This document shows, piece after piece, positions 1 to 64,000 of a stretch of 64,000 nt of DNA. A model generated the notes under the pieces. That model did no database searches and had not been told where the DNA came from. It saw only the letters and a list, made by a program, of their open reading frames with translations. Every line of letters starts with the position of its first letter. The first letter of the stretch is position 1. Both the position numbers and the translations under genes were made by a program. The stretch comes from a virus (taxonomy: Duplodnaviria > Caudoviricetes), in the IMG/VR virus record IMGVR_UViG_3300005739_000025; one strand, 5' to 3'.

Positions 1-2401
1 TACTTCCAAACTCATCTAGTGATTCTATTTCATATCTTACCGTAGTTATGTTTTGCCCCGCATTATATGTTCTGGATAAGGGGTTAAATGTTCCTATAGC
101 CAAACTGGTCTTATTACCGAGACCGCTTATATCAAATACAGTGATTGGATTCGGTGTTGAATAATCGCCAGAAATTTTAAATTCTACATTTTTTGTGCCC
201 GGTATGCCTCTTACTGAGGAAGCTATTGTTGGAAGAATGTTATTTAAAGATTCTATATTATTTTTTATTTTGCCTCTTTTACTGCGACTAGTGATTTCAA
301 AACGTCCGGGTACATTTCCCGTACGCATGTAAGCTTTGCTATTTACATTATTATTATAAATCTCATGAAAATATATTATTTTGCCCTTATTAGATCTTAT
401 GCCATATCTTATTTTACCAGCACCATACCAAGAATAATCTATGAATATCATCTGCATTCTATTAAGATCAACAACATACCCTGAAGGTCCGGTTCCGTCG
501 AGTTTATCTAAATTAAAATCTTTTTGACGGGTTCTAAGTTCTTCTGTTTTATTTACAACAACGCTATTTATAGTTGGTCCTCTATAATAAGGGGCAATGT
601 TTAAATTATTATCGTCTATAATTTTATTAACAAGATATGACTGACCCATTATAACTATAAAATCCCCCTCCGTTAATTGGGATTTAAACCTGCAATTACC
701 ATCAAAAGAAGACAGTAAAGGATTACCTAGAGTAGCAGTGACAGTACCTGCTAATGGAGTGGTACTCTGTCTTTTTACAACATAAAGATCTTTTCCATCG
801 TATTCAAAAAATATACCGTTTTGTTCATCAAATAAACCTGATCTTACAGTGGCATCATTAAAACTTTTAACTCTAACTAATCCAATACCTCCGGGGTTTA
901 AGATACTTGTGGGGAAGGGATTGTTATCACTTGCCAAAAGTCTTACTTTAAATTGCTTTGCATTTACAACTTCAGAAACTGGGAAAAACCCATTATATGG
1001 ATTTCTAGGAGCCGGGGCACTTAGTTCAAAACCAACTGTCTCTATGTAAGCTGATTCTCTGTATTCATCAGGCTTAGAAAACCCATGAAATTGTACAGTA
1101 TCAATAATAAAATCGTAGAAATTATAGCCTCTTGAAACAGTATTAACGGCTGTTAAATCTACTGCCAGTGTACCTTCCAATTGAACCCAGTTCCCCACAG
1201 ATATAGAAGAAATTGGAGTAGATGTATTTTGATAAGTGTTTGCACTTAATGATGAATCCCATAAGGTCCAAAATTGTGTATCACTTCCATTTCCAGAAAG
1301 ATAAATTTGATTACTACTAGGACCATAAAATACGGTAGATTGATTGGTTTGATAAGAAGAATCTATATCATAATCTCTTTCATAAGTACCATTTGAAGAA
1401 TCTTCCACCCCAGAAATTATAATTTTAGATACAAATTGGCTATTATTATATTGAACAGTATCTACCTCTGTCTTGTTAATTTCATATACTGGTAAAAAGA
1501 GAATACCAGTACTAAATTGTACAGATTTTCCGGATTGATATTTAAAATATTTTCTTGTTTGTCTTAAAATTTGTGCATTGGGAGCGGAAGTACCGGGATT
1601 AATCTGTACCCCACCATCAAAATAACGATGCACTGCAATACCCTCAGTTCTTGCATATACTAAACCAGAAGCTGGTACAATCTGAGTTGTAGTAGGAAAC
1701 GGCGATGTGACATTTGTTATATAAGTGGCACTAGTTTCAGATAAAATAGTATTAATATTAAATGTACCACAATAACGAGCCGTAGGTTGGTTAGGATCTG
1801 CAATAATGATTGGTGAATTTTTAAATAAACCGTGAGGGTATTTAAAATCTATGATTGCCGCACTTGTACCCGCAATACTTGTTATTTTATTAATAGGAAT
1901 ATTGACATTTGAAAATAACCCACCCGTAAACAAAGCTGTATAGGGTGTTTTTTGATCCCCCACTAAAGCGACAGGCGACTTGGTTGTAATTATAAACTTA
2001 AATTGGGATGGTACTTCTGTAATAACATATGCACCATCTACAAACGTAGTGTTTAAAGAATCTTTAATTACAATAGAATCTCCGGTTCTAAAAGGTATAC
2101 GAGGAACAATATTAACAGTTACTTCCACATCTTTATTATCGGGACCTGTGGGTAAAATAGAAGTAATTTGTGATGAAGAAAAAGCTGGCTCATTGGCACG
2201 GGCATATACTCCGGGATAGTTATTGCTTGTAGTTAAAAATTCCCATTTAGAAGACTGTAAAGAATACTCAAAGTCTGTATCTATTAAACTTTGAGGGTTT
2301 GAGACTCTAAACTTTTCAACCGCATCTTTGGATGAGTCAACAGGCTCTACGCCATGATTGGCGAGAGTTCTCAAGTAATCTAAATTTGTTTCAAAAGCCA
2401 T
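1..2401 (-). CDS. Large virion structural protein, 3'-truncated by the window edge (>=800 aa); missing from the ORF track
   Basis: Manual translation from ATG at 2401 (MAFETNLDYLRTLANHG...KFRVSNPQSLIDTDFEYSLQSSKWE...RQTRKYFKYQSGK...IDYSWYGAGKIRYG) is open to position 1. These motifs are typical of large structural proteins of aquatic T4-like phages. The frame stays open for 25 more codons upstream, to 2476. Confidence 0.85.
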   Translation of the reverse strand, partial: MAFETNLDYLRTLANHGVEPVDSSKDAVEKFRVSNPQSLIDTDFEYSLQSSKWEFLTTSNNYPGVYARANEPAFSSSQITSILPTGPDNKDVEVTVNIVPRIPFRTGDSIVIKDSLNTTFVDGAYVITEVPSQFKFIITTKSPVALVGDQKTPYTALFTGGLFSNVNIPINKITSIAGTSAAIIDFKYPHGLFKNSPIIIADPNQPTARYCGTFNINTILSETSATYITNVTSPFPTTTQIVPASGLVYARTEGIAVHRYFDGGVQINPGTSAPNAQILRQTRKYFKYQSGKSVQFSTGILFLPVYEINKTEVDTVQYNNSQFVSKIIISGVEDSSNGTYERDYDIDSSYQTNQSTVFYGPSSNQIYLSGNGSDTQFWTLWDSSLSANTYQNTSTPISSISVGNWVQLEGTLAVDLTAVNTVSRGYNFYDFIIDTVQFHGFSKPDEYRESAYIETVGFELSAPAPRNPYNGFFPVSEVVNAKQFKVRLLASDNNPFPTSILNPGGIGLVRVKSFNDATVRSGLFDEQNGIFFEYDGKDLYVVKRQSTTPLAGTVTATLGNPLLSSFDGNCRFKSQLTEGDFIVIMGQSYLVNKIIDDNNLNIAPYYRGPTINSVVVNKTEELRTRQKDFNLDKLDGTGPSGYVVDLNRMQMIFIDYSWYGAGKIRYGIRSNKGKIIYFHEIYNNNVNSKAYMRTGNVPGRFEITSRSKRGKIKNNIESLNNILPTIASSVRGIPGTKNVEFKISGDYSTPNPITVFDISGLGNKTSLAIGTFNPLSRTYNAGQNITTVRYEIESLDEFGS

Positions 2402-2476
2402 TGACCCTTTCCCGTTGACACTTCCGCCAACTAGACTAACTAATACATTGCTGTATCTTTCAATAAATGATGTTAG

Positions 2477-2680
2477 CGACTTTTCTTATAAATTTCTTTA
2501 TAAATCGGACTATATCTTCAGATTTTATTCTGTCGGACGCTCTTGCTGGTTATTAAGACAAACCTTTTTGTCTCCAGTAGTCTCTACACCTTCCATAAAA
2601 TGGTTTATGGCTTGGCTCGGTATTGCCATCTCTACTACGCAGAGGAAGGTTTCACCGAATTCATCCGATTAGGGCCTGTA
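2477..2680 (-). ncRNA. Group I self-splicing intron/ribozyme core, ORF-less, with P7.1 extension and no P2
   Basis: Minus strand shows P3 UCGGAUG(2668-2662)/CGUCCGA(2539-2533); P element AAUUCGGUGAAAC; Q element GGCAAUACCGAGCCAAG; P6a CCAUAAA/UUUAUGG; R element GAAGGUGUAGAGACUA; P7.1 CUGG..AGACAAA/UUUGUCU..CCAG; P8 CAGA/UCUG; S element AAGAUAUAGUCC; P9 UUAUAAA-GAAA-UUUAUAA; P9.0 GAU/GUC followed by omega-G at 2477. Confidence 0.9.
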
Positions 2681-2687
2681 TGTTTAT

Positions 2688-2695
2688 TATTTATT
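2688..2695 (-). promoter_or_regulatory. Late-promoter-like AATAAATA overlapping the upstream stop codon, just 5' of the ribozyme guide sequence
   Basis: The same GAATAAATA stop/promoter overlap precedes the genes starting at 4405 and 6097 on this strand. Confidence 0.5.
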
Positions 2696-3869
2696 CTAGT
2701 GCAGTATTACCTCCTTTGTACCATCGTGTAGTCACGATTCTAGTACGTTGTGCAAAAGTAACTGTATCAAAATCTCCTACAGGGTTACTTTTAGCAAGTT
2801 TACCAATTCTATATACTCTTCCTTTTTGTCTACGAGTATAAAAAGGTTTTGGTGAGAACCATTCCACATTATGCAAATTATAGCCTCTATAGTTTGGAAC
2901 ATTATTACCGTAAAAAACTATACCATTAACTCCATCATCATGACACATATTTTGCATATATCTCCAAACAACCTCTACAAAAACTATTTCATATTCTTGT
3001 AGTTCTACACCCTTAAAACATTTAAATAAAAATTCATCAGATAAACAATCCGGTCTGCCATCTAAAGTTGTGTATGCATAAGTACCATTTCCATCATGTC
3101 TTTGTAGCCATTGATGTGTCATCCATTTATATGGATAAAGAGGCATAAGCCCGCCCTGAGCATCTTTATTTTTTATAGGCCATTGATTTAAATTAGATAT
3201 TGTATTGTTATTAAACCATTGTTTATTTTCAATTTCAACTCTACCGACTAATTCGGGATCAGAACCACCAATAGGTTCATTAGGATTACCGCGAAATGTC
3301 CATACAATACCGTTAAGAGTGCTTGCTTCTCTTAATGGAACGGTTGTTGAACTTGAATAGGCGGTAATATTAAAAGCTCCTCCAGGCGGGGTAGGTGGGA
3401 TTGTTGCTGGTCTTGTCTTCCATTCCCATCTTGTTAATGCTGTATTATAATTAATAATAGAGTTAGCATTATATACAAATGTTTCTTTACTAACTGTAGA
3501 ATCTAAATTAACTTTTCCTTTAGATTTAAAATCTAACTGCACAGGATATGCGGAAAGTGTTGGTACGTTAAAGGAATTGGGTACAATAATTTTTAAAAAC
3601 GTTTGGTTGGGGGTGCTATTGTTTCCACCATTTCTCTGACCCATTCTAGTCGCTAAGTATTCAAAAGTACCCTTGTTATATCTAAAAATATATCTTCTTA
3701 ATCCAGATTTAGTTGACTTACCAGCTTTTCTCCTACTACTCAATTTTCCATGTATTTGATCGTTTAAATCTCCGGGATAAATTAATACTTGTTTTTTACC
3801 TTTAAAAATAGGAGGCAAGGGTTCTTTATTTTCACTACCCACAAATAATCTGTAATCTATATTGTTCAT
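2691..3869 (-). CDS. Hypothetical protein, probably virion-associated (392 aa)
   Basis: ORF track; lies in a co-oriented structural cluster; no GIY-YIG, HNH or LAGLIDADG motif seen. Confidence 0.75.
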   Translation of the reverse strand: MNNIDYRLFVGSENKEPLPPIFKGKKQVLIYPGDLNDQIHGKLSSRRKAGKSTKSGLRRYIFRYNKGTFEYLATRMGQRNGGNNSTPNQTFLKIIVPNSFNVPTLSAYPVQLDFKSKGKVNLDSTVSKETFVYNANSIINYNTALTRWEWKTRPATIPPTPPGGAFNITAYSSSTTVPLREASTLNGIVWTFRGNPNEPIGGSDPELVGRVEIENKQWFNNNTISNLNQWPIKNKDAQGGLMPLYPYKWMTHQWLQRHDGNGTYAYTTLDGRPDCLSDEFLFKCFKGVELQEYEIVFVEVVWRYMQNMCHDDGVNGIVFYGNNVPNYRGYNLHNVEWFSPKPFYTRRQKGRVYRIGKLAKSNPVGDFDTVTFAQRTRIVTTRWYKGGNTALE

Positions 3870-4405
3870 GAGATTGTTAAAGTTCTAGAAAATAGGGTTC
3901 CGGTCTCTGTTACTGCAAATGCTTTATAAAATCCTGGATCCCCTGTTACTGGTGAGGTCATGGTTACGGCAGAGAGTAAAGGTATATCAGTTGTATGATA
4001 CCAATAACTTCCAAGTTGGGTGAGAAGATATGGTTGTATAACTCTAAAACAAAAATCTGTTTCATTATCATCATAATGAAAACCTGCTGCAATAATATGA
4101 GATTGACTAGAGACAGTAGCTGTAATTGTACCATTATCACTTATCGGGGTCGAAATATATGGTTTATAAATTCGTTTTACCTGAGAAACACCTCCAATAT
4201 TTGTATTATAATAATGTACATCTTGATAAATTAATTCCTTAGGCTTCTGTGGTGCTAAAGATGTTCCTTGTCTAGTACTATTATCCTTTCTTCTTACTCT
4301 TTGTACTGTATCATCTTTATAAACATTACGGAGATACACTCTATCTAGTTCATCATAGGTATATGTAACAGTTCCTTCAATAGGTGTAATGTTCAATGTA
4401 CTCAT
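3866..4405 (-). CDS. Hypothetical protein (179 aa)
   Basis: ORF track; ATGA overlap with the next gene; AATAAATA upstream. Confidence 0.75.
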   Translation of the reverse strand: MSTLNITPIEGTVTYTYDELDRVYLRNVYKDDTVQRVRRKDNSTRQGTSLAPQKPKELIYQDVHYYNTNIGGVSQVKRIYKPYISTPISDNGTITATVSSQSHIIAAGFHYDDNETDFCFRVIQPYLLTQLGSYWYHTTDIPLLSAVTMTSPVTGDPGFYKAFAVTETGTLFSRTLTIS

Positions 4406-4416
4406 ATTTTATATAT

Positions 4417-5385
4417 TTATTCTGTTGTATAGGTGATTGTTAAAAACAATGTGTCAGGGGCAGGGGTGTATGTTATAGAAGTTGAACTACCAACCACCCA
4501 CAAAGGACTGACAGGTATACCATCAGGAAATGTTATATCAAAATTACTTTCCGATTCAACGGAATACGTAAATAGTAATTTCGAATTTGCTCCTGTTAAA
4601 TTATTACTGCCTGTCCATATTTGCAAGTATACTCCTGTACCCGGCAACGAAGGATCTTCGGTTGTATTAATACCCTTTATATTTTTTAAGAACCCAGTTA
4701 AACCATTAAAATCGGTAAAATATTTGCTTGTTAACTCCGTAGTTGCAACCGTTGTATATGCTTTAGGAATTAGATAAGAGGTATTTGAATCGCTGGAAGA
4801 GAGAAGAAAATTAGTAGTTTTTATTAAACTTTCAATTTCATTAGTGTTAAGATTGACTGAAGATATATCAATGTTAAATGTATCTTGTTTCGCTGTTAAA
4901 CTATTAAGAAGACTTATTAAAGTATCTTGCTTAGCACTTGTTGCGAAGTTTTTAGCAGTTAAATTATCTAGTCTAGTATTAGAACTATTAATTAATGACT
5001 CTATATTATCGGTGTTTAAATTTATAGCGGATACGTCTAAGCTTATTGTAGTGTCTTTAGATGTTAAAACGTTTAATAAAGTATTTGTATTATCTAAATT
5101 TAATTTAACAGATAATAAAGTGTCCTCTTTTGTGGGCACTACATAGTCTTCTATAAAAATTTGTAATCTATCCGTATTAGACATTGATGTAGTGTCATAT
5201 TCTAAAGTAAGTACATTACCTGCTAATGTACCACCTAAATTATTACACGCAAAATTATAAATTATTTCATTATCAGTTACATTTGTTATTAAAAGAATTT
5301 GATCTAACTTTATTGATGGGTAATCTGTTAGAGTTACCTGTTTGCTTGATGCTGAAAAAATATAATTTGTTACAAGTGTTTTCAT
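4417..5385 (-). CDS. Virion structural protein with LLITNVTDNEIIYNF N-terminal module
   Basis: N-terminal module recognised from aquatic T4-like phage structural proteins; TATAAATA at 5392-5399. Confidence 0.7.
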   Translation of the reverse strand: MKTLVTNYIFSASSKQVTLTDYPSIKLDQILLITNVTDNEIIYNFACNNLGGTLAGNVLTLEYDTTSMSNTDRLQIFIEDYVVPTKEDTLLSVKLNLDNTNTLLNVLTSKDTTISLDVSAINLNTDNIESLINSSNTRLDNLTAKNFATSAKQDTLISLLNSLTAKQDTFNIDISSVNLNTNEIESLIKTTNFLLSSSDSNTSYLIPKAYTTVATTELTSKYFTDFNGLTGFLKNIKGINTTEDPSLPGTGVYLQIWTGSNNLTGANSKLLFTYSVESESNFDITFPDGIPVSPLWVVGSSTSITYTPAPDTLFLTITYTTE

Positions 5386-5394
5386 TAATATTAT

Positions 5395-5658
5395 TTATAG
5401 CGCTACAGAAAAAGCTATTGCTTTACATTTAGAAACTAAATTATCTAATTGAACTGCATTTCCATTAGAAATAGATAGTTCCTGGGTTGTCGGTGTATAT
5501 GTTAAAGTTTGTGAATCAGTCTCACCAACTAAAGTAATAATGTCTTGAACTGTTGTTTTTATCTCTTTTGAACCATCAGCTTTATAACCTACAATGTAAT
5601 CAGATGATGTAAGAGGTGTAGCCGTATCAAATTGGGTAAAATTTGTGGTATTATTCAT
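5395..5658 (-). CDS. Small structural protein (87 aa)
   Basis: N-terminus NFTQFD..DYIVGY..KEIKT resembles that of the 35052-36911 protein. Confidence 0.7.
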   Translation of the reverse strand: MNNTTNFTQFDTATPLTSSDYIVGYKADGSKEIKTTVQDIITLVGETDSQTLTYTPTTQELSISNGNAVQLDNLVSKCKAIAFSVAL

Positions 5659-6097
5659 CCTCTATTATATATTTAGATATAGTCGTTAACTGAACACCAG
5701 ATAAAGTCGTTAAATTTGTTCCGTTAATAAAAGTAAGAATTTTATTGTCATAGTAAAATACTGAAATAAGCTTAAATTTTCTATTGCTAGAAGCTTTATA
5801 ATAACCGGCCGGGTTACAAAATATTACGTCATATTTGCCGATGGGTAAATTTTTAGGTAAATTAAAATTTAACTCATTGTTATTTATTATTTCGAAATCT
5901 GTTATAGGTATACCCGAAAAAGGTGGGTTAAATGCGGATAGATTATCGAATTCGCTGTATAGATCTACATAATTAGTATTGTAATTTGAGCCCGAAAGAT
6001 ACAGTCCGTTACCTATAATATATTTAAAATTATCACCTAAAATTTTTATAGTATAGTCTTCGAGGAATATTTGATTTACTCTAGTAAAATTTAACAC
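5651..6097 (-). CDS. Hypothetical protein, possible IPT/TIG-like Ig fold
   Basis: GTG start; LNFNLP..GKYDVIFCNPAG pattern. Confidence 0.6.
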   Translation of the reverse strand: MLNFTRVNQIFLEDYTIKILGDNFKYIIGNGLYLSGSNYNTNYVDLYSEFDNLSAFNPPFSGIPITDFEIINNNELNFNLPKNLPIGKYDVIFCNPAGYYKASSNRKFKLISVFYYDNKILTFINGTNLTTLSGVQLTTISKYIIEDE

Positions 6098-6105
6098 AAA
6101 TATAT

Positions 6106-6327
6106 TTATTCGATACTACCGAACACTCTGACTTGACCGTTGGGGTATCTTTTAATAAATGGCTGTTTATAAAAACGTGGTGGTAGTTCATCTACTGCAC
6201 CTTCTGCATGTTTTGGATGTATTAACGATTTTTTGTCCCCTTCTAAATATACAAATTTTTCATCTGTAAATAAACAAACGATTTCTTGTTCTGGTTCTTC
6301 AGTAAAATGATGAGAAGGTACGTACAT
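6106..6327 (-). CDS. Hypothetical protein (73 aa; probable start MYVPSHH)
   Basis: ORF track, start trimmed to avoid overlap with the divergent gene. Confidence 0.6.
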   Translation of the reverse strand: MYVPSHHFTEEPEQEIVCLFTDEKFVYLEGDKKSLIHPKHAEGAVDELPPRFYKQPFIKRYPNGQVRVFGSIE

Positions 6328-6329
6328 TA

Positions 6330-6337
6330 TATAAATA
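6330..6337 (+). promoter_or_regulatory. T4-type late promoter TATAAATA
   Basis: Exact motif just before the ATG at 6347. Also at 17078-17085, 45224-45231, 46903-46910, 50034-50041 (+) and 5392-5399, 35038-35045 (-), each close to a gene or RNA start. Confidence 0.75.
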
Positions 6338-6346
6338 TATAATACC

Positions 6347-6493
6347 ATGAATCTAAATTTCGATAATATAATTAAAGTTTTATTGGAAAAAAATAAAAGA
6401 GCTCCTAGAGGTGTTTGTTGGAAGGGTTATAAAATGGTTGGGATGAAAAAAAAAGGCGGCAAAAAAGTGCCAAATTGTGTCCCTAGCAAATAA
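6347..6493 (+). CDS. 48-aa basic protein with CWKGYKMVGMKKKGGKKVPNCVP motif; missing from the ORF track
   Basis: Manual translation; the motif is recurrent in aquatic T4-like phages; late promoter upstream. Confidence 0.8.
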   Translation: MNLNFDNIIKVLLEKNKRAPRGVCWKGYKMVGMKKKGGKKVPNCVPSK

Positions 6494-6503
6494 ATACTAA
6501 TAT

Positions 6504-6902
6504 ATGGCAAACGTAAGCGTAGTAATTCAACCAGTTTCACAGTTAGTAAATGAAAATACTTCTGTAACTTTTAATGTATCAGGTTCTCTTCTAGGAACAC
6601 CTTTAAGTGGTAATGCGATTGTTTATCAATGGCAAAGAGCGGCTGCAGGTTCAAGTTCATATACAAACGCTCCTGGTAGCAGCACAGGTACAAGTTACAC
6701 AGTTGTTGCTGAATCTGCTTTAGATGATTACACATTTAGAGCTCGTTTATCAGCTTCTGGTGTAGATAGCGCGGTCTTCTCAAACGTTGCAACATTAGCC
6801 ATCAGAACTAGTGCAGAAAGTCCTTACGACCAATGGGAAGTTAATACTTTTGAGTCAGGACAAAATAGAGTTCGTAGATTAAGACTTCTCGGTTATCTAT
6901 AA
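6504..6902 (+). CDS. Immunoglobulin-like domain protein
   Basis: QP.SQ.VNENTSVTF..YQWQR...YTFRARLS pattern of Ig I-set-like phage domains. Confidence 0.75.
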   Translation: MANVSVVIQPVSQLVNENTSVTFNVSGSLLGTPLSGNAIVYQWQRAAAGSSSYTNAPGSSTGTSYTVVAESALDDYTFRARLSASGVDSAVFSNVATLAIRTSAESPYDQWEVNTFESGQNRVRRLRLLGYL

Positions 6903-7847
6903 TTACTGACCCATTGCTTTTTGGGTGTAATATTTCGGATTAATTAATACCGGTGGTAACATTTCATAGTGTGTAGCTCTTGTTGGATTAATATCTAACG
7001 AACCTCTACGTGAATAAAGCAAAGTTACACAACAAGAATCTACCTCTGGACACTTCATTATTTCAGTATAGAGTTTTTCTGCACAAAACTCATGAAATTC
7101 GTTTACCTCTCTTAAGGACACTATTTGTTTAAATAGAGATGCAGGTTTAATCACACTGTCAATTGTGTTTATTGAGATATAGGCAGCCCCTGTATCTTTC
7201 TGTTTGGTATGACGACAACGTGATCTCAAAGCGTTTGTGAAGAATTTATTAGCATATAAAGCTTTATCATCTTTAATTGAGTAACCGTAGCCAGAATAAT
7301 TAGCTTTTTCAAACTCTAAGTGGTTTTGCACTGCGTTGTAATCTGTAATTTCTAATGCTTCTATATCTCTGCCAAGAAAGCTTTGCAAGTCAAGATAGCC
7401 TGCCATAGGAAAAATAGCATTAATATCATCCCCTGATTTAAAGAACTTAACATCCACTTCTGTCTCTAAAGCTTTCTCTAAATCTGTTTTTACTTGTAGC
7501 TCGTAATTATGAATGGCTGTCTCAACTGACTGACCCATCTTACACATATCAAATGTATTAAGATAGAGCTTAGCAGACTTAGACTCAACCATATATTTTG
7601 AGTCTGAGGAATAGGTATATTTTAAAGTCCCGGCAATAGGTGCACCGTTGTTAAGTAAAAAAGTAGCCTCATGACAGTGCCATGTATCATATCCAACAAA
7701 TTCATCGCCTTTAATATTCCAACCATCACGGGCTAGTTTACGAGGCATGGGATTAAGAAGTGAAGCATCGTGCCGGTCAGTATAAACTGCATACGACGCT
7801 GAAGAACCTAACGATTTAGAAGCTATATCTGTTAAATTTTCACTCAT
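6903..7847 (-). CDS. queF: NADPH-dependent preQ0 reductase (long-form QueF)
   Basis: VESKSAKLYLNTF, LRSRC (catalytic Cys), HEFCAE, YSRRGSLDINPTR motifs. Confidence 0.9.
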   Translation of the reverse strand: MSENLTDIASKSLGSSASYAVYTDRHDASLLNPMPRKLARDGWNIKGDEFVGYDTWHCHEATFLLNNGAPIAGTLKYTYSSDSKYMVESKSAKLYLNTFDMCKMGQSVETAIHNYELQVKTDLEKALETEVDVKFFKSGDDINAIFPMAGYLDLQSFLGRDIEALEITDYNAVQNHLEFEKANYSGYGYSIKDDKALYANKFFTNALRSRCRHTKQKDTGAAYISINTIDSVIKPASLFKQIVSLREVNEFHEFCAEKLYTEIMKCPEVDSCCVTLLYSRRGSLDINPTRATHYEMLPPVLINPKYYTQKAMGQ

Positions 7848-8389
7848 TTTAAATATTTTTCTATTATTTCCATTCTTTGTTCAACTGTGCCACTGAGACG
7901 AATTACTTTTTCTCTGTTAGAAGGCGACATCTTATATTTTATAAGATCTTCAAACATTGCAATTATATCTTCTCTAAATCTAAAATCAACGCTACGCTCT
8001 CCGTCATTAACTAGTTTAACATCTGTAGGATCGGTATAGAAAATATAATCTAATTTATCCATCAAAACACCGTAAACCCCATTAAATGCATGTAAAACCT
8101 GCTCAGAAACCTTACCGTTCACAACCTGATACTTTGTATAAACATAACCATCTAAAATACATCTATCCAATATTAAATTTTCATCACTCCTCAAATGGTT
8201 CTTAATATGTTCTGCTAAAATGTATAGCTGAGTTTCAGTGCCACCAATTTCATTTATTTTAACGTCATATGTTCTACGTACATATCTTGTAACTTCGTCT
8301 ACAAATTTATAATCCTTATAAACCTCTTTACACTTGTTAAGTAACGTAGTCTTACCCGTACTCTGAGCACCTGTAAATGAAACTCTCAT
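7844..8389 (-). CDS. P-loop (d)NMP kinase-like protein (AAA_28/NadR-like)
   Basis: GAQSTGKTT Walker A, LILDRCILD motif, DGER lid. Confidence 0.8.
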   Translation of the reverse strand: MRVSFTGAQSTGKTTLLNKCKEVYKDYKFVDEVTRYVRRTYDVKINEIGGTETQLYILAEHIKNHLRSDENLILDRCILDGYVYTKYQVVNGKVSEQVLHAFNGVYGVLMDKLDYIFYTDPTDVKLVNDGERSVDFRFREDIIAMFEDLIKYKMSPSNREKVIRLSGTVEQRMEIIEKYLK

Positions 8390-8404
8390 GCAATTATTAT
8401 ATCA

Positions 8405-8761
8405 TCACTTATTCCACTTGCCACTATGAATTATTTGTGCAATAATTCCATAGACAGAAATATCTTTAAAAGAATCAATCATAGGCTCGTTATGAGCATC
8501 GTGGTCCTTAGTATAGAAAAGTATATTAATTAATCTCTGAACCTTCTCAGTACATCTAATACATATAACGGTAAGTGCAGTAGATATGTCTTGTTTGTTT
8601 CTTACTTCTCGTCCTAATGAAATGTTGTAAGGACCGTAGTCGTGGAGTTTACTACAAAAAGTTTCGTATTGTTCTTTTTGTATTTTTTTAAACTCCTCAA
8701 CTGTTTTAGGGTATTTTTGTTCTATTTCTAGAATTGTTTGTTGTAAGTCTTCAGGTGGCAT
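8405..8761 (-). CDS. Nucleotide-modification-associated domain 1 (DUF1599-like) protein
   Basis: K.HDYG..NI...EKVQRL...E...DSFKDISVYGII pattern. Confidence 0.75.
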   Translation of the reverse strand: MPPEDLQQTILEIEQKYPKTVEEFKKIQKEQYETFCSKLHDYGPYNISLGREVRNKQDISTALTVICIRCTEKVQRLINILFYTKDHDAHNEPMIDSFKDISVYGIIAQIIHSGKWNK

Positions 8762-8762
8762 A

Positions 8763-9329
8763 TTAGGTAATTCTCATTTTAATAAAGTCAGTCCATAAGT
8801 CAATAGATTCTTCGCGTAAAGCTATAGAAATACTTTCAACATCTTTAAATGTGTTATCTATCTTGGAATATACACAGACGCCACCTGCGTCTACCTCAGC
8901 AATAACTTGGTGTATAACTGTACCTATGGTTTTGTGTTGAAGATCAAAAGCCTTTTGCTGAGGGTCCTTACCCTTTAGCTCAGGGTATGTTATAATATCA
9001 CCTGGATGTCCGTTGTAGATGTTAAATTTACTACAAATTTCTGGGGGTACAATTCTCATCCAACCGTGTAGTGTAATAATATGGTTATCTGGTGGCTGCA
9101 GAAAGAGATCGTACTCTTCTGCTCTAGGTATCTTTGTTACAAAAGTAATATCGTAGTTTTGAGATTGTAGAAAATTCCAAAACCTTTCATCGATACCATC
9201 TTTAATAGGCTTTCTATTACATATAATCTGTGTGGGCAATAATTTAAGCTTTTTTATAATACAATAAAGCTCGTACCCAGTTCTACTAAACATCGCTGTC
9301 CAGCAGATGTTTTTTGGTTTAGTATACAT
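8763..9329 (-). CDS. PurN-like formyltransferase (DpdN-like candidate)
   Basis: MFSRTG, LHGWMRIV, YNGHPG, GTVIHQVIAEVDAG formyltransferase motifs. Confidence 0.8.
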   Translation of the reverse strand: MYTKPKNICWTAMFSRTGYELYCIIKKLKLLPTQIICNRKPIKDGIDERFWNFLQSQNYDITFVTKIPRAEEYDLFLQPPDNHIITLHGWMRIVPPEICSKFNIYNGHPGDIITYPELKGKDPQQKAFDLQHKTIGTVIHQVIAEVDAGGVCVYSKIDNTFKDVESISIALREESIDLWTDFIKMRIT

Positions 9330-10128
9330 ACAGTCTAAATTTAGCTATATTACGTCCTATGATCTGTAATTGGTCATCGTCTAATTTAGCATTAATTAGA
9401 TCAGCTAATTTTATTGATACCTTTTCCCAGTCTCCTATTTTTTCTTCATACTGTACTTTATGTATACCGTGAACTATAGGTGAGGAGGTGTCGAGAGACT
9501 CAATAAAATTAAAATCTTCATGTTTATAAAAAGAAAACTCTAATGGGTTGCTACAACCCAATAAATGGTGTGGTTTGTTTTTATTAATAACACCCATCTT
9601 TAGTAATTCTGAAATTAGCCAAACTCTACCATTCATAAATGACACCCACTTGTTGGGGTGCCAAGCTACATTTTTGTAATATGAATAATCAAAAGAAATA
9701 GCAATTTTATCCACATTTAACTGCTCATCTAAAAATCTATAACAATCGACTATCTCTTTATAGGTCTTACCTTGAACAACTCCTATTTTTTTTCCTGGTA
9801 AGTCTGGATACTTATCTACAAAATTTTTAGAATTTATTTTAGTAGCTTCACTATCTTCTAAGACATCAGGTAATATATATTCATACGGTTTTAACTCTTT
9901 AACCCAATAGGCATATTTTTCTAAATTAAACGCTTCCCCTAGCTCAAAAATAGATGTATCTAACAGTATTCTTCTTCCTTGACTAGAAGAATATTGAAAA
10001 AATTCTTTATATTGTGGTTCTTGTTCCAATAAATGCACCAAACAATAATCATAGTCGTTATATGATAATGATTTGTCAAGTAATTGAATAGGAGATTCAT
10101 GCGAAATTAAGGGTATTTTGCGACTCAT
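9319..10128 (-). CDS. dpdA: TGT-fold transglycosylase (DpdA-like 7-deazaguanine enzyme)
   Basis: LLDTSIFE, ILPDVL, IGVVQG, HHLLGC, SLDTSS motifs; in an operon with queF. Confidence 0.65.
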   Translation of the reverse strand: MSRKIPLISHESPIQLLDKSLSYNDYDYCLVHLLEQEPQYKEFFQYSSSQGRRILLDTSIFELGEAFNLEKYAYWVKELKPYEYILPDVLEDSEATKINSKNFVDKYPDLPGKKIGVVQGKTYKEIVDCYRFLDEQLNVDKIAISFDYSYYKNVAWHPNKWVSFMNGRVWLISELLKMGVINKNKPHHLLGCSNPLEFSFYKHEDFNFIESLDTSSPIVHGIHKVQYEEKIGDWEKVSIKLADLINAKLDDDQLQIIGRNIAKFRLYVY

Positions 10129-10175
10129 ACAAATATGTTAGTGTATAAACAAAGATTTACAAGTAAATATTTTAT

Positions 10176-11258
10176 ATGAATTTAAAAGCAGCTGATATCA
10201 CATCAGGAGCAAGCGAGCTATTAGAAAATTTGCAAGAGGGTATTTCCCTTTCTGATGTATTATCTATTGCTCAAATGCCTAAGCTAGATCAATTTTCAGA
10301 AATAGCATCAACTCTTTTACCTCAAAATTTAGTAAAAATAGACAGTAACGGTGCATTTCAATTATTGGATCAACTATCATTACAAGATACCATAAAAAAT
10401 GGTTTAAATAGTATTCAAGGATTAATAGAATCAGAAATAAAAGGGGTTATAGATCAAGTAACTTCTACTATTGGACAAGCGTCTGATGTAGTAAATAGTG
10501 TTTCTGATACTCTTACATCGCTAGGTAAGGGTGACTTGCAGGATTCTGTTGATTTTTTTGATGATGCGCTTGGAGGAGTTTCTAACTTATTGGGTTATAT
10601 GGGTGATACAGGAACATTATCAAAATACAGTAAAACAGTATCGGATGTAACAAATTCTATAAAGGATTTTTCACCAAAGCAAATAAGAGATTTAGCGACA
10701 GATCCTGATTATAGAGAAAGTATAATAGCTTCTACATTAGAGACAGCGACAAATGCGTTAGAGGGGGAAGTTTTGGATACAGTAAGAAAATTTATACAAC
10801 CTCCAACAAGTGTTGAAGCTATAAATTCCCTTGCAACTACTGCCAATAGTTTATTAGGAAATAAAAATTCGGCTAAAAATCCTAATGAACCTTATTTTAT
10901 TGATGTAGTGGCTACAACTTATTATGGTAAAGGTCCAGGAGCAGATTTAGATGCATATAATAAAAAATCAGCTACTGGTAGACAGCTTATGTCTGGTAAA
11001 AGTTGTGCTGTAGATAATGTAAAGATTTTATATGGTAGTAAAGTTGAAGTGCCAGGAATAGGTTCATTTGATGCAGTTGATAGAATTAAGACTGGAGGGG
11101 CAACATTACAGTTATATTACGAATCTGTAACTGAGGCAGCCGAAGTTCAATCTAAATTAATGGGTCCTGTAGTAGTTAAAGTTACCCCACCTAAAAATAG
11201 TCTACCAGCAACACAAACATTAACACAAAGAAAAGGAGATAGTGCTAAATTAATTTAA
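10176..11258 (+). CDS. Protein with C-terminal 3D (MltA-like) cell-wall domain, probably baseplate-associated
   Basis: ATTYYG...SATG....GKSCAVD...YGSKVEVPGIG...AVD pattern; adjacent to the gp5-like gene. Confidence 0.65.
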   Translation: MNLKAADITSGASELLENLQEGISLSDVLSIAQMPKLDQFSEIASTLLPQNLVKIDSNGAFQLLDQLSLQDTIKNGLNSIQGLIESEIKGVIDQVTSTIGQASDVVNSVSDTLTSLGKGDLQDSVDFFDDALGGVSNLLGYMGDTGTLSKYSKTVSDVTNSIKDFSPKQIRDLATDPDYRESIIASTLETATNALEGEVLDTVRKFIQPPTSVEAINSLATTANSLLGNKNSAKNPNEPYFIDVVATTYYGKGPGADLDAYNKKSATGRQLMSGKSCAVDNVKILYGSKVEVPGIGSFDAVDRIKTGGATLQLYYESVTEAAEVQSKLMGPVVVKVTPPKNSLPATQTLTQRKGDSAKLI

Positions 11259-11259
11259 T

Positions 11260-13695
11260 ATGTTTACAGGTCAATACAATACAATTTATAAAGGTATAGT
11301 AATTCAAAACGACGATCCGCTTCAAAGTGGTAGAGTAAAAGTTTTTGTTCCATTTATTCATACAGGTCTATTACCCTTACCAGAACAGAAGTATGATGAA
11401 AATGTTAATTTTGGTTTATTCGGTAAAAACGTTAACAAACAAAATAAAAATCAGATTGACTTAACTGAATATATAGAAATATTAAAATCAAAATTGCCTT
11501 GGTGTCAGGTAATAATGCCAATTACAGGGCAAACCGGTAATTCTAAATATAATAACGCTACAGGTCTAACATCTCCCTCAGATAGTGACAGCTCAAATTA
11601 TACGTTAGCTTTATCGGATACAGAATTAGGTGGTGGACCTGCCGAGATTAACGAAGGACTTACTAGTATATGGGGTAGTGGAGCAGCTGCAGGTGGTATT
11701 ATGGCTAGTTCTAACCCAGGGGGTTTTAATACAGATGCTGGTTATAATAAGGCCGCGGGCAATTTTACCGTACCCACAGTTAATACTCAAGTTTGGGTAA
11801 CCTTTATGAATGGAGATGCCCAATTTCCGGTTGTAATTGGACATGCACCTGCTACTTTAGATTTTCAACAAAATCTAACCCCCTCTGGATATCCCGGCTC
11901 TTATGAAAATAGAGGAGATGTAAAATCTAAATCTAATTCAGATGAAATTATTTTTAGGCATCAGCAGGTATCAAATTCTGGTGCATGTAAGACTATAGTT
12001 AATAATAATACAAATAATAGATTTGAATCAAAGGTGCATGTATCTGGCTCGTCAGAAACTACTACTAATGATGGTTCGAAAAACAGCTTTATAACAGGGG
12101 ATAAGAGCAATATAACTCAAGGTAATGTATTTGAAGATCATAAAACATCTTTTAATTCCCACGTCGATGGTCCAAGAACTGTTATAGCTCGTGGTGGCAG
12201 TAGAAGGGTGGTTGGATCAAACAATGTAGCTGCTGCACAAGGTGAGAAAATGGAGCTTTCAAAAATATCAAAAATGAAAGCTCTATTTGAAAATAAAAGA
12301 GCAGAACCCGATACATTGTTTTCTTCTACAGAACAGTCATATGTTGATGCGCCAACTGAATGTCCTGCGTGTAGTAAAAATAAAACACAACCAACCTATA
12401 AGGGTGAAAGTGGGTTGGAGCAAATTAAAAAACTTATTCCTGTAGATTTAAACGTGCTTAAGAGCTTAATACCTTTTGAAATACCGGCGTTTAACTTAAA
12501 AAATCTATCAGTTGAAAACGTTCAATACCCTCAAGTTAATGAGTGTGTGGTTTGTAAGGCTCCTAACAAAGGTAAATCTCCTAGCTCTCAGGATGGAAAT
12601 TTTCCAAAAGACGATAGAAAAGAAAAGATAGGTCCAATGTATGTGGAAGCAGCTCCTAAGCTTGCAAGTTATGGTCAAGCGCTAGGTGAAGATGGTGATG
12701 ATATTACAGAGGTTACTGGTAATATGGTTATTAATGTTGGGCTTGCATTTAATGACTTAGATCCAATTAGAGTTGACAAAAAAGGCAAACTTACAAATGC
12801 AGGTGTGTCAATAGATAAAGTGGGTGCTTATCAAAAACAAGTAGAATCACCATTAATTGAACCTGTTCATGTTGATGATTTATCAGGAGGAACTTTAACT
12901 ATTGCTGCAAACAATAAGCTTGTGTTTATTGTTGGAGCTGGTGGTATAAAATTTCAGACAGCTGGAATGACGGAGATAGGCGGAGCATTAGCAAATTTTT
13001 CCGGTGAACAAGTAAATATATCATCGTCAAATGAGGTAAATGTGAACGGTGGAGGCAGATTAAACCTTGAAGGTAAAATTTTAAGTTTAAAATCAGGTTC
13101 AGGTCAAGTCGGTATTGATGATAACTTAGCTATTGGCAAAAATTTTGTTTGTCAAGGGGGTGGTATGTTTAATGGACCATTACACGTTAATGTAATTTCA
13201 GCTCCTATTTCTTATCAAGAAACTGAAGAGTTACAAGAAAGCTATGGCACCACGGACTACAAAGTTGCAAAGATTATAGGGTATCTATTAAAAAATATAA
13301 CATGGAAAGCTAAAATAGGTTCGCAAGGTCAGCCTATCGTTCAGCCTAGTACAGGAATACCAATAGATGGCGCGACGTTTACTATTACTCCCGATGAAGA
13401 TGTAAACATTAAAAGTATAGGTACAACTGGTGCATTACCAGAAAAATCAAACGTAAGAATACACCCTCATTCTCACATTTTTAGAAATGTGCCTTTAAAT
13501 TTAACAGGTAATGCTGAAGATAATTTTAATTTAGCAAAAAGTACATTATTAGGAGATTCTCCTGCACCGCCAATGGAAATTAAAAACGGTAAAATGGGAC
13601 CTGACCCTGATAAAAATGTAAACAAAAAATCTAACTTTGATAAAAACTTCGATAGACAAGAAACAGGCCAAAATATGTACGTAGACTTTACATAA
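11260..13695 (+). CDS. gp5: Baseplate hub/spike protein, gp5/VgrG-like
   Basis: N-terminal OB fold IVIQNDDPLQSGRVKV...VPTVNTQVWVTFMNGD..FPVVIG; beta-helix-like repeats; C-terminal HPHSH. Confidence 0.75.
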   Translation: MFTGQYNTIYKGIVIQNDDPLQSGRVKVFVPFIHTGLLPLPEQKYDENVNFGLFGKNVNKQNKNQIDLTEYIEILKSKLPWCQVIMPITGQTGNSKYNNATGLTSPSDSDSSNYTLALSDTELGGGPAEINEGLTSIWGSGAAAGGIMASSNPGGFNTDAGYNKAAGNFTVPTVNTQVWVTFMNGDAQFPVVIGHAPATLDFQQNLTPSGYPGSYENRGDVKSKSNSDEIIFRHQQVSNSGACKTIVNNNTNNRFESKVHVSGSSETTTNDGSKNSFITGDKSNITQGNVFEDHKTSFNSHVDGPRTVIARGGSRRVVGSNNVAAAQGEKMELSKISKMKALFENKRAEPDTLFSSTEQSYVDAPTECPACSKNKTQPTYKGESGLEQIKKLIPVDLNVLKSLIPFEIPAFNLKNLSVENVQYPQVNECVVCKAPNKGKSPSSQDGNFPKDDRKEKIGPMYVEAAPKLASYGQALGEDGDDITEVTGNMVINVGLAFNDLDPIRVDKKGKLTNAGVSIDKVGAYQKQVESPLIEPVHVDDLSGGTLTIAANNKLVFIVGAGGIKFQTAGMTEIGGALANFSGEQVNISSSNEVNVNGGGRLNLEGKILSLKSGSGQVGIDDNLAIGKNFVCQGGGMFNGPLHVNVISAPISYQETEELQESYGTTDYKVAKIIGYLLKNITWKAKIGSQGQPIVQPSTGIPIDGATFTITPDEDVNIKSIGTTGALPEKSNVRIHPHSHIFRNVPLNLTGNAEDNFNLAKSTLLGDSPAPPMEIKNGKMGPDPDKNVNKKSNFDKNFDRQETGQNMYVDFT

Positions 13696-13701
13696 AAATA
13701 T

Positions 13702-13765
13702 AGCAATTATCTATCAAACAGTAGCTTATAAAGCTCCCACCATCCCACCCCTGTTTGATATTGCT
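13702..13765. other. Intergenic branched stem-loop with a C-rich (minus strand G-rich) bulge
   Basis: AGCAAT/ATTGCT, TATCAAACAG/CTGTTTGATA, inner AGCT/AGCT, and CCCACCATCCCACCC. Confidence 0.55.
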
Positions 13766-13830
13766 CCGTACAAATTTTATTTATATAAAAATAGAGTATT
13801 TTTTTCAAAATCAACAAACTAAATATTATT

Positions 13831-14316
13831 ATGCCCGTGTTAATTGAAGAATTATACACGAAAGAAGAACAAGAGAGTATCAAAAAACTCTACAGTGGTG
13901 ATGAGTCTGTTCACGAGTTATTAAAAAAGGCATTTGGACAAAAAATTTTAGCAGAAAAAGAAAAAGTTCTTATTACTAACGCATTAGATGTTTTGTGTTT
14001 TATGTGCTTAAACTCGCCTTTTGCCGATGATGAGAATGAGTGCTATACCGTTGCTGTTTTTGTATACAAAAATATGAAAACTTTTAATCTTTTACCGTTA
14101 GTAACAGAAGAGCATGGAATTAATTTAGCTTCTAAAATATTAGTTTCTTTATCTTTCTTTAAAGATAGATTAATAAGAAGAATGAACAGGTATGGTTATC
14201 CTGGTCCAGAGTATTATAGAAAAGTTGGTAAGCTTATACTTAAGCAACATGAACATAAAAATATTGCAGCTCACCATGAAAAGTGGGAAGCATTTTTAGG
14301 CGAAATTTTTATTTAA
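13831..14316 (+). CDS. Hypothetical protein (161 aa)
   Basis: ORF track; typical codon use. Confidence 0.7.
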   Translation: MPVLIEELYTKEEQESIKKLYSGDESVHELLKKAFGQKILAEKEKVLITNALDVLCFMCLNSPFADDENECYTVAVFVYKNMKTFNLLPLVTEEHGINLASKILVSLSFFKDRLIRRMNRYGYPGPEYYRKVGKLILKQHEHKNIAAHHEKWEAFLGEIFI

Positions 14317-16294
14317 TTGGACATGCCCCACTAACACATTCTAAGTTCTCTATAGTACCTTCTTCTACCACTATGTTGTTAAGGGTTTTTACTTTAGAGC
14401 TTATTTTTTCATACTGTTCTTTTGTTATCTCTTCGTAAGGTGCTTGAGCAAATCCATGTTCATTATGTAGTAAAAAACTAACTGATTTAATAGAAGTTTC
14501 AAAGTTACCGTTTAACCACTTTTGAATATCTTTTAGTTCTTCTTGTCTATAGTAAACTGTAACTGATACTGCGTTATCTGACCAGATAGATTGTATCTTT
14601 TTTACCAATTCTAATTGCTGTACTGCGGTCATGTTTTTGGCTACAACACTGTCTTCGCCTGCACAGCAAGGAAACGACACAACAAAAGTATCGTGATTTT
14701 CTGTACCATCAAAGTTTTTAGCATATTCAACCCCATAACCTAAATCTCTACAAGTATTAACTAAGCTGTCAGAAGAAGCCATTCTAACTCTTCTAATATA
14801 GAATGGTGCATACGCTGGGTGCACGCCCGGTGTTGACCCCGCTAACAAAGATAATGTACCAGATGGTTTAATAGTTGTTAATTTAATACTTTCAGGGTAT
14901 CCCTTTGTTTTTGACCATTCTTTATCAAATTTACGTAAAGCCTCGTAAGTTTTTTCTAACCATTCTAGCTTTTGTTCTGAACACTGACATATACCGGTAA
15001 CACCAAGACCTAGTCTCATATTTTTATGAACTATTTTATTAGTTTCATCATGAATAAAGGGCATAGCTGCAATAGCTTTTTGTGTTTTATATAAAAGCGT
15101 GGCACAGGTTTTTAATTCTTCCTCAGAGTTTATATTATTAAGATATAATTCAGATAAATTACAACACTCATAAGATGTTAGAGATATCTCAGCGCAAGGA
15201 TTAGTTCCTAGTGCGTTGTCTTCATCTGTGGGATATAATTTAGATTTTTTCATTGGACCGTCTTTTAATCTACCAAATTTTTGTGATAGTGGTAGATTAA
15301 AGAACCCGTATGGTTCTCCTTTAGCAAATCCCGTTTCTTTATCAATTATATATCCATTAGACCAAATCTCATCCGATATATGGGTAAAATCGTCTGCATA
15401 GATAGTATTGTTGGACATTGCTCTCCAGTTTGGTATATTACCTAAAGACCAATTTTTAGCACGTAGATAAAGATAGTCGTCAGGATCCCCCAAAGCAATT
15501 TGAGCTGATCTACGAACATTACCCGCTACCACAATTGAGCCAATAATATTACAAATATCTAATACATCTATTGAACGTAATTTTTTACCTTCTCTGTGTT
15601 GAAAGATTTTTGTTATCTTTTGTATACCTTCAATTAATATACCAGGTCCAGAAGCAGTGCCACCAAAACCTGAAATAGATTCACCAGCACCTCTTACTAA
15701 TATTGTTGAATACGAAAAAGATTTGCCTGTAATATAATAGGCTTCTAAAACTTTTCTTAATAACTCAACCCAGCCCGATCTTGAATCTGGGACTATAAAA
15801 TCTGCATCCTTTGTATTTTGATGTGTAACTACTACCTCTTTTTTAATTTTTGGTAACTCGTGAATATCTTCTCTACGAATTGAGAAACCAACACCACCAC
15901 CGAGCATTAAATTCTCAAAAATAAAAAGAAAAGCTTTAGGATCATTTATTGACACGAACCAGCAATTTAGTAAACTATTAGCACCGAACTTTTTTACTGT
16001 TTCGGTACCTAACTGCCACAACATTCTTCCAGCAAAATTACACTTAAGGTTAAAAATTAAATCATATAACTTTTGAGCTTCTTCTGGAGTATAGTCAGCT
16101 CCTATTTCTTGTGCACCATTAATACATCGAGCTACTGTTTGCCACCACTCTTCTGTTTGATTCGTTCCTTCTATTTTTCTGGCATATGTTCTTTTATAAA
16201 CTACGTAGCCTAATCCATTAAACCCCCATGGTGGAATTATAGTTTTGTATTTCGAAAGGAAAGACTCAGGTAAAAGATTAGATTCGTAACTCAT
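14309..16294 (-). CDS. nrdJ: Class II (B12-dependent) monomeric ribonucleotide reductase
   Basis: KRTYAR, AGRMLW, LLNCWF, GGGVG, GNVRRSA, NPCAEI, CCNL, TTIKPSGTLS, C-terminal C..GACPIK. Confidence 0.9.
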   Translation of the reverse strand: MSYESNLLPESFLSKYKTIIPPWGFNGLGYVVYKRTYARKIEGTNQTEEWWQTVARCINGAQEIGADYTPEEAQKLYDLIFNLKCNFAGRMLWQLGTETVKKFGANSLLNCWFVSINDPKAFLFIFENLMLGGGVGFSIRREDIHELPKIKKEVVVTHQNTKDADFIVPDSRSGWVELLRKVLEAYYITGKSFSYSTILVRGAGESISGFGGTASGPGILIEGIQKITKIFQHREGKKLRSIDVLDICNIIGSIVVAGNVRRSAQIALGDPDDYLYLRAKNWSLGNIPNWRAMSNNTIYADDFTHISDEIWSNGYIIDKETGFAKGEPYGFFNLPLSQKFGRLKDGPMKKSKLYPTDEDNALGTNPCAEISLTSYECCNLSELYLNNINSEEELKTCATLLYKTQKAIAAMPFIHDETNKIVHKNMRLGLGVTGICQCSEQKLEWLEKTYEALRKFDKEWSKTKGYPESIKLTTIKPSGTLSLLAGSTPGVHPAYAPFYIRRVRMASSDSLVNTCRDLGYGVEYAKNFDGTENHDTFVVSFPCCAGEDSVVAKNMTAVQQLELVKKIQSIWSDNAVSVTVYYRQEELKDIQKWLNGNFETSIKSVSFLLHNEHGFAQAPYEEITKEQYEKISSKVKTLNNIVVEEGTIENLECVSGACPIK

Positions 16295-16305
16295 GACAGT
16301 TCTAT

Positions 16306-16815
16306 TTAGTCCTGAACTATTAAAAACAAATTTAACGATGTAAATGCTTGAAATTTAGGTATTTCGGGATTAAAACAAATAAAATTTTCGTAATCAAATT
16401 CTGGTATTATTTTTTTAATATGGTGATTATCAATAGGGTATATAGGAGGGTTTAAATTATAATAACAATTATTACAAGTTAAATTATTTTCATTTAATAA
16501 TAGATTATATCCAATTAAATCGAATTGTTTTTGATGTCTTATCTTTCTTACTAGATCTCCGAAAGTGTCGGTTATCTCTTTTACTATACCAAACAAATTT
16601 AAATCAATATTATTCAATCTATATCTACCAGGAGCATAATTTTCCTGTATACATAGTCTTTTTTCGTCATATAAGTTTTTAATTTTAGTTCCTATAAAAA
16701 TACACTCTTTGGGAATCTCTGAGTATGTTTGTATGGGCTGCTTTTCAACTAATTCATTACTTAACATCTTGACTCTATTATATATCTTATAGAGAAAATT
16801 CAACATGCTATACAC
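16306..16815 (-). CDS. Hypothetical protein
   Basis: ORF track. Confidence 0.65.
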   Translation of the reverse strand: MYSMLNFLYKIYNRVKMLSNELVEKQPIQTYSEIPKECIFIGTKIKNLYDEKRLCIQENYAPGRYRLNNIDLNLFGIVKEITDTFGDLVRKIRHQKQFDLIGYNLLLNENNLTCNNCYYNLNPPIYPIDNHHIKKIIPEFDYENFICFNPEIPKFQAFTSLNLFLIVQD

Positions 16816-17044
16816 TAAAAGTTGTAATAGTTGTAAAATTAGGTAGTTTCATTATTCTACCTCTTAATCCTGTTGGAGTCTTAAACACTGTAACACATCT
16901 ATCACCGGTAACAATAGGTCCAGAGGAAACGGTACCGTCATAGGATAAAGTACCCACCGTGGAACCTGTACTTGTATTAATACAAGAAAGTCTATGTTTA
17001 CCAACAACTACACTATAAATTGGTTTTACTTTATCATCAGCCAT
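16808..17044 (-). CDS. Hypothetical protein (78 aa)
   Basis: ORF track; AT-rich leader. Confidence 0.65.
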   Translation of the reverse strand: MADDKVKPIYSVVVGKHRLSCINTSTGSTVGTLSYDGTVSSGPIVTGDRCVTVFKTPTGLRGRIMKLPNFTTITTFSV

Positions 17045-17098
17045 ATCTATATTTATATGTAAATATCAGTACTATTTTATAAATAATTTGTATATTAT

Positions 17099-20000
17099 AT
17101 GGGTGATTATACTAGAATCATACTTAGACAGGGTCCTGATAAAGACAGAAAAAGAGTAATTCTTAAATCCGGTGAACCTGCGTTTGTAACTGATTATCAA
17201 AGAATTGTGGTGGGTGATGGTGTAACCCAGGGTGGTGTGACTATAGGCTCTAAGTTTTTGGGGTTTGTGGAATTTGATAGTGTATCAAATGAAGTTTTTA
17301 ATGCCACGCCAGGCTATCCAGGGGATATTGTCTTTGAAACTACCTCTAATTTAATGTATATTCTTTCGGGAGGGGAAGTTTCATTAGGTAAAGAGGCATA
17401 TCAAATAAAAACTAACTATGTTGAAATTAATAAAACTCCGTCTCCTGATAATATTAATTTATATAATAATAATGGAGTTTTAAGTTTAATTCAAGATAGT
17501 ATAGATGCAAGATATCTTGCAACTTTTGCAATAGGTAAGGGGTTAACTAAAAACCCGCTAAACAATTCCATCTTAGAAATGAAAGATCCTTCTCCGGAAC
17601 TTTCCTTTGATGGGGGAACCTTACAATTAACAGACGGAGGGGTAGAGAATATAAAACTAGCTCCAATGAGACCCAACACGGTTAAGGCTAGAGTAAATTT
17701 AAGTGGTCCGCCAGAAGATATTACTTTTGATGAATTAAAGTTTGCTTTAGGTTTAATTGCAGAGGGTGGTGGCCTTACGTTCGGTGTTCCTGTTGGCACC
17801 ATTATTGATTTTGCTGGTCCGGATGGCAAAGCTCCTCCAAACTATTTACCATGCGATGGTAGAGAATTACCTGTTAATGATTATTTTGAATTATTTGATG
17901 CAATAGGAAATACCTGGGGTGCGCCTACATTAACTTCTTTTAGTTTACCTAACCTAAATAAGAGAACAACTATAGGTAAGGGTAGTTTGTCTGGTACGGG
18001 AGCTTCTGATTTTGTAAATGAGAGATTAGGTAGTTATGGTGGTTCATTAGCAAACCAGCTTACCGTTAAACAGCTCCCACCACATATTCATGGCCTGCAG
18101 ATAAACATACCTGCTCATAAACATGAATTCACTGTTACTATTCCTAGATTTTCTGGAGTATATGAAGCAGGTAGTTTAGTTACAAATGGGTACAACAATT
18201 ATATTATAATAATTGGAGGTAATGGTCCTGATGCCGCGCCTCCGACAACTCCAAGAGGTCCTACAGATAGCTTAACCACTATAAGAAGTCAGGCTGCAAG
18301 TATTATAAAATCTCAAAAAAGTTATATTCAACAAAGAACTGTTGATTATGTTTATGATAATTTTCCTATAGCATTATCTGCTTCCTCAACTACAGCTGCA
18401 GTAAATTTATCTTCAAAATGTTTTAGAGATACAGGTTATATAGTGGATTCAATAGCAGCAGATCTATTGAATAACGCAAATCATAGAGCTGTAGAAACAG
18501 GAAATCTCTATTTTAGCGGTTATATTAATAGCTTTCAACAAAATACAACAGTACCCGCTCTTCCAGGCAATCAAGTACTTCCTACTATTGCTGCTATAGA
18601 AAATATAGGATCAATTATAGCAGGTACAGACATTGTTTACACACTTGGTGGTAATTATACCAACAATGGTGTGCTATCATCGTTAACATTTTTAAACCCT
18701 ATTCAAACAGTAGCAATTGGAGGTTTAAGAAACTTCACCAATGTTATATCTAACAGCGCATTTGTTCCAGTAACTACTCCTAACGGTGTAGTGCCTTTTG
18801 ACACAAATAATACATACTTTAATGCTGGCAGTGCTATACTTCAAAACAAACAAAATATCCAACAAAGAATAGTTGAATTTGTAAAATATAATTTTCCTTA
18901 TGCATTATCAGCTGAAAATGCAATACAGGCTAATGCTCTATCGGCGAGATGTTATAGAGATACCGGTTATATTGTTGATTCAATTGTAGCTGATATAAGA
19001 AACAACGCTAATCATAGATCAGTAGAAACAGGTCAATTTTATTTTAGTGGCGCAATTTTACTAAGAAATCAAATAGTTGGATCAACTGTCCCCACATTAC
19101 CATTTGAACAGGTAAACGCTACAATACAGGCTATTTCTGCAGTAGGTAAATTGATAAATGGGTATTTAATGCCTACAGAACAAAATTATACAACTTTGGG
19201 AGTTTTATCGTCAGATATATATTTTACTGCATCTCAAAATATAATGTTAAGTAGCTTTAATAATTTTACTAGAGTTATTTCAAACAGTGCTGATATACCT
19301 GTAACAACACCCTTAGGTACTAGATTACAGCCTGTCTCTTCTTATGATTTAGCAGTAGCAACATTAGCGCCAAGAAGAGAAGAAATACAAAACCAAATAG
19401 TTCAATACACATTATTTAAATATCCATACGCATTGTCTTCATCTGCATTATTTGGAATTAGTGCAGCAGATATTTCTATTACTAATGCAGGGTCTGGATA
19501 TACAACACCTCCGACTGTATTAATACAGGGTGGAGGTGTTAATGTAACTAGAGTTGCAAAATTTGTAGCTGATATAAACACAACAAACTTTACGGTAACA
19601 GCAATAAGAGTGTTAGACGCTGGTGTTGGCTATACTGACTCAGGCTCTATTACCGCAATATTAATTCCATCTCAATTTGATAATATTATTGTACCTGCAG
19701 GTTTTACTATAAATTCCTTATCAGAGGTGGTAGCAGCAAATGCTATGGGATTAACTGCAAAATGTTTTAGAGATACTGGATTTATTTTTGATGCTATTCT
19801 TGCTGATATTAATAATGCATCTAATCATAGATCAGTAGAAACCGGTCAATTTTATTTTAGTGGCGCAGTTTTATCTAGGAATGTAAATGTGGGAAGCACG
19901 GTTCCAACTCTTCCTCTGGAAGAGGTAGAAGCAACCATCCAAGCAATATCAGCTATAGGTAGATATATTACAGGCGATAACTTTCCACAACCGATTATTG

Positions 20001-21577
20001 AAATACCAATTCCATACGTAGTAATAAATGCACCTATTTTTGACGCAGGTAACGAGGCTATTCAAAGAAACGATGCAGTGTGGAATTGTATTAATGCTAT
20101 GATTTATCCTTTACAAAATAACGGGGCGTCATTAGCATATTCACCAGCTGGTAACCCCACATCTGAAGATATAGAATTAGGAAATGCATTACTTCAAAAC
20201 AGAACTTCAATACAAAAAACAGTGTCATCTTACGTGCTTAAAAAGAATTATCTAACAATAGATCCATACTATTTTGAAGTATTCACTAATAAGTGCATAA
20301 GAGATACAGGATATATGATAGATGCTGTTGCAAATGATTTAATTACGGGAGTTAACGCAAAATCAATTCAATACGCTGTTGCATACTGGGACGGATCCAC
20401 ATCACGTTTACCGGAAGAAATTTTAATAAATCAAAAACAAAACACATTGGATGTAATTAGATATCTAAGATCTGCGTCATTAGAAGTAGCTGTTAGTGAA
20501 TCAGCTACAGTAGAAAATAGAATATTTAAGAAAGTATCTGATCTTGTTGCAACAATGATTTATCCTTTAAAAAATAACGGTAACAACCTAAATTATTTTC
20601 CGCCAGGCTCCCCTATACAAAATGCACAAGCAGCTGCAAATTTACTATTATTCAATAAAGCAACTATTCAAGATAAGGTTAGTAGATATGTACAGGTAAA
20701 GGGATATCTAGACGCTACAACTCAACCAGAGTTATTTGAAAAATGCACAAGAGATGTAGGCTTTATGATCGATGCTATAGCAAGCGATCTGATATCAGGT
20801 GTTAATGCAAAATCTATTCAATACGCTTTGGCTTATTGGGATGGAAGTACTACTAGATTACCTCAAAACGAGCTTCCAAATCAAAGAAGAAATACAATTG
20901 ATACAATAGAATATCTAATATCTGTTGTTATGGATTATTTAAAAACTTATGGTGGGATACTTAATCAGATTTTAGATCTAGCTAAGACAGTCGCATTCCC
21001 TCTAAGAAACAATGGTCAATTGCCTCCATATGAACCACAGGGCCCAACCATAACATTAGATAGAGATATTGCTTTTAAAACTCTTCAAGCAAATAGAACA
21101 AGATTACAAAATGATACAATTAATTTTGTAAGAACATTAGGTATAATTAGCGATAGACCTGATTTACAGGCTAAATGTTTTAGAGACATTGGTTACATGG
21201 TTGACTCAGTTATCAACGATTTAATTTACGGTACTGATGCCAGATCAATTCAATATGGATTAGCTTACTGGGATGGAACAAAGAATAGAATCGGTGGTAT
21301 AGCAACTGGGGTTAACTCAAATGTTGATCAGAGAGCCGCTACAATAGAAACTATTAGGTTCTTAAGAGATCAATCTATAGACTTAATATTACGAGCTGGC
21401 GGAAATAACCCAGGAGGCGCAACATCGCAAACAGGTCAAACATCGTTAAGTGGTGCTATAAATTACTCAGGTCAAACGTTTGATGGGCAAAACGGTGATC
21501 TATATGGTATTGAAAACGATCCTATAGGCAATATACAGCCTGTTGCAGTGGTAAATAAAATTATTAAAGTTAGATAA
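17099..21577 (+). CDS. Tail-collar-domain virion protein with six KCxRDxGY repeats (1492 aa)
   Basis: N-terminal L..GEP..VTD..RIVVGDG fibre motif; collar VPVGTIIDFAG..CDG..YFELFDAIG..FSLPNL; C-terminal NIQPVAVVNKIIKV. Confidence 0.85.
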   Translation: MGDYTRIILRQGPDKDRKRVILKSGEPAFVTDYQRIVVGDGVTQGGVTIGSKFLGFVEFDSVSNEVFNATPGYPGDIVFETTSNLMYILSGGEVSLGKEAYQIKTNYVEINKTPSPDNINLYNNNGVLSLIQDSIDARYLATFAIGKGLTKNPLNNSILEMKDPSPELSFDGGTLQLTDGGVENIKLAPMRPNTVKARVNLSGPPEDITFDELKFALGLIAEGGGLTFGVPVGTIIDFAGPDGKAPPNYLPCDGRELPVNDYFELFDAIGNTWGAPTLTSFSLPNLNKRTTIGKGSLSGTGASDFVNERLGSYGGSLANQLTVKQLPPHIHGLQINIPAHKHEFTVTIPRFSGVYEAGSLVTNGYNNYIIIIGGNGPDAAPPTTPRGPTDSLTTIRSQAASIIKSQKSYIQQRTVDYVYDNFPIALSASSTTAAVNLSSKCFRDTGYIVDSIAADLLNNANHRAVETGNLYFSGYINSFQQNTTVPALPGNQVLPTIAAIENIGSIIAGTDIVYTLGGNYTNNGVLSSLTFLNPIQTVAIGGLRNFTNVISNSAFVPVTTPNGVVPFDTNNTYFNAGSAILQNKQNIQQRIVEFVKYNFPYALSAENAIQANALSARCYRDTGYIVDSIVADIRNNANHRSVETGQFYFSGAILLRNQIVGSTVPTLPFEQVNATIQAISAVGKLINGYLMPTEQNYTTLGVLSSDIYFTASQNIMLSSFNNFTRVISNSADIPVTTPLGTRLQPVSSYDLAVATLAPRREEIQNQIVQYTLFKYPYALSSSALFGISAADISITNAGSGYTTPPTVLIQGGGVNVTRVAKFVADINTTNFTVTAIRVLDAGVGYTDSGSITAILIPSQFDNIIVPAGFTINSLSEVVAANAMGLTAKCFRDTGFIFDAILADINNASNHRSVETGQFYFSGAVLSRNVNVGSTVPTLPLEEVEATIQAISAIGRYITGDNFPQPIIEIPIPYVVINAPIFDAGNEAIQRNDAVWNCINAMIYPLQNNGASLAYSPAGNPTSEDIELGNALLQNRTSIQKTVSSYVLKKNYLTIDPYYFEVFTNKCIRDTGYMIDAVANDLITGVNAKSIQYAVAYWDGSTSRLPEEILINQKQNTLDVIRYLRSASLEVAVSESATVENRIFKKVSDLVATMIYPLKNNGNNLNYFPPGSPIQNAQAAANLLLFNKATIQDKVSRYVQVKGYLDATTQPELFEKCTRDVGFMIDAIASDLISGVNAKSIQYALAYWDGSTTRLPQNELPNQRRNTIDTIEYLISVVMDYLKTYGGILNQILDLAKTVAFPLRNNGQLPPYEPQGPTITLDRDIAFKTLQANRTRLQNDTINFVRTLGIISDRPDLQAKCFRDIGYMVDSVINDLIYGTDARSIQYGLAYWDGTKNRIGGIATGVNSNVDQRAATIETIRFLRDQSIDLILRAGGNNPGGATSQTGQTSLSGAINYSGQTFDGQNGDLYGIENDPIGNIQPVAVVNKIIKVR

Positions 21578-21786
21578 TGTTTAATAAAATTGTTAAAAAG
21601 TTATTGGAGGATTTTAATGTTTATCCTAGGTCAGGTCCACCCTTAGGACAGGGACCGAATATTGATTTTAAAGGTCCAACCCCTGCAGGTTTTTTGGGGG
21701 GCGGCTTACCAGGTATAAATCCAAGTGCTAGTATACCGTTAAAGATAAAGAAAAAGAAAAAACTTAATAAGAAAGTGAAGCGTTAG
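21577..21786 (+). CDS. Small basic Pro/Gly-rich protein
   Basis: ORF track; TAATG coupling to the upstream gene. Confidence 0.6.
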   Translation: MFNKIVKKLLEDFNVYPRSGPPLGQGPNIDFKGPTPAGFLGGGLPGINPSASIPLKIKKKKKLNKKVKR

Positions 21787-22149
21787 AACCTGACTCTATA
21801 TTTTCTGCTTGTAGCGCGTTTTTGAGTTTTTCTAAATCACCTTTAACCTCAGGGTTATCTAAAAAGTCTACTAATTTGCTTACCTCTTTATAAGTTACCG
21901 TTTCTTTGCTAGCAGCTGAAATTAAAGCGCTAAATTGAGTAAACAAATCTTTCATTTTTATTCTTAGCTTTTCGCTTTCTAACATCTTTTTCTCTTCTTC
22001 GTCTGTATCTCTACCTATAGGTAAAAATCTAGCCATCGCATCTGTTTGAAACTTGGTAGATACATCAGAACCAGACATATTATTGGATATATCGCTATTC
22101 TCTAAAATAGACATATACTTTTCAAATAAGATTTTAATATCCTTATTCA

Positions 22150-22150
<1 letters not shown>
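21764..22150 (-). CDS. Hypothetical protein (128 aa)
   Basis: ORF track; coupled to the upstream gene. Confidence 0.65.
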
Positions 22151-24519
<2,369 letters not shown>

Positions 24520-24549
24520 TTATTTATCTATTTTCTGTATTATTAATGA

Positions 24550-25257
24550 CTATGTTAATTGAGAAATTAGTAGATTTGTACTGGATAATGATACAAACGT
24601 ACCTGATGCTGCTAATCTCATTGTAAAGAACGTCAATCCTCCAGAATTACCTAGTGTAGGGTTGGCTACAAAAAACGATAAATTAGCTGATAATGAAATA
24701 AAACTTCTATTAGAATAAGAGGCAGATAGAGCGGTAAAGATAGTATCGATAGTAGTAGCATTTAAATTATTTCTTGTGAATACTACTGTACTTAAACTTG
24801 ATACTGTATTTGTTCTTGTGTTAATAGCGGAAAGTGATGTATTGCTTGTTAATCTTAAAGTTGGCCCTACGCTATCTCTGACTCCTAATAAATCTATAGT
24901 TCTTAGGTTGGGGGATGATAACACTTCTATAGAAGTAAATCTATTGCCAGATAAAGCTAAATCGGTAACACCAATATTAACTGCGCTTAGAATACTTAAG
25001 TTTGGAGGGGATGTAAATGTTTGTAAATTTGGAGATACAATATTAATTGCAGATAAATTTGTGAGGTTGTTGCCATAAAAAGTTGATAGACCTGTACTTG
25101 TTGTGGTAATGGTGTTAATTCTGCTAAGAAGATTAGAATTGCTTGGAATGTATAAATTTTTGTCATCGATTACAAAATCTACACCCTCAACTAAATTTGT
25201 TTGTGATATCGGGGTTGAGAAAAAACTAGAAAGAGAAAGATTAAATGTGTTCGGCAT
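24550..25257 (-). CDS. Leucine-rich-repeat-like hypothetical protein
   Basis: LxxLxL..N patterns (LALSGNRF, LRTIDL, FTRNNLNATTIDTIF). Confidence 0.6.
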   Translation of the reverse strand: MPNTFNLSLSSFFSTPISQTNLVEGVDFVIDDKNLYIPSNSNLLSRINTITTTSTGLSTFYGNNLTNLSAINIVSPNLQTFTSPPNLSILSAVNIGVTDLALSGNRFTSIEVLSSPNLRTIDLLGVRDSVGPTLRLTSNTSLSAINTRTNTVSSLSTVVFTRNNLNATTIDTIFTALSASYSNRSFISLSANLSFFVANPTLGNSGGLTFFTMRLAASGTFVSLSSTNLLISQLT

Positions 25258-25290
25258 GGTAATATTATTTATGCCAATTTAAAAAAAAAA

Positions 25291-28104
25291 TTATATTAAT
25301 TGAGCAATTAAAATATAATTATTTTGAGTTTCTTCTATTAGAGATGTAGGTTCTAAAAATCTATCTTTTGTAGCGTTAAAATTTTGTATAATTTCATTGT
25401 GAGATAACTCTCTATTATACATCATTATAGGTCCGATATCTAAGCTAACACCTTCTTGGCCAAACGTTAAGTTATTTGTATTGTTACTGAACACAAGATC
25501 CGTTAGAGGAAATTCTATAACGTGGTTTTTTTCTTTTCCTATTACATATAACTTACTATAACCGTTAGGATCATAAGATTGTACAATTAAATTCCAAGAT
25601 GATAGTTCGTTAACCTTTAAAGTAGTTATATCGTAGTTGTAGTCGTTAGTCTTTAATGCTACTATTGGTAGGTTATTGTTTCTTGTTATTTTTGGTAGAG
25701 AATATATATTCCACCATCGCATCATTGGACAAGCAAATTTTTTTATACCCTTACTGTTTTTAATTTCTTTAAAGGTAGAAGATTGTTTCCAATTAGTCAT
25801 GACGCCTGGACCATAATTAAAATCTTCATTTGATGAACCGGGCTCTATACCTGCATAATACCAAACATCACTGGTTGATAGGGCTACTGTTGTTACTGAG
25901 TTTAAAGGATACATCTCTTTAAATTCACCCGGTATTCTTTCAAAGCTATCATACCTATTATTTTCATCTCCTAATCCTAGTTGACCTATGTCGTTTTCAC
26001 CGCACCCAAACCAAATATTTGTATTTGCGGAAAGTGCAAAAGTGTGGAAAGGGGCAGTTTCGAATCTATCCCAATTACCTTCTATAGCTGTAAAGGTTGT
26101 TGTACCTGTTGTACCTTTACCCATATATCGACATTCTCCAGAAGCAAACGCACGTCCATTAGCTGATAAAATAAACCCAACAAGAGGCCCTGGAAAAATT
26201 TTTGAGATATTGTACCTTGTATTGGGTATACCAACATTTTGAATAAAAGGAATTCGTAAATTTTCATATGAACCCCATATACCATTACTGGTTCCTAGTT
26301 GGCTGGAATTGTTAAAATTAAATACACTATCTACAAACCCCCCTGTGAAAACGTTTGTTCCAAACGCAGTACTGCTTAAAGCATAAACAGTATTTTCTGT
26401 AACCATTTTTATATCAACAAAATTACCAGGAAGATTTGTATTATCTGTTACAGGATAGAAGCCATCAAAAATTTTAGTAAAAGATTCTATAAGAGGATTT
26501 GCAAAACCTGTAATATAAAATCTTCCACTTTTATCTCTTATAACAGTTGAATAGGCTGTAAAACCTGCAACTTTATCTAAATCTATTCCAGATAAGTTTA
26601 ATTCTACTGGTTTATCGAATACTCTAAAATTGTAATCATAAGGATGGGGTAAAATTCCAGCTGAAACTACTGGTCCAAAGTTACCGTAATCTAGTCCAAC
26701 AGCAGATAATTTATTATTGTTTTGTAAATAGATTGTACTAGTTCCTTCATATATATCAAAAGGTGAAGATATATTATTAAAGTTTTGTCTAGAAACTTTT
26801 GTTAAATTAGCTAGATATGTTGCTGATAGAGATTCTGCAAATACATTTGTTTGTATTCCGTACAAATCTCCTATTGATTCAATAAAAGCATAAACAGAAC
26901 AAAGGGTTTTAGTATTTGTATTATATTTTAATTTAGAACCTAGATATAAATCATCACTTAATAAATTTATATCATCGTATCCTGTATTGTTTACGTTGTT
27001 ATATTTTACCCAGAACATTCTAGTAAAGGGTTGTTTGGACGGAAGTCTTATTGTATTAGTTGTAATAGATATTTTTTCATCAACACCGTCTAATCTTATT
27101 ATACCACCATTAATATTTGCTGCTGACGGCCCGTTTATAAGAGTGGCATCGTTCTCGTTATAGCTTATGTCGTTTAATAAATTAGTACCTGTATAGCTAT
27201 TTGGATCGCCTGCGTCTAAATGACATATTAAACCATTTTTTACAATTTGATTATTGTAATTTACTGCATATCTACTTCTATTACTTTCATAAAAATCCTT
27301 TACGTCTTCTTTAGTAAAAGTATAATTTGAGGTATATAAAATACTGTTAAGATACCCGGTTAAACTTAATACAAAAGGAGATGAAATTAAATTTTGTCTA
27401 AGATATCCGGATCCGGCCCAGATACAAAATCTAGGGATATAAGTAAGGCTTGATGTTTTTAAAGTAAATGTATTAGGGTCTAAAATTTCTCCATTATATT
27501 TAAAGGTGCTTAATGGAACTGTAGAAGCTGTATTATTTAAAATTAGCGTGGTTAGATTTTCTGAAGTATCTCCATCATGAAATGAAACAAGATATGGTGC
27601 ATCTATATACCAATTAAAAGTAAAATTATGCCATTCATTAGCTGTGGTAAAAAATCTTTGTTTTAAACCTGTATATAAATTATTTCTAAAACAATAAAGC
27701 TCTATATTAATATAATTGTCTTCTAAAAAAACTATTATACCACCGTCTGTTGTTCCACCAAATTTATGTAATACTTGGGTCTCTTTAACATTATTAGCAT
27801 TATACCAAAAAGATAGCGTGAATGCTGATAATCCTGAAACAAAAGGAATTAAAGAATTTAATGATCCTAAAAAATAACTTTGTGAGGGTAACCCGCCCGC
27901 AAAATATACTGCGCCTCCAAAAGCGTCTGTATATCTACCATTATACACTTGACCTGTTAATTTTAAAGGAGATAAGTCAAAAACTGTTGTAGGGCTGCCC
28001 GTAAAGGTATTGTTTATACCTTCTCTATAACATCTTCTATTTCCTAGATCTATGTAATATCTAGTATTAGGATATGTTATTGCTGGTGAAAATTTTAAAC
28101 TCAT
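25291..28104 (-). CDS. LamG/ConA-like plus RCC1-like repeat virion protein (937 aa)
   Basis: GLICHLDAGD..SY, FTLSFWY, GENDIGQLGLGD and YNRELS..EI.QNF motifs. Confidence 0.75.
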   Translation of the reverse strand: MSLKFSPAITYPNTRYYIDLGNRRCYREGINNTFTGSPTTVFDLSPLKLTGQVYNGRYTDAFGGAVYFAGGLPSQSYFLGSLNSLIPFVSGLSAFTLSFWYNANNVKETQVLHKFGGTTDGGIIVFLEDNYINIELYCFRNNLYTGLKQRFFTTANEWHNFTFNWYIDAPYLVSFHDGDTSENLTTLILNNTASTVPLSTFKYNGEILDPNTFTLKTSSLTYIPRFCIWAGSGYLRQNLISSPFVLSLTGYLNSILYTSNYTFTKEDVKDFYESNRSRYAVNYNNQIVKNGLICHLDAGDPNSYTGTNLLNDISYNENDATLINGPSAANINGGIIRLDGVDEKISITTNTIRLPSKQPFTRMFWVKYNNVNNTGYDDINLLSDDLYLGSKLKYNTNTKTLCSVYAFIESIGDLYGIQTNVFAESLSATYLANLTKVSRQNFNNISSPFDIYEGTSTIYLQNNNKLSAVGLDYGNFGPVVSAGILPHPYDYNFRVFDKPVELNLSGIDLDKVAGFTAYSTVIRDKSGRFYITGFANPLIESFTKIFDGFYPVTDNTNLPGNFVDIKMVTENTVYALSSTAFGTNVFTGGFVDSVFNFNNSSQLGTSNGIWGSYENLRIPFIQNVGIPNTRYNISKIFPGPLVGFILSANGRAFASGECRYMGKGTTGTTTFTAIEGNWDRFETAPFHTFALSANTNIWFGCGENDIGQLGLGDENNRYDSFERIPGEFKEMYPLNSVTTVALSTSDVWYYAGIEPGSSNEDFNYGPGVMTNWKQSSTFKEIKNSKGIKKFACPMMRWWNIYSLPKITRNNNLPIVALKTNDYNYDITTLKVNELSSWNLIVQSYDPNGYSKLYVIGKEKNHVIEFPLTDLVFSNNTNNLTFGQEGVSLDIGPIMMYNRELSHNEIIQNFNATKDRFLEPTSLIEETQNNYILIAQLI

Positions 28105-28117
28105 GTTTAATTAGTTA

Positions 28118-30286
28118 TTAGGTTATATCAGTTAGTTGAAGATCATATCCTAGTGTCTTTTTATATACATCATAAAAAGTAGAAAAATTAATTGCGCTAC
28201 TGAATACAAAGCCGGAATGAATTAAACCGTTAAACGTATTTAAGGGTGAGGTGTTTATACCCCTGTAGCCACCCAAATTAGATATAACATCACAGCCAAA
28301 ACCTACTATGTTTGCTCCAAAATTTGGTATAGTTTCACCTATTGACCATTTAATAGAACTATTATTACAAAAAGAAGTTATATTATTATTATTATCTATA
28401 GACAAACCAACAAAGTAGTATGAACTCAATGGTACGTTTAAAAACGATTGAGATTGTAACTTACTATCTTTATTTCCAGTTAAATAAGTTACAATAGATG
28501 AATTTAAATTATTAAAATTAATACCAAATAAAGAGTTCTCATTTGCGCTAATACTTGTATTTCCAAAAACGGGGGAATCTGGTACAATATTATTTGTGTA
28601 TGGAGAAAAGACTGTTACTATACTCAAGGGTTGATTAACCTGTGAATTAAAAATTATAGGACTAGTAGGGTAGGGGGATTGTAGTAAGATTGCTGGTTGA
28701 TTATAAAGTCTTAATCCTTTAGAAAAAATTGTATCTTGTACAAAATTGCATCCAGATAAAACAATTTTATTACTGTGGATCCCTCCTGTATAACCATTGA
28801 AAGTAAATAAAAATCTATTATTTGTATATCCAACGGATTGTATACTTTCAGTAGTTTGATTAACATTGTTAAAAAAGCTTAATCTATATTGACGTTCTAC
28901 AAGTCTTTTTAATGGTGTAAATGTCGAAAGATCTGTACTAAAATTCGTAGAATAACCACCTATTAAAAATGTTTTAATATTTGAAAAATATGTTACATTA
29001 AATAATTGTTCAGGCATAAAAGAAAAGGGAGTAGGTAAAAGACTTAAAGCATAATTTTCATTTACCTTGTAAATAAGATTAAAACTAATTAATAAAGCTA
29101 CTGACTCGTCATCTCCATAAACATATAATGATCTTGGTCTTTTTAAATTTGAATGAAAAGGAATAGAAAGTCTAGCTGCTGTTAGATAAATTTGGTTAAA
29201 ATTTATACCATCTTCAGATGATAGAGAAGGATATATTGTTCTATCAGCTGGAACAAAGTAAGATGAATCGCCGTATGAATATCCCCCGATAACTAAAAAT
29301 TTATTTTTTTTGGTATATATTGTGTTACTATAATAATAATAAAAAGGTGGTATAAACGGAAAAAATGAAGAATAAGAAGAAAAAATAGTACTGTAACTAT
29401 TAACCAGTACCGTAGATGTGGTTGGTGAGTAGCAATATAATTTATTTTCGGCTTCTAAAAGTTGTGTCCAAATACCGGATTTTGGTAGTTGAAATGTTGT
29501 CCAGTCTTGCAAATTAAAGGAGTAATATGCAGATAAACTATTATTAGATAATATATAATATCTATCATAAAAATATTTTAATTGCGGGTTTAATGTAAGG
29601 GCTGGCGTTTCTAAATTATTAGAATAGTTTATAATTTCATATGGAGTTTTAAAGTAATTCCAATTAAAACCGTCACTGGAGTACATTCCAGAAATTTCAA
29701 AACCCCATGTAAAATTATTTGGATAAAAAGGTCCTCCGCTTTGACTAATTACTAAATTAAAAAAGTAATTATTTTCTGAAAAAATATTATTATTAAAGCC
29801 TTCAGGTAAAATATATCCTAATATATCTGAAGAAAAACAACTAAATGTATGATTCAGACTTTTTAGTGGTACAACATAATTTGTATTATCAGTGTTATAT
29901 TTTTTATCTAGTAACCAGCCTTCATATAAATTATCCCACAAATTATTTTTCTTTAACTCTAAAGTAAAGTTATTAATATCTTCTTGATATTGTATGTTAA
30001 AAATTTTAGTTCTATCATAATAAATGCTAGAATTTATATCAGGGTCTAAAGACGAAAGTCTCCACTGCGGTGTATCTATATTAGTCAATACTTGACTTAA
30101 TGTTAATCCGCTTAAAATAGGAAACGTATTTTGAATAGTATTCGGTATATTAACGTCATTGTATTTTACAATAAAAAGTTCCCCTCCACCAGTTGAGTAT
30201 CTTAAACTTGTTCTATCGTTTAAGAATTCATCTACATTAATTTTAAAATAATCTGAAGCTGATAAAATAGCGTAACTTCTAGACAT
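28118..30286 (-). CDS. Putative virion protein with S.DG..W/F beta-propeller-like repeats and a LamG-like end
   Basis: YSSDGFNW and SEDGINF motifs; structural cluster. Confidence 0.6.
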   Translation of the reverse strand: MSRSYAILSASDYFKINVDEFLNDRTSLRYSTGGGELFIVKYNDVNIPNTIQNTFPILSGLTLSQVLTNIDTPQWRLSSLDPDINSSIYYDRTKIFNIQYQEDINNFTLELKKNNLWDNLYEGWLLDKKYNTDNTNYVVPLKSLNHTFSCFSSDILGYILPEGFNNNIFSENNYFFNLVISQSGGPFYPNNFTWGFEISGMYSSDGFNWNYFKTPYEIINYSNNLETPALTLNPQLKYFYDRYYILSNNSLSAYYSFNLQDWTTFQLPKSGIWTQLLEAENKLYCYSPTTSTVLVNSYSTIFSSYSSFFPFIPPFYYYYSNTIYTKKNKFLVIGGYSYGDSSYFVPADRTIYPSLSSEDGINFNQIYLTAARLSIPFHSNLKRPRSLYVYGDDESVALLISFNLIYKVNENYALSLLPTPFSFMPEQLFNVTYFSNIKTFLIGGYSTNFSTDLSTFTPLKRLVERQYRLSFFNNVNQTTESIQSVGYTNNRFLFTFNGYTGGIHSNKIVLSGCNFVQDTIFSKGLRLYNQPAILLQSPYPTSPIIFNSQVNQPLSIVTVFSPYTNNIVPDSPVFGNTSISANENSLFGINFNNLNSSIVTYLTGNKDSKLQSQSFLNVPLSSYYFVGLSIDNNNNITSFCNNSSIKWSIGETIPNFGANIVGFGCDVISNLGGYRGINTSPLNTFNGLIHSGFVFSSAINFSTFYDVYKKTLGYDLQLTDIT

Positions 30287-31103
30287 TTTCGTACCTCCTC
30301 TTGTCCTTATTAACTAGTTCTATTATCTCTGATCTAGTTAATACTTTATTAAAATAATAAAAATTACCTCCCATTAACCCCATATAGCCTGAAAGTCCTG
30401 GTTGAATGGCGCATAGTCCATCCATTAACGAAAGTGCCGGAAACCCAACATCAATCATAAAATTTTCTCTATAATAATTACATCCAAAATGTAATACACC
30501 TCTAATTCCGAAGGCATTGGAAGCAGGAAACGTCTGTGTGATAGATGAACCTGATCTGTTTGTTTTATAATTTCTAGCGCTAACCCCGTTTATATATATT
30601 AAAGGTGAAGCTACATTAGTAAATTCACTACTAGCTACAGTAATATTTTGCCATATGCCAGGTAAAACCCTATCCCAGGTTACATTTATATGTTCTAAGC
30701 CTAAGCTTTGAAGATTATAATAAGATGTACAAATATTACCTCCTGATATATAAATATTAAAACCAACATTTCTCCACCCTATACTCATAATCATCTGTGA
30801 GTCCTTAATATTGTCCGGCTTAATCCAAAATGAGTATGTTTTATTTCTTAGTCCAAAATTTATATCTGAATTACTTATGCCAATAGGATTTCCGCTGATA
30901 AAGGCAAAATTATTTTTATAAAACCTTAAAAACCCTTCACTTGATAAAGGTCTTGTTCTTAGGTCTATCTGCAGTGGGCTCGTGTGAACGGTATTTAAAT
31001 TGTTATATAAAAATAAAGACCCTGTTTTACCTCTAGGGTTTAGTAAATCAAAATTGCAAATATTTGCATCAGCATTGAAAGGGTAGGTATATCTAACAGC
31101 CAT
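30279..31103 (-). CDS. LamG-like domain protein
   Basis: TYSFWIKP, WQNITV, IYING, YFNKVLTRSEI. Confidence 0.7.
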   Translation of the reverse strand: MAVRYTYPFNADANICNFDLLNPRGKTGSLFLYNNLNTVHTSPLQIDLRTRPLSSEGFLRFYKNNFAFISGNPIGISNSDINFGLRNKTYSFWIKPDNIKDSQMIMSIGWRNVGFNIYISGGNICTSYYNLQSLGLEHINVTWDRVLPGIWQNITVASSEFTNVASPLIYINGVSARNYKTNRSGSSITQTFPASNAFGIRGVLHFGCNYYRENFMIDVGFPALSLMDGLCAIQPGLSGYMGLMGGNFYYFNKVLTRSEIIELVNKDKRRYENV

Positions 31104-31104
31104 A

Positions 31105-34100
31105 TCATACCTCTACTTCTAGCTTAGGAACGTCTTTTCTTTCTCCGTATACTGTATAGAAGTAAGAACCTTTTACGTTTCCAACGTTAATTTGTTTATT
31201 GTTATAAGATATAACATATAAGTTTTGTTCTTTTCCTACCGGTGTCAATTGAACAGTTATTGAGTCTTCATGTACGAGATGTTCCCAAACTTTAGGTAGT
31301 TTTATAATATTTTTGTTAGTTTTTCCTCTGTAATAAACACCTAACTCTGGACCTTCTAACGACCCATATTGTAAATGTTTATTTTTCTTAATTGGATGTT
31401 TAATTAAGAACGACTTTGTAACAGCTGAAAAGTGTCCTTTTACATCTAATGGACCGTAAATTGTACCTGATGTAAATGGATATAGTTGTGACCCTAAAAC
31501 AAGACTGTTATCGCTTTCTAAATTTACAAAAGCTCCAATACCTACAGAATTACTATATCTTACACCTTGTGCGCTATTACCGATCAATATAGTGTTATTT
31601 CCTTCAAATTGATTTAGTATTGCTATAGCTGATGCGGTGATTGAACCTGTAATAGGGGTACCTGACCCGTCTTCGTATCTGACTATAATTGTTGGTGTAA
31701 TTTTATAACCTTCACCAAAATCTGTTATTGAAAATTGATCTATACCGAAGTTGCCAGAGCCAATATTAATACCGACAGATGGAAGAGCGGAAGCGGGTCT
31801 TATACATGTACCTTGAAAATACGCTTTAAATAATCTACCAGGTCCTACTACATAACTACCCGGTGTAACTACTCTTATAGCTGATAATTTTTCATTTCTT
31901 GCATCAACAACACTACCTGTATTACTCCCTATATATATGTTATTAGAGCCTTTGTATAAACCTCTTGAAGAATTTTGACCAAAAGCTATATTATCTGTAC
32001 CACCCCTATTTGATATATCTACATCAACGTTAAACGCTCCTATATTTCTTGAATGTCTGTTATATCTAATAGGACCTATAGGGTTTAAGCCTGAACCATC
32101 GCCACTTAATACTGCATTATATGCAGTTAAAGAATTAACTTCTATTCTATTTGCAGTAAAATTGTCTAGGTTGACATTTTCTAATGTAAAATTTTTTGTA
32201 ACTAAATCAGTAGTAAATATTGATCTTGCGTAAATTGCGTTATTTGCGCTTAAACTATCAACCTCTAATGGTCCGAAGATTTTTCCAGATATAGGAGTAC
32301 CCCATGAGCCTACCAAAAATTGATTACTAGCAGAAGCTGTTACGTTAATACCTAAACCTATTACATTGCTATATGTACTACTAGAACCCATTAAAGGTCC
32401 ACCCGCGCTTGCACCTATATAGATATTTTGTAAACCTGTTGAATTACTTGAACCTGCAAAAGCTCCTAAAAATACGTTGTCACCACCGTTTGTAGTGTTA
32501 AAGCCCGCTCTATCTCCTAATATTGTATTACTATTAGCGTTATTATTTGCAGCTGCACATGTACCTAATATAACGTTATTGTTACCAACATTATTAGAAA
32601 ATCTTCCCGCTTGTAACCCTATTAAAACGTTATTGCAACCTGTTGTATTTCCACAACCTACTTCAGAGCCTATAAACACGTTATTGTTTGCTAATGTAGT
32701 ATTGACACCAGCTCTTCTACCAAAAAATATGTTGCAAGTACCAACAGTTATATTAGCACCAGCCTCTCTTCCAATAAACAAGTTATCATTTCCAGCTAAA
32801 GTTCTAGCATCAGAATTTGAATCTCTAAACCATGTATTAATGTTAAATAAATCTCTATTATATCTAAATGGTCCAATTGGGTTAATTTCCAAACCATCTC
32901 CTGATAAGGTTCTTGCACTCAAGGTTCCTGTTACTAATCCCCCAGATAATGATAAGAAATCTGCTGAACTTAAGGCTGATAGTGTTGTAATTACCGTATC
33001 TAGATAAAACACTCTTACTACATGGGATAGAGATGTAAGAGATGTTGTATACATCTCGTATGAGTTTATTCTAGGTGCGAATAATTCTTCTGTAGCTGAA
33101 AATGTACCCCAGAATGTACCGTCATATCTTGATTGGGATCCAAAATCTGGGGCACCTACCACAAATCTATTATTTCTATCAGCAGCCGCGCTGCGTCCTA
33201 ACAATATACTGTTATTCCACCCTCTACTACTTGCGCTATACCCTATAACAATATTTGAAAAGCCTGGTTCTTTGTCCCATTGTTGGGAATGAGCGTATGG
33301 TCCTAATATAATATTATTATTACCACCACCTGATAGATATTCACCAGCTCCTGTACCAATAATTATATTATGATATGAACCTCTATCGCTTGGTCCAGAT
33401 GATCTAAAACCTGCATATGCTCCTATAATAATATTACCATAAGAGGTATTAAATTTGCCTGCTTGTGGTCCTATATGAATATTATTAGAGTTTTGAGTAA
33501 AACTTCCATACCCTATCGTATCTGTATTAATAATAGTATTATTAAAACCTGTTAAAGGGTATAAAGAATTTATTAAAACTTGGCCATCTCCATTTAGTAC
33601 TGTAATTTTTTCGCCAATTATTATATCATTACTACTAACAGCTGTTTTGTTAGTTCCAATTAATACAACATTTGTATTTCTACTAGAATTATTACCATAA
33701 CCTAAAATAACATTTTGAGAATTATTTACTAAGTGGTAACTACCTAATACAACGTTTCTTCTAACTGATGTGTTAATATTTCCAATATTCCAGCCAGATT
33801 CTCTACCAATATATATATTATCTGAACCAAGTTCATTAAATAAACCTGCGTTATAACCTATATAAACGTTATCGCTACTTAAGTTTCTAAATCCTGCGAA
33901 TTTACCAATGTTTATATTGTTGTTTCCTATTTCGTTAATAAAACCAGATTGATAACCTATACCTAAATTATCGTTGGCAGATATTGTAGCAAACGGTGAA
34001 GCGCAAACACCAAAATAAAAGTTATTACTACCACTTATAGGTAGATTAATGGTAAACATTCTAGCTGTACCAACTGGTCTGTTAAAGATAAGTTCCCCTA

Positions 34101-34644
34101 CAGGGTTTAAGTTTCTACCGTCACCGGAAAGAGTGTCAAAAGCAATAGTTTGTGATGATAAAGAATCAAATATTCCAAACTTAGCTTTAATGCCGCCTGC
34201 TCCACCACCTCCTAGGTCAAAGTTTAAAGCCGTTAAATTTCTAAAAAAGGCTTTATCAGCAGAGATAAAATTATCTACAAATAAATTTCCAGCTACTGTT
34301 AAGTTACCTGTAACTTCTTGATTTTCTGTTCTTCTGCTTACAAAACTTACACTAAGAGCTGAGAAGTAAGTAGCTATAATACTATAGGCGGAAATAGATT
34401 CAGCTGATAAAGTATTAACTACAAGGTTTTTTGTATCTATCTGTGAAAACTTTATCCACCCTCTTTCAGTACCCTGGTTATTAGACGAAAGAATATATGT
34501 ATCTGTTTGTTCTAAAGGTAAATTTAACGGCGCGCCTAAATTGGGTTCTACTAAATCTAAAGAAATCCATTTATACCTGCTTGCAATTGATTTTGCAGAT
34601 GCAGCTGGTATTAATAACGTTTTATTGGCTAAGGTGTTATTCAT
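31105..34644 (-). CDS. Long tail fibre with N.F.G..AG repeats and C-terminal chaperone-like domain (1179 aa)
   Basis: KSFLIKHP..LQYGSLEGPE.GVYYRG...LP..W..LVHEDSITVQLTP C-terminus. Confidence 0.8.
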   Translation of the reverse strand: MNNTLANKTLLIPAASAKSIASRYKWISLDLVEPNLGAPLNLPLEQTDTYILSSNNQGTERGWIKFSQIDTKNLVVNTLSAESISAYSIIATYFSALSVSFVSRRTENQEVTGNLTVAGNLFVDNFISADKAFFRNLTALNFDLGGGGAGGIKAKFGIFDSLSSQTIAFDTLSGDGRNLNPVGELIFNRPVGTARMFTINLPISGSNNFYFGVCASPFATISANDNLGIGYQSGFINEIGNNNINIGKFAGFRNLSSDNVYIGYNAGLFNELGSDNIYIGRESGWNIGNINTSVRRNVVLGSYHLVNNSQNVILGYGNNSSRNTNVVLIGTNKTAVSSNDIIIGEKITVLNGDGQVLINSLYPLTGFNNTIINTDTIGYGSFTQNSNNIHIGPQAGKFNTSYGNIIIGAYAGFRSSGPSDRGSYHNIIIGTGAGEYLSGGGNNNIILGPYAHSQQWDKEPGFSNIVIGYSASSRGWNNSILLGRSAAADRNNRFVVGAPDFGSQSRYDGTFWGTFSATEELFAPRINSYEMYTTSLTSLSHVVRVFYLDTVITTLSALSSADFLSLSGGLVTGTLSARTLSGDGLEINPIGPFRYNRDLFNINTWFRDSNSDARTLAGNDNLFIGREAGANITVGTCNIFFGRRAGVNTTLANNNVFIGSEVGCGNTTGCNNVLIGLQAGRFSNNVGNNNVILGTCAAANNNANSNTILGDRAGFNTTNGGDNVFLGAFAGSSNSTGLQNIYIGASAGGPLMGSSSTYSNVIGLGINVTASASNQFLVGSWGTPISGKIFGPLEVDSLSANNAIYARSIFTTDLVTKNFTLENVNLDNFTANRIEVNSLTAYNAVLSGDGSGLNPIGPIRYNRHSRNIGAFNVDVDISNRGGTDNIAFGQNSSRGLYKGSNNIYIGSNTGSVVDARNEKLSAIRVVTPGSYVVGPGRLFKAYFQGTCIRPASALPSVGINIGSGNFGIDQFSITDFGEGYKITPTIIVRYEDGSGTPITGSITASAIAILNQFEGNNTILIGNSAQGVRYSNSVGIGAFVNLESDNSLVLGSQLYPFTSGTIYGPLDVKGHFSAVTKSFLIKHPIKKNKHLQYGSLEGPELGVYYRGKTNKNIIKLPKVWEHLVHEDSITVQLTPVGKEQNLYVISYNNKQINVGNVKGSYFYTVYGERKDVPKLEVEV

Positions 34645-35030
34645 TAGTCAGTATTCTTTGTTTCGAGTAAGCCGAGTGATAAAACTAACCCATCGCTATC
34701 AGCTTTCACAACAAGAATATCTGGAGTTGTTATAGAGGCGCCATCAACACCTTGTAATACAACTCTACCTGTTACTAAAGATCTAGCATCTCTTGCAGGA
34801 ATTGGAAAACTACTAACAATAGGGAAAAAAGTATAACCACTTGAACCCGAATATATGTCTACAGCTGACACCATCATTGTAATACTAATATCATTATTTG
34901 TCGGATTAGCGGCATGCGCATTAATAAGAATAGCTGCTCTTTCCTGCGGAGCTGTATATACACCTGATAGACCTGTGGAAACGTTAATATGTCTATTTCT
35001 AAATTTATTTAAAGGTACTCTTGCGGCCAT
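34644..35030 (-). CDS. Small virion structural protein
   Basis: ORF track; TATAAATA upstream; VYTAP motif. Confidence 0.7.
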   Translation of the reverse strand: MAARVPLNKFRNRHINVSTGLSGVYTAPQERAAILINAHAANPTNNDISITMMVSAVDIYSGSSGYTFFPIVSSFPIPARDARSLVTGRVVLQGVDGASITTPDILVVKADSDGLVLSLGLLETKNTD

Positions 35031-35051
35031 ATATTATTATTTATAATTTTG

Positions 35052-36911
35052 TTAAATATTACCCGCAATAGCTATACTAAAGGGTGTAATTGTTGTTAAA
35101 ATAGATCTCTGGAAAGTTTCACCTTCAATTGTACCTGTAGCTTGAACAATAGTTAAGCCTTGCCCAATTCTAAAGTCACCAAATTGGTTCGTTGAAGTGA
35201 AGAATACTCTCCCTTCATTATCGAATACAACTTCTTTTGTAACGTCTGTCTGGCCTCCGTTTTGGGGAACTGCTGATAACAATACTGTTCCCGTTCCTAT
35301 ATATTCAAGAGTATGTGCGGAGGCTGTAATTGTACTTCTTATATAAAACTTGACATTTGAATTTATATGATCTATTACAGTAATCCCTGATAAAGAACTA
35401 TCTAAAGTTGGAGCATAGTTAGCATCTAACACTATGCCGCATCTATATTTTGTACTGCCATCTATATCAGTATAAGGTGTAATAGGTGATGCGGATAATA
35501 TACTAAAATAATCATTGGAGTTGTAGGCTGTTAAAGTTTCAGAAACATTTAGAGGGTTTGTAAACTCTATAGCAAATATTTGACCAGGGTACGGTTGAAA
35601 ATCGTCTCTAAATTCTTGTTGCGCAGATTTTCCCGATAAATTTTCAATAAATATAGTATTAGTTAAACCACTAATTGAAGCTGCTAAATTTCCTAATAAG
35701 GTTGGTCTAGGTGATTTACCATATGATACAAGACCTAAATCACCGAACGAACAGTTAGACGTATTAATTGAGCACGTACCCCCAGATTCACAAATAACTC
35801 CTTCTGTACAGCATATGGTAAATGTAGAAACTAGCTGGGCGTAACCGTTTCTTACAATATGGATACCTTTGCCTCCTTCATTAAACTGAGTAAAAGAGTC
35901 CATAACCATAGAACGTAGAGGACCGTCCACCTTATATCCGTCGACTAATACACCTCCACCTGCATCGTTAGCGTTTGCAGAAGTTGCTTGTGTAATGCTA
36001 GAATTTCCTTGGGGGTACGGAGATGTTAAAGTATAAGCTTTATGTACGTTAGCTTCATAATACTCTGTCGTTAAGAGATCATCTGCATCAATATTTTCAA
36101 GCTCTGTAAAAAATGTTGAGTTTAACCCAGTAAAATATCTTCTTAAAAATGCAATTCTCGCTGGGTCTGTAATAATTTGACCAGGAAAATCTTTAGATAA
36201 ATCATCTGGATTGTTAAAACTATCGTATGTGGCTTTAAAATTATTTGGATTTCTTCTCCAATGCCCTTCAGCCCTAGCCGTAGCAGCAACTACTCTTGTG
36301 TCAGGATATTCTGGAACAGGTAAACCGTAATCTATCGATAGCTCTGGATAGGCAATTGCGTAAGATGGGTTTAAATGTCTTCTAAATGTTACACCCCAGA
36401 CATAACAACCATGGTTAACCCATATAATGTCATAAAATCTATTTTTAGGTATAATAGATACAGATCTTAAGTTATCTCCAATAATGGTGCATCGCGGTGG
36501 GAGATAAATTGGATTATCTTCTTCATAAGTACCGGTTCTAATAAAAATGTTTACTTGTCTAGAACCTATACCCCAAGCTGGTTTACCATAACCGTTTGCC
36601 TGACCTACTTGAGCTTCCAGAGCTGTATTCGCACCATCTCTAGAAATTTCTAAGGCCTTAGCACAAGCTCTTTTTAATGTTTTAAAAGCTCTATATTCAG
36701 ATCTACCAGAGTTTGTATCTTTACCGTTAGGGTTAACGTATAAAACTTCAGGGGCAGCTCTTAAATCTACACTTTTTAATAGTTCAATAGTAAGGTCAGA
36801 GATCTTAGTTCTGATCTCTTTATTAAAATCTCTATAACCTACTAAGTAGTCGTCCTGTAATAGATTTTGATTAGGTACATAATCAAAATCACTAAAATTC
36901 TTAAAAGGCAT
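35052..36911 (-). CDS. Virion structural protein with pectin-lyase-like beta-helix
   Basis: LYVNPNGKDTNSG..FKTLKRA, GTYEEDNPI, IIGDNLRSV, MVMDSFTQFN, YAQLVS motifs. Confidence 0.8.
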   Translation of the reverse strand: MPFKNFSDFDYVPNQNLLQDDYLVGYRDFNKEIRTKISDLTIELLKSVDLRAAPEVLYVNPNGKDTNSGRSEYRAFKTLKRACAKALEISRDGANTALEAQVGQANGYGKPAWGIGSRQVNIFIRTGTYEEDNPIYLPPRCTIIGDNLRSVSIIPKNRFYDIIWVNHGCYVWGVTFRRHLNPSYAIAYPELSIDYGLPVPEYPDTRVVAATARAEGHWRRNPNNFKATYDSFNNPDDLSKDFPGQIITDPARIAFLRRYFTGLNSTFFTELENIDADDLLTTEYYEANVHKAYTLTSPYPQGNSSITQATSANANDAGGGVLVDGYKVDGPLRSMVMDSFTQFNEGGKGIHIVRNGYAQLVSTFTICCTEGVICESGGTCSINTSNCSFGDLGLVSYGKSPRPTLLGNLAASISGLTNTIFIENLSGKSAQQEFRDDFQPYPGQIFAIEFTNPLNVSETLTAYNSNDYFSILSASPITPYTDIDGSTKYRCGIVLDANYAPTLDSSLSGITVIDHINSNVKFYIRSTITASAHTLEYIGTGTVLLSAVPQNGGQTDVTKEVVFDNEGRVFFTSTNQFGDFRIGQGLTIVQATGTIEGETFQRSILTTITPFSIAIAGNI

Positions 36912-36936
36912 ATAAACTATTTATGCCTTTTTTAAT

Positions 36937-37122
36937 TTAGCTTTGAGCTTCTTCAGTATTTTTAGCGGCAGGAGCTATATCGATTCTACTAATAGTTCTG
37001 TCGCCATGATGAATGACGATAGGAACCAAAATGATGTTATATTTTTGAAGAGTAGCTTCGATTTCTTGTTTTGCTGCAAGAAGTTGCTCATCTGTTAAAC
37101 CATTTTTGTTGTTTTCTTCCAT
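36937..37122 (-). CDS. Hypothetical protein (61 aa)
   Basis: ORF track. Confidence 0.6.
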   Translation of the reverse strand: MEENNKNGLTDEQLLAAKQEIEATLQKYNIILVPIVIHHGDRTISRIDIAPAAKNTEEAQS

Positions 37123-37163
37123 AGTAATCTTATTTATAAAGGAGTGTAACTTTTCAACTATTT

Positions 37164-37982
37164 TTAAAAGCCTGTTTCAGGAATTATAAAATCTGTAATT
37201 CTTGGAGAACCGGAAATAGAAATAGTGTTACTATATTCTATTAAATTTTCTTGTGTTACATTTAAACCTAAAGAAGACAAAGTAAAATAATTAGCGCTAC
37301 TCAATTCAATATTTGAGCGAACCGCATAAAAATCTATATCCACGTTATAAATGTTTTTTACTGGACCATCTACATATGGAAATAACCAACCTTTAATAGT
37401 AAATGAAGTATCAGCTATTATTTGTGCTTTCTGATTATTGTTTACTTCTACAGGGTAATTTAATGATACATTTCCATCCCATAAAACTTCTGTTCTTATT
37501 TCTTGGGTATAATTAGGTGTAAATTTATCTGGCACCTTCCACGAAATAACAATATATGGGTTATTATAGGGAATAAAATTCCCCAATATTTGATCCATAT
37601 CTAATTGATTTTTTGTCAATACAGACATGTTTACTTTTAAATTTACTGGTATTGGTGTTTTAAAATATGGTGTCTCTCTTAACACTCTCTCACGGGAAAG
37701 GGTTGATGGTGTTAAAAATCCTGAATTTTTACTAAAGACTCTACCTTCATCTCTTGTTACACTTCCTAGTGTTATTGCTATAACTGGCAAAACTAAATTC
37801 TGGCCAGGGTTAATTAAATCATAAAGCACTCTTTGTTTAGGTGCATATACGTACCTAACTTGTAACTTTTGACCCTTAACTCTATTCTTACCTTCATATC
37901 TATCAATTACTACGTTATTGAAGGCTGCTAAAAATTGAGTTATTAAATCTTGAATTTCAAAAGAAAAGCTCTGCTTTCTCAT
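37164..37982 (-). CDS. gp15: Tail sheath stabiliser/terminator, T4 gp15-like
   Basis: F.AAFNN..I.R, YAPKQR, LP.IA, P.PVNL...MS..TK...DMDQI...FIPY..P motifs. Confidence 0.75.
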   Translation of the reverse strand: MRKQSFSFEIQDLITQFLAAFNNVVIDRYEGKNRVKGQKLQVRYVYAPKQRVLYDLINPGQNLVLPVIAITLGSVTRDEGRVFSKNSGFLTPSTLSRERVLRETPYFKTPIPVNLKVNMSVLTKNQLDMDQILGNFIPYNNPYIVISWKVPDKFTPNYTQEIRTEVLWDGNVSLNYPVEVNNNQKAQIIADTSFTIKGWLFPYVDGPVKNIYNVDIDFYAVRSNIELSSANYFTLSSLGLNVTQENLIEYSNTISISGSPRITDFIIPETGF

Positions 37983-37994
37983 TTTAAGTATTTA

Positions 37995-39623
37995 TTAATT
38001 AATACGGTCAAAGAAATGCTCTGGCAACTTATACTTTACTCTTGGCAATACTTTAAATCCGTTACCGTCTAATATATAAGTGCTACTATAGTCTTGTTTA
38101 CTACGCGTGGCTCGACCACACATTTGCACCAATATATTAAGCATTTGATTTTCATACCAGTCCTTATCTATATCAAACAACTTTTTAATTCTCTTATTAC
38201 CAAGAGGTAAAAACGGTAACTTCACTATAATAGAAAATCTAGCTAAATCATCTCTTAAATCTACACCATGGGTCAATGAAGGACTTACTAGTACTGTAGG
38301 ATCCTTACTGTTATAGTGTTTATTGAGTATATCATCATTAACTGACATTTCATTACGAAATAAAAATCTTTTATCTTTTAAATGTTTTCTCAAAATATTT
38401 GTAATGTCCATGCTTTGTGTATGGATGATTCCTTTTTCGTTTTTGTATACATCACAAAGCTCAACTATTTGTTTTGCTATCTTTGGTAGGACTTTTTCTT
38501 TATTAGCATAGTTTATAGGGTTTGTGCTAGATATATAAATTGGACTTTGTTTAGGATCAAAATTACTTTTAGTTTCTATATACTCGTATTTGTTTATGCC
38601 GAGTGACTCAGCAAATTTCTTATGGTCTATGATTGTTGCTGACATTAGAACTATTTGATCCCCGTAATCAAATATATGTTTTGTGAGCGTGTTAACTTTT
38701 AATGGTGTAATACTAATTACACCCCTTTCTGGTTGATCAATAATCCATTCACAAGAGCTCCACTCATTGGTGCATGTGTTAATTTGAAGAAATAAAGTCT
38801 TCAACGTAGAGATTTTATTTTTTTCACCTAAAACTAAATTTGGATTTTTATTATAATCTTTAATGAGCTGTTCTATGTAATCGCTAATTGTCAGTGAGAG
38901 ATTTGTTAGCCAATCAAGCATATCTTTGTTTGTATATGATTTTGGGGATTTTACATCAATTCCAAGCTTATTGAGTTTTTTAAGATCTAGATATAAAGAA
39001 AACATTTTAACCATTTCATTCTCTAACTCTGAAGCTTCATCGCAAATTATATAATTTTTTCTCTTAACATGTCTCGGTAAATGTAAAAACATCTTATAGT
39101 TTAAGACTGTGTGTCTTGATATAAGAGCTACATTTCTACTATTATAGTAAGGACATCTGTTAGCTTTCCAGCAGTCCTCTTTTAGTCTGGGGGCCAGTAG
39201 ACAGGGTGCTGTATCAATAGTAGAGTTGTTATCGACTTCACATATATAATTTGTTTTACCTTTTAAAGTATTAATTTCATTAAATAATCCTTTATATTGA
39301 TCTTGTAAGCTTTTAGTTATTGTTAATGTAAAGCTACCAAAAGGTGGTTCATCTTCACATAATACTTGATTGGTATAATTACCTGAAAAGTCTTGTTTAA
39401 ACGCCTGATAGGATTCAATCAACTCTACAAATTTTTTAGTTGGATCGTTACTCGCATTAGCCAAAGTCATGGATAAAAAACTCTTACCGGTACCTGTTGG
39501 TGCTGATACTATTGCAAATTTGTTATTACTGGAAAAACATTCATCTACCCTTCTTATTATCTCTATTTGACTTGTGGAAGGCTCAAAGTCTTTAGGAAAA
39601 TAGTTAAGAAGCTTTTTTCGCAC
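37995..39623 (-). CDS. DinG/XPD-like SF2 helicase with putative Fe-S cysteines
   Basis: APTGTGKS, C..C..C..CPYY, ICDEASELE, GIIH, GVDLRDD, QMCGRATRS. Confidence 0.85.
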   Translation of the reverse strand: MRKKLLNYFPKDFEPSTSQIEIIRRVDECFSSNNKFAIVSAPTGTGKSFLSMTLANASNDPTKKFVELIESYQAFKQDFSGNYTNQVLCEDEPPFGSFTLTITKSLQDQYKGLFNEINTLKGKTNYICEVDNNSTIDTAPCLLAPRLKEDCWKANRCPYYNSRNVALISRHTVLNYKMFLHLPRHVKRKNYIICDEASELENEMVKMFSLYLDLKKLNKLGIDVKSPKSYTNKDMLDWLTNLSLTISDYIEQLIKDYNKNPNLVLGEKNKISTLKTLFLQINTCTNEWSSCEWIIDQPERGVISITPLKVNTLTKHIFDYGDQIVLMSATIIDHKKFAESLGINKYEYIETKSNFDPKQSPIYISSTNPINYANKEKVLPKIAKQIVELCDVYKNEKGIIHTQSMDITNILRKHLKDKRFLFRNEMSVNDDILNKHYNSKDPTVLVSPSLTHGVDLRDDLARFSIIVKLPFLPLGNKRIKKLFDIDKDWYENQMLNILVQMCGRATRSKQDYSSTYILDGNGFKVLPRVKYKLPEHFFDRIN

Positions 39624-39643
39624 CTATATAGTATATACTAATA

Positions 39644-39982
39644 CTATTGAGTTTCAATAATTTTAACACAGCTATCAAAATACTTCATATGCTTTTCTTT
39701 ATTGTATATAACTTTAGCTCTTTCATGTATTTCTGATAGTCCCTTTGTAAAGGATTTTAGTTTATAATCTAATATTAAAATATTTTTATTCTTTTCATCT
39801 TTATAACAGTTAAATGGATAGGGGAGCTCAAAACTTTTAGTCATATCATTTGTAACAATGATAAAATGAATATAAAAATCTTTTACACTAAAGAGTAAAA
39901 GTTTTCCTTGTCTCAACAATTTATTTTCTAACATTATTGAGATATCTTTTTGAAAGAATGCTTGTAAATTTTTTTCTAACAT
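39644..39982 (-). CDS. Hypothetical protein
   Basis: ORF track. Confidence 0.65.
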   Translation of the reverse strand: MLEKNLQAFFQKDISIMLENKLLRQGKLLLFSVKDFYIHFIIVTNDMTKSFELPYPFNCYKDEKNKNILILDYKLKSFTKGLSEIHERAKVIYNKEKHMKYFDSCVKIIETQ

Positions 39983-39983
39983 A

Positions 39984-40361
39984 TTAGCTATCCATGTACA
40001 TCATCTTCTGCGCTGGTGACATGGGTAAAAGCTCCTTTCTAAAGTAATCCCAGAACTCTTCATTTGCTGGAACTGTTTTGATCAAGTTACAGCTTTGACA
40101 ATTAATAGTTCTAAAATCTTGCATTAATACATCCCAGGCTACAATAACATTTTTTTGGGCAAAATTATATTTCGGTGGTCCTTTTGGGGGTGAGTAGTTA
40201 AGTGTTAATCTACCATCTACACCTAGAAGTAATGTATTTGAATTTGTTGCGACCATTCTTCTAAAAGGAGGACGACCGGGTTTAGGTCTTCTCCTTAAAA
40301 ATCTAATCTCACAAACATTATTTCTTAGTACTGCGTTTAGACTTGGTTGTGTTATTAACAT
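39984..40361 (-). CDS. DUF2693/WYL-like SH3-fold protein
   Basis: L....CEIRF..R.....RRMVAT...VAWDV....FRTIN pattern. Confidence 0.55.
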   Translation of the reverse strand: MLITQPSLNAVLRNNVCEIRFLRRRPKPGRPPFRRMVATNSNTLLLGVDGRLTLNYSPPKGPPKYNFAQKNVIVAWDVLMQDFRTINCQSCNLIKTVPANEEFWDYFRKELLPMSPAQKMMYMDS

Positions 40362-40764
40362 CTTTTTTTCTTGGTTTTACTACTCCGAATATTCTATGTT
40401 CGTTTAAGAATTGACCGGACTCAATTGTTCCGTAATCTACTACATCTACTTTGGAAATGTTTATGCCCATATTATTGGGGAAACATATAAAGTCGCCTTT
40501 CTTTACAAGAGAACAGCCCTTACCACATAACACTACTCTACCAATTCTCCATGCATTGGACTGGGCATTGATAGGTACCACCAAACCATTGCGAATTATT
40601 TCATTACCGGTAGCTGTTACATCTACAAATTCAGCTAAAATAATATCGTCTAAAACATCGACTAGATCGTACCCTATTAATGAACTATCTAGTGAGTTTG
40701 AAGGGAAACCAGTAAGATCGATTAAGCTTCTGGTTGGTATTAATTTATCTACGTTTAAGGCCAT
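40318..40764 (-). CDS. GroES-like co-chaperonin (gp31/Cpn10-like)
   Basis: VLDDIILAE, GRVVLCGKG, VKKGDFICF, FLNEHRIFGVV. Confidence 0.7.
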   Translation of the reverse strand: MALNVDKLIPTRSLIDLTGFPSNSLDSSLIGYDLVDVLDDIILAEFVDVTATGNEIIRNGLVVPINAQSNAWRIGRVVLCGKGCSLVKKGDFICFPNNMGINISKVDVVDYGTIESGQFLNEHRIFGVVKPRKKDVNNTTKSKRSTKK

Positions 40765-40789
40765 ATACTAACTTATGGCCATAGATTAC

Positions 40790-41065
40790 TTAATCAACAG
40801 TTTTACGCTTTATATAATTGATTCTTTGATACTTATAACGTGGTAGTACAGTTTTGAGGAATGTATATTGGTGTTGCTTGGAAGATAATAAATGTCCAAA
40901 TTTATTTGTAGTTTCGTTTATTATCTTAGCGCTATCTTTATCGACCATCGAACACCATCTATTTACCATGTAAATGTCAAAGGTTTTTTCTTCTTCTACT
41001 GTATTAGATGGTATTTGAGTCTTGGTAAATAGAATACCCTTAAGGTAGTCAAAAATGGTAGCCAT
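40790..41065 (-). CDS. gp62: Sliding-clamp loader small subunit, gp62-like
   Basis: FDYL..I..TK, YMVNRWCS, QY.FL...LP...Y..INYIK. Confidence 0.7.
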   Translation of the reverse strand: MATIFDYLKGILFTKTQIPSNTVEEEKTFDIYMVNRWCSMVDKDSAKIINETTNKFGHLLSSKQHQYTFLKTVLPRYKYQRINYIKRKTVD

Positions 41066-41670
41066 TAAGAAATAGTTTTAGAAGAAGCAATAAACATATC
41101 TTCTACAATCATATAAAACGCATTAATAACATCGTTCATAAATGCTGTAACTTGATCGTTTGCTAGTTCCGTACTATAGGCAAACACTGGAGCTGAATTA
41201 CCAGCCTTAACATTAATACCAGTATGACCTAATGTAACGCCGTTTTTTACATGAACTATACTAACACTGGCCTTACCATTAGGTTGTTCAATACCTCTTT
41301 GGGTAAATGATTTATGAACAATCATATCGTCACCTCTCATTTCAATAGGAGCATTGAGATATTTTTGACCTAATATATTAGCTATTTGACTATTGAATAA
41401 TCTTTGAAAAGCTACTGCACCAAAAGGATTATCTAAAATAGGAATCTCATACAAGAAATGCATCATATCGTCACTATAGATAAAATCTCCATTAATAACG
41501 TCCTCCATATCAATCATACCATGGGCCTCAACTTTAGCCGGAGCTCTAAAAGCAATGATATTACCTTGAGGTAAAGTTCTATTCTTAAAATACCTATAAG
41601 CAAACCGGTTGTGGAGTAAGGGGCCGTCGTAAACCCGACATTCAGGATTTTTATTAGGATCAATAATCAT
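41065..41670 (-). CDS. DUF366-like protein (biotin/lipoate-ligase-like fold)
   Basis: YDG..L...FAY, I.AFR.P, DMED, I.SDDM.HF..E, GDD, K.SVSI, HTGINV. Confidence 0.65.
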   Translation of the reverse strand: MIIDPNKNPECRVYDGPLLHNRFAYRYFKNRTLPQGNIIAFRAPAKVEAHGMIDMEDVINGDFIYSDDMMHFLYEIPILDNPFGAVAFQRLFNSQIANILGQKYLNAPIEMRGDDMIVHKSFTQRGIEQPNGKASVSIVHVKNGVTLGHTGINVKAGNSAPVFAYSTELANDQVTAFMNDVINAFYMIVEDMFIASSKTIS

Positions 41671-41824
41671 ACAAATATACTAACAACTATAAATACAAAA
41701 TCAACTACAAAATACTTTAAAGAGTAATAGTCTTTTCTATATCTAATTTATTTTAACAAAATATTGCAAAAAATCAACTATATTTTATAAAGTAGATAAA
41801 ACTAAATAAACCCTAAATATAAAC

Positions 41825-43624
41825 GTGGCAGAATACGGAAACGCAGCAACAGGTAGAGAATCTACATTTGGTAAATCGTTAATGAATTACATTAACTCTT
41901 ATTTACCATATGGTTCATACAATACTTTAGAAACAATTGATAAGTTAAATCCTAAATTTACTGAATTTCAAGACACAGGTTCTAGACGTACAGAAGCTCT
42001 CGCTAAACAATCAATTTCTTCTTCCACACAATTTAATAATGAATCTCCTGCTGCCTATTTTAATATAGATACCAATTTCTCACAATATATGTATGCCAAT
42101 ATTCAGGCAGACAAAATTGCTAGATTGAGAGATTATAGAGTGATGGGAGCTTTCTCAGAGGTTTCAAACGCGTTAGATGAAATATGTGATGAATGTGTTA
42201 ATAAAAATGATAACGGTCAAATTATAAAGGTAGCGTTTAGAGAAGATGATTTTTCATCAGAAATTAAAACAGCAGTAGAAGAAGAGTTTCAAAATTATAT
42301 TAGATATTTTGAATTAGAAGAAAAAGGCTGGGAGTATTTCCGTAGTGTGCTGACAGATGGTGAGGTTTATTTTGAACACATAATACATAAAGATTATACA
42401 AAAGAGGGTATTTTAGGTGTTGTTATCATACCTACTGAGCTTGTAGATCCCATTTACGGTAACGTACAAAATATGATTGTAAAGGGTTATCTTTTAAGAA
42501 AGCCTGTATTTGATCCTAAGAACCCACAAAAGATTTTAGATTATCAATTAATACCCTTAGATAAAAACCAAGTTACTTACATTAACTCTGGGGTTTGGAA
42601 TGAAAATAGAACAATGCGCATTCCATTTATCGAAAATTGTAGAAGAGCTTATAGACAATTAAGCTTAATTGAAGATTCTGTAGTTATCTATAGATTAGCT
42701 CGCGCCCCTGAAAGATTAGTATTCAACGTTGATGTAGGAACAATGTCCCCACCTAAGGCTGAAGCTTATTTAAAACGTTTAATGACCCAGTACTGGCAGA
42801 AACGTACTTTTGATTCTTCACAAGGTGGTCAAGTAACTAAATTCAACCCTCAAAGCTATCTTGACAATTATTGGTTTGCAAGAAGACAAGGGTCAGAAGG
42901 AACATCAGTAACAAATTTACCTGGCGCTCAAAACCTAGGTGAATTACAGGATTTAAAATATTTTCAAGAGAAGTTATATGAGGCACTTAAAGTGCCCAAG
43001 AATAGACTAAACAAAGAAAGTGCTTATAACGATTCTATTAATATGCTCAGAGAAGAGCTAATGTTTGCAAAGTTTATTGTTAGAGTTCAACAAAAATTTG
43101 CTGCCGGTCTTAAAAATGGCTTTATTACACACTTAAAATTAAAAGAAGTTTGGGAAAAGTATGATCTCAAAGAATCAGCATTTAATTTAGAGTTTACACC
43201 TCCTACCAATTTCTATGAATTAAGAGAGTTTCAAAAATTAGAGATTAAAGCAAACGCTTTTAACACAATGGTTCAAAATGAGTCTATTTCTAAAACATAT
43301 GCTCAAAGAAAATATTTAAAATGGTCAGATAAAGAAGTAGTTCTTAATAGGGAGTTTTTAAGAAAAGATAAAGAATTCGAATGGGAGCTAGCACAAATTA
43401 CGGCTGGTGGTCCCAACTGGAAGCTACAACAAGCACAAGGCGCTGCACCCGCAGAAGGTCAACCAATGGCCGCTGGCGCTCCAACAGGTATGCCCGGTGA
43501 AGGAGAAGTACCACCACCGACCGAGGGTGGGGAGGTTCCACCTGAGTTCGGACCTGCACCAGCTGCTCCTGCTCCAGAAGGAGGTGCAGAGCCTACTACT
43601 ACAGCTCCTACACCTACAACATAA
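41825..43624 (+). CDS. gp20: Portal (vertex) protein, T4 gp20 family
   Basis: YR.M....EV..ALDEICDE, L..IEDSVVIYRLARAPER.VF.VDVG.M.P.KAE.Y, DNYWF.RR.G..GT, ALKVP..RL. Confidence 0.95.
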   Translation: MAEYGNAATGRESTFGKSLMNYINSYLPYGSYNTLETIDKLNPKFTEFQDTGSRRTEALAKQSISSSTQFNNESPAAYFNIDTNFSQYMYANIQADKIARLRDYRVMGAFSEVSNALDEICDECVNKNDNGQIIKVAFREDDFSSEIKTAVEEEFQNYIRYFELEEKGWEYFRSVLTDGEVYFEHIIHKDYTKEGILGVVIIPTELVDPIYGNVQNMIVKGYLLRKPVFDPKNPQKILDYQLIPLDKNQVTYINSGVWNENRTMRIPFIENCRRAYRQLSLIEDSVVIYRLARAPERLVFNVDVGTMSPPKAEAYLKRLMTQYWQKRTFDSSQGGQVTKFNPQSYLDNYWFARRQGSEGTSVTNLPGAQNLGELQDLKYFQEKLYEALKVPKNRLNKESAYNDSINMLREELMFAKFIVRVQQKFAAGLKNGFITHLKLKEVWEKYDLKESAFNLEFTPPTNFYELREFQKLEIKANAFNTMVQNESISKTYAQRKYLKWSDKEVVLNREFLRKDKEFEWELAQITAGGPNWKLQQAQGAAPAEGQPMAAGAPTGMPGEGEVPPPTEGGEVPPEFGPAPAAPAPEGGAEPTTTAPTPTT

Positions 43625-43663
43625 TTACTTGTAATTTAATAAATATATTTTACACTTGCTTTA

Positions 43664-43861
43664 ATGAATAAGTACGAAATAACCATTGAGGATATATACG
43701 ATTCCAAAAAGGCTAAAAAAATAGCTTTAGAAGGTATAAATGTATATATGGTACATAAACAAGGTCTTAAGCATACAAATGCTTTAAGAGAAGAAATTAG
43801 TAAAATTACACTAAATGGTAGAGTTGTTTATACGTTCAAAAGCGGATTTTCCGAAGAATGA
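43664..43861 (+). CDS. Hypothetical protein
   Basis: ORF track. Confidence 0.6.
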   Translation: MNKYEITIEDIYDSKKAKKIALEGINVYMVHKQGLKHTNALREEISKITLNGRVVYTFKSGFSEE

Positions 43862-44112
43862 CTAGCTTAGAAATAGAAGTTAAGGATAAGACTAAATCCG
43901 GAGCCGTGCACTTACAGGTTAAAAGCTCAGGAGATGATTTAGGTATATTATACCTTTCAGAAGATCAATATAACGAATTTGTAAAGATATTAAGAGCCGG
44001 ATGTTTTAATAAAGAAGTTGACTTATCAGTTGTTGATCCTTATAATATAGAGGAAGAATACGAGGACGAAGATGGAAAAGACAATCTTCATTCATTCTTC
44101 TCTATAGACTAA
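43858..44112 (+). CDS. Hypothetical protein
   Basis: ORF track; ATGA coupling. Confidence 0.65.
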   Translation: MTSLEIEVKDKTKSGAVHLQVKSSGDDLGILYLSEDQYNEFVKILRAGCFNKEVDLSVVDPYNIEEEYEDEDGKDNLHSFFSID

Positions 44113-44813
44113 TGGTAATTTTAGATCCAATAAATCATGTATATTTAGACGCTGATAACAATCAATACGAAAGCGTTACTAGATTTATTAATAAGTTTGT
44201 TCCTCAGTTTGACTTCGAGAATAAAAGTAAGAAGTACGCAGCAAAATATGGTCTAGATGTGGAGGAAGTACGAGAATCCTGGAAACAAAAGAATAAGCAA
44301 AGCACAGATTTTGGAACTCTTATACACGAACAAATAGAAAATAGACTTCTCAAGAAAGAATTCGATTATGAAAGAATTATTGAAGATGTAGCTTTTGAAA
44401 TAGAAGAAAGTTTTGACGGTGAATATCTATTAGAACATACTTTATGGGATACAAAAAATAAAATAGCAGGTACATCAGATTTAATAGTAGATAAAGAAAA
44501 TACATTTAGTATTGTAGATTTTAAAACTAACAAACAGATAAAGTACACAAATGATTTTGAAGATAAGTTTCTTCTTAAACCTGTAGATCATCTACCTAAT
44601 AGTGAGTACTTTAAATATGCCTTACAGCTATCTTTTTACGCTTATTTGTATAATCTTAAAACAAACAAACAATTAGATAGATTATGTTTTTACTGGCTTA
44701 AAAGAAAAAATAATAGTTACGAGAATATGGATAAAGCTAGTTGGATTAGACATAACGTACCATATCTTAAAGAAGAAGTGGGGAAGCTTCTAGAATATGG
44801 AAAAAAGAATTAG
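44112..44813 (+). CDS. PD-(D/E)XK exonuclease
   Basis: H.Y, SVT, GT..HE..E, AGTSDL, IVDFKT, Y.LQLS.YA. Confidence 0.85.
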   Translation: MVILDPINHVYLDADNNQYESVTRFINKFVPQFDFENKSKKYAAKYGLDVEEVRESWKQKNKQSTDFGTLIHEQIENRLLKKEFDYERIIEDVAFEIEESFDGEYLLEHTLWDTKNKIAGTSDLIVDKENTFSIVDFKTNKQIKYTNDFEDKFLLKPVDHLPNSEYFKYALQLSFYAYLYNLKTNKQLDRLCFYWLKRKNNSYENMDKASWIRHNVPYLKEEVGKLLEYGKKN

Positions 44814-45213
44814 TTGGGAAGAATACGCTTTAAGATTAGCTCAAACAGCAGCGCTTAGAAGCGAAGACCCTTATAAGAAAGTCGGGGCATGCGCTCTTTC
44901 TTATGATAACAGGGTTTTGGGTGTTTCGTATAATGGTTTAAAGTCAGGTAAAAAAGTCAAAAAAGACTTTTGGTATAATAGAGAAGAGAGAAGACATTAT
45001 ATGATTCACGCTGAGGCCAATCTTCTTTCACTTTTTAAAAGAAATGAATGTAAAATATTAGCGTGCAATTTATTGCCTTGTGAAAATTGCGCTAAACTTA
45101 TAGCCGCGTGGAATATACCTACTGTAGTTTACAATGAAGAATATAATTTAGCCCCAAAAACCAAAGATATACTTAAATTTTATAATATAAAGATAGTCAA
45201 ATTAACAGTTTAA
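44797..45213 (+). CDS. dCMP deaminase
   Basis: RSEDP..KVGA, YNG, HAEAN, PCENC zinc motifs. Confidence 0.9.
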   Translation: MEKRISWEEYALRLAQTAALRSEDPYKKVGACALSYDNRVLGVSYNGLKSGKKVKKDFWYNREERRHYMIHAEANLLSLFKRNECKILACNLLPCENCAKLIAAWNIPTVVYNEEYNLAPKTKDILKFYNIKIVKLTV

Positions 45214-45242
45214 AAAGCCATTTTATAAATAACTAATAATAA

Positions 45243-46418
45243 ATGGCTGCAACAATTTCTATTAATTTTGCTAATGAGCAAGATGTATATGATGAAAGTC
45301 AAGAGACTTTAACGTTAAGAACAAAGAAGAGTGTTAGTGCTAAACTTCTTCAAGACGTTCTAGGTGGTGGTGTAGTTAGTGGTGGTTACGTTCAAAGAAC
45401 GGGTAGTTCGATGACAGGTTTTTTGACACTCACAAGTCTTCCTCCAACCGATCCTTATCACGCCGCTCCAAAAAGTTATGTTGATTCTAGGGCTTACGCG
45501 AGGAGATATTTTTATGAATGTAAAATTCCTGTAACAGGAAGCGGAATAGTTGCACCAAATTCAACAGTACTATCAGGAAGAGATATAAACGACAATCATT
45601 TATATTTCTTTGAAAAGGGTGATACAATGTCTCTTGCGAATATCTCTAGATATATGGATGTTTACAGGGACGGCATCTTACAATCATTTGGTTCTGACTA
45701 TTCTATTATTAACACTTTTGGTAATACTGTATTTTCTGGAATAACAGCAATTAGATTTAATGAACCGTTTGAAAACGGCACAACATTTCAAGTAACAATA
45801 GGAAATGTTGGCGCATTTCCTGCAACCTTTGGAGTACAAGGCTTAAGTGCTGGTAATGGTTTAAATGCTATACCCTACGGAGGCTATACCGCTACTGGCG
45901 CTGTATCAGGTAATGTTAATGTGTACATAGAACCTAGTGAAATTATAGCATCCTCAGAGACAGTAAGGCTGTCATCAGAAATAAATCAATTTTTAACACC
46001 CAGATATCTCTCTGCATATCCCTTAATTCCTAGAGCGTTTGGCCTATTTAGAAAATTAATGGACCCAGAGTGGAATGATATTGAAGGTGGCACAGAAAAA
46101 ACAGCCACTCAACCATATGGTAGTAGTGATGGGTTGTTCATACCAATTGATACAAAGAAAGTAGTTTCAATTCAGAGCGATCCTAATGGTGAATCTGCAC
46201 CTATTAGATTTAGAGTCGTATTAGAAAATGGAATGATGACAGATACAAACTACAACGCTGTAGTTAGTATAAACTCAAGAAATTTTAATACAGAAGAAGT
46301 TGTTTTTGCTACAGTCAATTCTAATACCAAAGAATTAACATCATTTGATTTTTTTGTATATGACGCACTAGGCTCAGCTCCTATTGACGTTTACGAAATA
46401 AGTACTATGGTATACTAA
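45243..46418 (+). CDS. Virion/tail fibre-associated protein
   Basis: G..MTG.LTL...PTDPYHAAPKSYVD fibre motif; late promoter upstream. Confidence 0.7.
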   Translation: MAATISINFANEQDVYDESQETLTLRTKKSVSAKLLQDVLGGGVVSGGYVQRTGSSMTGFLTLTSLPPTDPYHAAPKSYVDSRAYARRYFYECKIPVTGSGIVAPNSTVLSGRDINDNHLYFFEKGDTMSLANISRYMDVYRDGILQSFGSDYSIINTFGNTVFSGITAIRFNEPFENGTTFQVTIGNVGAFPATFGVQGLSAGNGLNAIPYGGYTATGAVSGNVNVYIEPSEIIASSETVRLSSEINQFLTPRYLSAYPLIPRAFGLFRKLMDPEWNDIEGGTEKTATQPYGSSDGLFIPIDTKKVVSIQSDPNGESAPIRFRVVLENGMMTDTNYNAVVSINSRNFNTEEVVFATVNSNTKELTSFDFFVYDALGSAPIDVYEISTMVY

Positions 46419-46419
46419 T

Positions 46420-46911
46420 ATGGGTAATAATATTGCATCAACATTTGTACAAAGATTAAGACGAAGCGGCCTAGGCACCACCCTAGTATCCCAGACATCA
46501 ACCACACCACCTTTATTTTTAGATCCCATTGATATTCCAGGTGTTGTAAGAGCTTATGTAGTTTTTGATGGATATACATTGCCTAATAGAATTTGTAATA
46601 TCATAAAAAAATCTACTAACGTTAATGGAGTAACAGCACAATCCTTAAGAGGGGATTATTTAATAGAATTTTTACCAGGTACATTTTCTGATAGAGATTA
46701 TTTTGTTTCAGGTAATGTATATGCAGATTCTACAGACCCAATAAGCGCTGCAAATACATTTTTTGTTAAAGGATCTGGCTATAGCATGTCAGGCTTTGTT
46801 ACAACAGGTCAACAACAAACAGAAACATTTTTACGTATTCAAACATTAAATCAAACAAACACAGCATTACCTGCTTATGCGAGAAGAGTATCTCTATTAT
46901 TTTATAAATAA
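46420..46911 (+). CDS. Tail fibre-associated protein
   Basis: RAYVVFDG...S.NV..VT....GDY.I.F pattern. Confidence 0.65.
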   Translation: MGNNIASTFVQRLRRSGLGTTLVSQTSTTPPLFLDPIDIPGVVRAYVVFDGYTLPNRICNIIKKSTNVNGVTAQSLRGDYLIEFLPGTFSDRDYFVSGNVYADSTDPISAANTFFVKGSGYSMSGFVTTGQQQTETFLRIQTLNQTNTALPAYARRVSLLFYK

Positions 46912-46919
46912 ATAAATAT

Positions 46920-48224
46920 ATGCCTGTAGTAGCACAAATAAATGTAAATTTTGCATCGTTACCCCAAACGGTTGCCTCTCCAGCAGCTCTACCAACTAAT
47001 ATTAGAGCAGTAAGCCCCCTAACTTTATCTCAATATCTTTTATACAATAGAGATAAACAAGATAATGATGCCCATCTTAGAGATCCCGTGTATATAAATT
47101 ATCAAGGAGGATTTTTAACTGCAGGTGATAAAGTAAACGTAAAGCACGATGGAAACCTACAACTAAGACAAAATCTAGACGTAGAAAAAAGTTTATTTGT
47201 AGATTCTATTTTTAGTAGAAGAAAAGGCGCCACAAACACTACATATCAATCTGATAGATCCGGGGACAGATCTTTAACTTTAGCACCTAACACAGGCGAT
47301 GTTAGTATAACAAATCAATTAAATTTTATAAGATTAAACTCTACAGGAACCTCAAGAAGTATAACTCTTTCTATAAATTTTGGAGCCGCAGCAGATAAAG
47401 AGAATAGTATAACATTAAACAACGATAATAATACTACAAAAACAATGAACCTAAAAACAGGGTTCTTTGAATTAAGGGCAGATGATATTAAAAACTTTGG
47501 TCCTATTTACAATAGCTCAACAGTAGAAATAGAAGGGCAAACTACAATCACTGATAATATTAGAATTACAGGAAATTTATCTTTAGGAGCAGCTTATAGT
47601 AATTTTATAGTAAATGCAGCAACAGGTAATGTTACTCAAACAGGAAGTTTGACCATTAATGTTAATAAATTTACAGTTAATGCAGCAAACGGAAATACAG
47701 TCATTGATGGAACTTTATTAGTGAATGGCGCTACCGTAACAATAAAAGGCGCCACAACCGTAAGCAACTCTATTACATTTGATACCGGGGGGTCAACAGC
47801 TGATTCAAGAATGATTACCGGGTTAAGAAGAGTCGTAGACTTTTCAGATATTACAAGTGTAGGAAGAACCACAAACGCAATGACTATAGGCGATTTTGTA
47901 GATAGGTTTTACCATATACCTAAAAATGAAAATTCTTCTTATACAGTTACTAATTCAGATAGTCAAACTACAATATTATGTAATAATACTAGTAATATTA
48001 ATATATCTCTTCCCGCTGGTCTAAGAGTAGGAACCCAAGTTTCTTTTATTAGACAAAATACAGGTAAAGTGACTTTTGTAGGTGCGGGGACAACTATAAA
48101 ATCCGCTCCCACGGATAGTTTCAGTAGCCTGGCTTTTACAAGTTCTGTAGGAACTTGTTTTTTTGCAGGTATAGTTAACGGACAACCAACTTGGTATTTG
48201 TTTGGCGATTTACTACCACCTTAA
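46920..48224 (+). CDS. Tail fibre-like protein
   Basis: Beta-rich repeats; C-terminal ISLPAG..VGTQVSF module; late promoter upstream. Confidence 0.7.
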   Translation: MPVVAQINVNFASLPQTVASPAALPTNIRAVSPLTLSQYLLYNRDKQDNDAHLRDPVYINYQGGFLTAGDKVNVKHDGNLQLRQNLDVEKSLFVDSIFSRRKGATNTTYQSDRSGDRSLTLAPNTGDVSITNQLNFIRLNSTGTSRSITLSINFGAAADKENSITLNNDNNTTKTMNLKTGFFELRADDIKNFGPIYNSSTVEIEGQTTITDNIRITGNLSLGAAYSNFIVNAATGNVTQTGSLTINVNKFTVNAANGNTVIDGTLLVNGATVTIKGATTVSNSITFDTGGSTADSRMITGLRRVVDFSDITSVGRTTNAMTIGDFVDRFYHIPKNENSSYTVTNSDSQTTILCNNTSNINISLPAGLRVGTQVSFIRQNTGKVTFVGAGTTIKSAPTDSFSSLAFTSSVGTCFFAGIVNGQPTWYLFGDLLPP

Positions 48225-48235
48225 TAATTATATAT

Positions 48236-49414
48236 ATGGCTACAGCAGTTAGACCCCCAGGTTATTATACATCCTGGTTACATGTTGTCACAGAGATAAA
48301 AGATACCAATTTAGACAAATACAAAAACGGTATCAATCTTTATAATTGGATAGGCGATTGGACACAAGCCAATTATGGCCATAGGTGGACTAACGCTAGT
48401 AAAAAGTTAAATGCAATTTTAACTATAAATTCTGGATCAATAGTTTACGCTCCCAGTTTTGATACACCAATTAGTTCAACATCTACAGGTTTCACAAATT
48501 CACCCACCCCGGCGTCCAGAATTCCAGCTATATTAATTCCTGATGACTTTAGGGATTTTGATAGAATTACTATTATTAATAATGGTATTATTATAGGACA
48601 ATACGGGGTTAGAAGTTATAGTGGTTCCGGTAGCTTTACACCCCCACAAATTAATTCAAGCAGCACTGTTATTGTTACAGATTTTATATCCCCCGCTACT
48701 CTTTCCGTAGCTGGCGGTGGTGGACGCGGTGGTGAAAACGCAGGTTCAGGCTCTGGAGGTGGAGGAGGTGGAGGAGGCGCCGGCGGACTAAGTACTAAAA
48801 CTGTTACAGTTGCCCCAGGGGTTCCTGTAGTAGCAAGTATAGGTGGGGAAGGGCAAGGATCATCATATTCTCAAAGTGGAAAAGTATTAGTTTCTGCTGG
48901 AGGGGGTGGTGCTGGTGGGAATGGCTTTGGAGGTAACAGAGGTAGATACTGTGGAGGTTTTAATATAGCAGGAATATGTTTTAATTGGTTTAATACTTGG
49001 GCTGACGGCGAAGGTGGCGAAGGCGGAAGAGGGGGTAGCCCTGGGGGACGAGACGGACAAAAAGGAGGGAGCGGGGGATATAGGTATGATAGATCGGGCA
49101 TGCAAAGAAATAGTGGGGGAGGATCCGGTGGCCAAGGAACGGGGGGTAATGGGGGTAAGGGAGCTGATGAACCTAAAGGAAATGCTGGGTCTGGATCCAG
49201 AGGTTGGGCCGACTGGTCGTACAATAGAAGAGAACTTTACGGACCAGCAATAGTTAATTTTCACGATAATGTAAGAATTATTAATAATTCTGTAATAGCA
49301 GGTGGATACGCACAGAGACCGGTATATGCTGTTTACGGAACAGGTCTAATGGAAGCGCCTCCTACTGGAATTATAATAGGAGGCTCATTCTCGGGACCCC
49401 CTCCTAATACTTGA
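48236..49414 (+). CDS. Glycine-rich adhesin-like protein (gp38-like architecture)
   Basis: Trp-containing N-terminus, ITIINNGIIIG and VRIINNSVIAGG strands, polyglycine runs. Start moved from TTG 48191 to ATG 48236. Confidence 0.6.
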   Translation: MATAVRPPGYYTSWLHVVTEIKDTNLDKYKNGINLYNWIGDWTQANYGHRWTNASKKLNAILTINSGSIVYAPSFDTPISSTSTGFTNSPTPASRIPAILIPDDFRDFDRITIINNGIIIGQYGVRSYSGSGSFTPPQINSSSTVIVTDFISPATLSVAGGGGRGGENAGSGSGGGGGGGGAGGLSTKTVTVAPGVPVVASIGGEGQGSSYSQSGKVLVSAGGGGAGGNGFGGNRGRYCGGFNIAGICFNWFNTWADGEGGEGGRGGSPGGRDGQKGGSGGYRYDRSGMQRNSGGGSGGQGTGGNGGKGADEPKGNAGSGSRGWADWSYNRRELYGPAIVNFHDNVRIINNSVIAGGYAQRPVYAVYGTGLMEAPPTGIIIGGSFSGPPPNT

Positions 49415-49445
49415 TATTTTTAAATTTTATATCAAAATATATTAT

Positions 49446-50009
49446 ATGAATTTAAATGTAGAAATGCCTAAAACATTTCCAAACGTATTAACATCAGAGC
49501 TGTTTAAAAGAGTTAAGGATGATGTGGAATCTAATGGATGGATTTTTAAAAATAGATCTTACGATGGGGATACAATTTTAAGCTGGACACAAAAAAGAAA
49601 TGATAGATCTATTATTTTAGAGGCAGGAAATTACATAAAAGGTGTTATAGAGAAGTATCTAGATGATAAATTTACTCTAATGCGAATACATTTTAACGGT
49701 CAAACCTACGGTCAAAACGGTAAAAGTCATCAAGATTATTATATTCCAGGCATAGTTACCTTCATACTTTATGTAAACGAAGACTGGGAGTATGAATGGG
49801 GAGGTGAAACATATGTAATAGATGATAAAAACAAATTAACTATAAATCCAGTAATTCCCAATTCAGGCATTCTCATTCCCGCTTTTTGGTATCATTGGGG
49901 AAACGCCCCTACAGTTACAAATAAATTAAGAATAACAATAGCCTTTTCGTATTGTTTAGAGGAAATATTTGACACAGTTAAAGAAAATCTAGAAATATTA
50001 ATAGATTAA
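49446..50009 (+). CDS. 2OG-Fe(II) oxygenase (prolyl-4-hydroxylase-like)
   Basis: HQD...W..EWGGE...H...LRITIAF. Confidence 0.85.
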   Translation: MNLNVEMPKTFPNVLTSELFKRVKDDVESNGWIFKNRSYDGDTILSWTQKRNDRSIILEAGNYIKGVIEKYLDDKFTLMRIHFNGQTYGQNGKSHQDYYIPGIVTFILYVNEDWEYEWGGETYVIDDKNKLTINPVIPNSGILIPAFWYHWGNAPTVTNKLRITIAFSYCLEEIFDTVKENLEILID

Positions 50010-50056
50010 ACTTGCAATATTCTAACATTCCTTTATAAATATATGTACATTCAAAA

Positions 50057-50131
50057 ATGAAACTACATACATCAATTATGGATTCAGGTCGACCAAGTCT
50101 CTTTGGGAAATGGACAACCTGTATCTTTTAA
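50057..50131 (+). CDS. Putative 24-aa leader peptide MKLHTSIMDSGRPSLFGKWTTCIF
   Basis: Manual translation; directly followed by hairpins and a terminator. Confidence 0.35.
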   Translation: MKLHTSIMDSGRPSLFGKWTTCIF

Positions 50132-50159
50132 GCGGGTATATAGTAGAACTTTTTGTACC

Positions 50160-50191
50160 CGCTACCTAATTAAATAGGTAGCGTTTTTTTT
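50160..50191 (+). terminator. Intrinsic terminator
   Basis: CGCTACCTA-ATTAAA-TAGGTAGCG 9-bp stem followed by 8 T. Confidence 0.75.
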
Positions 50192-50200
50192 AATCAATAA

Positions 50201-50282
50201 AGGCTTTATAGGAGGTGAGCCTGAATCACTGAAACAGCCACCGTGAAACCGTGGGTTCGATAAACGAAGAGGTGTATCGTTC
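50201..50282 (+). ncRNA. Putative structured RNA ahead of the tRNA array
   Basis: AGGCT/AGCCT, CTG-AAA-CAG, CCAC/GTGG and CGATA/TATCG hairpins. Confidence 0.4.
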
Positions 50283-50290
50283 TTTTTTTT

Positions 50291-50361
50291 GCGGGTATAT
50301 CATAGTGGTAATGAGTCTGCTTGCCAAGCAGATTAGAGGAGTTCGATTCTCCTTACCCGCT
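50291..50361 (+). tRNA. tRNA-Gly(GCC)
   Basis: GCGGGTA/TACCCGC acceptor; loop TTGCCAA; TTCGATT T-loop. Confidence 0.9.
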
Positions 50362-50417
50362 TTTTTACAGTCCCGGGGTAATCCCTCTTAACAATGGATC
50401 CCGGGTAAGATTTCAAT

Positions 50418-50488
50418 GCCTGGTTAGTTTAATGGTAAAACGGTTGATTTGTAATCATCTGACGTCAGTTCGATTCTGTCACTGGGCT
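50418..50488 (+). tRNA. tRNA-Thr(TGT)
   Basis: Loop TTTGTAA; TTCGATT T-loop. Confidence 0.85.
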
Positions 50489-50501
50489 CATTTTTTTTTA
50501 T

Positions 50502-50577
50502 TGCGGAGTCGACAAGGGGTTAAGTCAGAAGTCTCATAAGCTTCTATGCGCTGGTTCGAATCCAGCCTCCGCAACCA
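50502..50577 (+). tRNA. tRNA-Met/Ile2(CAT)
   Basis: Loop CTCATAA; encoded CCA; lacks initiator GGG/CCC anticodon stem. Confidence 0.85.
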
Positions 50578-50582
50578 TTTTT

Positions 50583-50666
50583 ATGTCCGCTCACAAGTGG
50601 GATTGTAGACGGTCTCCAAAACCGTTGTCGTTTGACTAAGGGGTTCGATTCCTCACGGACATGCCA
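50583..50666 (+). tRNA. Atypical tRNA with CCA anticodon (Trp) and a variable arm
   Basis: Loop CTCCAAA; 6-bp anticodon stem; GTC/GAC variable stem; GCCA end. Confidence 0.75.
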
Positions 50667-50670
50667 TTTC

Positions 50671-50741
50671 GCGGTGGTAGTATAATAGTAGTACAGGAGT
50701 CTTCCAAACTTCGGGCCTCGGAGCGTAACCGTGTCACCGCA
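50671..50741 (+). tRNA. tRNA-Gly(TCC)
   Basis: Loop CTTCCAA; atypical T-loop AGCGTAA. Confidence 0.8.
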
Positions 50742-50775
50742 TTTGATTTTACGTTATAATATACTATAATAAATT

Positions 50776-51540
50776 ATGTTTTTTAAGAAAACCAAAACAC
50801 CCTATATAAAGTTTATTCCCATAGTCGAGGGTTTAAAAGAATTTATCCCCATAATACCAGCTAAAAGTTATTTACCTGATTGGTGGGAAAAAATAAACAT
50901 AAACGAAAATGTTAAATTTGCTAATAAACGTCCTGTTTCTACTGGTACAGTTAGAAAATGTCCAGGTATAATGGATTTTTTAAAAACAGGCTATATTATA
51001 CCCGCCTGGACTGATATATATATTACAGTTAAAGGTAGAGAAAGTATAGAATTTGAACTATCCGATAAAAGATTTAATGCTCGTATACACAGCAATGATC
51101 AATTTTTAAACTATATACCTGAACATTCAAAAACAGAGTATCTTTGGACTTTGAAGTTACAGAGTCCTTGGTTTATACAAACCCCACCAGGTTATAGTGT
51201 TATGTATATAAACCCGTATTATCACTTTAACAAATATTATGATATTGCCCCTGGTATACAAGATACAGATATATATCATGATTCCAACCAATTTTTGTTA
51301 ATTAAAAAAGAAGGAGAATTTTTAATAGAACGAGGTTCTCCACTTAGCATAGTTTTTCCTTTTAAACGAGAAGACTATGACTTTACGATGGAAGATTATG
51401 ATTTTTTTAAAACAGAGAAATATAAATCTAGAGAAGAATTTGTATCGTTTTCAAAATTTTCATCAATGCTTTCTTATAAAAAAGAACAACAAAAACAAAG
51501 AAAATGTCCTTTTTTATGGAATCATAGCTCAATCGGTTAG
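50776..51540 (+). CDS. Conserved hypothetical protein, paralog 1 (PAK..P.WW..KCPG..DFL..G.I.PAWTD)
   Basis: ORF track; clear paralogy to 54109-54840; 3' end overlaps tRNA-Asp. Confidence 0.8.
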   Translation: MFFKKTKTPYIKFIPIVEGLKEFIPIIPAKSYLPDWWEKININENVKFANKRPVSTGTVRKCPGIMDFLKTGYIIPAWTDIYITVKGRESIEFELSDKRFNARIHSNDQFLNYIPEHSKTEYLWTLKLQSPWFIQTPPGYSVMYINPYYHFNKYYDIAPGIQDTDIYHDSNQFLLIKKEGEFLIERGSPLSIVFPFKREDYDFTMEDYDFFKTEKYKSREEFVSFSKFSSMLSYKKEQQKQRKCPFLWNHSSIG

Positions 51541-51591
51541 AGCACTGCCCTGTCACGGCAGGGGTTGCGAGTTCGAGTCTCGTTGATTCCG
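51518..51591 (+). tRNA. tRNA-Asp(GTC)
   Basis: GGAATCA/TGATTCC acceptor; loop CTGTCAC. Confidence 0.9.
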
Positions 51592-51596
51592 TGAAT

Positions 51597-51671
51597 GTCT
51601 GTGTAGTGTAATAGAGAGCACGAGAAGCTACGAACTTTTTAGTGTGGGTGCAAATCCTGCCATAGACACCA
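51597..51671 (+). tRNA. tRNA-Arg(ACG)
   Basis: Loop CTACGAA; T-loop TGCAAAT; encoded CCA. Confidence 0.85.
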
Positions 51672-51678
51672 TTTTAAC

Positions 51679-51755
51679 GCTCTGGAAGCTAAAGTAGTCG
51701 AAGCGTTAGTCTGCAAAACTTTCATTAGTCGGTGCGAGTCCGACCCAGAGCTCCA
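51679..51755 (+). tRNA. tRNA-Cys(GCA)
   Basis: Loop CTGCAAA; U73-CCA; T-loop TGCGAGT. Confidence 0.85.
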
Positions 51756-51762
51756 TTTTATA

Positions 51763-52023
51763 GATCTGGCCGTAGCAAATGATATCCAGATCAGGGTGTG
51801 TTCCCTTTGCCTGTTAGTGTGTTGGGGGTGCTCATCTGGGCTAGTCGAGCTAGGCTACATAAAGCTATGACGCTATGCATTAGTACAACACAGGCTATTG
51901 GACGGAAGTATCTGGCTCCAGGCCAGACTCCGTTAAGGAAGGGACAAAATCCGGAACAAAACCCTTCAGCACTAATAATTTAGTAGACCCGTTATGCCTC
52001 TTAGCAATGCACACTTAACGGGT
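51763..52023 (+). ncRNA. Unidentified ~260-nt highly structured RNA within the tRNA array
   Basis: GC-rich, no credible ORF; nested stems GATCTGG/CCAGATC, AGGGT/ACCCT, TGTTCC/GGAACA, GCCT/AGGC, GTGTTG/CAACAC, ACGGA/TCCGT, TCTGGC/GCCAGA, ACCCGTTA/TAACGGGT. Confidence 0.65.
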
Positions 52024-52028
52024 ATTTT

Positions 52029-52099
52029 CCCTCCTTAGTATAGTAGCATTACAATCGGTTGATAACCGATAGAACTAGGGGCAGTACCTAGAGGAGGGA
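52029..52099 (+). tRNA. tRNA-Ile(GAT)
   Basis: Loop TTGATAA; atypical T-loop GGCAGTA. Confidence 0.8.
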
Positions 52100-52102
52100 C
52101 TA

Positions 52103-52129
52103 TTGACTTTTCAAAAGGCGTGATATAAT
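52103..52129 (+). promoter_or_regulatory. Sigma70-like early promoter (TTGACT...TGnTATAAT)
   Basis: Similar TTGA-N15-17-TAyAAT/TACTAT motifs precede genes at 50776, 59848, 60712, 62550 and 63172. Confidence 0.6.
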
Positions 52130-52135
52130 TACTTT

Positions 52136-52351
52136 ATGTACGAGACCGATCTCACATATAAGAGAAAAAAATATAAAATTAAAATAAAAACCATTTTCGA
52201 GGTAGGGGATGGTAAAGAACATTATGATTTAGAAGTCTCAACAAATAAAAGAATGTCTGGTAATGAATTTTTAGCGCTAAGAAAATATCTAGAAGATGAG
52301 GGTTATATAGAACAAGCAAGAATTTATAATGAGGAACTTTATGCCGATTAA
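52136..52351 (+). CDS. Hypothetical protein
   Basis: ORF track; promoter upstream. Confidence 0.65.
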   Translation: MYETDLTYKRKKYKIKIKTIFEVGDGKEHYDLEVSTNKRMSGNEFLALRKYLEDEGYIEQARIYNEELYAD

Positions 52352-52493
52352 AGATTGGACAAAAATGACTAAAGATGAACTCTTATATACCTTTGAATGG
52401 GCACAAAAAATAGGTTTTCACTTTTTAGCTAAAGAAGTGTATAATCAATTAAAAGTTAAGGGTCTCATTAAAGAGGATAAGAGCGAAAAATAA
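52341..52493 (+). CDS. Hypothetical 50-aa protein (MPIKDWTKMTKDELL...); missing from the ORF track
   Basis: Manual translation; fills the gap before tRNA-Pro. Confidence 0.55.
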   Translation: MPIKDWTKMTKDELLYTFEWAQKIGFHFLAKEVYNQLKVKGLIKEDKSEK

Positions 52494-52497
52494 TTTA

Positions 52498-52569
52498 CGG
52501 GCACGAGGAAGATAGTAATCCGCCAGTTTTGGGAACTGGAAATACTCGGGGCGGAACCGAGGTGCCCGA
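52498..52569 (+). tRNA. tRNA-Pro(TGG)
   Basis: CGGGCAC/GTGCCCG acceptor; loop TTTGGGA; T-loop GGCGGAA. Confidence 0.85.
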
Positions 52570-52572
52570 TTT

Positions 52573-52647
52573 CGCTGCTTAGCTGAGATAGATTAGCACG
52601 AGTCTGAAGAACTTGATAGGTTGGAGCGTTACCAACAGCAGCGGCCA
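52573..52647 (+). tRNA. tRNA-Phe(GAA)
   Basis: Loop CTGAAGA; T-loop AGCGTTA; encoded CCA. Confidence 0.8.
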
Positions 52648-52650
52648 TTT

Positions 52651-52726
52651 TTGGAGCAACCACAAACCCACTGGTATTAGGCGTTGAGAGTAATTGGAAA
52701 GCGCTCTCGAGTAAGTCCTGCTCCAA
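52651..52726 (+). ncRNA. Unidentified tRNA-sized structured element A
   Basis: TTGGAGCA/TGCTCCAA closing stem; ACCA/TGGT and GAGAG/CTCTC arms. Confidence 0.5.
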
Positions 52727-52736
52727 TTTTTTAAAC

Positions 52737-52808
52737 GTGGCTCGTGGTGTAATAGAAGCATTAGAGATTGTGACTCTCTCGGTGAGGGGGCAGAACCCTT
52801 CGAGCCAA
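52737..52808 (+). tRNA. tRNA-His(GTG)
   Basis: Loop TTGTGAC; G-1 present but opposite A rather than C; T-loop GGCAGAA. Confidence 0.8.
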
Positions 52809-52848
52809 TTTAGTAGAAAAAAACATTTTTTATTATATAATTCTTTTT

Positions 52849-53550
52849 ATGCGCATTTTATCTATTGATATGGATTTTATCACAACTAGATATGGGCAAT
52901 ATATTATAAACAATTATGATGAGGTTTATAATAAAAATGCCAATATGCATTGGGAAAATATTAGACTACAGTATGGTGACATACACGAGGATTTTAAACC
53001 TGATATTCAAAATTTAGTTTATATATTCGAAGTTTTTTCTAATGCGATTTTGAATAGTAAAAAAGTAGTTTTTAGCAATTATCATGACTGTATTCTAAAT
53101 GAATTAGATTTTAATAAAACTCATTCAATTATTAATATAGATCATCATCACGATTTGTTTTATTTTAACTCACAAAAAGAAAAAGTAGAAAGATATAGTG
53201 TCGTAAGTGATGCTGATTGGGTATGGTATCTATTAAAAAATAATTATTTGATGTCCTATACCTGGATTCACAACCCAACATCTTCTATGCCTAAAGATTC
53301 ATTTTATAGTGACGATAAAAGGATGATTTGTAAGTTTTTATTAAAAGGAGATTACACCTTTAAAAGCTATGATTTCGATTTAGTTTTTGTATGTTTAAGT
53401 CCTATTTATATAAGTCCTATACACTGGCATTATTTTGAACTGCTTAAAGTAATATATAAAAATACTCTAAAAAAAGATTTAATAATAAACAATAAAAGAT
53501 ACGAAATCGATTTTCAAATTGGTTTAAATAATTCTGGGTCATTCTTGTAA
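52849..53550 (+). CDS. Arginase/ureohydrolase-fold (UPF0489-like) protein
   Basis: ILSIDMDF, HD.I, INIDHHHD, W...L, DLVFVCLSP.Y. Confidence 0.7.
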   Translation: MRILSIDMDFITTRYGQYIINNYDEVYNKNANMHWENIRLQYGDIHEDFKPDIQNLVYIFEVFSNAILNSKKVVFSNYHDCILNELDFNKTHSIINIDHHHDLFYFNSQKEKVERYSVVSDADWVWYLLKNNYLMSYTWIHNPTSSMPKDSFYSDDKRMICKFLLKGDYTFKSYDFDLVFVCLSPIYISPIHWHYFELLKVIYKNTLKKDLIINNKRYEIDFQIGLNNSGSFL

Positions 53551-53551
53551 A

Positions 53552-53617
53552 TGGAGCCGACATTCCAATGCTATTGGTTGAGATTAACCCTGGAGCGTCG
53601 CGGGTAAACTTGCTCCA
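53552..53617 (+). ncRNA. Unidentified structured element B
   Basis: TGGAGC/GCTCCA, CGAC/GTCG, TCCA/TGGA and GGTT/AACC stems. Confidence 0.45.
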
Positions 53618-53624
53618 CTTTTTT

Positions 53625-53708
53625 AGACACACTGACAGAAATGTCTTGGGCGCATGTGCCGCTACAGACTCGTAAGAGTTCATTGAAAGTTATAGCACAA
53701 GTGTGTCT
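53625..53708 (+). ncRNA. Unidentified multibranched element C
   Basis: AGACACAC/GTGTGTCT, GAC/GTC, GGC/GCC, GCTA/TAGC and GACTC-GTAA-GAGTT. Confidence 0.5.
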
Positions 53709-53712
53709 TTTC

Positions 53713-53784
53713 GGGGAATTAGTTAAGTGGCTATAACTCCTGATTTGCATTCAGGTGTCACCGGTTCGACTCCGGTATTCTCCA
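53713..53784 (+). tRNA. tRNA-Ala(TGC)
   Basis: GGGGAAT/ATTCTCC with G3:U70; loop TTTGCAT. Confidence 0.9.
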
Positions 53785-53791
53785 TACTTTA

Positions 53792-53873
53792 GCTCTAGTG
53801 GTGAAATTGGCAGACACGACAGACTTAGGATCTGTTGCTTTACGGCATGGGGGTTCGAGTCCCTCCTGGAGCA
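53792..53873 (+). tRNA. tRNA-Leu(TAG)
   Basis: Loop CTTAGGA; long variable arm. Confidence 0.9.
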
Positions 53874-53879
53874 TATTTT

Positions 53880-53966
53880 GGAAGTGTGGCCGAGCGGTTT
53901 AAGGCAGAAGTTTACTAAACTTCCGAGGTATCCATTCCTCCGTGGGTTCGAATCCCACTGCTTCCA
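53880..53966 (+). tRNA. tRNA-Ser(ACT), rare A34 anticodon
   Basis: GAAGT-TTACTAA-ACTTC; long variable arm; Ser-type D-arm. Confidence 0.8.
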
Positions 53967-53982
53967 TATTAATAATTTTTAT

Positions 53983-54074
53983 GGGCAGATGGCTGAGTCC
54001 GGTCTAAGGCGTCCGACTTGAAATCGGAAGTGGGGGAAACCTCACCGTGGGTTCGAATCCTACTCTGCCCGCCA
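53983..54074 (+). tRNA. tRNA-Ser(TGA)
   Basis: Loop CTTGAAA; variable arm; GCCA end. Confidence 0.9.
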
Positions 54075-54108
54075 TTGAATTTTAAAAATTATAAGTTAAA
54101 ATAATATA

Positions 54109-54840
54109 ATGTTTAATTTGTTTAAAAAGGAAATAGAATTTTTTCCAACAACTTTAGAAATAGATAAAGTAGCTCCTATTGTTCCAGCTAGCAAATTTCT
54201 CCCAAAATGGTGGACGGATATTGATCCAAATAAACATGTAAATTTAGTAAATAATGTACCTGTTATAAGAGGCAATATTAAAAAATGTCCAGGTGTATCA
54301 GATTTTTTAACTAAGGGTTTTATATTACCCGCCTGGACAGATTTTTATTTTTGCTATGAAAATGGTAAAATGAAAAAAATCTCATCGTTACAATCCCACG
54401 GAATAATACACCAACCAGACACATCATTTATTGATTTTTTACCAGATAATATAAAATTTAAAAAACCCATTTCATATAAATTATTAACCCCCTGGCTTAT
54501 CAAAACCCCTCCCGGCTATAGCAGTTTAATTTTAAACCCAACATTTCATTTTAACGATAATTTCGACACTATGCCCGGTATACTCGATACCGACATTTTT
54601 CATACCCTATCTATTGAAATTCTAGTTAAAGAATCAAAAACTTTTACTATACCTTTTAACACTCCATTATGTATAATAGTTCCTTTTAAAAGAAATAAAT
54701 TTAAATATAAAATTAATTTAAATAAAGCAGTAATGGAGAAATTGTCTTCTCTTTCAAATCTTATATCTTTTGCAAAATTTTCTTCTAGCGCTATGTATAA
54801 TTATGTAAGAAGATCAAAATGCCCTTTTAATAATAAATAA
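54109..54840 (+). CDS. Conserved hypothetical protein, paralog 2
   Basis: Shares KCPG.SDFL.KG.I.PAWTD, W.I.TPPGYS, PG..DTDI.H and KCPF with 50776-51540. Confidence 0.8.
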   Translation: MFNLFKKEIEFFPTTLEIDKVAPIVPASKFLPKWWTDIDPNKHVNLVNNVPVIRGNIKKCPGVSDFLTKGFILPAWTDFYFCYENGKMKKISSLQSHGIIHQPDTSFIDFLPDNIKFKKPISYKLLTPWLIKTPPGYSSLILNPTFHFNDNFDTMPGILDTDIFHTLSIEILVKESKTFTIPFNTPLCIIVPFKRNKFKYKINLNKAVMEKLSSLSNLISFAKFSSSAMYNYVRRSKCPFNNK

Positions 54841-54844
54841 TTTT

Positions 54845-55102
54845 ATGAATTTTGAAATTTTAATAAATGACTTATTAAAAAAGAATTATAAAATTAATGA
54901 GCAGTTAGCTAAAGGTAAAACTTTAGAAGATATATCTAAAGAGACAGAAACATCAAAAGAAATATTAAATAAAGAACTTAAAAAAGGAATAGAAATAGAA
55001 AAAGAACATACACCATCAGAAAAAAAAGCTAAAACCATAGCTAAAGATCATCTTATTGAAAATCCTAAATATTATACTAAATTAAAGAAAGTAGGATTAT
55101 AG
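54845..55102 (+). CDS. DUF5661-like protein
   Basis: GIEIEKEHT...IAKDHL.E.P.YYTKL. Confidence 0.75.
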   Translation: MNFEILINDLLKKNYKINEQLAKGKTLEDISKETETSKEILNKELKKGIEIEKEHTPSEKKAKTIAKDHLIENPKYYTKLKKVGL

Positions 55103-55176
55103 ACCCTGTAGTGTAATGCAAAGCACGTTATGCATATAGCATAAAGATAGAGGTTAGAATCCTTTCAGGGTCGCCA
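55102..55176 (+). tRNA. Atypical tRNA with TAT anticodon (Ile-AUA type) or pseudo-tRNA
   Basis: GACCCTG/CAGGGTC-GCCA; TTATG-CATATAG-CATAA (A33, C32:G38); T-loop TTAGAAT. Confidence 0.65.
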
Positions 55177-55902
55177 TTAATTGTTTTTAGTCGCAAAATT
55201 ATTCCACCTTTCTGTATTACTTAATTCCTGCTTGGAGTTTAACTCTACATGTCCATCAAAATAAGCCACTACGGCTTTATTATTATACCTATAATCTACC
55301 TCCCCGACAGCTCCTCTAGTTTCAGGACCCGCCACATCAAAACACCCCCTATGTTCTGCTCCTTCCATTTTACTAATCGCAAATACAACTAGTTTAGAAG
55401 GTTCATTAACCTGAGTGATATTAGTTACTACTGATTTATTGCCTCTATCTGGTGAAACAGGAGTACCGTACTTACCCCCAACATAAGTACCATTCATACC
55501 AAATGTTGTAAAAACTGTTACTAGATAAGAATACATACTATCATCTGGAGGAGCAGCTTTCTGATTGTTAACCATTAAGATGTTAATACTATAATCTATA
55601 TAAGGCGCAAGTCTCCATGGCCATCTTTTTGCAGCATGGGACATGACTGGCTTACCTTTATCGTCTAATACTTTACCTGGTTTAGGGTCCATAGCTTTAA
55701 TTAATCGCCCTCCATTATCAGCTGCGTAAGCATGAAACCCTGCCATTAATGCTCTACCTGCATGAACCTCTCTTCCCTTTTCAGCAGATTTTATATAACT
55801 AGAATAACCTGAAAAACCAATAGCAGCTAAAATGGTTATAACTGCTATAGATACTAATAGTTCAATTAACGTAAAAGCCCTTGCATATCTTAAAAAGTTC
55901 AT
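55177..55902 (-). CDS. Prepilin-type N-terminal cleavage/methylation protein with H-X9-DG-like C-terminus
   Basis: RAFTLIELLVSIAVITILAAI and YRYNNKAVVAYFDGHVE. Confidence 0.9.
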   Translation of the reverse strand: MNFLRYARAFTLIELLVSIAVITILAAIGFSGYSSYIKSAEKGREVHAGRALMAGFHAYAADNGGRLIKAMDPKPGKVLDDKGKPVMSHAAKRWPWRLAPYIDYSINILMVNNQKAAPPDDSMYSYLVTVFTTFGMNGTYVGGKYGTPVSPDRGNKSVVTNITQVNEPSKLVVFAISKMEGAEHRGCFDVAGPETRGAVGEVDYRYNNKAVVAYFDGHVELNSKQELSNTERWNNFATKNN

Positions 55903-55918
55903 ATATTATATATATACT

Positions 55919-56680
55919 ATGAAAATATTATTTCTAGGAATTACATATTTTTTTACTTTAATTTCTATTCTACACTCTCAAATTATTACTGTAAATATGG
56001 GAGGAACTACTAGTTTTTCTTCTTGGTCTAATATAAATTCTTTTAACTATTCAGGCTACGGCTCATTTCCAGGAAACACTCCATGGCCTGCACCTATAAG
56101 AGCTACACAAGGTTCAACAAATTCAACTTTAAATAGAGTTACTGGTTCCCCAACAGGTGGAGGACCATTTCTAGCATCAGAATCAATATATTTTGGCAAT
56201 TTCAGTCAAATTCCAAATGCATTAGGAGGAACACTTAGACTGTCTAATTCTATTTCTTTAACAAATATTAAAACTCTTGTACTGCAAATACAAATAGGAG
56301 AAGCAACAGGGTATGATTTCTTTACACCTACTGGTTTTCCTAAACTCTCTTTAAACGGAATAACAAATTTTGCTGCTTACACCAATCTTGTTAATAGATA
56401 TCAAAATGGTACATTTCCTAGTCCTGAAACAGGGTTAGATGAACCCGTATATGTTAATACATGGGCGTACCAATGGAAAATTACAAATGCATCAGTAAAC
56501 AGCTATTTTGTAGATTTTAGCGCGGTAACACACGCCCAGGTCTACAACATCAGATGGGATAGCTCTTCCATGGCATATAACACGCCAGTTATTCCTGAAC
56601 CATCTACTATTGGTTTGCTGGCCTTTAGCGCTGCTGGGTTTGCCGTTTACATTTATAGAAAGAGAAAAAGAAGTAAATAG
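55919..56680 (+). CDS. PEP-CTERM sorting-domain secreted protein (253 aa)
   Basis: Signal peptide MKILFLGITYFF...; C-terminal VIPEPSTIGLLAFSAAGFAVYIYRKRKRSK. Start moved from 55832 to ATG 55919. Confidence 0.9.
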   Translation: MKILFLGITYFFTLISILHSQIITVNMGGTTSFSSWSNINSFNYSGYGSFPGNTPWPAPIRATQGSTNSTLNRVTGSPTGGGPFLASESIYFGNFSQIPNALGGTLRLSNSISLTNIKTLVLQIQIGEATGYDFFTPTGFPKLSLNGITNFAAYTNLVNRYQNGTFPSPETGLDEPVYVNTWAYQWKITNASVNSYFVDFSAVTHAQVYNIRWDSSSMAYNTPVIPEPSTIGLLAFSAAGFAVYIYRKRKRSK

Positions 56681-56699
56681 CAGCATAATAAATAATTAA

Positions 56700-57113
56700 A
56701 TGAATTGGCTACCATTAGTAATTTTGGTAGCCTTTTTTGTTTTTATTATACCCAATTATAAAGAATTTGAAAAGCCGGAATTAAAAATTTTACCCGATGG
56801 ATGTGTAGTATATTCTATATATCATAAAATGGCTTTAGAGGCTAATGAAAAATTAGAACCTTATCTCTGGTCTAGAGTGCTCGCTATACACTTTTATAAC
56901 AAAGTAGGTCACGCTGTTAATGTATTTGTCTACAAGAATAATACCTTTGTTTATAACCCAGGACTTGGTACTTATCCTATATATGAGAGACCTATATATG
57001 ATCCATTACAATTAGCGGAAATAATTTTTCCAGATACACCTATTAGAAGAGCGTATTTTTTAGAACCCACATTGTTATTGCAATATCAAAAAGAATATCA
57101 TATTATAGAGTAA
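56700..57113 (+). CDS. Hypothetical protein with N-terminal TM/signal anchor
   Basis: ORF track; hydrophobic N-terminus; spaced Cys and His residues. Confidence 0.65.
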   Translation: MNWLPLVILVAFFVFIIPNYKEFEKPELKILPDGCVVYSIYHKMALEANEKLEPYLWSRVLAIHFYNKVGHAVNVFVYKNNTFVYNPGLGTYPIYERPIYDPLQLAEIIFPDTPIRRAYFLEPTLLLQYQKEYHIIE

Positions 57114-57409
57114 TGCAAGAAATTATTAAGGAAATAGCAGGAGCTATTATGACTATAAGTTTTATGTTTTGCTATGTACCGCAAATAATTAAAATTTTTA
57201 AAAATAAATCCTCTAGAGATGTTTCGTTGATGTTAATAATTATGTCTATGATAGGTTATATTTCAGGAATGGTTTATTTATTTTTAGGTACATTTGGTAT
57301 ATGGTGGTTTTTAAATTACTGCGTAGGGTTAATAATGTGCTCGATTTTAATATACTCTTGGTTTAAATATAGAAAGAACAGCGATACTGATAATTGCTGG
57401 AATAGTTAA
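57113..57409 (+). CDS. PQ-loop/SemiSWEET-family small transporter
   Basis: Three TM helices; YVPQIIKIFKNKSSRDVS. Confidence 0.8.
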   Translation: MQEIIKEIAGAIMTISFMFCYVPQIIKIFKNKSSRDVSLMLIIMSMIGYISGMVYLFLGTFGIWWFLNYCVGLIMCSILIYSWFKYRKNSDTDNCWNS

Positions 57410-57434
57410 ATAGGTATTTTAAATATAATACACC

Positions 57435-57659
57435 ATGAAATTAAAAATACCTTTTATTAAAAATAATTACTATTTAACACTTAAATCTTACTATTGTGGG
57501 GCTGTAGTAGAGAGTAAAACATCGAGAGCAGGCGAAGATTGGCTAAGAGGTAATGATTTAATTGATGGAAAACTCTGGGCGTTACCTAAAACACTTTGGG
57601 ATATTATTTGCTATGAATTCTATCTTGGCAGATGGTCTAATAAATGTAAAAATAATTAA
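57435..57659 (+). CDS. Hypothetical protein
   Basis: ORF track. Confidence 0.5.
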   Translation: MKLKIPFIKNNYYLTLKSYYCGAVVESKTSRAGEDWLRGNDLIDGKLWALPKTLWDIICYEFYLGRWSNKCKNN

Positions 57660-58066
57660 TTTAGTTTTCTAAGACGGTACCTTTGATTGTACTGAGAGCG
57701 TTTAGAGTTCTTTTTATTTCTCCCACAAAAAGTTTCTGTTTGAGAATGACAATTTGGGCATAATAATCGAATATTACTAGGTATGTTGTTGTCTGAGTTA
57801 CCATCTATATGATCAAGATGTAACGATATCGGTTTATTGTTCCATTCAGCTATATTACAAGAAACACATTTATACCCTGCTGTTTTAGATAAAAAACTTT
57901 TTAATGTATTAGGTTCGCTGCATTTATTTTCTTTTATTTTTTTTACCGTTACATTTTCAAACCGATAATTTGCTTGACATTTATTATTACAAAATTTGCC
58001 TTTTGAACTAGATGTTTCATAAGTAAAAAAGACGTTGCAATATAAACAGCTTGACTCTTTTTTCAT
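57656..58066 (-). CDS. Free-standing HNH endonuclease
   Basis: C..C Zn motifs; LHLDHIDGNSDNN..SNIRLLCPNCHS. Confidence 0.9.
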   Translation of the reverse strand: MKKESSCLYCNVFFTYETSSSKGKFCNNKCQANYRFENVTVKKIKENKCSEPNTLKSFLSKTAGYKCVSCNIAEWNNKPISLHLDHIDGNSDNNIPSNIRLLCPNCHSQTETFCGRNKKNSKRSQYNQRYRLRKLN

Positions 58067-58125
58067 AACATTTATATTTATACGAGCACTTCTAATAAAT
58101 GAACAGGTCTGAATTAATAATTTAC

Positions 58126-58199
58126 GGGGGGTTGTTGTAATGGTAGCGATTCGCGTTTACACCGCGACAGAAGAGGTTCGATCCCTCTACCCCCTACCA
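58126..58199 (+). tRNA. tRNA-Val(TAC)
   Basis: Loop TTTACAC; ACCA end. Confidence 0.9.
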
Positions 58200-58216
58200 C
58201 CACTTTAAATAAAACA

Positions 58217-58615
58217 ATGAAAGTACTAACAGTAGATTTTGACGAATGTTTAGCTGAAAATAAAATAACAGCTTGGGGTGGTTCTTCTCTAGTTCCGGTA
58301 GAAAGAGTGATTAATTACGTTAAACAAAAGCATAAAGAAGGATATGAGCTTTATTGTGTTACCTTTAGGGGAACTCTAGCAGCTAAAAAAGAAGCCGAAA
58401 GCTTTATCAAAAAGCATTTAATTCCAATAAGATCTGTAATATGTACTGATGGGAAGAATAAAGTTCCTTTTATTCAAAAATTAAACAGTATTCTTCATAT
58501 AGACGATAGTGTTGAGGTTTGTACGCTTTGTGTAATGGCAGGAATCAATGTTCTCCTAGTTGATTGGGGACAAGATAAGAATAACACAACAGCTCAATTT
58601 TTACCTAAAATTTAA
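58217..58615 (+). CDS. HAD-superfamily phosphatase-like protein
   Basis: VDFDECL, CVTFR, K, HIDDS motifs. Confidence 0.75.
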   Translation: MKVLTVDFDECLAENKITAWGGSSLVPVERVINYVKQKHKEGYELYCVTFRGTLAAKKEAESFIKKHLIPIRSVICTDGKNKVPFIQKLNSILHIDDSVEVCTLCVMAGINVLLVDWGQDKNNTTAQFLPKI

Positions 58616-58713
58616 GTTCCGATAAGTTCCTTATTTTTTTGTTGCAATTCCTTGTAGACACTCTACAATAAATTTGTTGACAATCAACAAAGAAAGGAAA
58701 TAATAACAAACAT

Positions 58714-59748
58714 ATGGCACATCAACTAGACTTCAGTAAAGGTACAGCGGCTATCGCCTACACGGGAGAAACACCCTGGCACCGTTACGGAAATCGATTC
58801 GAAAAAGCTTTTACTTCACAGGAAGCTTTGAAACACGCAGGACTCAATTATGAGGTCGAACTCCAAGAACTATCCACGGGTTCGCAAGTACTTGAGTCGC
58901 ATAAGGCAGTCGTCCGCACAGACACCGATACGGTTCTGGGCGTTGTCGGCAACGGATATGAACCCTTGCAGAACAGAGATGCTTTCCGCTTCTTTGATGC
59001 AGTGGTTGAAGGAAAAGAGGCTCGTTACGAGACAGCTGGCGCACTCAAGGGTGGTCGTCAGATCTGGTTGCTTGCTAAGATTAAAGGACAAATTCCCATT
59101 CTTAAAGACGATGTTATCGACAAGTATTTCTTGTTGACCAATCGTCATGACGGAATGGGTTCGGTTTCTGGACGCGTTACACCTATTAGAGTTGTTTGCG
59201 ATAACACGCTTACAGCTGCTATGAACCGTAACGTCAAGGAAGAGATTCGTATTGTCCATCGCGGTAATGTTGCAGATCGCTTGGAGTTCGCTGGAACTCT
59301 TCTCGCTCGTCTCGGTGCATTCTATGATGAACTCTCTGAGGTTTATCGAAAGTTTGCTAAGATCAACATTAAGGAGAAGCAGATGAAGGCTTATATCGCT
59401 GAAGCTCTTCGTCCTTACAGCGGTGTTCAAACCGAGCAACAGATGATTGAGATGAAAGAAGAAATTGAACCTTCTACTCGTCTTATTACGGAAGTTAACC
59501 GTGTTATGGAGCTCGTTGAGACTGGACGTGGAACAGACTTGAAAGGTGTTCGTGGTACTCTTTGGGGTACTTACAACGCTATTACAGAGTACGTTGATCA
59601 CGTTAAAGTACCTCGCGCTGGCGAAGAAGCCCGTATTCAGTATATGGGATTCGGAACCGGTAAGATGGTAAAAGACGCAGCTCTTAAGCTCGGCGTTCGT
59701 ATTGCTAAACACGGGTTCGTTGAAAAGAACCTAACGTTGCTGAACTAA
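58714..59748 (+). CDS. DUF932/DUF945 phage-plasmid protein (TIGR03299-like)
   Basis: PWH..G, ALKHAGL..EV, R.DT..VLG.VG..Y.P.QN..AF, ETAG.L.GG...W.LA, HDG, TP.RVVC.NT, GT.WG.YNA.TEY.DH; SD AGAAAGGA. Confidence 0.9.
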   Translation: MAHQLDFSKGTAAIAYTGETPWHRYGNRFEKAFTSQEALKHAGLNYEVELQELSTGSQVLESHKAVVRTDTDTVLGVVGNGYEPLQNRDAFRFFDAVVEGKEARYETAGALKGGRQIWLLAKIKGQIPILKDDVIDKYFLLTNRHDGMGSVSGRVTPIRVVCDNTLTAAMNRNVKEEIRIVHRGNVADRLEFAGTLLARLGAFYDELSEVYRKFAKINIKEKQMKAYIAEALRPYSGVQTEQQMIEMKEEIEPSTRLITEVNRVMELVETGRGTDLKGVRGTLWGTYNAITEYVDHVKVPRAGEEARIQYMGFGTGKMVKDAALKLGVRIAKHGFVEKNLTLLN

Positions 59749-59774
59749 ATACTTAAGATAGATTTAGTTCTATC

Positions 59775-59811
59775 ACCCCTGGTGGCCCGGGCTGCCAGGG
59801 GTACGTATTTT
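59775..59811 (+). terminator. GC-rich hairpin with T tract after the DUF932 gene
   Basis: ACCCCTGGTGGC/GCTGCCAGGGGT ~12-bp stem, then ACGTATTTTT. Confidence 0.65.
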
Positions 59812-59847
59812 TATTGACCGTATTAAAGTTTCCTATAACATATATGT

Positions 59848-60114
59848 ATGCTTTGCTACAATTGCAGCGATGTTATAGAACAAGAAAGATTAGATATTCT
59901 TCCGGAAACTAAAGTATGCTCTCTTTGTGCAAAACAATACGTAAACGTTTCTAAACCTAAAGGAATTATGGTTTGGGGTCATAAAACAGCAGGCGAGATA
60001 CAAATAGTATCTCAAGAAAGTTTTAGAGATTATCGTCGCCATAATCCTTATGGCCGCTATACTGGTAGAGGTTCAGGAATTCATAGAGTTACTAAAGCTA
60101 CAGAATATATTTGA
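59848..60114 (+). CDS. Zinc-finger (DksA/TraR-like C4) small protein
   Basis: CYNC..I..ERL..LP.T..C..C. Confidence 0.65.
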   Translation: MLCYNCSDVIEQERLDILPETKVCSLCAKQYVNVSKPKGIMVWGHKTAGEIQIVSQESFRDYRRHNPYGRYTGRGSGIHRVTKATEYI

Positions 60115-60512
60115 TGATTAATTACGTTTTTAACGACGCAGGCTCTCCAAGTTATGAGAGAAACGATTGTACAGTTAGAACATTAGCCATAACCACAAAG
60201 ACGCCTTATCTTAGAGCATTTGCTATTCTAAGTAACGCTGGTAGAAAACGGAATAGAGGTTTTCATATTCAAAAATTTTTAAAAACTAATAAAAGAGTTT
60301 GTAACCACTTTTTTAGAAAGCTATCTTTTCGTAATCCTATTACGGTAAATAAATTCGTTAAAAGATACCCCAAAGGTACATATTACGTTTTAATTAGAGG
60401 GCATGTATTTGCTATAATAGATGGTACAGTTTACGACGTGATTCAACCTAAACCAGGACAAAGGATTAAGGTGGCATGGCGCGTTGAGTCTATAGATAAC
60501 ATTTGCATATAG
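60111..60512 (+). CDS. Conserved phage hypothetical protein
   Basis: NDCTVR.LA...GTYYV...GH..A..DG..YD. Confidence 0.7.
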   Translation: MMINYVFNDAGSPSYERNDCTVRTLAITTKTPYLRAFAILSNAGRKRNRGFHIQKFLKTNKRVCNHFFRKLSFRNPITVNKFVKRYPKGTYYVLIRGHVFAIIDGTVYDVIQPKPGQRIKVAWRVESIDNICI

Positions 60513-60530
60513 AATAAATATATATGCAGT

Positions 60531-60680
60531 ATGAGCTCCAAAAAAGAAGGGGTAATTCCTTTGTCTTCTGTAGAAGAAGATAAAAAAGAAAAACCATCCT
60601 TAGTAGAAAAAATTGTAGACTCTATTCATCAAGATATTATCGATGTTATAGAAACAATTAAAGAAACAGAAAAATCTTGA
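60531..60680 (+). CDS. Hypothetical 49-aa charged protein; missing from the ORF track
   Basis: Manual translation MSSKKEGVIPL...ETEKS; AATAAATA upstream. Confidence 0.5.
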   Translation: MSSKKEGVIPLSSVEEDKKEKPSLVEKIVDSIHQDIIDVIETIKETEKS

Positions 60681-60711
60681 CTGTCCTATAAAAGTAAATA
60701 CTATATACAAG

Positions 60712-61290
60712 ATGAGTTTTTTGTATAAAGATATAGTATTGGTTCTTAATAGAAACTGGCAGGCTATTGGTGTCAAGACACCAGCTGATACATTCGGGAT
60801 GCTTATGACCGATGCCGCAACAGCTTTGTTTATAGATGGTGAAGCTGCAATGCTTCCTATGAAATGGAAAGACTGGATCAAGCAACCTATAACAGAAGAT
60901 GATCTAACAGTTAATACCCCAAAAGGTAAAATTAAAATACCTAAGGTTATCGTACTATGTAAGTTTGATAGAGTGCCTAAAAAACGTCCAAGGTTTTCTT
61001 CTAAAAACGTTTGGATTAGAGAGCAAGGACGTTGTGCTTATACAGGCAAAAAGCTCAAACCAGATGAAGGTAATATAGATCATTTAGTACCGAAGAGTAG
61101 AGGAGGTAAAACAGATTGGCTTAATTGTGTTCTGGCATGTAAAGAGATTAATTCTAAAAAAGCTAACTTGACTCCTGAAGAGGCTGGATTAAAATTATTA
61201 ATAACACCTACAGTTCCAAAAGAAATGCCAACCTATTTCTATATTAGAAATAAACACAACATTAAGGAATGGAACTACTTTTTAAAATGA
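60712..61290 (+). CDS. McrA-like HNH endonuclease
   Basis: LVLNRNW, CAYTG, IDHLVPKSRGG.TDW.N.V..C...N..K. Confidence 0.85.
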   Translation: MSFLYKDIVLVLNRNWQAIGVKTPADTFGMLMTDAATALFIDGEAAMLPMKWKDWIKQPITEDDLTVNTPKGKIKIPKVIVLCKFDRVPKKRPRFSSKNVWIREQGRCAYTGKKLKPDEGNIDHLVPKSRGGKTDWLNCVLACKEINSKKANLTPEEAGLKLLITPTVPKEMPTYFYIRNKHNIKEWNYFLK

Positions 61291-61454
61291 AAGACTCAAC
61301 AAAATTAGTAGACAAGATAATGGAACTTGAAAAAGAAGTAGACTCCATGGTATCATTAAGTAGTAAAGATCTTTCTTACTTCTCTAAAAAATATCTAGAT
61401 CTGCTGGAATTAAAAGAATTAGAGTATAATCTTAGAGAATATGCCTCTCTCTGA
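61287..61454 (+). CDS. Hypothetical protein (55 aa)
   Basis: ATGA coupling; start trimmed from the track. Confidence 0.55.
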   Translation: MKDSTKLVDKIMELEKEVDSMVSLSSKDLSYFSKKYLDLLELKELEYNLREYASL

Positions 61455-62073
61455 CGAAGATCTTTATAAAATAATGGGTCCTACTTCTATTGCTCCAGAT
61501 GAGAGAAGTTTCGTTAATGAAATAACAAATCAGGTAATTGTAAGAAAAGGCTCTTTTGACGCCGGTCATAGAGTAATGAATGAAAGACTTAAATGTTTTA
61601 ATATTCATGGTCATACCTATCTTTACGAGTTGGCGTTTAATTTTAGTAAATCAAAAGATATAGGATATAATATAGATTTTAAAGAAATTAAAAGAGTAGG
61701 CTGTCAATGGATAGACGATCATCTTGATCACGCTTTAATAGTAAACCCTAACGATCACTTTTTAATTCAAGCGGGTATAGGTTTAAAATCTAAAATGTGG
61801 TTTATGTCTCTAAATGGGGTTGGTAAATATTGTAACCCTACAGTAGAGAACATAGCCAAAGAAATATTTCTAGCTATTCAGTTTCTATTAAATGATAAAG
61901 ACTTACATTTACAACATATTAGACTCTATGAGACCCCTAACTGCTATACAGAATGTTATAGACATAGTATATCACCTAGTGAGAAAAATAATTTCTTAGA
62001 TAGATACAAAAAAGATTTAGAAAAATATAAGCAAGAGAAAGGAACAATTGAATATGACGATAGAAAGCTCTGA
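61441..62073 (+). CDS. queD: 6-carboxytetrahydropterin synthase
   Basis: FDAGHR...C..IHGHTY, DF, DH, PT.EN.A, LYETP. Confidence 0.9.
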   Translation: MPLSDEDLYKIMGPTSIAPDERSFVNEITNQVIVRKGSFDAGHRVMNERLKCFNIHGHTYLYELAFNFSKSKDIGYNIDFKEIKRVGCQWIDDHLDHALIVNPNDHFLIQAGIGLKSKMWFMSLNGVGKYCNPTVENIAKEIFLAIQFLLNDKDLHLQHIRLYETPNCYTECYRHSISPSEKNNFLDRYKKDLEKYKQEKGTIEYDDRKL

Positions 62074-62515
62074 TCCAACTAAACATTTTTTTTATTGGGA
62101 AGCTTATTATTCCCTTGTAAAAGGGCTAAAAAATAAAATAGAATCAAAGCCTGATATTATTGTTTCGATAGGTAAAGGAGGTTCTATTCCAGGCGTTATT
62201 TTAGCTGAACATTATAATATTAATAATTTAAATTTTGGTATTAAATCCTACGTTGGGTTTAATCAATCCAAGATACTAGAATATCAATCAATTCCCAGTT
62301 ATGAGAGCTTAAGAGGTATGAAAGTATTGTTGGTTGATGATTTAGCAGATTCAGGTGATACATTCATGTATGCATTAGATAAGTTTAAACAAAATTTTGT
62401 TGATAATGTTGAGACTGCCTCAGTGTTTAAAAAATCAAAGTCAAAATTTGTTCCTAATTATTATGCCCAAGAAATTGATAGTGAAATATGGATTGTTCAA
62501 CCTTGGGAAATTTAA
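62048..62515 (+). CDS. Purine phosphoribosyltransferase-like protein
   Basis: VLLVDDLADSGDT PRPP motif; W.V.PWE end. Confidence 0.85.
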   Translation: MNMTIESSDPTKHFFYWEAYYSLVKGLKNKIESKPDIIVSIGKGGSIPGVILAEHYNINNLNFGIKSYVGFNQSKILEYQSIPSYESLRGMKVLLVDDLADSGDTFMYALDKFKQNFVDNVETASVFKKSKSKFVPNYYAQEIDSEIWIVQPWEI

Positions 62516-62549
62516 TTGATTTTTTACTAAGTTCCTTCATAATATATTA

Positions 62550-63143
62550 GTGACTGAAGGTATAAAAAAATTAATTGCAGATATATCTCTTAACTGCATA
62601 AAAAATAACATATCCCTTAGGTTTGAGAACAAGCATTTGGTAGATATGGATAATCTTCCATGCAGCGGATATTTTGATGAATCTAGCCTTGTTGTGGCTA
62701 CTAAGAAGTCTAAAACATCAGAATGGGTCACAACTCTACTTCATGAGTCCTGTCACATGGATCAATATCTTGAAAAATCTAAAGTTTATATTTCTGATAA
62801 TGCCGGTCTTAATATTGTAGAAGATTGGATTAATAAGAAATCAATTAGCAAAAACAGACTTTTTAACGGGTTTAAGAATACAATACTATTGGAGCTTGAT
62901 TGTGAAAAAAGAACCGTAAAGAAAATTAAAAAATATAAACTTAATATTTCTATTCCCACATACATTCAAGAAGCTAACGCATATTTGTTTTCCTACATTT
63001 ATGCATTGGAAGAAAAAACTTGGTATGAAGCTCCGTATGAAAATTTGAAAATAGTTAAAGTTATGCCTAAGACATTTCTTACAATAGATGAATATTTTGA
63101 AAAGTTTAAAAATTATAAAAAATATTTTGTTAAAAAATCTTGA
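62550..63143 (+). CDS. HExxH metallopeptidase-like hypothetical protein
   Basis: LLHESCHMDQ...ELDCE. Confidence 0.65.
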   Translation: MTEGIKKLIADISLNCIKNNISLRFENKHLVDMDNLPCSGYFDESSLVVATKKSKTSEWVTTLLHESCHMDQYLEKSKVYISDNAGLNIVEDWINKKSISKNRLFNGFKNTILLELDCEKRTVKKIKKYKLNISIPTYIQEANAYLFSYIYALEEKTWYEAPYENLKIVKVMPKTFLTIDEYFEKFKNYKKYFVKKS

Positions 63144-63171
63144 TATAATTTATACTAATATATAATAAAGT

Positions 63172-63495
63172 ATGGAAAAATTTAAAACAGTAAAAGAAAA
63201 ACGTGATTTATATATAGATTTTTCTGAAGAAGAAATTGCAGAATTAGGCTGGAAGGATAATCAAAGACTTTCTATTGATATTAAAGATGATGGTTGTATC
63301 GAAATAAAGCCATGGAAGACTATAGAGCTAGACACCACATCTTGGGATCCTAGCATTTTTAGAATGCTTGTTGATATATCCCTAGAACAAGATAAATCTG
63401 TTAATGATGTGATTGTTGATATTATCACCACATCAATAAATAGAGAGACAGCTACAACAAATACACAATTGCTTTGCGAAAATGGGACTGTTTGA
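63172..63495 (+). CDS. Hypothetical protein, possible AbrB-like N-domain
   Basis: I.FSEE....LGWK....L.I.I.DDG.I.I.P. Confidence 0.6.
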   Translation: MEKFKTVKEKRDLYIDFSEEEIAELGWKDNQRLSIDIKDDGCIEIKPWKTIELDTTSWDPSIFRMLVDISLEQDKSVNDVIVDIITTSINRETATTNTQLLCENGTV

Positions 63496-64000
63496 TAGAG
63501 TTATAATAAATTATCCATTACCACTACCGTTAGAAGTGGTTGATTATATACCAGATATATACCAAAAAGAGTTTCAAACCAAAGATTTGTCTAACTTTTT
63601 AGAAGATTATATATTAGAAGAAGATGGGAGGTTGATAGAAGTATCCGTCAAAAGAGAGTGGGTTGACGATGATGACTCTTTTTTAAAGGGCTATTTTAAG
63701 GTAATAGATCAAAAGAATATACCCACAAATTATCACGGTGTTTTAGAATTTTATGCTTATGAAAGAATTCATACCGGAGATGGTAAAGGAACAGATATAA
63801 GTATTGACTATTTAGCCAAATTTAATGATGGAACCTTAACAGATATAGATCTCTTAGAATATGAAGTAAGAGATTCATCTGAAGATATTAAAAGAACTAA
63901 TGAATTTTTTAAACAATTAGAAAATAAAAGAAGTAAATGGTATAATAAGTATTTTTTTGGAACAAAACTAGTAGTTTTCTTTAGAAGAAAAATAGTAAGA
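63482..64000 (+). CDS. Conserved phage protein, 3'-truncated (MGLFDRVIINYPLP...FQTKDL); missing from the ORF track
   Basis: Manual translation, open to the window end. Confidence 0.75.
   Translation, partial: MGLFDRVIINYPLPLPLEVVDYIPDIYQKEFQTKDLSNFLEDYILEEDGRLIEVSVKREWVDDDDSFLKGYFKVIDQKNIPTNYHGVLEFYAYERIHTGDGKGTDISIDYLAKFNDGTLTDIDLLEYEVRDSSEDIKRTNEFFKQLENKRSKWYNKYFFGTKLVVFFRRKIVR

What the first reader, a model, noticed from the sequence alone, without database searches (positions are those of the whole stretch)
2404..2695. Group I ribozyme in a permuted layout, predicted to circularise a 73-nt RNA
Seen: a complete group I core (P3-P9) with no intron ORF lies between two virion genes. It begins a few nt after an AATAAATA late-promoter-like motif, so a transcript from that motif would start almost at the guide sequence with no 5' exon. 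The 3' splice site GUCG|CUAAC (2477/2476) is supported by P9.0 (GAU/GUC) and a 2-bp P10 (AG/CU), as in the T4 td intron. The guide GGCCCU (2676-2671) pairs over all six bases with AGGGUC (2408-2403), with the U.G wobble at the scissile position, and this site is 73 nt downstream of the 3' splice site. Known: the order guide-core-omegaG-exon-target U is the design of engineered group I RNA-circularisation constructs; natural permuted introns I know of are group II. Inference: guanosine attack at AGGGU|CAAUG followed by ligation would give a circle 2476->2404 with junction AAAGGGU/CUAACAUC, and a processed mRNA starting G-CAAUG, with the AUG of the >=800-aa gene 3 nt from its 5' end.
Basis: partly seen in the sequence, partly recalled or inferred. 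Interest (0 to 1): 0.92.

Follow-up and report, generated by a model that had tools for sequence, protein, structure and literature searches.

The report
Naturally permuted group I ribozyme
A large phage carries a self-splicing-type RNA enzyme whose parts are in a rearranged order, so it should cut the message just ahead of a virion gene and release a small RNA ring instead of joining two gene halves. Related phages keep this layout, which was previously known only from engineered constructs, group II introns and one coral mitochondrial intron.

Summary
Rfam finds a full-length group I core at 2486-2718(-), 74.6 bits. It lies between the stop codon of a 392-aa ORF and the ATG (2401) of a virion structural gene.

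Fifteen distinct related loci carry the same ribozyme at the same place. In all of them the guide NGCCC pairs with GGGU-N' downstream of omega-G, 0-12 nt before the start codon.
- RNAalifold predicts this long-range helix on its own.
- The flanking pair covaries (G-C 11, U-A 3, C-G 1, none broken), with at least three independent double changes.
- P9.0 covaries and omega-G is kept.
- The 31-93 nt linker is non-coding but keeps a common hairpin architecture.

No upstream 5' splice site exists, and cis-splicing of the two ORFs is rejected. Other IMG/VR phage contigs, including cultured Flavobacterium phage immuto, show the same permutation in unrelated contexts. One group shows a different break, in P2.

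Catalysis, the circle and the processed mRNA are inferred. No RNA data could be found. The searched literature holds no natural phage example. Unchecked first-reader notes of this scan report similar orphan ribozymes elsewhere in this genome and in another genome.

The parts
2688..2695 (-). AATAAATA, a late-promoter-like motif 11 nt upstream of the guide. It overlaps the TAA stop (2693-2691) of the upstream ORF.
   Evidence: Read. The ATAAATA motif is enriched more than 30-fold in the 30 nt upstream of ORF starts in this window. It is exact in L004, L007, L008 and L102 and only approximate in the other relatives.
2672..2676 (-). Internal guide sequence (the 3' strand of P1), GGCCC. G2675 makes the G.U wobble with U2404. 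G2676 pairs with C2403 in P1, and with C2476 in the proposed P10.
   Evidence: GCCC is invariant in 15 loci. The 5' neighbour covaries with the nucleotide after the target U.
2486..2671 (-). Group I catalytic core, with no P2. Elements: J1/3 UAA, P3 (2668-2663 with 2538-2533), P4-P6, P7 (2582-2578 with 2512-2508), a P7.1/7.2-type insert, P8, and P9 with a GAAA loop (2503-2486).
   Evidence: Rfam RF00028, 74.6 bits, full model. RNAalifold recovers P3, P4, P5, P6, P7.1/7.2 and P8, with 21 covarying pairs.
2477..2480 (-). 3' strand of P9.0 (GUC 2480-2478, pairing with GAU 2506-2504) and omega-G 2477. The 3' splice site lies between 2477 and 2476.
   Evidence: Pair types across the family are GAC/GUC, AAC/GUU, GAU/GUC, GAC/GUU and AAU/AUU, each followed by G.
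2404..2476 (-). 73-nt non-coding linker, the predicted circular product. It has a closing stem CUAAC/GUUAG that starts at its first nucleotide, an internal loop with UUUAUUGAAAG, an inner hairpin, a second hairpin and a single-stranded tail ending AAAGGGU.
   Evidence: Folds of all 15 linkers show the same architecture with compensatory changes. Linkers are 31-93 nt. They are not coding: 11 of 15 have a length that is not a multiple of three, and 9 of 15 have in-frame stops.
2403..2407 (-). P1 substrate strand GGGU|C. The predicted guanosine attack is between U2404 and C2403.
   Evidence: GGGU is invariant in 15 loci. The helix is predicted by RNAalifold without prompting. The site lies 0-12 nt upstream of the ATG in every locus.
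2..2401 (-). Virion structural protein gene (phrog_5838), running off the window. It corresponds to the body of the family and lacks the family's N-terminal domain.
   Evidence: phrog_5838, E 4e-125. It is 36% identical to S-PM2 p173, starting from about that protein's residue 96.
2691..3869 (-). 392-aa ORF of unknown function. It is complete, with its own stop codon, and always lies directly upstream of the ribozyme.
   Evidence: No Pfam, PHROG or phage tblastn match. Homologues precede the ribozyme in every related locus.
5116..5385 (-). N-terminal domain of the phrog_5838 family, encoded here at the start of a separate 322-aa fibre-like ORF (4417-5385). It is preceded by TATAAATA at 5399-5392.
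   Evidence: phrog_5838 profile positions 8-93. In ribozyme-less relatives L010, L011, L014 and L015 this domain is contiguous and in frame with the body.

Best explanation
This is a natural circular permutation of a group I ribozyme, opened in the P1 loop. The order on the RNA is guide, catalytic core, omega-G, 3' splice site, structured linker, then the substrate strand GGGU with the 5'-splice-site U.

Shown by comparison:
- The guide pairs with the downstream GGGU-N'.
- P9.0 and omega-G are maintained.
- The flanking ORFs are separate, complete genes.

Inferred from established group I chemistry:
1. Free guanosine or GTP attacks after U2404. The transcript is cut 2 nt before the AUG of the virion gene, and the downstream mRNA starts G-CAAUG.
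2. The new 3'-OH of U2404 then attacks after omega-G 2477 and closes the 73-nt linker into a circle.
3. The ribozyme stays on the 3' end of whatever RNA lies upstream.

The likely consequence (more speculative) is a near-leaderless mRNA. Late promoters appear to give this phage's other late genes the same kind of 5' end, and its host seems not to use Shine-Dalgarno sites. The unit sits at the 3' edge of a roughly 2.7-kb gene block that splits an ancestrally single structural gene.
For: - Rfam full-length hit, 74.6 bits.
- Six IMG/VR loci found through the downstream protein all carry the ribozyme at the same place.
- Seven further members came from a metagenome scan whose pattern contains neither the guide nor the target.
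- In the alignment of 15 distinct loci, GCCC and GGGU are invariant while the sequence between them varies in length and content.
- RNAalifold places columns 15-19 with 323-327 as the outermost helix. Pair 15:327 is GC 11, UA 3, CG 1, with none broken.
- Only 0.024% of column shuffles reach 15/15, and slid registers give 2-11 of 15.
- On a tree of the core, the non-GC states fall in separate clades, which implies at least three double changes.
- P9.0 covaries, and the first linker nucleotide pairs with the guide's 5' neighbour in 14 of 15 loci.
- No RGGGYY lies upstream on this strand for more than 4 kb.
- The linker is non-coding but structurally conserved.
- The cleavage site lies 0-12 nt before the ATG in all 15 loci.
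- SD-like motifs occur before only 5 of 56 ORFs.
- The same layout recurs in unrelated contexts, with a compensatory P1 change between L001 and L056. A P2-split version (L025/L055) has an intact P1 hairpin downstream.
Against: - No biochemical or transcript evidence exists: no RNA run was listed.
- P1 is short, at 5 bp.
- P10 is only 1-2 bp, competes with the linker's closing stem, and fails in L098.
- The 15 loci are related, so shuffle statistics overstate independence.
- The link to a start codon is not general. In phage immuto the target is followed by a terminator-like hairpin, so the selected product (cut mRNA, circle, or ribozyme-tailed upstream RNA) is not settled.
Confidence: 0.62

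Rival explanations
1. The layout is the same, but only the first step matters. The ribozyme is a cis-acting, guanosine-dependent endonuclease that makes the 5' end of the virion-gene mRNA. The linker is released linear or stays attached, and any circle is incidental.
For: The target lies 0-12 nt from the ATG in all 15 loci. Linker sequences are poorly conserved between subfamilies. P10 is minimal and competes with the linker's closing stem.
Against: Omega-G and a covarying P9.0 are maintained, which the first step does not need. Three kinds of permuted unit were seen: next to a start codon, followed by a terminator, and split in P2. The only product all three share is the excised linker.
Confidence: 0.2
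2. This is an ordinary cis-splicing intron that fuses the 392-aa ORF to the downstream virion gene (the alternative noted as e1-5318462).
For: In the window, the 75 nt from the 3' splice site to the ATG are open and in frame. The Rfam model aligns a nominal P1 at 2714-2695.
Against: That P1 is marked as mispaired by cmscan. The base after the conserved GGAGG is U, G or A in different loci, so no conserved U.G site exists. The upstream ORF ends in a conserved stop. The distance from the 3' splice site to the ATG is a multiple of three in only 4 of 15 loci, and 9 of 15 carry in-frame stops.
Confidence: 0.02
3. This is a decaying, inactive intron relic left in an intergenic spacer. The guide/target match is coincidental or serves only as a structure that masks the start codon.
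For: No homing endonuclease gene and no interrupted gene are present. A single 6-nt match is unremarkable in one sequence.
Against: The core is almost invariant in loci whose flanking protein is only 52-75% identical. There are 21 covarying pairs across the structure. Compensatory changes occur in P1 and P9.0. The layout recurs in unrelated contexts.
Confidence: 0.08
4. The ribozyme splices in trans or over a long range. It would join the N-terminal-domain exon at the start of ORF 4417-5385 to the downstream gene and so rebuild the ancestral single protein.
For: The protein family is a single gene in ribozyme-less relatives and is split here exactly where the ribozyme sits.
Against: No GGGU or RGGGYY site lies near the end of the N-terminal domain, or anywhere on this strand between 2409 and about 7000. 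The ORF carrying the N-terminal domain runs on for 230 further residues to its own stop. The linker would have to be translated, and in most loci it cannot be.
Confidence: 0.03

Closest known systems
Phage group I introns of the T4 td / nrdB / nrdD type (subgroup IA with P7.1/P7.2), and the standard introns with a near-identical core found here in tRNA, nrd-like and terminase-like genes (e.g. L069, L066, L099)
   Same: They share the catalytic core, the G-binding P7, the P7.1/7.2-type insert, P9.0 plus omega-G, and a U.G pair at the cleavage site.
   Different: Standard members have the substrate strand upstream, a P2 hairpin, and exons that form one gene. Here the substrate strand is downstream of omega-G, P2 is absent, and the flanks are two separate genes.
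[quoted passage not shown]
   Same: The order is guide, core, omega-G, insert, target U. The predicted products are a circle of the insert plus a linear ribozyme.
   Different: Those are laboratory designs with long coding inserts. This one is natural and conserved, and it has a short structured non-coding insert next to a start codon.
Natural circularly permuted group II ribozymes of bacteria (Roth et al. 2021, PMC8637638)
   Same: The splice sites are in reverse order and separated by a short linker. That paper predicts circles of 15-86 nt and describes a stem-loop in the linker. The biological role is unknown.
   Different: They belong to a different ribozyme class with different chemistry (branching adenosine, no guanosine cofactor). 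They are bacterial and plasmid-borne, not phage-borne.
ND5-717 group I intron of corallimorpharian mitochondria (Chi et al. 2019, PMC6545197)
   Same: It is a natural group I ribozyme acting on a permuted precursor by back-splicing, with a circular exon RNA.
   Different: There the gene order is standard on a circular genome. The permutation arises at transcript level through an 18-19 kb insertion in P8, and the circle is a coding intermediate. Here the permutation is written in the DNA, the break is in the P1 loop (or in P2 in L025/L055), and the circle is small and non-coding.
GIR1 lariat-capping ribozyme of twin-ribozyme introns (from my own knowledge)
   Same: It is a group I-derived ribozyme placed directly upstream of an ORF, and its cleavage creates the 5' end of that mRNA.
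   Different: GIR1 has no P1 guide/substrate helix and uses no exogenous G. It caps the mRNA with a 3-nt lariat. The present RNA keeps P1 with U.G, P9.0 and omega-G.

Membership tests
Group I ribozyme (Rfam RF00028) | Conserved core P3-P9 with the P7 guanosine-binding helix | tested here: met
   74.6 bits against a gathering score of 50, full model. P3, P4, P5, P6 and P8 are supported by covariation in 15 loci.
Group I ribozyme (Rfam RF00028) | P1 helix between an internal guide and a substrate strand, with a U.G wobble at the cleavage site | tested here: met
   G.U is present in 15 of 15 loci, alongside three invariant G-C pairs and a flanking pair that covaries GC/UA/CG. The substrate strand lies downstream of the core, not upstream.
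Group I ribozyme (Rfam RF00028) | Terminal omega-G preceded by P9.0 | tested here: met
   A G follows a 3-nt strand complementary to the 3 nt after P7. Five pair combinations are seen.
Group I ribozyme (Rfam RF00028) | Guanosine-dependent transesterification activity | not testable with these tools
   No RNA run was listed. It needs in vitro transcription with labelled GTP.
Group I intron in the strict sense (an intervening sequence) | Interrupts one gene, and exon ligation restores a continuous product | tested here: not met
   The upstream ORF has its own conserved stop. There is no upstream U.G site. The linker is non-coding in most loci.
Permuted intron-exon / self-targeting circularising layout | 3' splice site upstream of the 5' splice site on one transcript, with the guide able to reach the downstream site | tested here: met
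   The order guide, core, omega-G, linker, GGGU is found in 15 loci. A P2-split variant occurs in L025/L055.
Permuted intron-exon / self-targeting circularising layout | Formation of a covalently closed linker RNA | not testable with these tools
   It needs RNase R treatment, divergent-primer RT-PCR or junction reads.
GIR1 lariat-capping ribozyme | No P1 and no exogenous G; branching reaction with the DP2-DP10 architecture | tested here: not met
   A P1 with U.G and a standard P9.0/omega-G are present. The GIR1-specific helices were not searched separately, and no GIR1-type family reached its gathering score in the Rfam scan of the window.
Circularly permuted group II ribozyme | Group II domains in the order D5-D6-D1-D4 | tested here: not met
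   The only Rfam ribozyme or intron family matched in the window is Intron_gpI.

The most novel reading that the evidence does not exclude
Phages of SD-poor aquatic hosts carry a whole class of genomically permuted group I ribozymes with at least two break points (P1 loop and P2 loop). These act as stand-alone RNA-processing cassettes. They excise 18-93 nt structured RNA circles and leave a guanosine-tagged, near-leaderless mRNA, which could carry a 5' triphosphate if GTP is the cofactor. The ribozyme would then act as a portable substitute for a promoter-made 5' end, or the circles would themselves act during infection.
Probability: 0.45. Interest if true: 0.9.

Novelty: new variant of a known kind. 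Interest (0 to 1): 0.85.

Why it matters
Group I ribozymes are textbook self-splicing introns. Rearranging them to make RNA circles has been a laboratory technique since the 1990s and now underlies circular-RNA therapeutics. A natural, conserved, DNA-encoded permuted form in phages would show three things.
- Evolution reached the same design.
- A group I ribozyme can be used for mRNA processing or small-circle production, and not only for removing itself from a gene.
- Small natural scaffolds exist (about 190 nt of ribozyme with an 18-93 nt insert) that could be used for circular-RNA engineering.

It also gives a testable answer to what 'orphan' intergenic group I hits in phage genomes are. 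The cultured Flavobacterium phage vB_FspM_immuto offers an experimental system.

Tried and rejected
- The window's whole genome is not held, so the second orphan ribozyme reported by other first-reader notes could not be examined.
- Two searches for sequencing runs listed no RNA holder. DNA holders shared only the conserved core.
- A generic scan for the best guide/target helices upstream versus downstream in 46 ribozyme loci was uninformative. AT-rich flanks give many spurious 5-8 bp helices. I relied on fixed-register covariation instead.
- Pfam, PHROG and tblastn gave nothing for the 392-aa upstream ORF.
- A scan of 185,579 prokaryote genomes with the core 21-mer found seven loci, all apparently standard introns.
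- RF00028 searches of five related phage records found only the one copy in each.
- Five literature searches found no natural permuted group I ribozyme in phages or bacteria. Absence from the held library does not prove that none has been published.
- The count of structure pairs was not used, because it needs a long typed structure string. The equivalent counts were made in Python and by RNAalifold.

Full report
**1. What is in the sequence**

On the minus strand, a 392-aa ORF (2691-3869) ends with TAA at 2693-2691. An ORF of at least 800 aa starts at ATG 2401. Between them Rfam finds one full-length group I match:
- It spans 2486-2718(-) over model positions 1-253, at 74.6 bits against a gathering score of 50.
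- There is no ORF in it.
- The nominal P1 that cmscan places at 2714-2695 is flagged as mispaired.

- guide GGCCCU at 2676-2671
- P9.0 as GAU 2506-2504 with GUC 2480-2478
- omega-G at 2477
- target AGGGUC at 2408-2403
- a linker of 73 nt

Between the guide and P3 (UCGGAU 2668-2663 with GUCCGA 2538-2533) there are only three nucleotides, so there is no P2. In this one sequence the guide/target match is not significant. RGGGYY occurs about once per kb per strand, no more often than in shuffles. It is, however, the only such site on this strand from 2409 to about 7000, so no conventional upstream 5' splice site is available.

**2. The genes around it**

The downstream protein belongs to phrog_5838, a virion structural protein family (E 4e-125). 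It is about 36% identical to cyanophage proteins such as S-PM2 p173, but only from about residue 96 of p173.

The missing N-terminal domain (profile positions 8-93) is encoded 2.7 kb upstream. It forms the first roughly 90 residues of a separate 322-aa fibre-like ORF (4417-5385).

- In the ribozyme-less relatives L010, L011, L014 and L015, the N-terminal domain and the body are contiguous in one frame.
- In every ribozyme-bearing locus, the ORFs directly upstream of the ribozyme are the 179-aa and 392-aa ORF homologues (the former not detected in L008). Where the contig reaches far enough, the fibre-like ORF lies further upstream. The body follows the ribozyme.

The ribozyme therefore marks the 3' edge of a gene block that splits an ancestrally single gene.

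The window belongs to a large AT-rich (33.5% GC) myovirus-like phage. It encodes a portal, a baseplate hub, tail fibres, a ribonucleotide reductase and a cluster of 12 tRNAs. Shine-Dalgarno-like motifs precede only 5 of 56 ORFs.

**3. Relatives**

- A protein-based search of IMG/VR with the downstream protein returned 12 loci. The six closest (52-75% identity) all carry an RF00028 hit 60-100 nt upstream of the homologous ATG.
- A core 21-mer scan added L045.
- A metagenome scan used a pattern made only of P3-P4 and J6/7-P7 sequence, so it was blind to both guide and target. It added seven more distinct members.

This gives fifteen distinct loci (alignment A2).

**4. The guide/target pairing is real**

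- In A2, GCCC of the guide and GGGU before the ATG are invariant. The 31-93 nt between omega-G and GGGU differ in length and sequence.
- RNAalifold, run on A2 without any constraint, places columns 15-19 with 323-327 as the outermost helix. There are three invariant C-G pairs and a G.U in 15 of 15 loci.
- The pair on the far side of the scissile bond is G-C in 11 loci, U-A in 3 and C-G in 1, with none broken.
- Shuffling one column reaches 15/15 in 0.024% of trials, and slid registers give 2-11 of 15.
- On a maximum-likelihood tree of the core, L006 (C-G) and L094 (U-A) fall in one starred clade, while L005 and L007 (U-A) fall in the other, next to G-C sequences. This implies at least three independent double substitutions.
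P1 is therefore 5 bp.

**5. The 3' splice site is maintained**

- The three nucleotides after P7 pair with the three nucleotides before a G in every locus. The combinations are GAC/GUC, AAC/GUU, GAU/GUC, GAC/GUU and AAU/AUU, plus weaker variants.
- The first linker nucleotide pairs with the guide's 5' neighbour in 14 of 15 loci: C with G, and G with U or C. This fits a 1-2 bp P10. L098 is the exception.
- That same nucleotide also begins the linker's closing stem, so the P10 evidence is weaker than the P1 evidence.

**6. The linker**

The linker is not coding. The distance from the 3' splice site to the ATG is a multiple of three in only 4 of 15 loci, and 9 of 15 carry in-frame stops. This rejects the cis-splicing alternative in which the two ORFs are fused.

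The linker does keep a common architecture:
- a closing stem that starts at nucleotide 1 and shows compensatory changes (CUAAC/GUUAG, CGCUC/GAGCG, CGCCC/GGGCG, CCAAC/GUUGG)
- an A/U-rich internal loop (UUUAUUGAAAG in one subfamily)
- a 5-6 bp inner hairpin
- often a second hairpin
- a single-stranded tail ending in GGGU

**7. Position relative to translation and transcription**

The predicted cleavage site is 0-12 nt upstream of the ATG in all 15 loci: 2 nt in the window and 0 nt in L094.

In the window, ATAAATA occurs 34 times on both strands. Fourteen of these lie within 30 nt upstream of ORF starts, against 0.45 expected, usually 6-13 nt from the ATG. This behaves like a T4-type late promoter that gives very short leaders. 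The comparison with T4 is from my own knowledge.

One copy, AATAAATA at 2695-2688, lies 11 nt upstream of the guide. The motif is exact in only some relatives, though, and it overlaps the conserved Leu-Glu-stop codons. Read-through from TATAAATA at 5399-5392 is equally possible.

Either way, cleavage would give the virion gene the kind of near-leaderless 5' end that other late genes seem to get from their promoters. This last step is inference.

**8. The layout is not confined to this gene**

Among 48 IMG/VR stretches that share the core 21-mer, many are standard introns in tRNA genes, nrd-like genes and a terminase-like gene. These have an upstream P1 and a P2 hairpin. Several others lack P2 and repeat the permuted order in unrelated flanks (coordinates):
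- Flavobacterium phage immuto (L001) and L056. Guide GGUCCU or GGUCCA pairs with AGGAU|C or UGGAU|C, a compensatory change. The linker is 18-19 nt and is followed by a terminator-like hairpin.
- L046, L047, L062 and L043. GGCCC pairs with GGGU|C across a 21-22 nt covarying hairpin.
- L018, L023, L026 and L052. GCC pairs with GGU|AAA across a 19-20 nt covarying hairpin.
- L036 and L048.

L025 and L055/L030 show a different break. An intact P1 hairpin (GGGU, loop, GCCC) lies downstream of omega-G and a roughly 72-nt linker. It is followed by a strand that pairs over 16-27 bp, with covariation, with the sequence directly 5' of P3. This is a P2 split in its loop.

These units sit next to a start codon, before a terminator, or split in P2. 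The one predicted product they all share is the excised linker.

No permuted copy was seen in a scan of prokaryote genomes.

**9. Mechanism**

Shown: the topology and the selective maintenance of P1, P9.0, omega-G and the core.

Inferred from the standard two-step group I pathway:
1. Guanosine or GTP attacks after U2404. The downstream RNA becomes G-CAAUG...
2. The 3'-OH of U2404 attacks after G2477. This gives a 73-nt circle with the junction AAAGGGU/CUAACAUC and an upstream RNA ending in the folded ribozyme.

Which product is selected is open. I give 0.62 to the full two-step reading, 0.2 to a cleavage-only reading, and little to the relic, cis-splicing or trans-splicing readings.

**10. Comparison with what is known**

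- The chemistry and the core are those of phage IA-type introns.
- The order of parts is that of engineered self-targeting and PIE circularisation systems (PMC10457212, PMC10415121).
- The closest natural parallels are the circularly permuted group II ribozymes of bacteria (PMC8637638), which also have a hairpin-bearing 15-86 nt linker and an unknown role. [quoted passage not shown] In that case the permutation arises from a giant P8 insertion on a circular genome, and the circle is coding.
- It is not an intron in the strict sense, because the test for 'interrupts one gene' fails.
- Five full-text searches found no report of a DNA-encoded permuted group I ribozyme in phages or bacteria.

I therefore rate it a new variant of a known kind.

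Unchecked first-reader notes of this scan describe a second orphan ribozyme elsewhere in this genome (e1-5318501, e1-5318496) and a similar stand-alone one in another genome (e1-5348311).

Noticed in passing
L001:4954-5220 (Flavobacterium phage vB_FspM_immuto 2-6A, MW353175.1, about 144975-145300); L056:6079-6343: A cultured phage carries the same permuted layout in a different context. Guide GGUCCU pairs with AGGAU|C 18 nt after omega-G, and a terminator-like hairpin follows. L056 has the compensatory pair GGUCCA/UGGAU. The GenBank record annotates a 44-aa 'hypothetical protein' across the ribozyme core.
   Followed up: partly
L025:5924-6239 (-); L055:2646-2944 (+); L030 (same as L055): A second permutation topology. 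The P1 hairpin (GGGU, loop, GCCC) lies downstream of omega-G and a roughly 72-nt linker. It is followed by a strand that pairs over 16-27 bp with the sequence directly 5' of P3, which is a P2 opened in its loop. The duplex covaries between L025 and L055. A TATAAATA or AATAAATA motif lies directly upstream.
   Followed up: partly
L046:12310-12537, L047:362-589, L062:9497-9724, L043:176-402; L018:463-694, L023:5367-5597, L026:4400-4632, L052:2300-2531; L036:311-532; L048:11927-12146: Further P2-less ribozymes with a 19-26 nt hairpin linker between omega-G and a GGGU|C or GGU|AAA site complementary to the guide. The mini-hairpins covary within each group. The predicted circles would be only about 20 nt.
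   Followed up: partly
window 4417-5385 (-) and 2-2401 (-); L010, L011, L014, L015: The phrog_5838 structural gene is a single ORF in ribozyme-less relatives and in cyanophage S-PM2 (p173). Here it is split: its N-terminal domain of about 90 aa heads a separate fibre-like ORF, and two further ORFs and the ribozyme are inserted before the body.
   Followed up: yes
window, whole; e.g. 5399-5392(-), 4421-4414(-), 17078-17085(+), 35045-35038(-), 45224-45231(+), 46903-46910(+): ATAAATA (TATAAATA or AATAAATA) is enriched more than 30-fold in the 30 nt upstream of ORF starts, typically 6-13 nt from the ATG. This suggests T4-type late promoters that give near-leaderless mRNAs. SD-like motifs precede only 5 of 56 ORFs, as expected for a host that does not use SD sites (perhaps Bacteroidota; the host was not determined).
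   Followed up: partly
window 50291-58196 (+): A cluster of 12 tRNA genes found by Rfam, interspersed with small ORFs.
   Followed up: no
L004:2266-2677 (-): The closest related phage contig (IMGVR_UViG_3300027747_004779, 158 kb, classed as a provirus by IMG/VR) encodes a full-length tmRNA (86.9 bits) next to tRNA genes.
   Followed up: no
L069:1-300, L076: A standard group I intron with the same P3-P4 sequence (GGATGAATTCGG), an upstream P1 and a P2 hairpin. It interrupts what reads like the Walker A motif (GG..|GSGKS) of a terminase-like gene. This shows that conventional relatives of the permuted ribozyme circulate in the same kind of phages.
   Followed up: no
window 6903-7847 (-): A GTP cyclohydrolase homologue (phrog_5949, E 3e-52) heads a co-oriented gene run that another first-reader note (e1-5318464) reads as a 7-deazaguanine DNA-modification operon.
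   Followed up: no

What the first reader, a model, noticed from the sequence alone, without database searches (positions are those of the whole stretch)
55177..56680. Phage-borne host surface pair: prepilin/H-X9-DG protein and PEP-CTERM protein
Seen: head-to-head genes only 16 bp apart (ATATTATATATATACT), flush against a tRNA 3' end (55176/55177). One has a type IV pilin FTLIELL leader and a ..FDGH C-terminal motif; the other has a signal peptide and PEP-TM-basic tail. Known: both families are greatly expanded in Verrucomicrobia, Planctomycetes and relatives, and need host prepilin peptidase and exosortase. Inference: the host is a PVC bacterium, and the phage may remodel its surface (receptor masking, pilus jamming, superinfection exclusion). 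The base composition looks phage-like, suggesting long residence.
Basis: partly seen in the sequence, partly recalled or inferred. Interest (0 to 1): 0.7.

Follow-up and report, generated by a model that had tools for sequence, protein, structure and literature searches.

The report
Phage copy of a haem-linked envelope pair
A large freshwater T4-like phage carries its own versions of two cell-envelope genes that Verrucomicrobia bacteria keep directly beside their haem oxygenase gene, which points to the host and suggests the phage acts on the host's haem or iron uptake at the cell surface.

Summary
Gene A (55177-55902, minus) is a prepilin-type protein and gene B (55919-56680, plus) has a signal peptide and a PEP-CTERM tail. 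They lie head-to-head, 16 bp apart, and A's stop abuts a tRNA. The window is a T4-like phage of about 244 kb (33% GC).

New points:
- At least nine related phage contigs carry such a pair, always head-to-head and inside the tRNA island.
- Cellular relatives were found only in Verrucomicrobiota, mostly Chthoniobacterales and related lake lineages. There the genes run in tandem, B then A.
- In 47 of 50 cellular loci with enough flank, a haem oxygenase gene starts 15-62 nt after A. A haem-type ABC importer often follows.
- Both genes are single-copy in three MAGs of that lineage, and those MAGs also encode exosortase and prepilin peptidase.
- The phage copies form one clade for each gene and are under purifying selection. 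Their GC matches the phage.
- The pair is a mosaic. A belongs to one cellular subtype and B to another, and some related phages pair the same A with the other B subtype.

Best reading: a host-derived envelope module that depends on host processing enzymes and acts in the host's haem or iron capture pathway. It may boost that pathway (about 0.4) or mask a receptor (about 0.25). The ligand, the host link and expression are untested.

The parts
55177..55902 (-). Gene A: prepilin-type protein of 241 aa with a globular domain like DUF1559 / H-X9-DG proteins (subtype A2)
   Evidence: ORF. PF07963 and TIGR02532 score above their cutoffs. The AlphaFold model has pLDDT 93. Its fold matches predicted DUF1559 and GspG-like clusters at TM 0.5-0.69, best E 4e-10. 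There are 262 homologues.
55816..55902 (-). Prepilin leader (M1-A9), predicted cleavage before F10, Glu at +5, and a hydrophobic helix
   Evidence: N_methyl match over residues 5-29. Alignment shows R-[GA]-F-T-L-I-E-L-L.
55249..55287 (-). C-terminal motif Y206-X9-D216-G217-H218. The position that is His in H-X9-DG proteins is Tyr in this copy.
   Evidence: Alignments A1 and A4: G217 invariant and D216 and H218 nearly so; position 206 is H, Y, W or F among relatives.
55903..55918 (.). 16-nt AT-only spacer between the two divergent start codons
   Evidence: Sequence. The spacer is 15-22 nt in related phage loci. No Shine-Dalgarno sequence and no T4 late-promoter word lie here.
55919..56680 (+). 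Gene B: secreted PEP-CTERM protein of 253 aa with a beta jelly-roll domain (subtype B1)
   Evidence: ORF. TIGR02595 scores above its cutoff. There are 286 homologues. The AlphaFold model has pLDDT 77 and is all-beta. The best structural matches are carbohydrate-binding modules at Z about 8, which indicates only a common fold.
55919..55981 (+). Signal peptide of B (residues 1-21, ending ..HSQ)
   Evidence: Hydrophobic N-terminal helix in the model. Q21 is nearly invariant in the family. The cleavage site is inferred.
56591..56677 (+). PEP-CTERM sorting signal of B: IPEPS, a membrane helix and a basic tail
   Evidence: TIGR02595 match over residues 225-251. P226 and E227 are invariant and P228 nearly so.
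55102..55176 (+). tRNA-Ile(TAT), convergent with A and flush against A's stop codon. It is a neighbour, not part of the pair.
   Evidence: ARAGORN. A tRNA sits in the same flush position in L001-L003 and L031.

Best explanation
What it is (shown, confidence about 0.85): a phage-borne version of a two-gene envelope module of Verrucomicrobiota. In cells a PEP-CTERM protein (B) and a prepilin-type protein (A) are encoded in tandem directly before a haem oxygenase gene. A haem-type ABC importer often follows, or TonB-ExbBD genes lie nearby. A family of large freshwater T4-like phages keeps one A and one B head-to-head in its tRNA island.

How it probably works (inferred, confidence about 0.4): during infection the host Sec system exports B, and the host exosortase processes its PEP-CTERM tail so that the jelly-roll domain ends up on the cell envelope. 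A inserts into the inner membrane by its pilin helix and is cut by the host prepilin peptidase. It then stays membrane-anchored in the periplasm or joins a pseudopilus. The two proteins then act as extra capture components that feed the host's own haem or tetrapyrrole (iron) uptake route, meaning its binding protein, permease, ATPase and haem oxygenase. This would keep iron supply up in the infected cell, in the way cyanophage PstS adds to the host phosphate importer.

Not shown: the ligand, contact between A and B, expression, and the identity of the host.
For: Phage identity: T4-type portal, baseplate hub, tail fibres and helicase.

The pair is conserved in related phages. The 237-kb, 227-kb and 92-kb contigs and several shorter ones all carry it head-to-head, at 32-42% GC.

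Cellular context:
- Scans with the B profile returned 19 genome loci, all from Verrucomicrobiota MAGs, and 75 metagenome loci, most of them cellular (GC 45-65%); wherever both genes were found in a cellular locus they run in tandem B then A.
- Haem oxygenase starts 15-62 nt after A in 47 of 50 loci with at least 700 nt of flank. This holds in two different gene orientations and in at least two orders.
- Next to it lie Peripla_BP_2, FecCD and an ATPase whose best NCBIfam match is the haem ABC ATPase (254 bits, cutoff 261).
- Full-length A and full-length B are each single-copy in three MAGs of the lineage. All three MAGs also encode exosortase and prepilin peptidase.

Function appears to be kept in the phage:
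- The phage copies form one clade for B (SH-aLRT 93, sister to a Lake Mendota Chthoniobacterales MAG at 100) and one for A (99.7).
- dN/dS is 0.04-0.3 with saturated dS.
- Of the columns at least 95% conserved in cells, 27 of 36 (B) and 28 of 48 (A) are kept in phage copies, and the A changes are mostly conservative.

Selection acts on the pair. The B partner has been exchanged between subtypes B1 and B2 while A was kept, and the head-to-head layout persisted.

Timing: none of the T4 late-promoter words (TATAAATA), several of which sit just upstream of structural genes, lies before A or B.
Against: - The haem link is inferred from gene neighbourhood in cells only.
- No haem oxygenase or ABC importer gene lies near the pair in the 64-kb window or in the flanks of related phages. 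The rest of the roughly 244-kb genome could not be searched.
- B's fold is a generic jelly-roll like carbohydrate-binding modules, with no recognisable haem site. It could bind a glycan.
- The third gene of the A2-type cellular module (X, 357-389 aa) is absent from the phage loci, so the phage set may not be functionally complete.
- The candidate hosts have 45-65% GC against 33% for the phage.
- No CRISPR link was found in the part tested.
- A phage that keeps only the surface-exposed parts also fits receptor masking.
Confidence: 0.4

Rival explanations
1. Receptor masking or superinfection exclusion. The cellular A/B module is surface-exposed and serves as the receptor, or part of it, for this phage group. 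The phage-made diverged copies replace or cover it, so that later phages and released progeny do not adsorb to the infected cell. This would work like T5 Llp or phi80 Cor blocking the iron-siderophore receptor FhuA.
For: The phage keeps only the envelope components. X, haem oxygenase and the importer are absent. Nutrient-uptake surface proteins are common phage receptors (established knowledge). The B partner has been swapped between subtypes inside the phage family, as expected if it must match the host's surface type. The pair sits in the variable tRNA island with other accessory genes. No T4 late-promoter word precedes it.
Against: Known blockers such as Llp and Cor are not homologues of the receptor. 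Adding a homologue of a receptor would be expected to add binding sites, not remove them. Most residues conserved in cells are retained in the phage copies, and selection is purifying, not diversifying. No data show that the module is a receptor.
Confidence: 0.25
2. The module acts on the surface but has nothing to do with haem. B is a glycan-binding or adhesive jelly-roll protein and A is a minor pseudopilin. The phage uses them to change adhesion, aggregation or capsule properties of the infected cell. The haem oxygenase neighbourhood in cells is inherited synteny without a shared function.
For: The best structural matches for B are carbohydrate-binding modules at Z 7-8.4. PEP-CTERM proteins are generally linked to exopolysaccharide-producing bacteria (established knowledge). 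Some cellular B proteins carry extra Ig-like DUF1573/ASH domains typical of adhesins. Haloferula has an A2-type module without haem oxygenase.
Against: The 15-62 nt spacing to haem oxygenase holds in 47 of 50 loci, across two orientations and two A/B subtypes. That is hard to explain without a functional link. The structural matches lie in the Z range that unrelated jelly-rolls also reach (note).
Confidence: 0.2
3. Artefact: host DNA joined to a phage contig by misassembly, or decaying passenger genes with no function.
Against: The same arrangement appears in independent assemblies from different samples and studies. GC is 34%, like the phage, against 45-65% in cells. The reading frames are intact and dN/dS is 0.04-0.3. 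The identical protein A is recorded on four contigs, the longest of 244 kb.
Confidence: 0.02

Closest known systems
Cyanophage PstS and similar phage auxiliary metabolic genes that encode nutrient-capture components
   Same: The gene is host-derived and the phage copies form a clade of their own. The phage carries only the substrate-capturing outer component and relies on the host's membrane transporter. The genes are under purifying selection and sit among accessory genes of T4-like phages.
   Different: Here there are two genes, with sorting signals (PEP-CTERM and prepilin) that I found in no paper on phage-encoded proteins. The ligand is unknown. The phage pair is a mosaic of two cellular subtypes. 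Uptake has not been measured.
T5 Llp and phi80/N15 Cor, phage lipoproteins that block the iron-siderophore receptor FhuA
   Same: They are phage-made envelope proteins that act on a host iron-uptake surface component during infection.
   Different: Llp and Cor are small lipoproteins unrelated to their target. A and B have no lipobox and are homologues of host proteins. A blocking function is not shown.
PEP-CTERM / exosortase protein sorting (TIGR02595, PF07589; exosortase PF09721)
   Same: B has an N-terminal signal peptide, a PEP motif, a membrane helix and a basic tail. The candidate host genomes encode exosortase.
   Different: B is encoded by a phage. No PEP-CTERM-like or prepilin-like ORF other than B and A was found in the 64-kb window; exosortase itself was not searched for there. 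The passenger domain belongs to a family with no Pfam model.
Prepilin-type DUF1559 / H-X9-DG proteins of Planctomycetota and Verrucomicrobiota (PF07596, TIGR04294)
   Same: A has the prepilin leader, a globular domain whose predicted fold matches DUF1559 clusters, and a C-terminal x-X9-DG-H motif. JGI names several homologues H-X9-DG proteins.
   Different: Neither HMM matches any of 31 family members at E 0.01 or better. His is replaced by Tyr in this copy. The gene is single-copy per genome and haem-oxygenase-linked, not part of a large paralogue expansion.
Gram-negative haem uptake loci (HmuTUV/PhuTUV with HemO-type haem oxygenase)
   Same: The cellular loci have a haem oxygenase, a cluster-A binding protein, a FecCD permease and a haem-type ATPase in one row.
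   Different: No TonB-dependent receptor gene was seen in the flanks examined beside them. The B/A pair takes the upstream place instead. The phage carries none of the importer genes.

Membership tests
Type IV pilin-like (prepilin) N-terminal domain, PF07963 / TIGR02532 | HMM score above the curated cutoff | tested here: met
   PF07963 scores 28.5 bits (cutoff 21.2). TIGR02532 scores 25.6 bits (cutoff 16.3).
Type IV pilin-like (prepilin) N-terminal domain, PF07963 / TIGR02532 | Short basic leader, small residue at -1, Phe at +1, Glu at +5, and about 20 hydrophobic residues | tested here: met
   The N-terminus reads MNFLRYARA then FTLIELLVSIAVITILAAIGF. Position -1 is Ala here and Gly in most relatives.
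Type IV pilin-like (prepilin) N-terminal domain, PF07963 / TIGR02532 | Cleavage and N-methylation by a prepilin peptidase | not testable with these tools
   A peptidase A24 gene is present in three candidate host-lineage genomes. Processing of the phage protein is untested.
H-X9-DG / DUF1559 (TIGR04294, PF07596) | Match to the family HMMs | tested here: not met
   Neither model appears among the hits at E 0.01 or better for any of 31 members, including the window's protein. JGI's own annotation names some homologues H-X9-DG.
H-X9-DG / DUF1559 (TIGR04294, PF07596) | His, nine residues, then Asp-Gly near the C-terminus | tested here: not met
   The window's copy has Y206-X9-D216-G217. Relatives have H, Y, W or F at that position.
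H-X9-DG / DUF1559 (TIGR04294, PF07596) | Fold of the globular domain | tested here: met
   The model (pLDDT 93) matches AlphaFold DB clusters named DUF1559 or T2SS protein G at TM 0.5-0.69, best E 4e-10. No solved structure matches beyond the pilin helix.
PEP-CTERM sorting domain (TIGR02595 / PF07589) | C-terminal PEP motif, membrane helix and basic cluster, with the HMM above its cutoff | tested here: met
   TIGR02595 scores 22.1 bits (cutoff 16). Pfam scores 19.9 bits, just under its 20.7 cutoff. The tail reads IPEPS, then a hydrophobic stretch, then RKRKRSK.
PEP-CTERM sorting domain (TIGR02595 / PF07589) | N-terminal signal peptide | tested here: met
   Residues 2-17 form a hydrophobic helix, followed by a conserved [AS]-Q. 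No dedicated signal-peptide predictor was run.
PEP-CTERM sorting domain (TIGR02595 / PF07589) | An exosortase in the same cell | tested here: met
   PF09721 matches above its cutoff in all three candidate host-lineage genomes. That these are the hosts is inferred.
Phage auxiliary (host-derived) gene | The phage copies form a clade nested among cellular homologues, are under purifying selection and have phage-like composition | tested here: met
   Trees and AU test. dN/dS is 0.04-0.3. GC is 34% against 45-65% in cells. The trees are quick searches with midpoint rooting.
Haem uptake / utilisation system | Encoded with haem oxygenase and a haem-type ABC importer | tested here: not met
   Met for the cellular orthologues: 47 of 50 loci have haem oxygenase. 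Not met for the phage pair: no haem oxygenase or importer gene in the window or in related phage flanks.
Haem uptake / utilisation system | Binding of haem by the proteins | not testable with these tools
   No known haem-binding fold or motif was recognised. This needs spectroscopy on purified domains.

The most novel reading that the evidence does not exclude
The PEP-CTERM protein and the pilin-like protein form a previously undescribed outer route for haem or tetrapyrrole capture in Verrucomicrobiota. It would take the place of the usual TonB-dependent receptor and give a first function to a branch of the large DUF1559 / H-X9-DG-like group. A family of jumbo T4-like phages has captured this route, re-paired its parts from two host subtypes, and uses it to control iron supply or its own receptor during infection.
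Probability: 0.25. Interest if true: 0.8.

Novelty: new variant of a known kind. Interest (0 to 1): 0.58.

Why it matters
- It gives a testable host assignment for an uncultured family of roughly 230-245 kb freshwater phages: Verrucomicrobiota, probably Chthoniobacterales-like lake lineages.
- It uncovers a conserved cellular module, a PEP-CTERM protein and a prepilin-type protein placed directly before haem oxygenase. This is a rare functional lead for the very large and uncharacterised group of DUF1559 / H-X9-DG-like proteins of the PVC bacteria.
- In the library searched, I found no paper describing a phage-encoded PEP-CTERM protein. This one implies that the phage relies on the host's exosortase and prepilin peptidase.
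- The exchange of the B partner inside the phage family shows that selection acts on the pair. That makes it a good system for asking whether phages boost or block nutrient-uptake structures.

Tried and rejected
- Complex prediction on A(30-241) with B(22-224), each with its alignment, returned no verdict at score 0.00. This says nothing about binding either way.
- Structural search of B against the PDB (Foldseek and VIA-align wide) gave only generic jelly-roll and carbohydrate-binding-module matches at Z about 8 or less. A against the PDB matched only the pilin helix.
- The ESM Atlas feature search for B gave scores of 0.76, below the useful range.
- The cultured-phage collection holds no match to A or B. 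The IMG/VR scan with the B profile returned no relative. The phage family is therefore seen only in metagenome assemblies here.
- CRISPR-style host link: window 1-20000 against 401 Verrucomicrobiota genomes gave only short imperfect matches at chance level. The best one is not in a repeat array. The other 44 kb were not searched.
- Fur box: a scan with the E. coli consensus upstream of B was only weakly enriched, and the loci are related to one another. I dropped it as evidence for iron regulation.
- The conserved palindrome found instead occurs once in the one whole genome where it was found. It defines no regulon and names no regulator.
- Sequencing runs: no RNA holder was listed. The four DNA runs laid gave only fragments and no contig bridging the junctions.
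- Sigma-70-like promoter and terminator scans around the pair were not above chance.
- The 237-kb relative could not be searched for haem oxygenase because the record is not held.
- I first took the class-III aminotransferase next to type II loci for HemL. NCBIfam shows it is of the acetylornithine/putrescine type, so I withdrew that haem-biosynthesis link.
Full report
OBSERVATION

The window is a tailed phage. It encodes a T4-type portal (phrog_213, E 5e-104), a baseplate hub, several tail-fibre proteins and a helicase. The nearest cultured portal is that of cyanophage S-CAM8, at only 32% identity. GC is about 33% throughout, and twelve tRNA genes lie between 50291 and 58199.

At the reported place, gene A (55177-55902, minus strand, 241 aa) and gene B (55919-56680, plus strand, 253 aa) diverge from a 16-nt spacer made only of A and T. 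The stop codon of A touches the 3' end of tRNA-Ile(TAT), at 55176/55177.

A has a prepilin leader and the FTLIELL helix with Glu at +5. It passes PF07963 and TIGR02532. B has a signal peptide and a PEP-CTERM tail. It passes TIGR02595 and falls just short of the Pfam cutoff. A regular-expression scan of all window ORFs found no other gene of either kind.

Two details need correcting. B starts at 55919, not at the upstream in-frame ATG at 55832. In this copy the H-X9-DG motif reads Y-X9-DG.

NOT AN ARTEFACT, AND NOT UNIQUE TO THIS PHAGE

Fetching contigs showed a family of large phages with the same pair head-to-head:
- a 237-kb contig (A 85%, B 75% identical), flanked by the same DUF5661 gene, with PQ-loop and DUF932 matches nearby, tRNAs, and a T4 portal further along;
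- a 227-kb contig;
- a 92-kb contig;
- shorter contigs.

In three independent assemblies a tRNA abuts A's stop with no gap, and in another a different tRNA follows 1 nt after it. The pair is thus a stable resident of the phage tRNA island.

Phage loci have 32-42% GC. Neither protein has a match in cultured phage genomes, and the IMG/VR scan with the B profile returned no relative.

WHERE THE GENES COME FROM

A scan of one genome per species with the B profile returned 19 loci. All are Verrucomicrobiota MAGs: Chthoniobacterales, 'Methylacidiphilales', subdivision 6, Terrimicrobiaceae and Chthoniobacter. A metagenome scan added 75 loci.

The loci fall into two clean classes.

| Feature | Phage loci | Cellular loci |
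|---|---|---|
| GC | 44% or less | 45-65% |
| Gene order | divergent (head-to-head) | tandem, B then A |
| B identity to the window | 61% or more | 34-60% |
| A identity to the window | 55% or more | 28-43% |

In the cellular class, a haem oxygenase gene (PF01126) begins 15-62 nt after A in 47 of 50 loci that have at least 700 nt of flank. It is on the same strand in 16 and convergent in 31.

- In Chthoniobacterales-type loci the row is hemA-hemC-hemD, B, A, haem oxygenase, a Peripla_BP_2 binding protein, a FecCD permease and an ATPase. The ATPase's best NCBIfam match is the haem ABC ATPase (254 bits, cutoff 261).
- In the other type, TonB-ExbD-ExbB lie a few kilobases upstream and the haem oxygenase gene is convergent.

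In three MAGs of these lineages (2.1-2.7 Mb), full-length A and full-length B each occur once. All other hits share only the pilin helix or the PEP-CTERM tail. All three MAGs encode an exosortase and a prepilin peptidase.

The cellular pair is therefore a specific orthologous module tied to haem oxygenase. It is not a random member of the expanded PVC families.

EVOLUTION IN THE PHAGE

In the B tree, all phage-context copies and the high-identity copies from unexamined contigs form one group (SH-aLRT 93). Its sister is the B of a Lake Mendota Chthoniobacterales MAG (support 100), and the whole group is nested among cellular sequences.

In the A tree, the phage copies are again one group (99.7), but they lie in a different deep branch, here called A2. 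Their nearest cellular relatives belong to three-gene modules: B2, then X (357-389 aa, no Pfam match), then A2. These modules are also followed by haem oxygenase and the importer. The A genes that accompany B1 in cells, including in the sister MAG, form the other branch. Forcing phage A together with that MAG's A is rejected (AU p about 1e-6; the group was named after seeing the tree).

The window's pair is therefore a mosaic of an A2-type gene and a B1-type gene.

Two other phage contigs carry A head-to-head with a B2-type protein. One such partner is 51% identical to a cellular B2 and only 25% identical to the window's B. The phage family thus always keeps one pilin-like gene and one PEP-CTERM partner, and the partner has been exchanged at least once. 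X was not seen in any phage locus.

Among the phage copies, dN/dS is 0.04-0.3 with saturated synonymous sites. Most columns that are at least 95% conserved in cells are kept: 27 of 36 for B and 28 of 48 for A, with mostly conservative changes in A.

STRUCTURE

A folds with high confidence (pLDDT 93) into a long pilin helix and a compact mixed domain.
- No solved structure matches beyond the helix.
- Predicted DUF1559 and GspG-like clusters match at TM 0.5-0.69.
- The DUF1559 and H-X9-DG HMMs do not match any of 31 family members.

A therefore resembles that group in fold but is not a demonstrated member.

B (pLDDT 77) is a beta jelly-roll. Its best matches are carbohydrate-binding modules at Z about 8, a level that unrelated jelly-rolls also reach. 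Neither model shows a recognisable haem site.

MECHANISM

Shown:
- The pair is host-derived, conserved and intact.
- Its sorting signals need two enzymes that the candidate hosts have.
- Its cellular orthologues are placed directly before haem oxygenase and sit beside a haem-type importer.

Inferred: in the infected cell B is exported and handed to exosortase, A is processed by prepilin peptidase, and the two act at the envelope in the pathway of their orthologues.

I rate three readings:
- About 0.4: they add capture capacity for haem or a related iron source and feed the host's importer. This is the logic of cyanophage PstS.
- About 0.25: they mask or replace a surface structure that serves as a receptor. 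This is the logic of T5 Llp acting on FhuA.
- About 0.2: they do surface work unrelated to haem, such as glycan binding or adhesion.

The T4 late-promoter word sits just upstream of several structural genes in the window, and no copy lies before A or B. This fits a non-virion role, but the evidence is weak.

HOST

Every named cellular homologue is from Verrucomicrobiota, apart from one distant Phycisphaeraceae protein. B's sister is a freshwater Chthoniobacterales MAG.

It remains an inference, for two reasons. The GC gap to the phage is 12-30 points. A CRISPR-style search of 20 kb of the window against 401 Verrucomicrobiota genomes found nothing usable.

LITERATURE

No paper in the library combines PEP-CTERM with phage-encoded or auxiliary metabolic genes. 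Only five papers mention DUF1559 or H-X9-DG, none of them in the title or abstract.

VERDICT

The feature is real and conserved, and the reading can now be more specific than general surface remodelling. It is a new variant of the known class of host-derived phage accessory genes. It also provides a useful side result on a haem-oxygenase-linked envelope module in Verrucomicrobiota. The biochemical function is still open.

Noticed in passing
L004:9116-9133, L013:9846-9863 and 34 further places in the cellular loci: A conserved palindrome, ATTAG-N5-CTAAT, lies about 95 nt upstream of the first gene of the cellular operon in the 'Methylacidiphilales'/subdivision-6 type loci. All 36 matches to TTAG-N5-CTAA in 700 kb of cellular loci lie in that promoter region. 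The full motif occurs only once in one 2.2-Mb genome. It is probably the operator of a dedicated, unidentified regulator. It is not a Fur box.
   Followed up: partly
L011:9977-11535 (Chthoniobacterales MAG): This MAG's B is sister to the phage clade, away from the B of other Chthoniobacterales. Its A groups normally with theirs. Its B may have been replaced by lateral transfer, possibly from a phage back into the cell.
   Followed up: partly
window 57113-57409 (+): A 98-aa PQ-loop / SemiSWEET-like membrane protein (PF04193, E 2e-11) overlaps the stop codon of the gene before it. Homologues recur within a few genes of the pair in related phages (L002 and the 227-kb contig). Its function in a phage is unknown.
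   Followed up: no
window 56700-57113 (+): A 137-aa ORF with an N-terminal membrane helix starts 19 nt after B. It has no family match and is not conserved next to B in the relatives examined.
   Followed up: no
L021:9965-11878, L022, L026, L064: In some Chthoniobacterales the B protein is about 640 aa. The B domain is followed by three Ig-like DUF1573/ASH/HYDIN-type domains. Many other cellular B ORFs are 320-350 aa, against 253 aa in the phage; some of the extra length may come from start-codon calls in GC-rich DNA.
   Followed up: partly
L074, L084, L094, L018, L027 (between the aminotransferase gene and B): A further PEP-CTERM protein gene, of about 230-300 aa, lies upstream of B in one group of cellular loci. 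There the palindromic operator sits in front of this extra gene.
   Followed up: no
window 5392, 17078, 35038, 41688, 45224: The T4 late-promoter word TATAAATA lies directly upstream of structural genes (tail fibre, portal and others). Its total count in the window is not above chance. This is consistent with T4-like late transcription.
   Followed up: partly
L109:1501-1533 (Verrucomicrobiota MAG G332) and G238, against window 13520-13552: Two MAGs carry a 31-33 nt stretch about 90% identical to part of the baseplate hub gene. In L109 it lies in AT-rich, phage-like DNA and not in a CRISPR array. This is possibly a related phage binned with the MAG.
   Followed up: partly
window 54845-55102 (+) and 57656-58066 (-): A DUF5661 protein (85 aa) is the conserved neighbour of the pair across the phage family. 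An HNH endonuclease gene sits among the tRNAs.
   Followed up: no
L001:10727-10801, L031:10740-10810: The tRNA that lies flush against A's stop differs between relatives: Ile(TAT) in the window, a CAT-anticodon tRNA in L001-L003, and Thr(TGT) in L031. The tight convergent junction is kept while the tRNA itself changes.
   Followed up: partly
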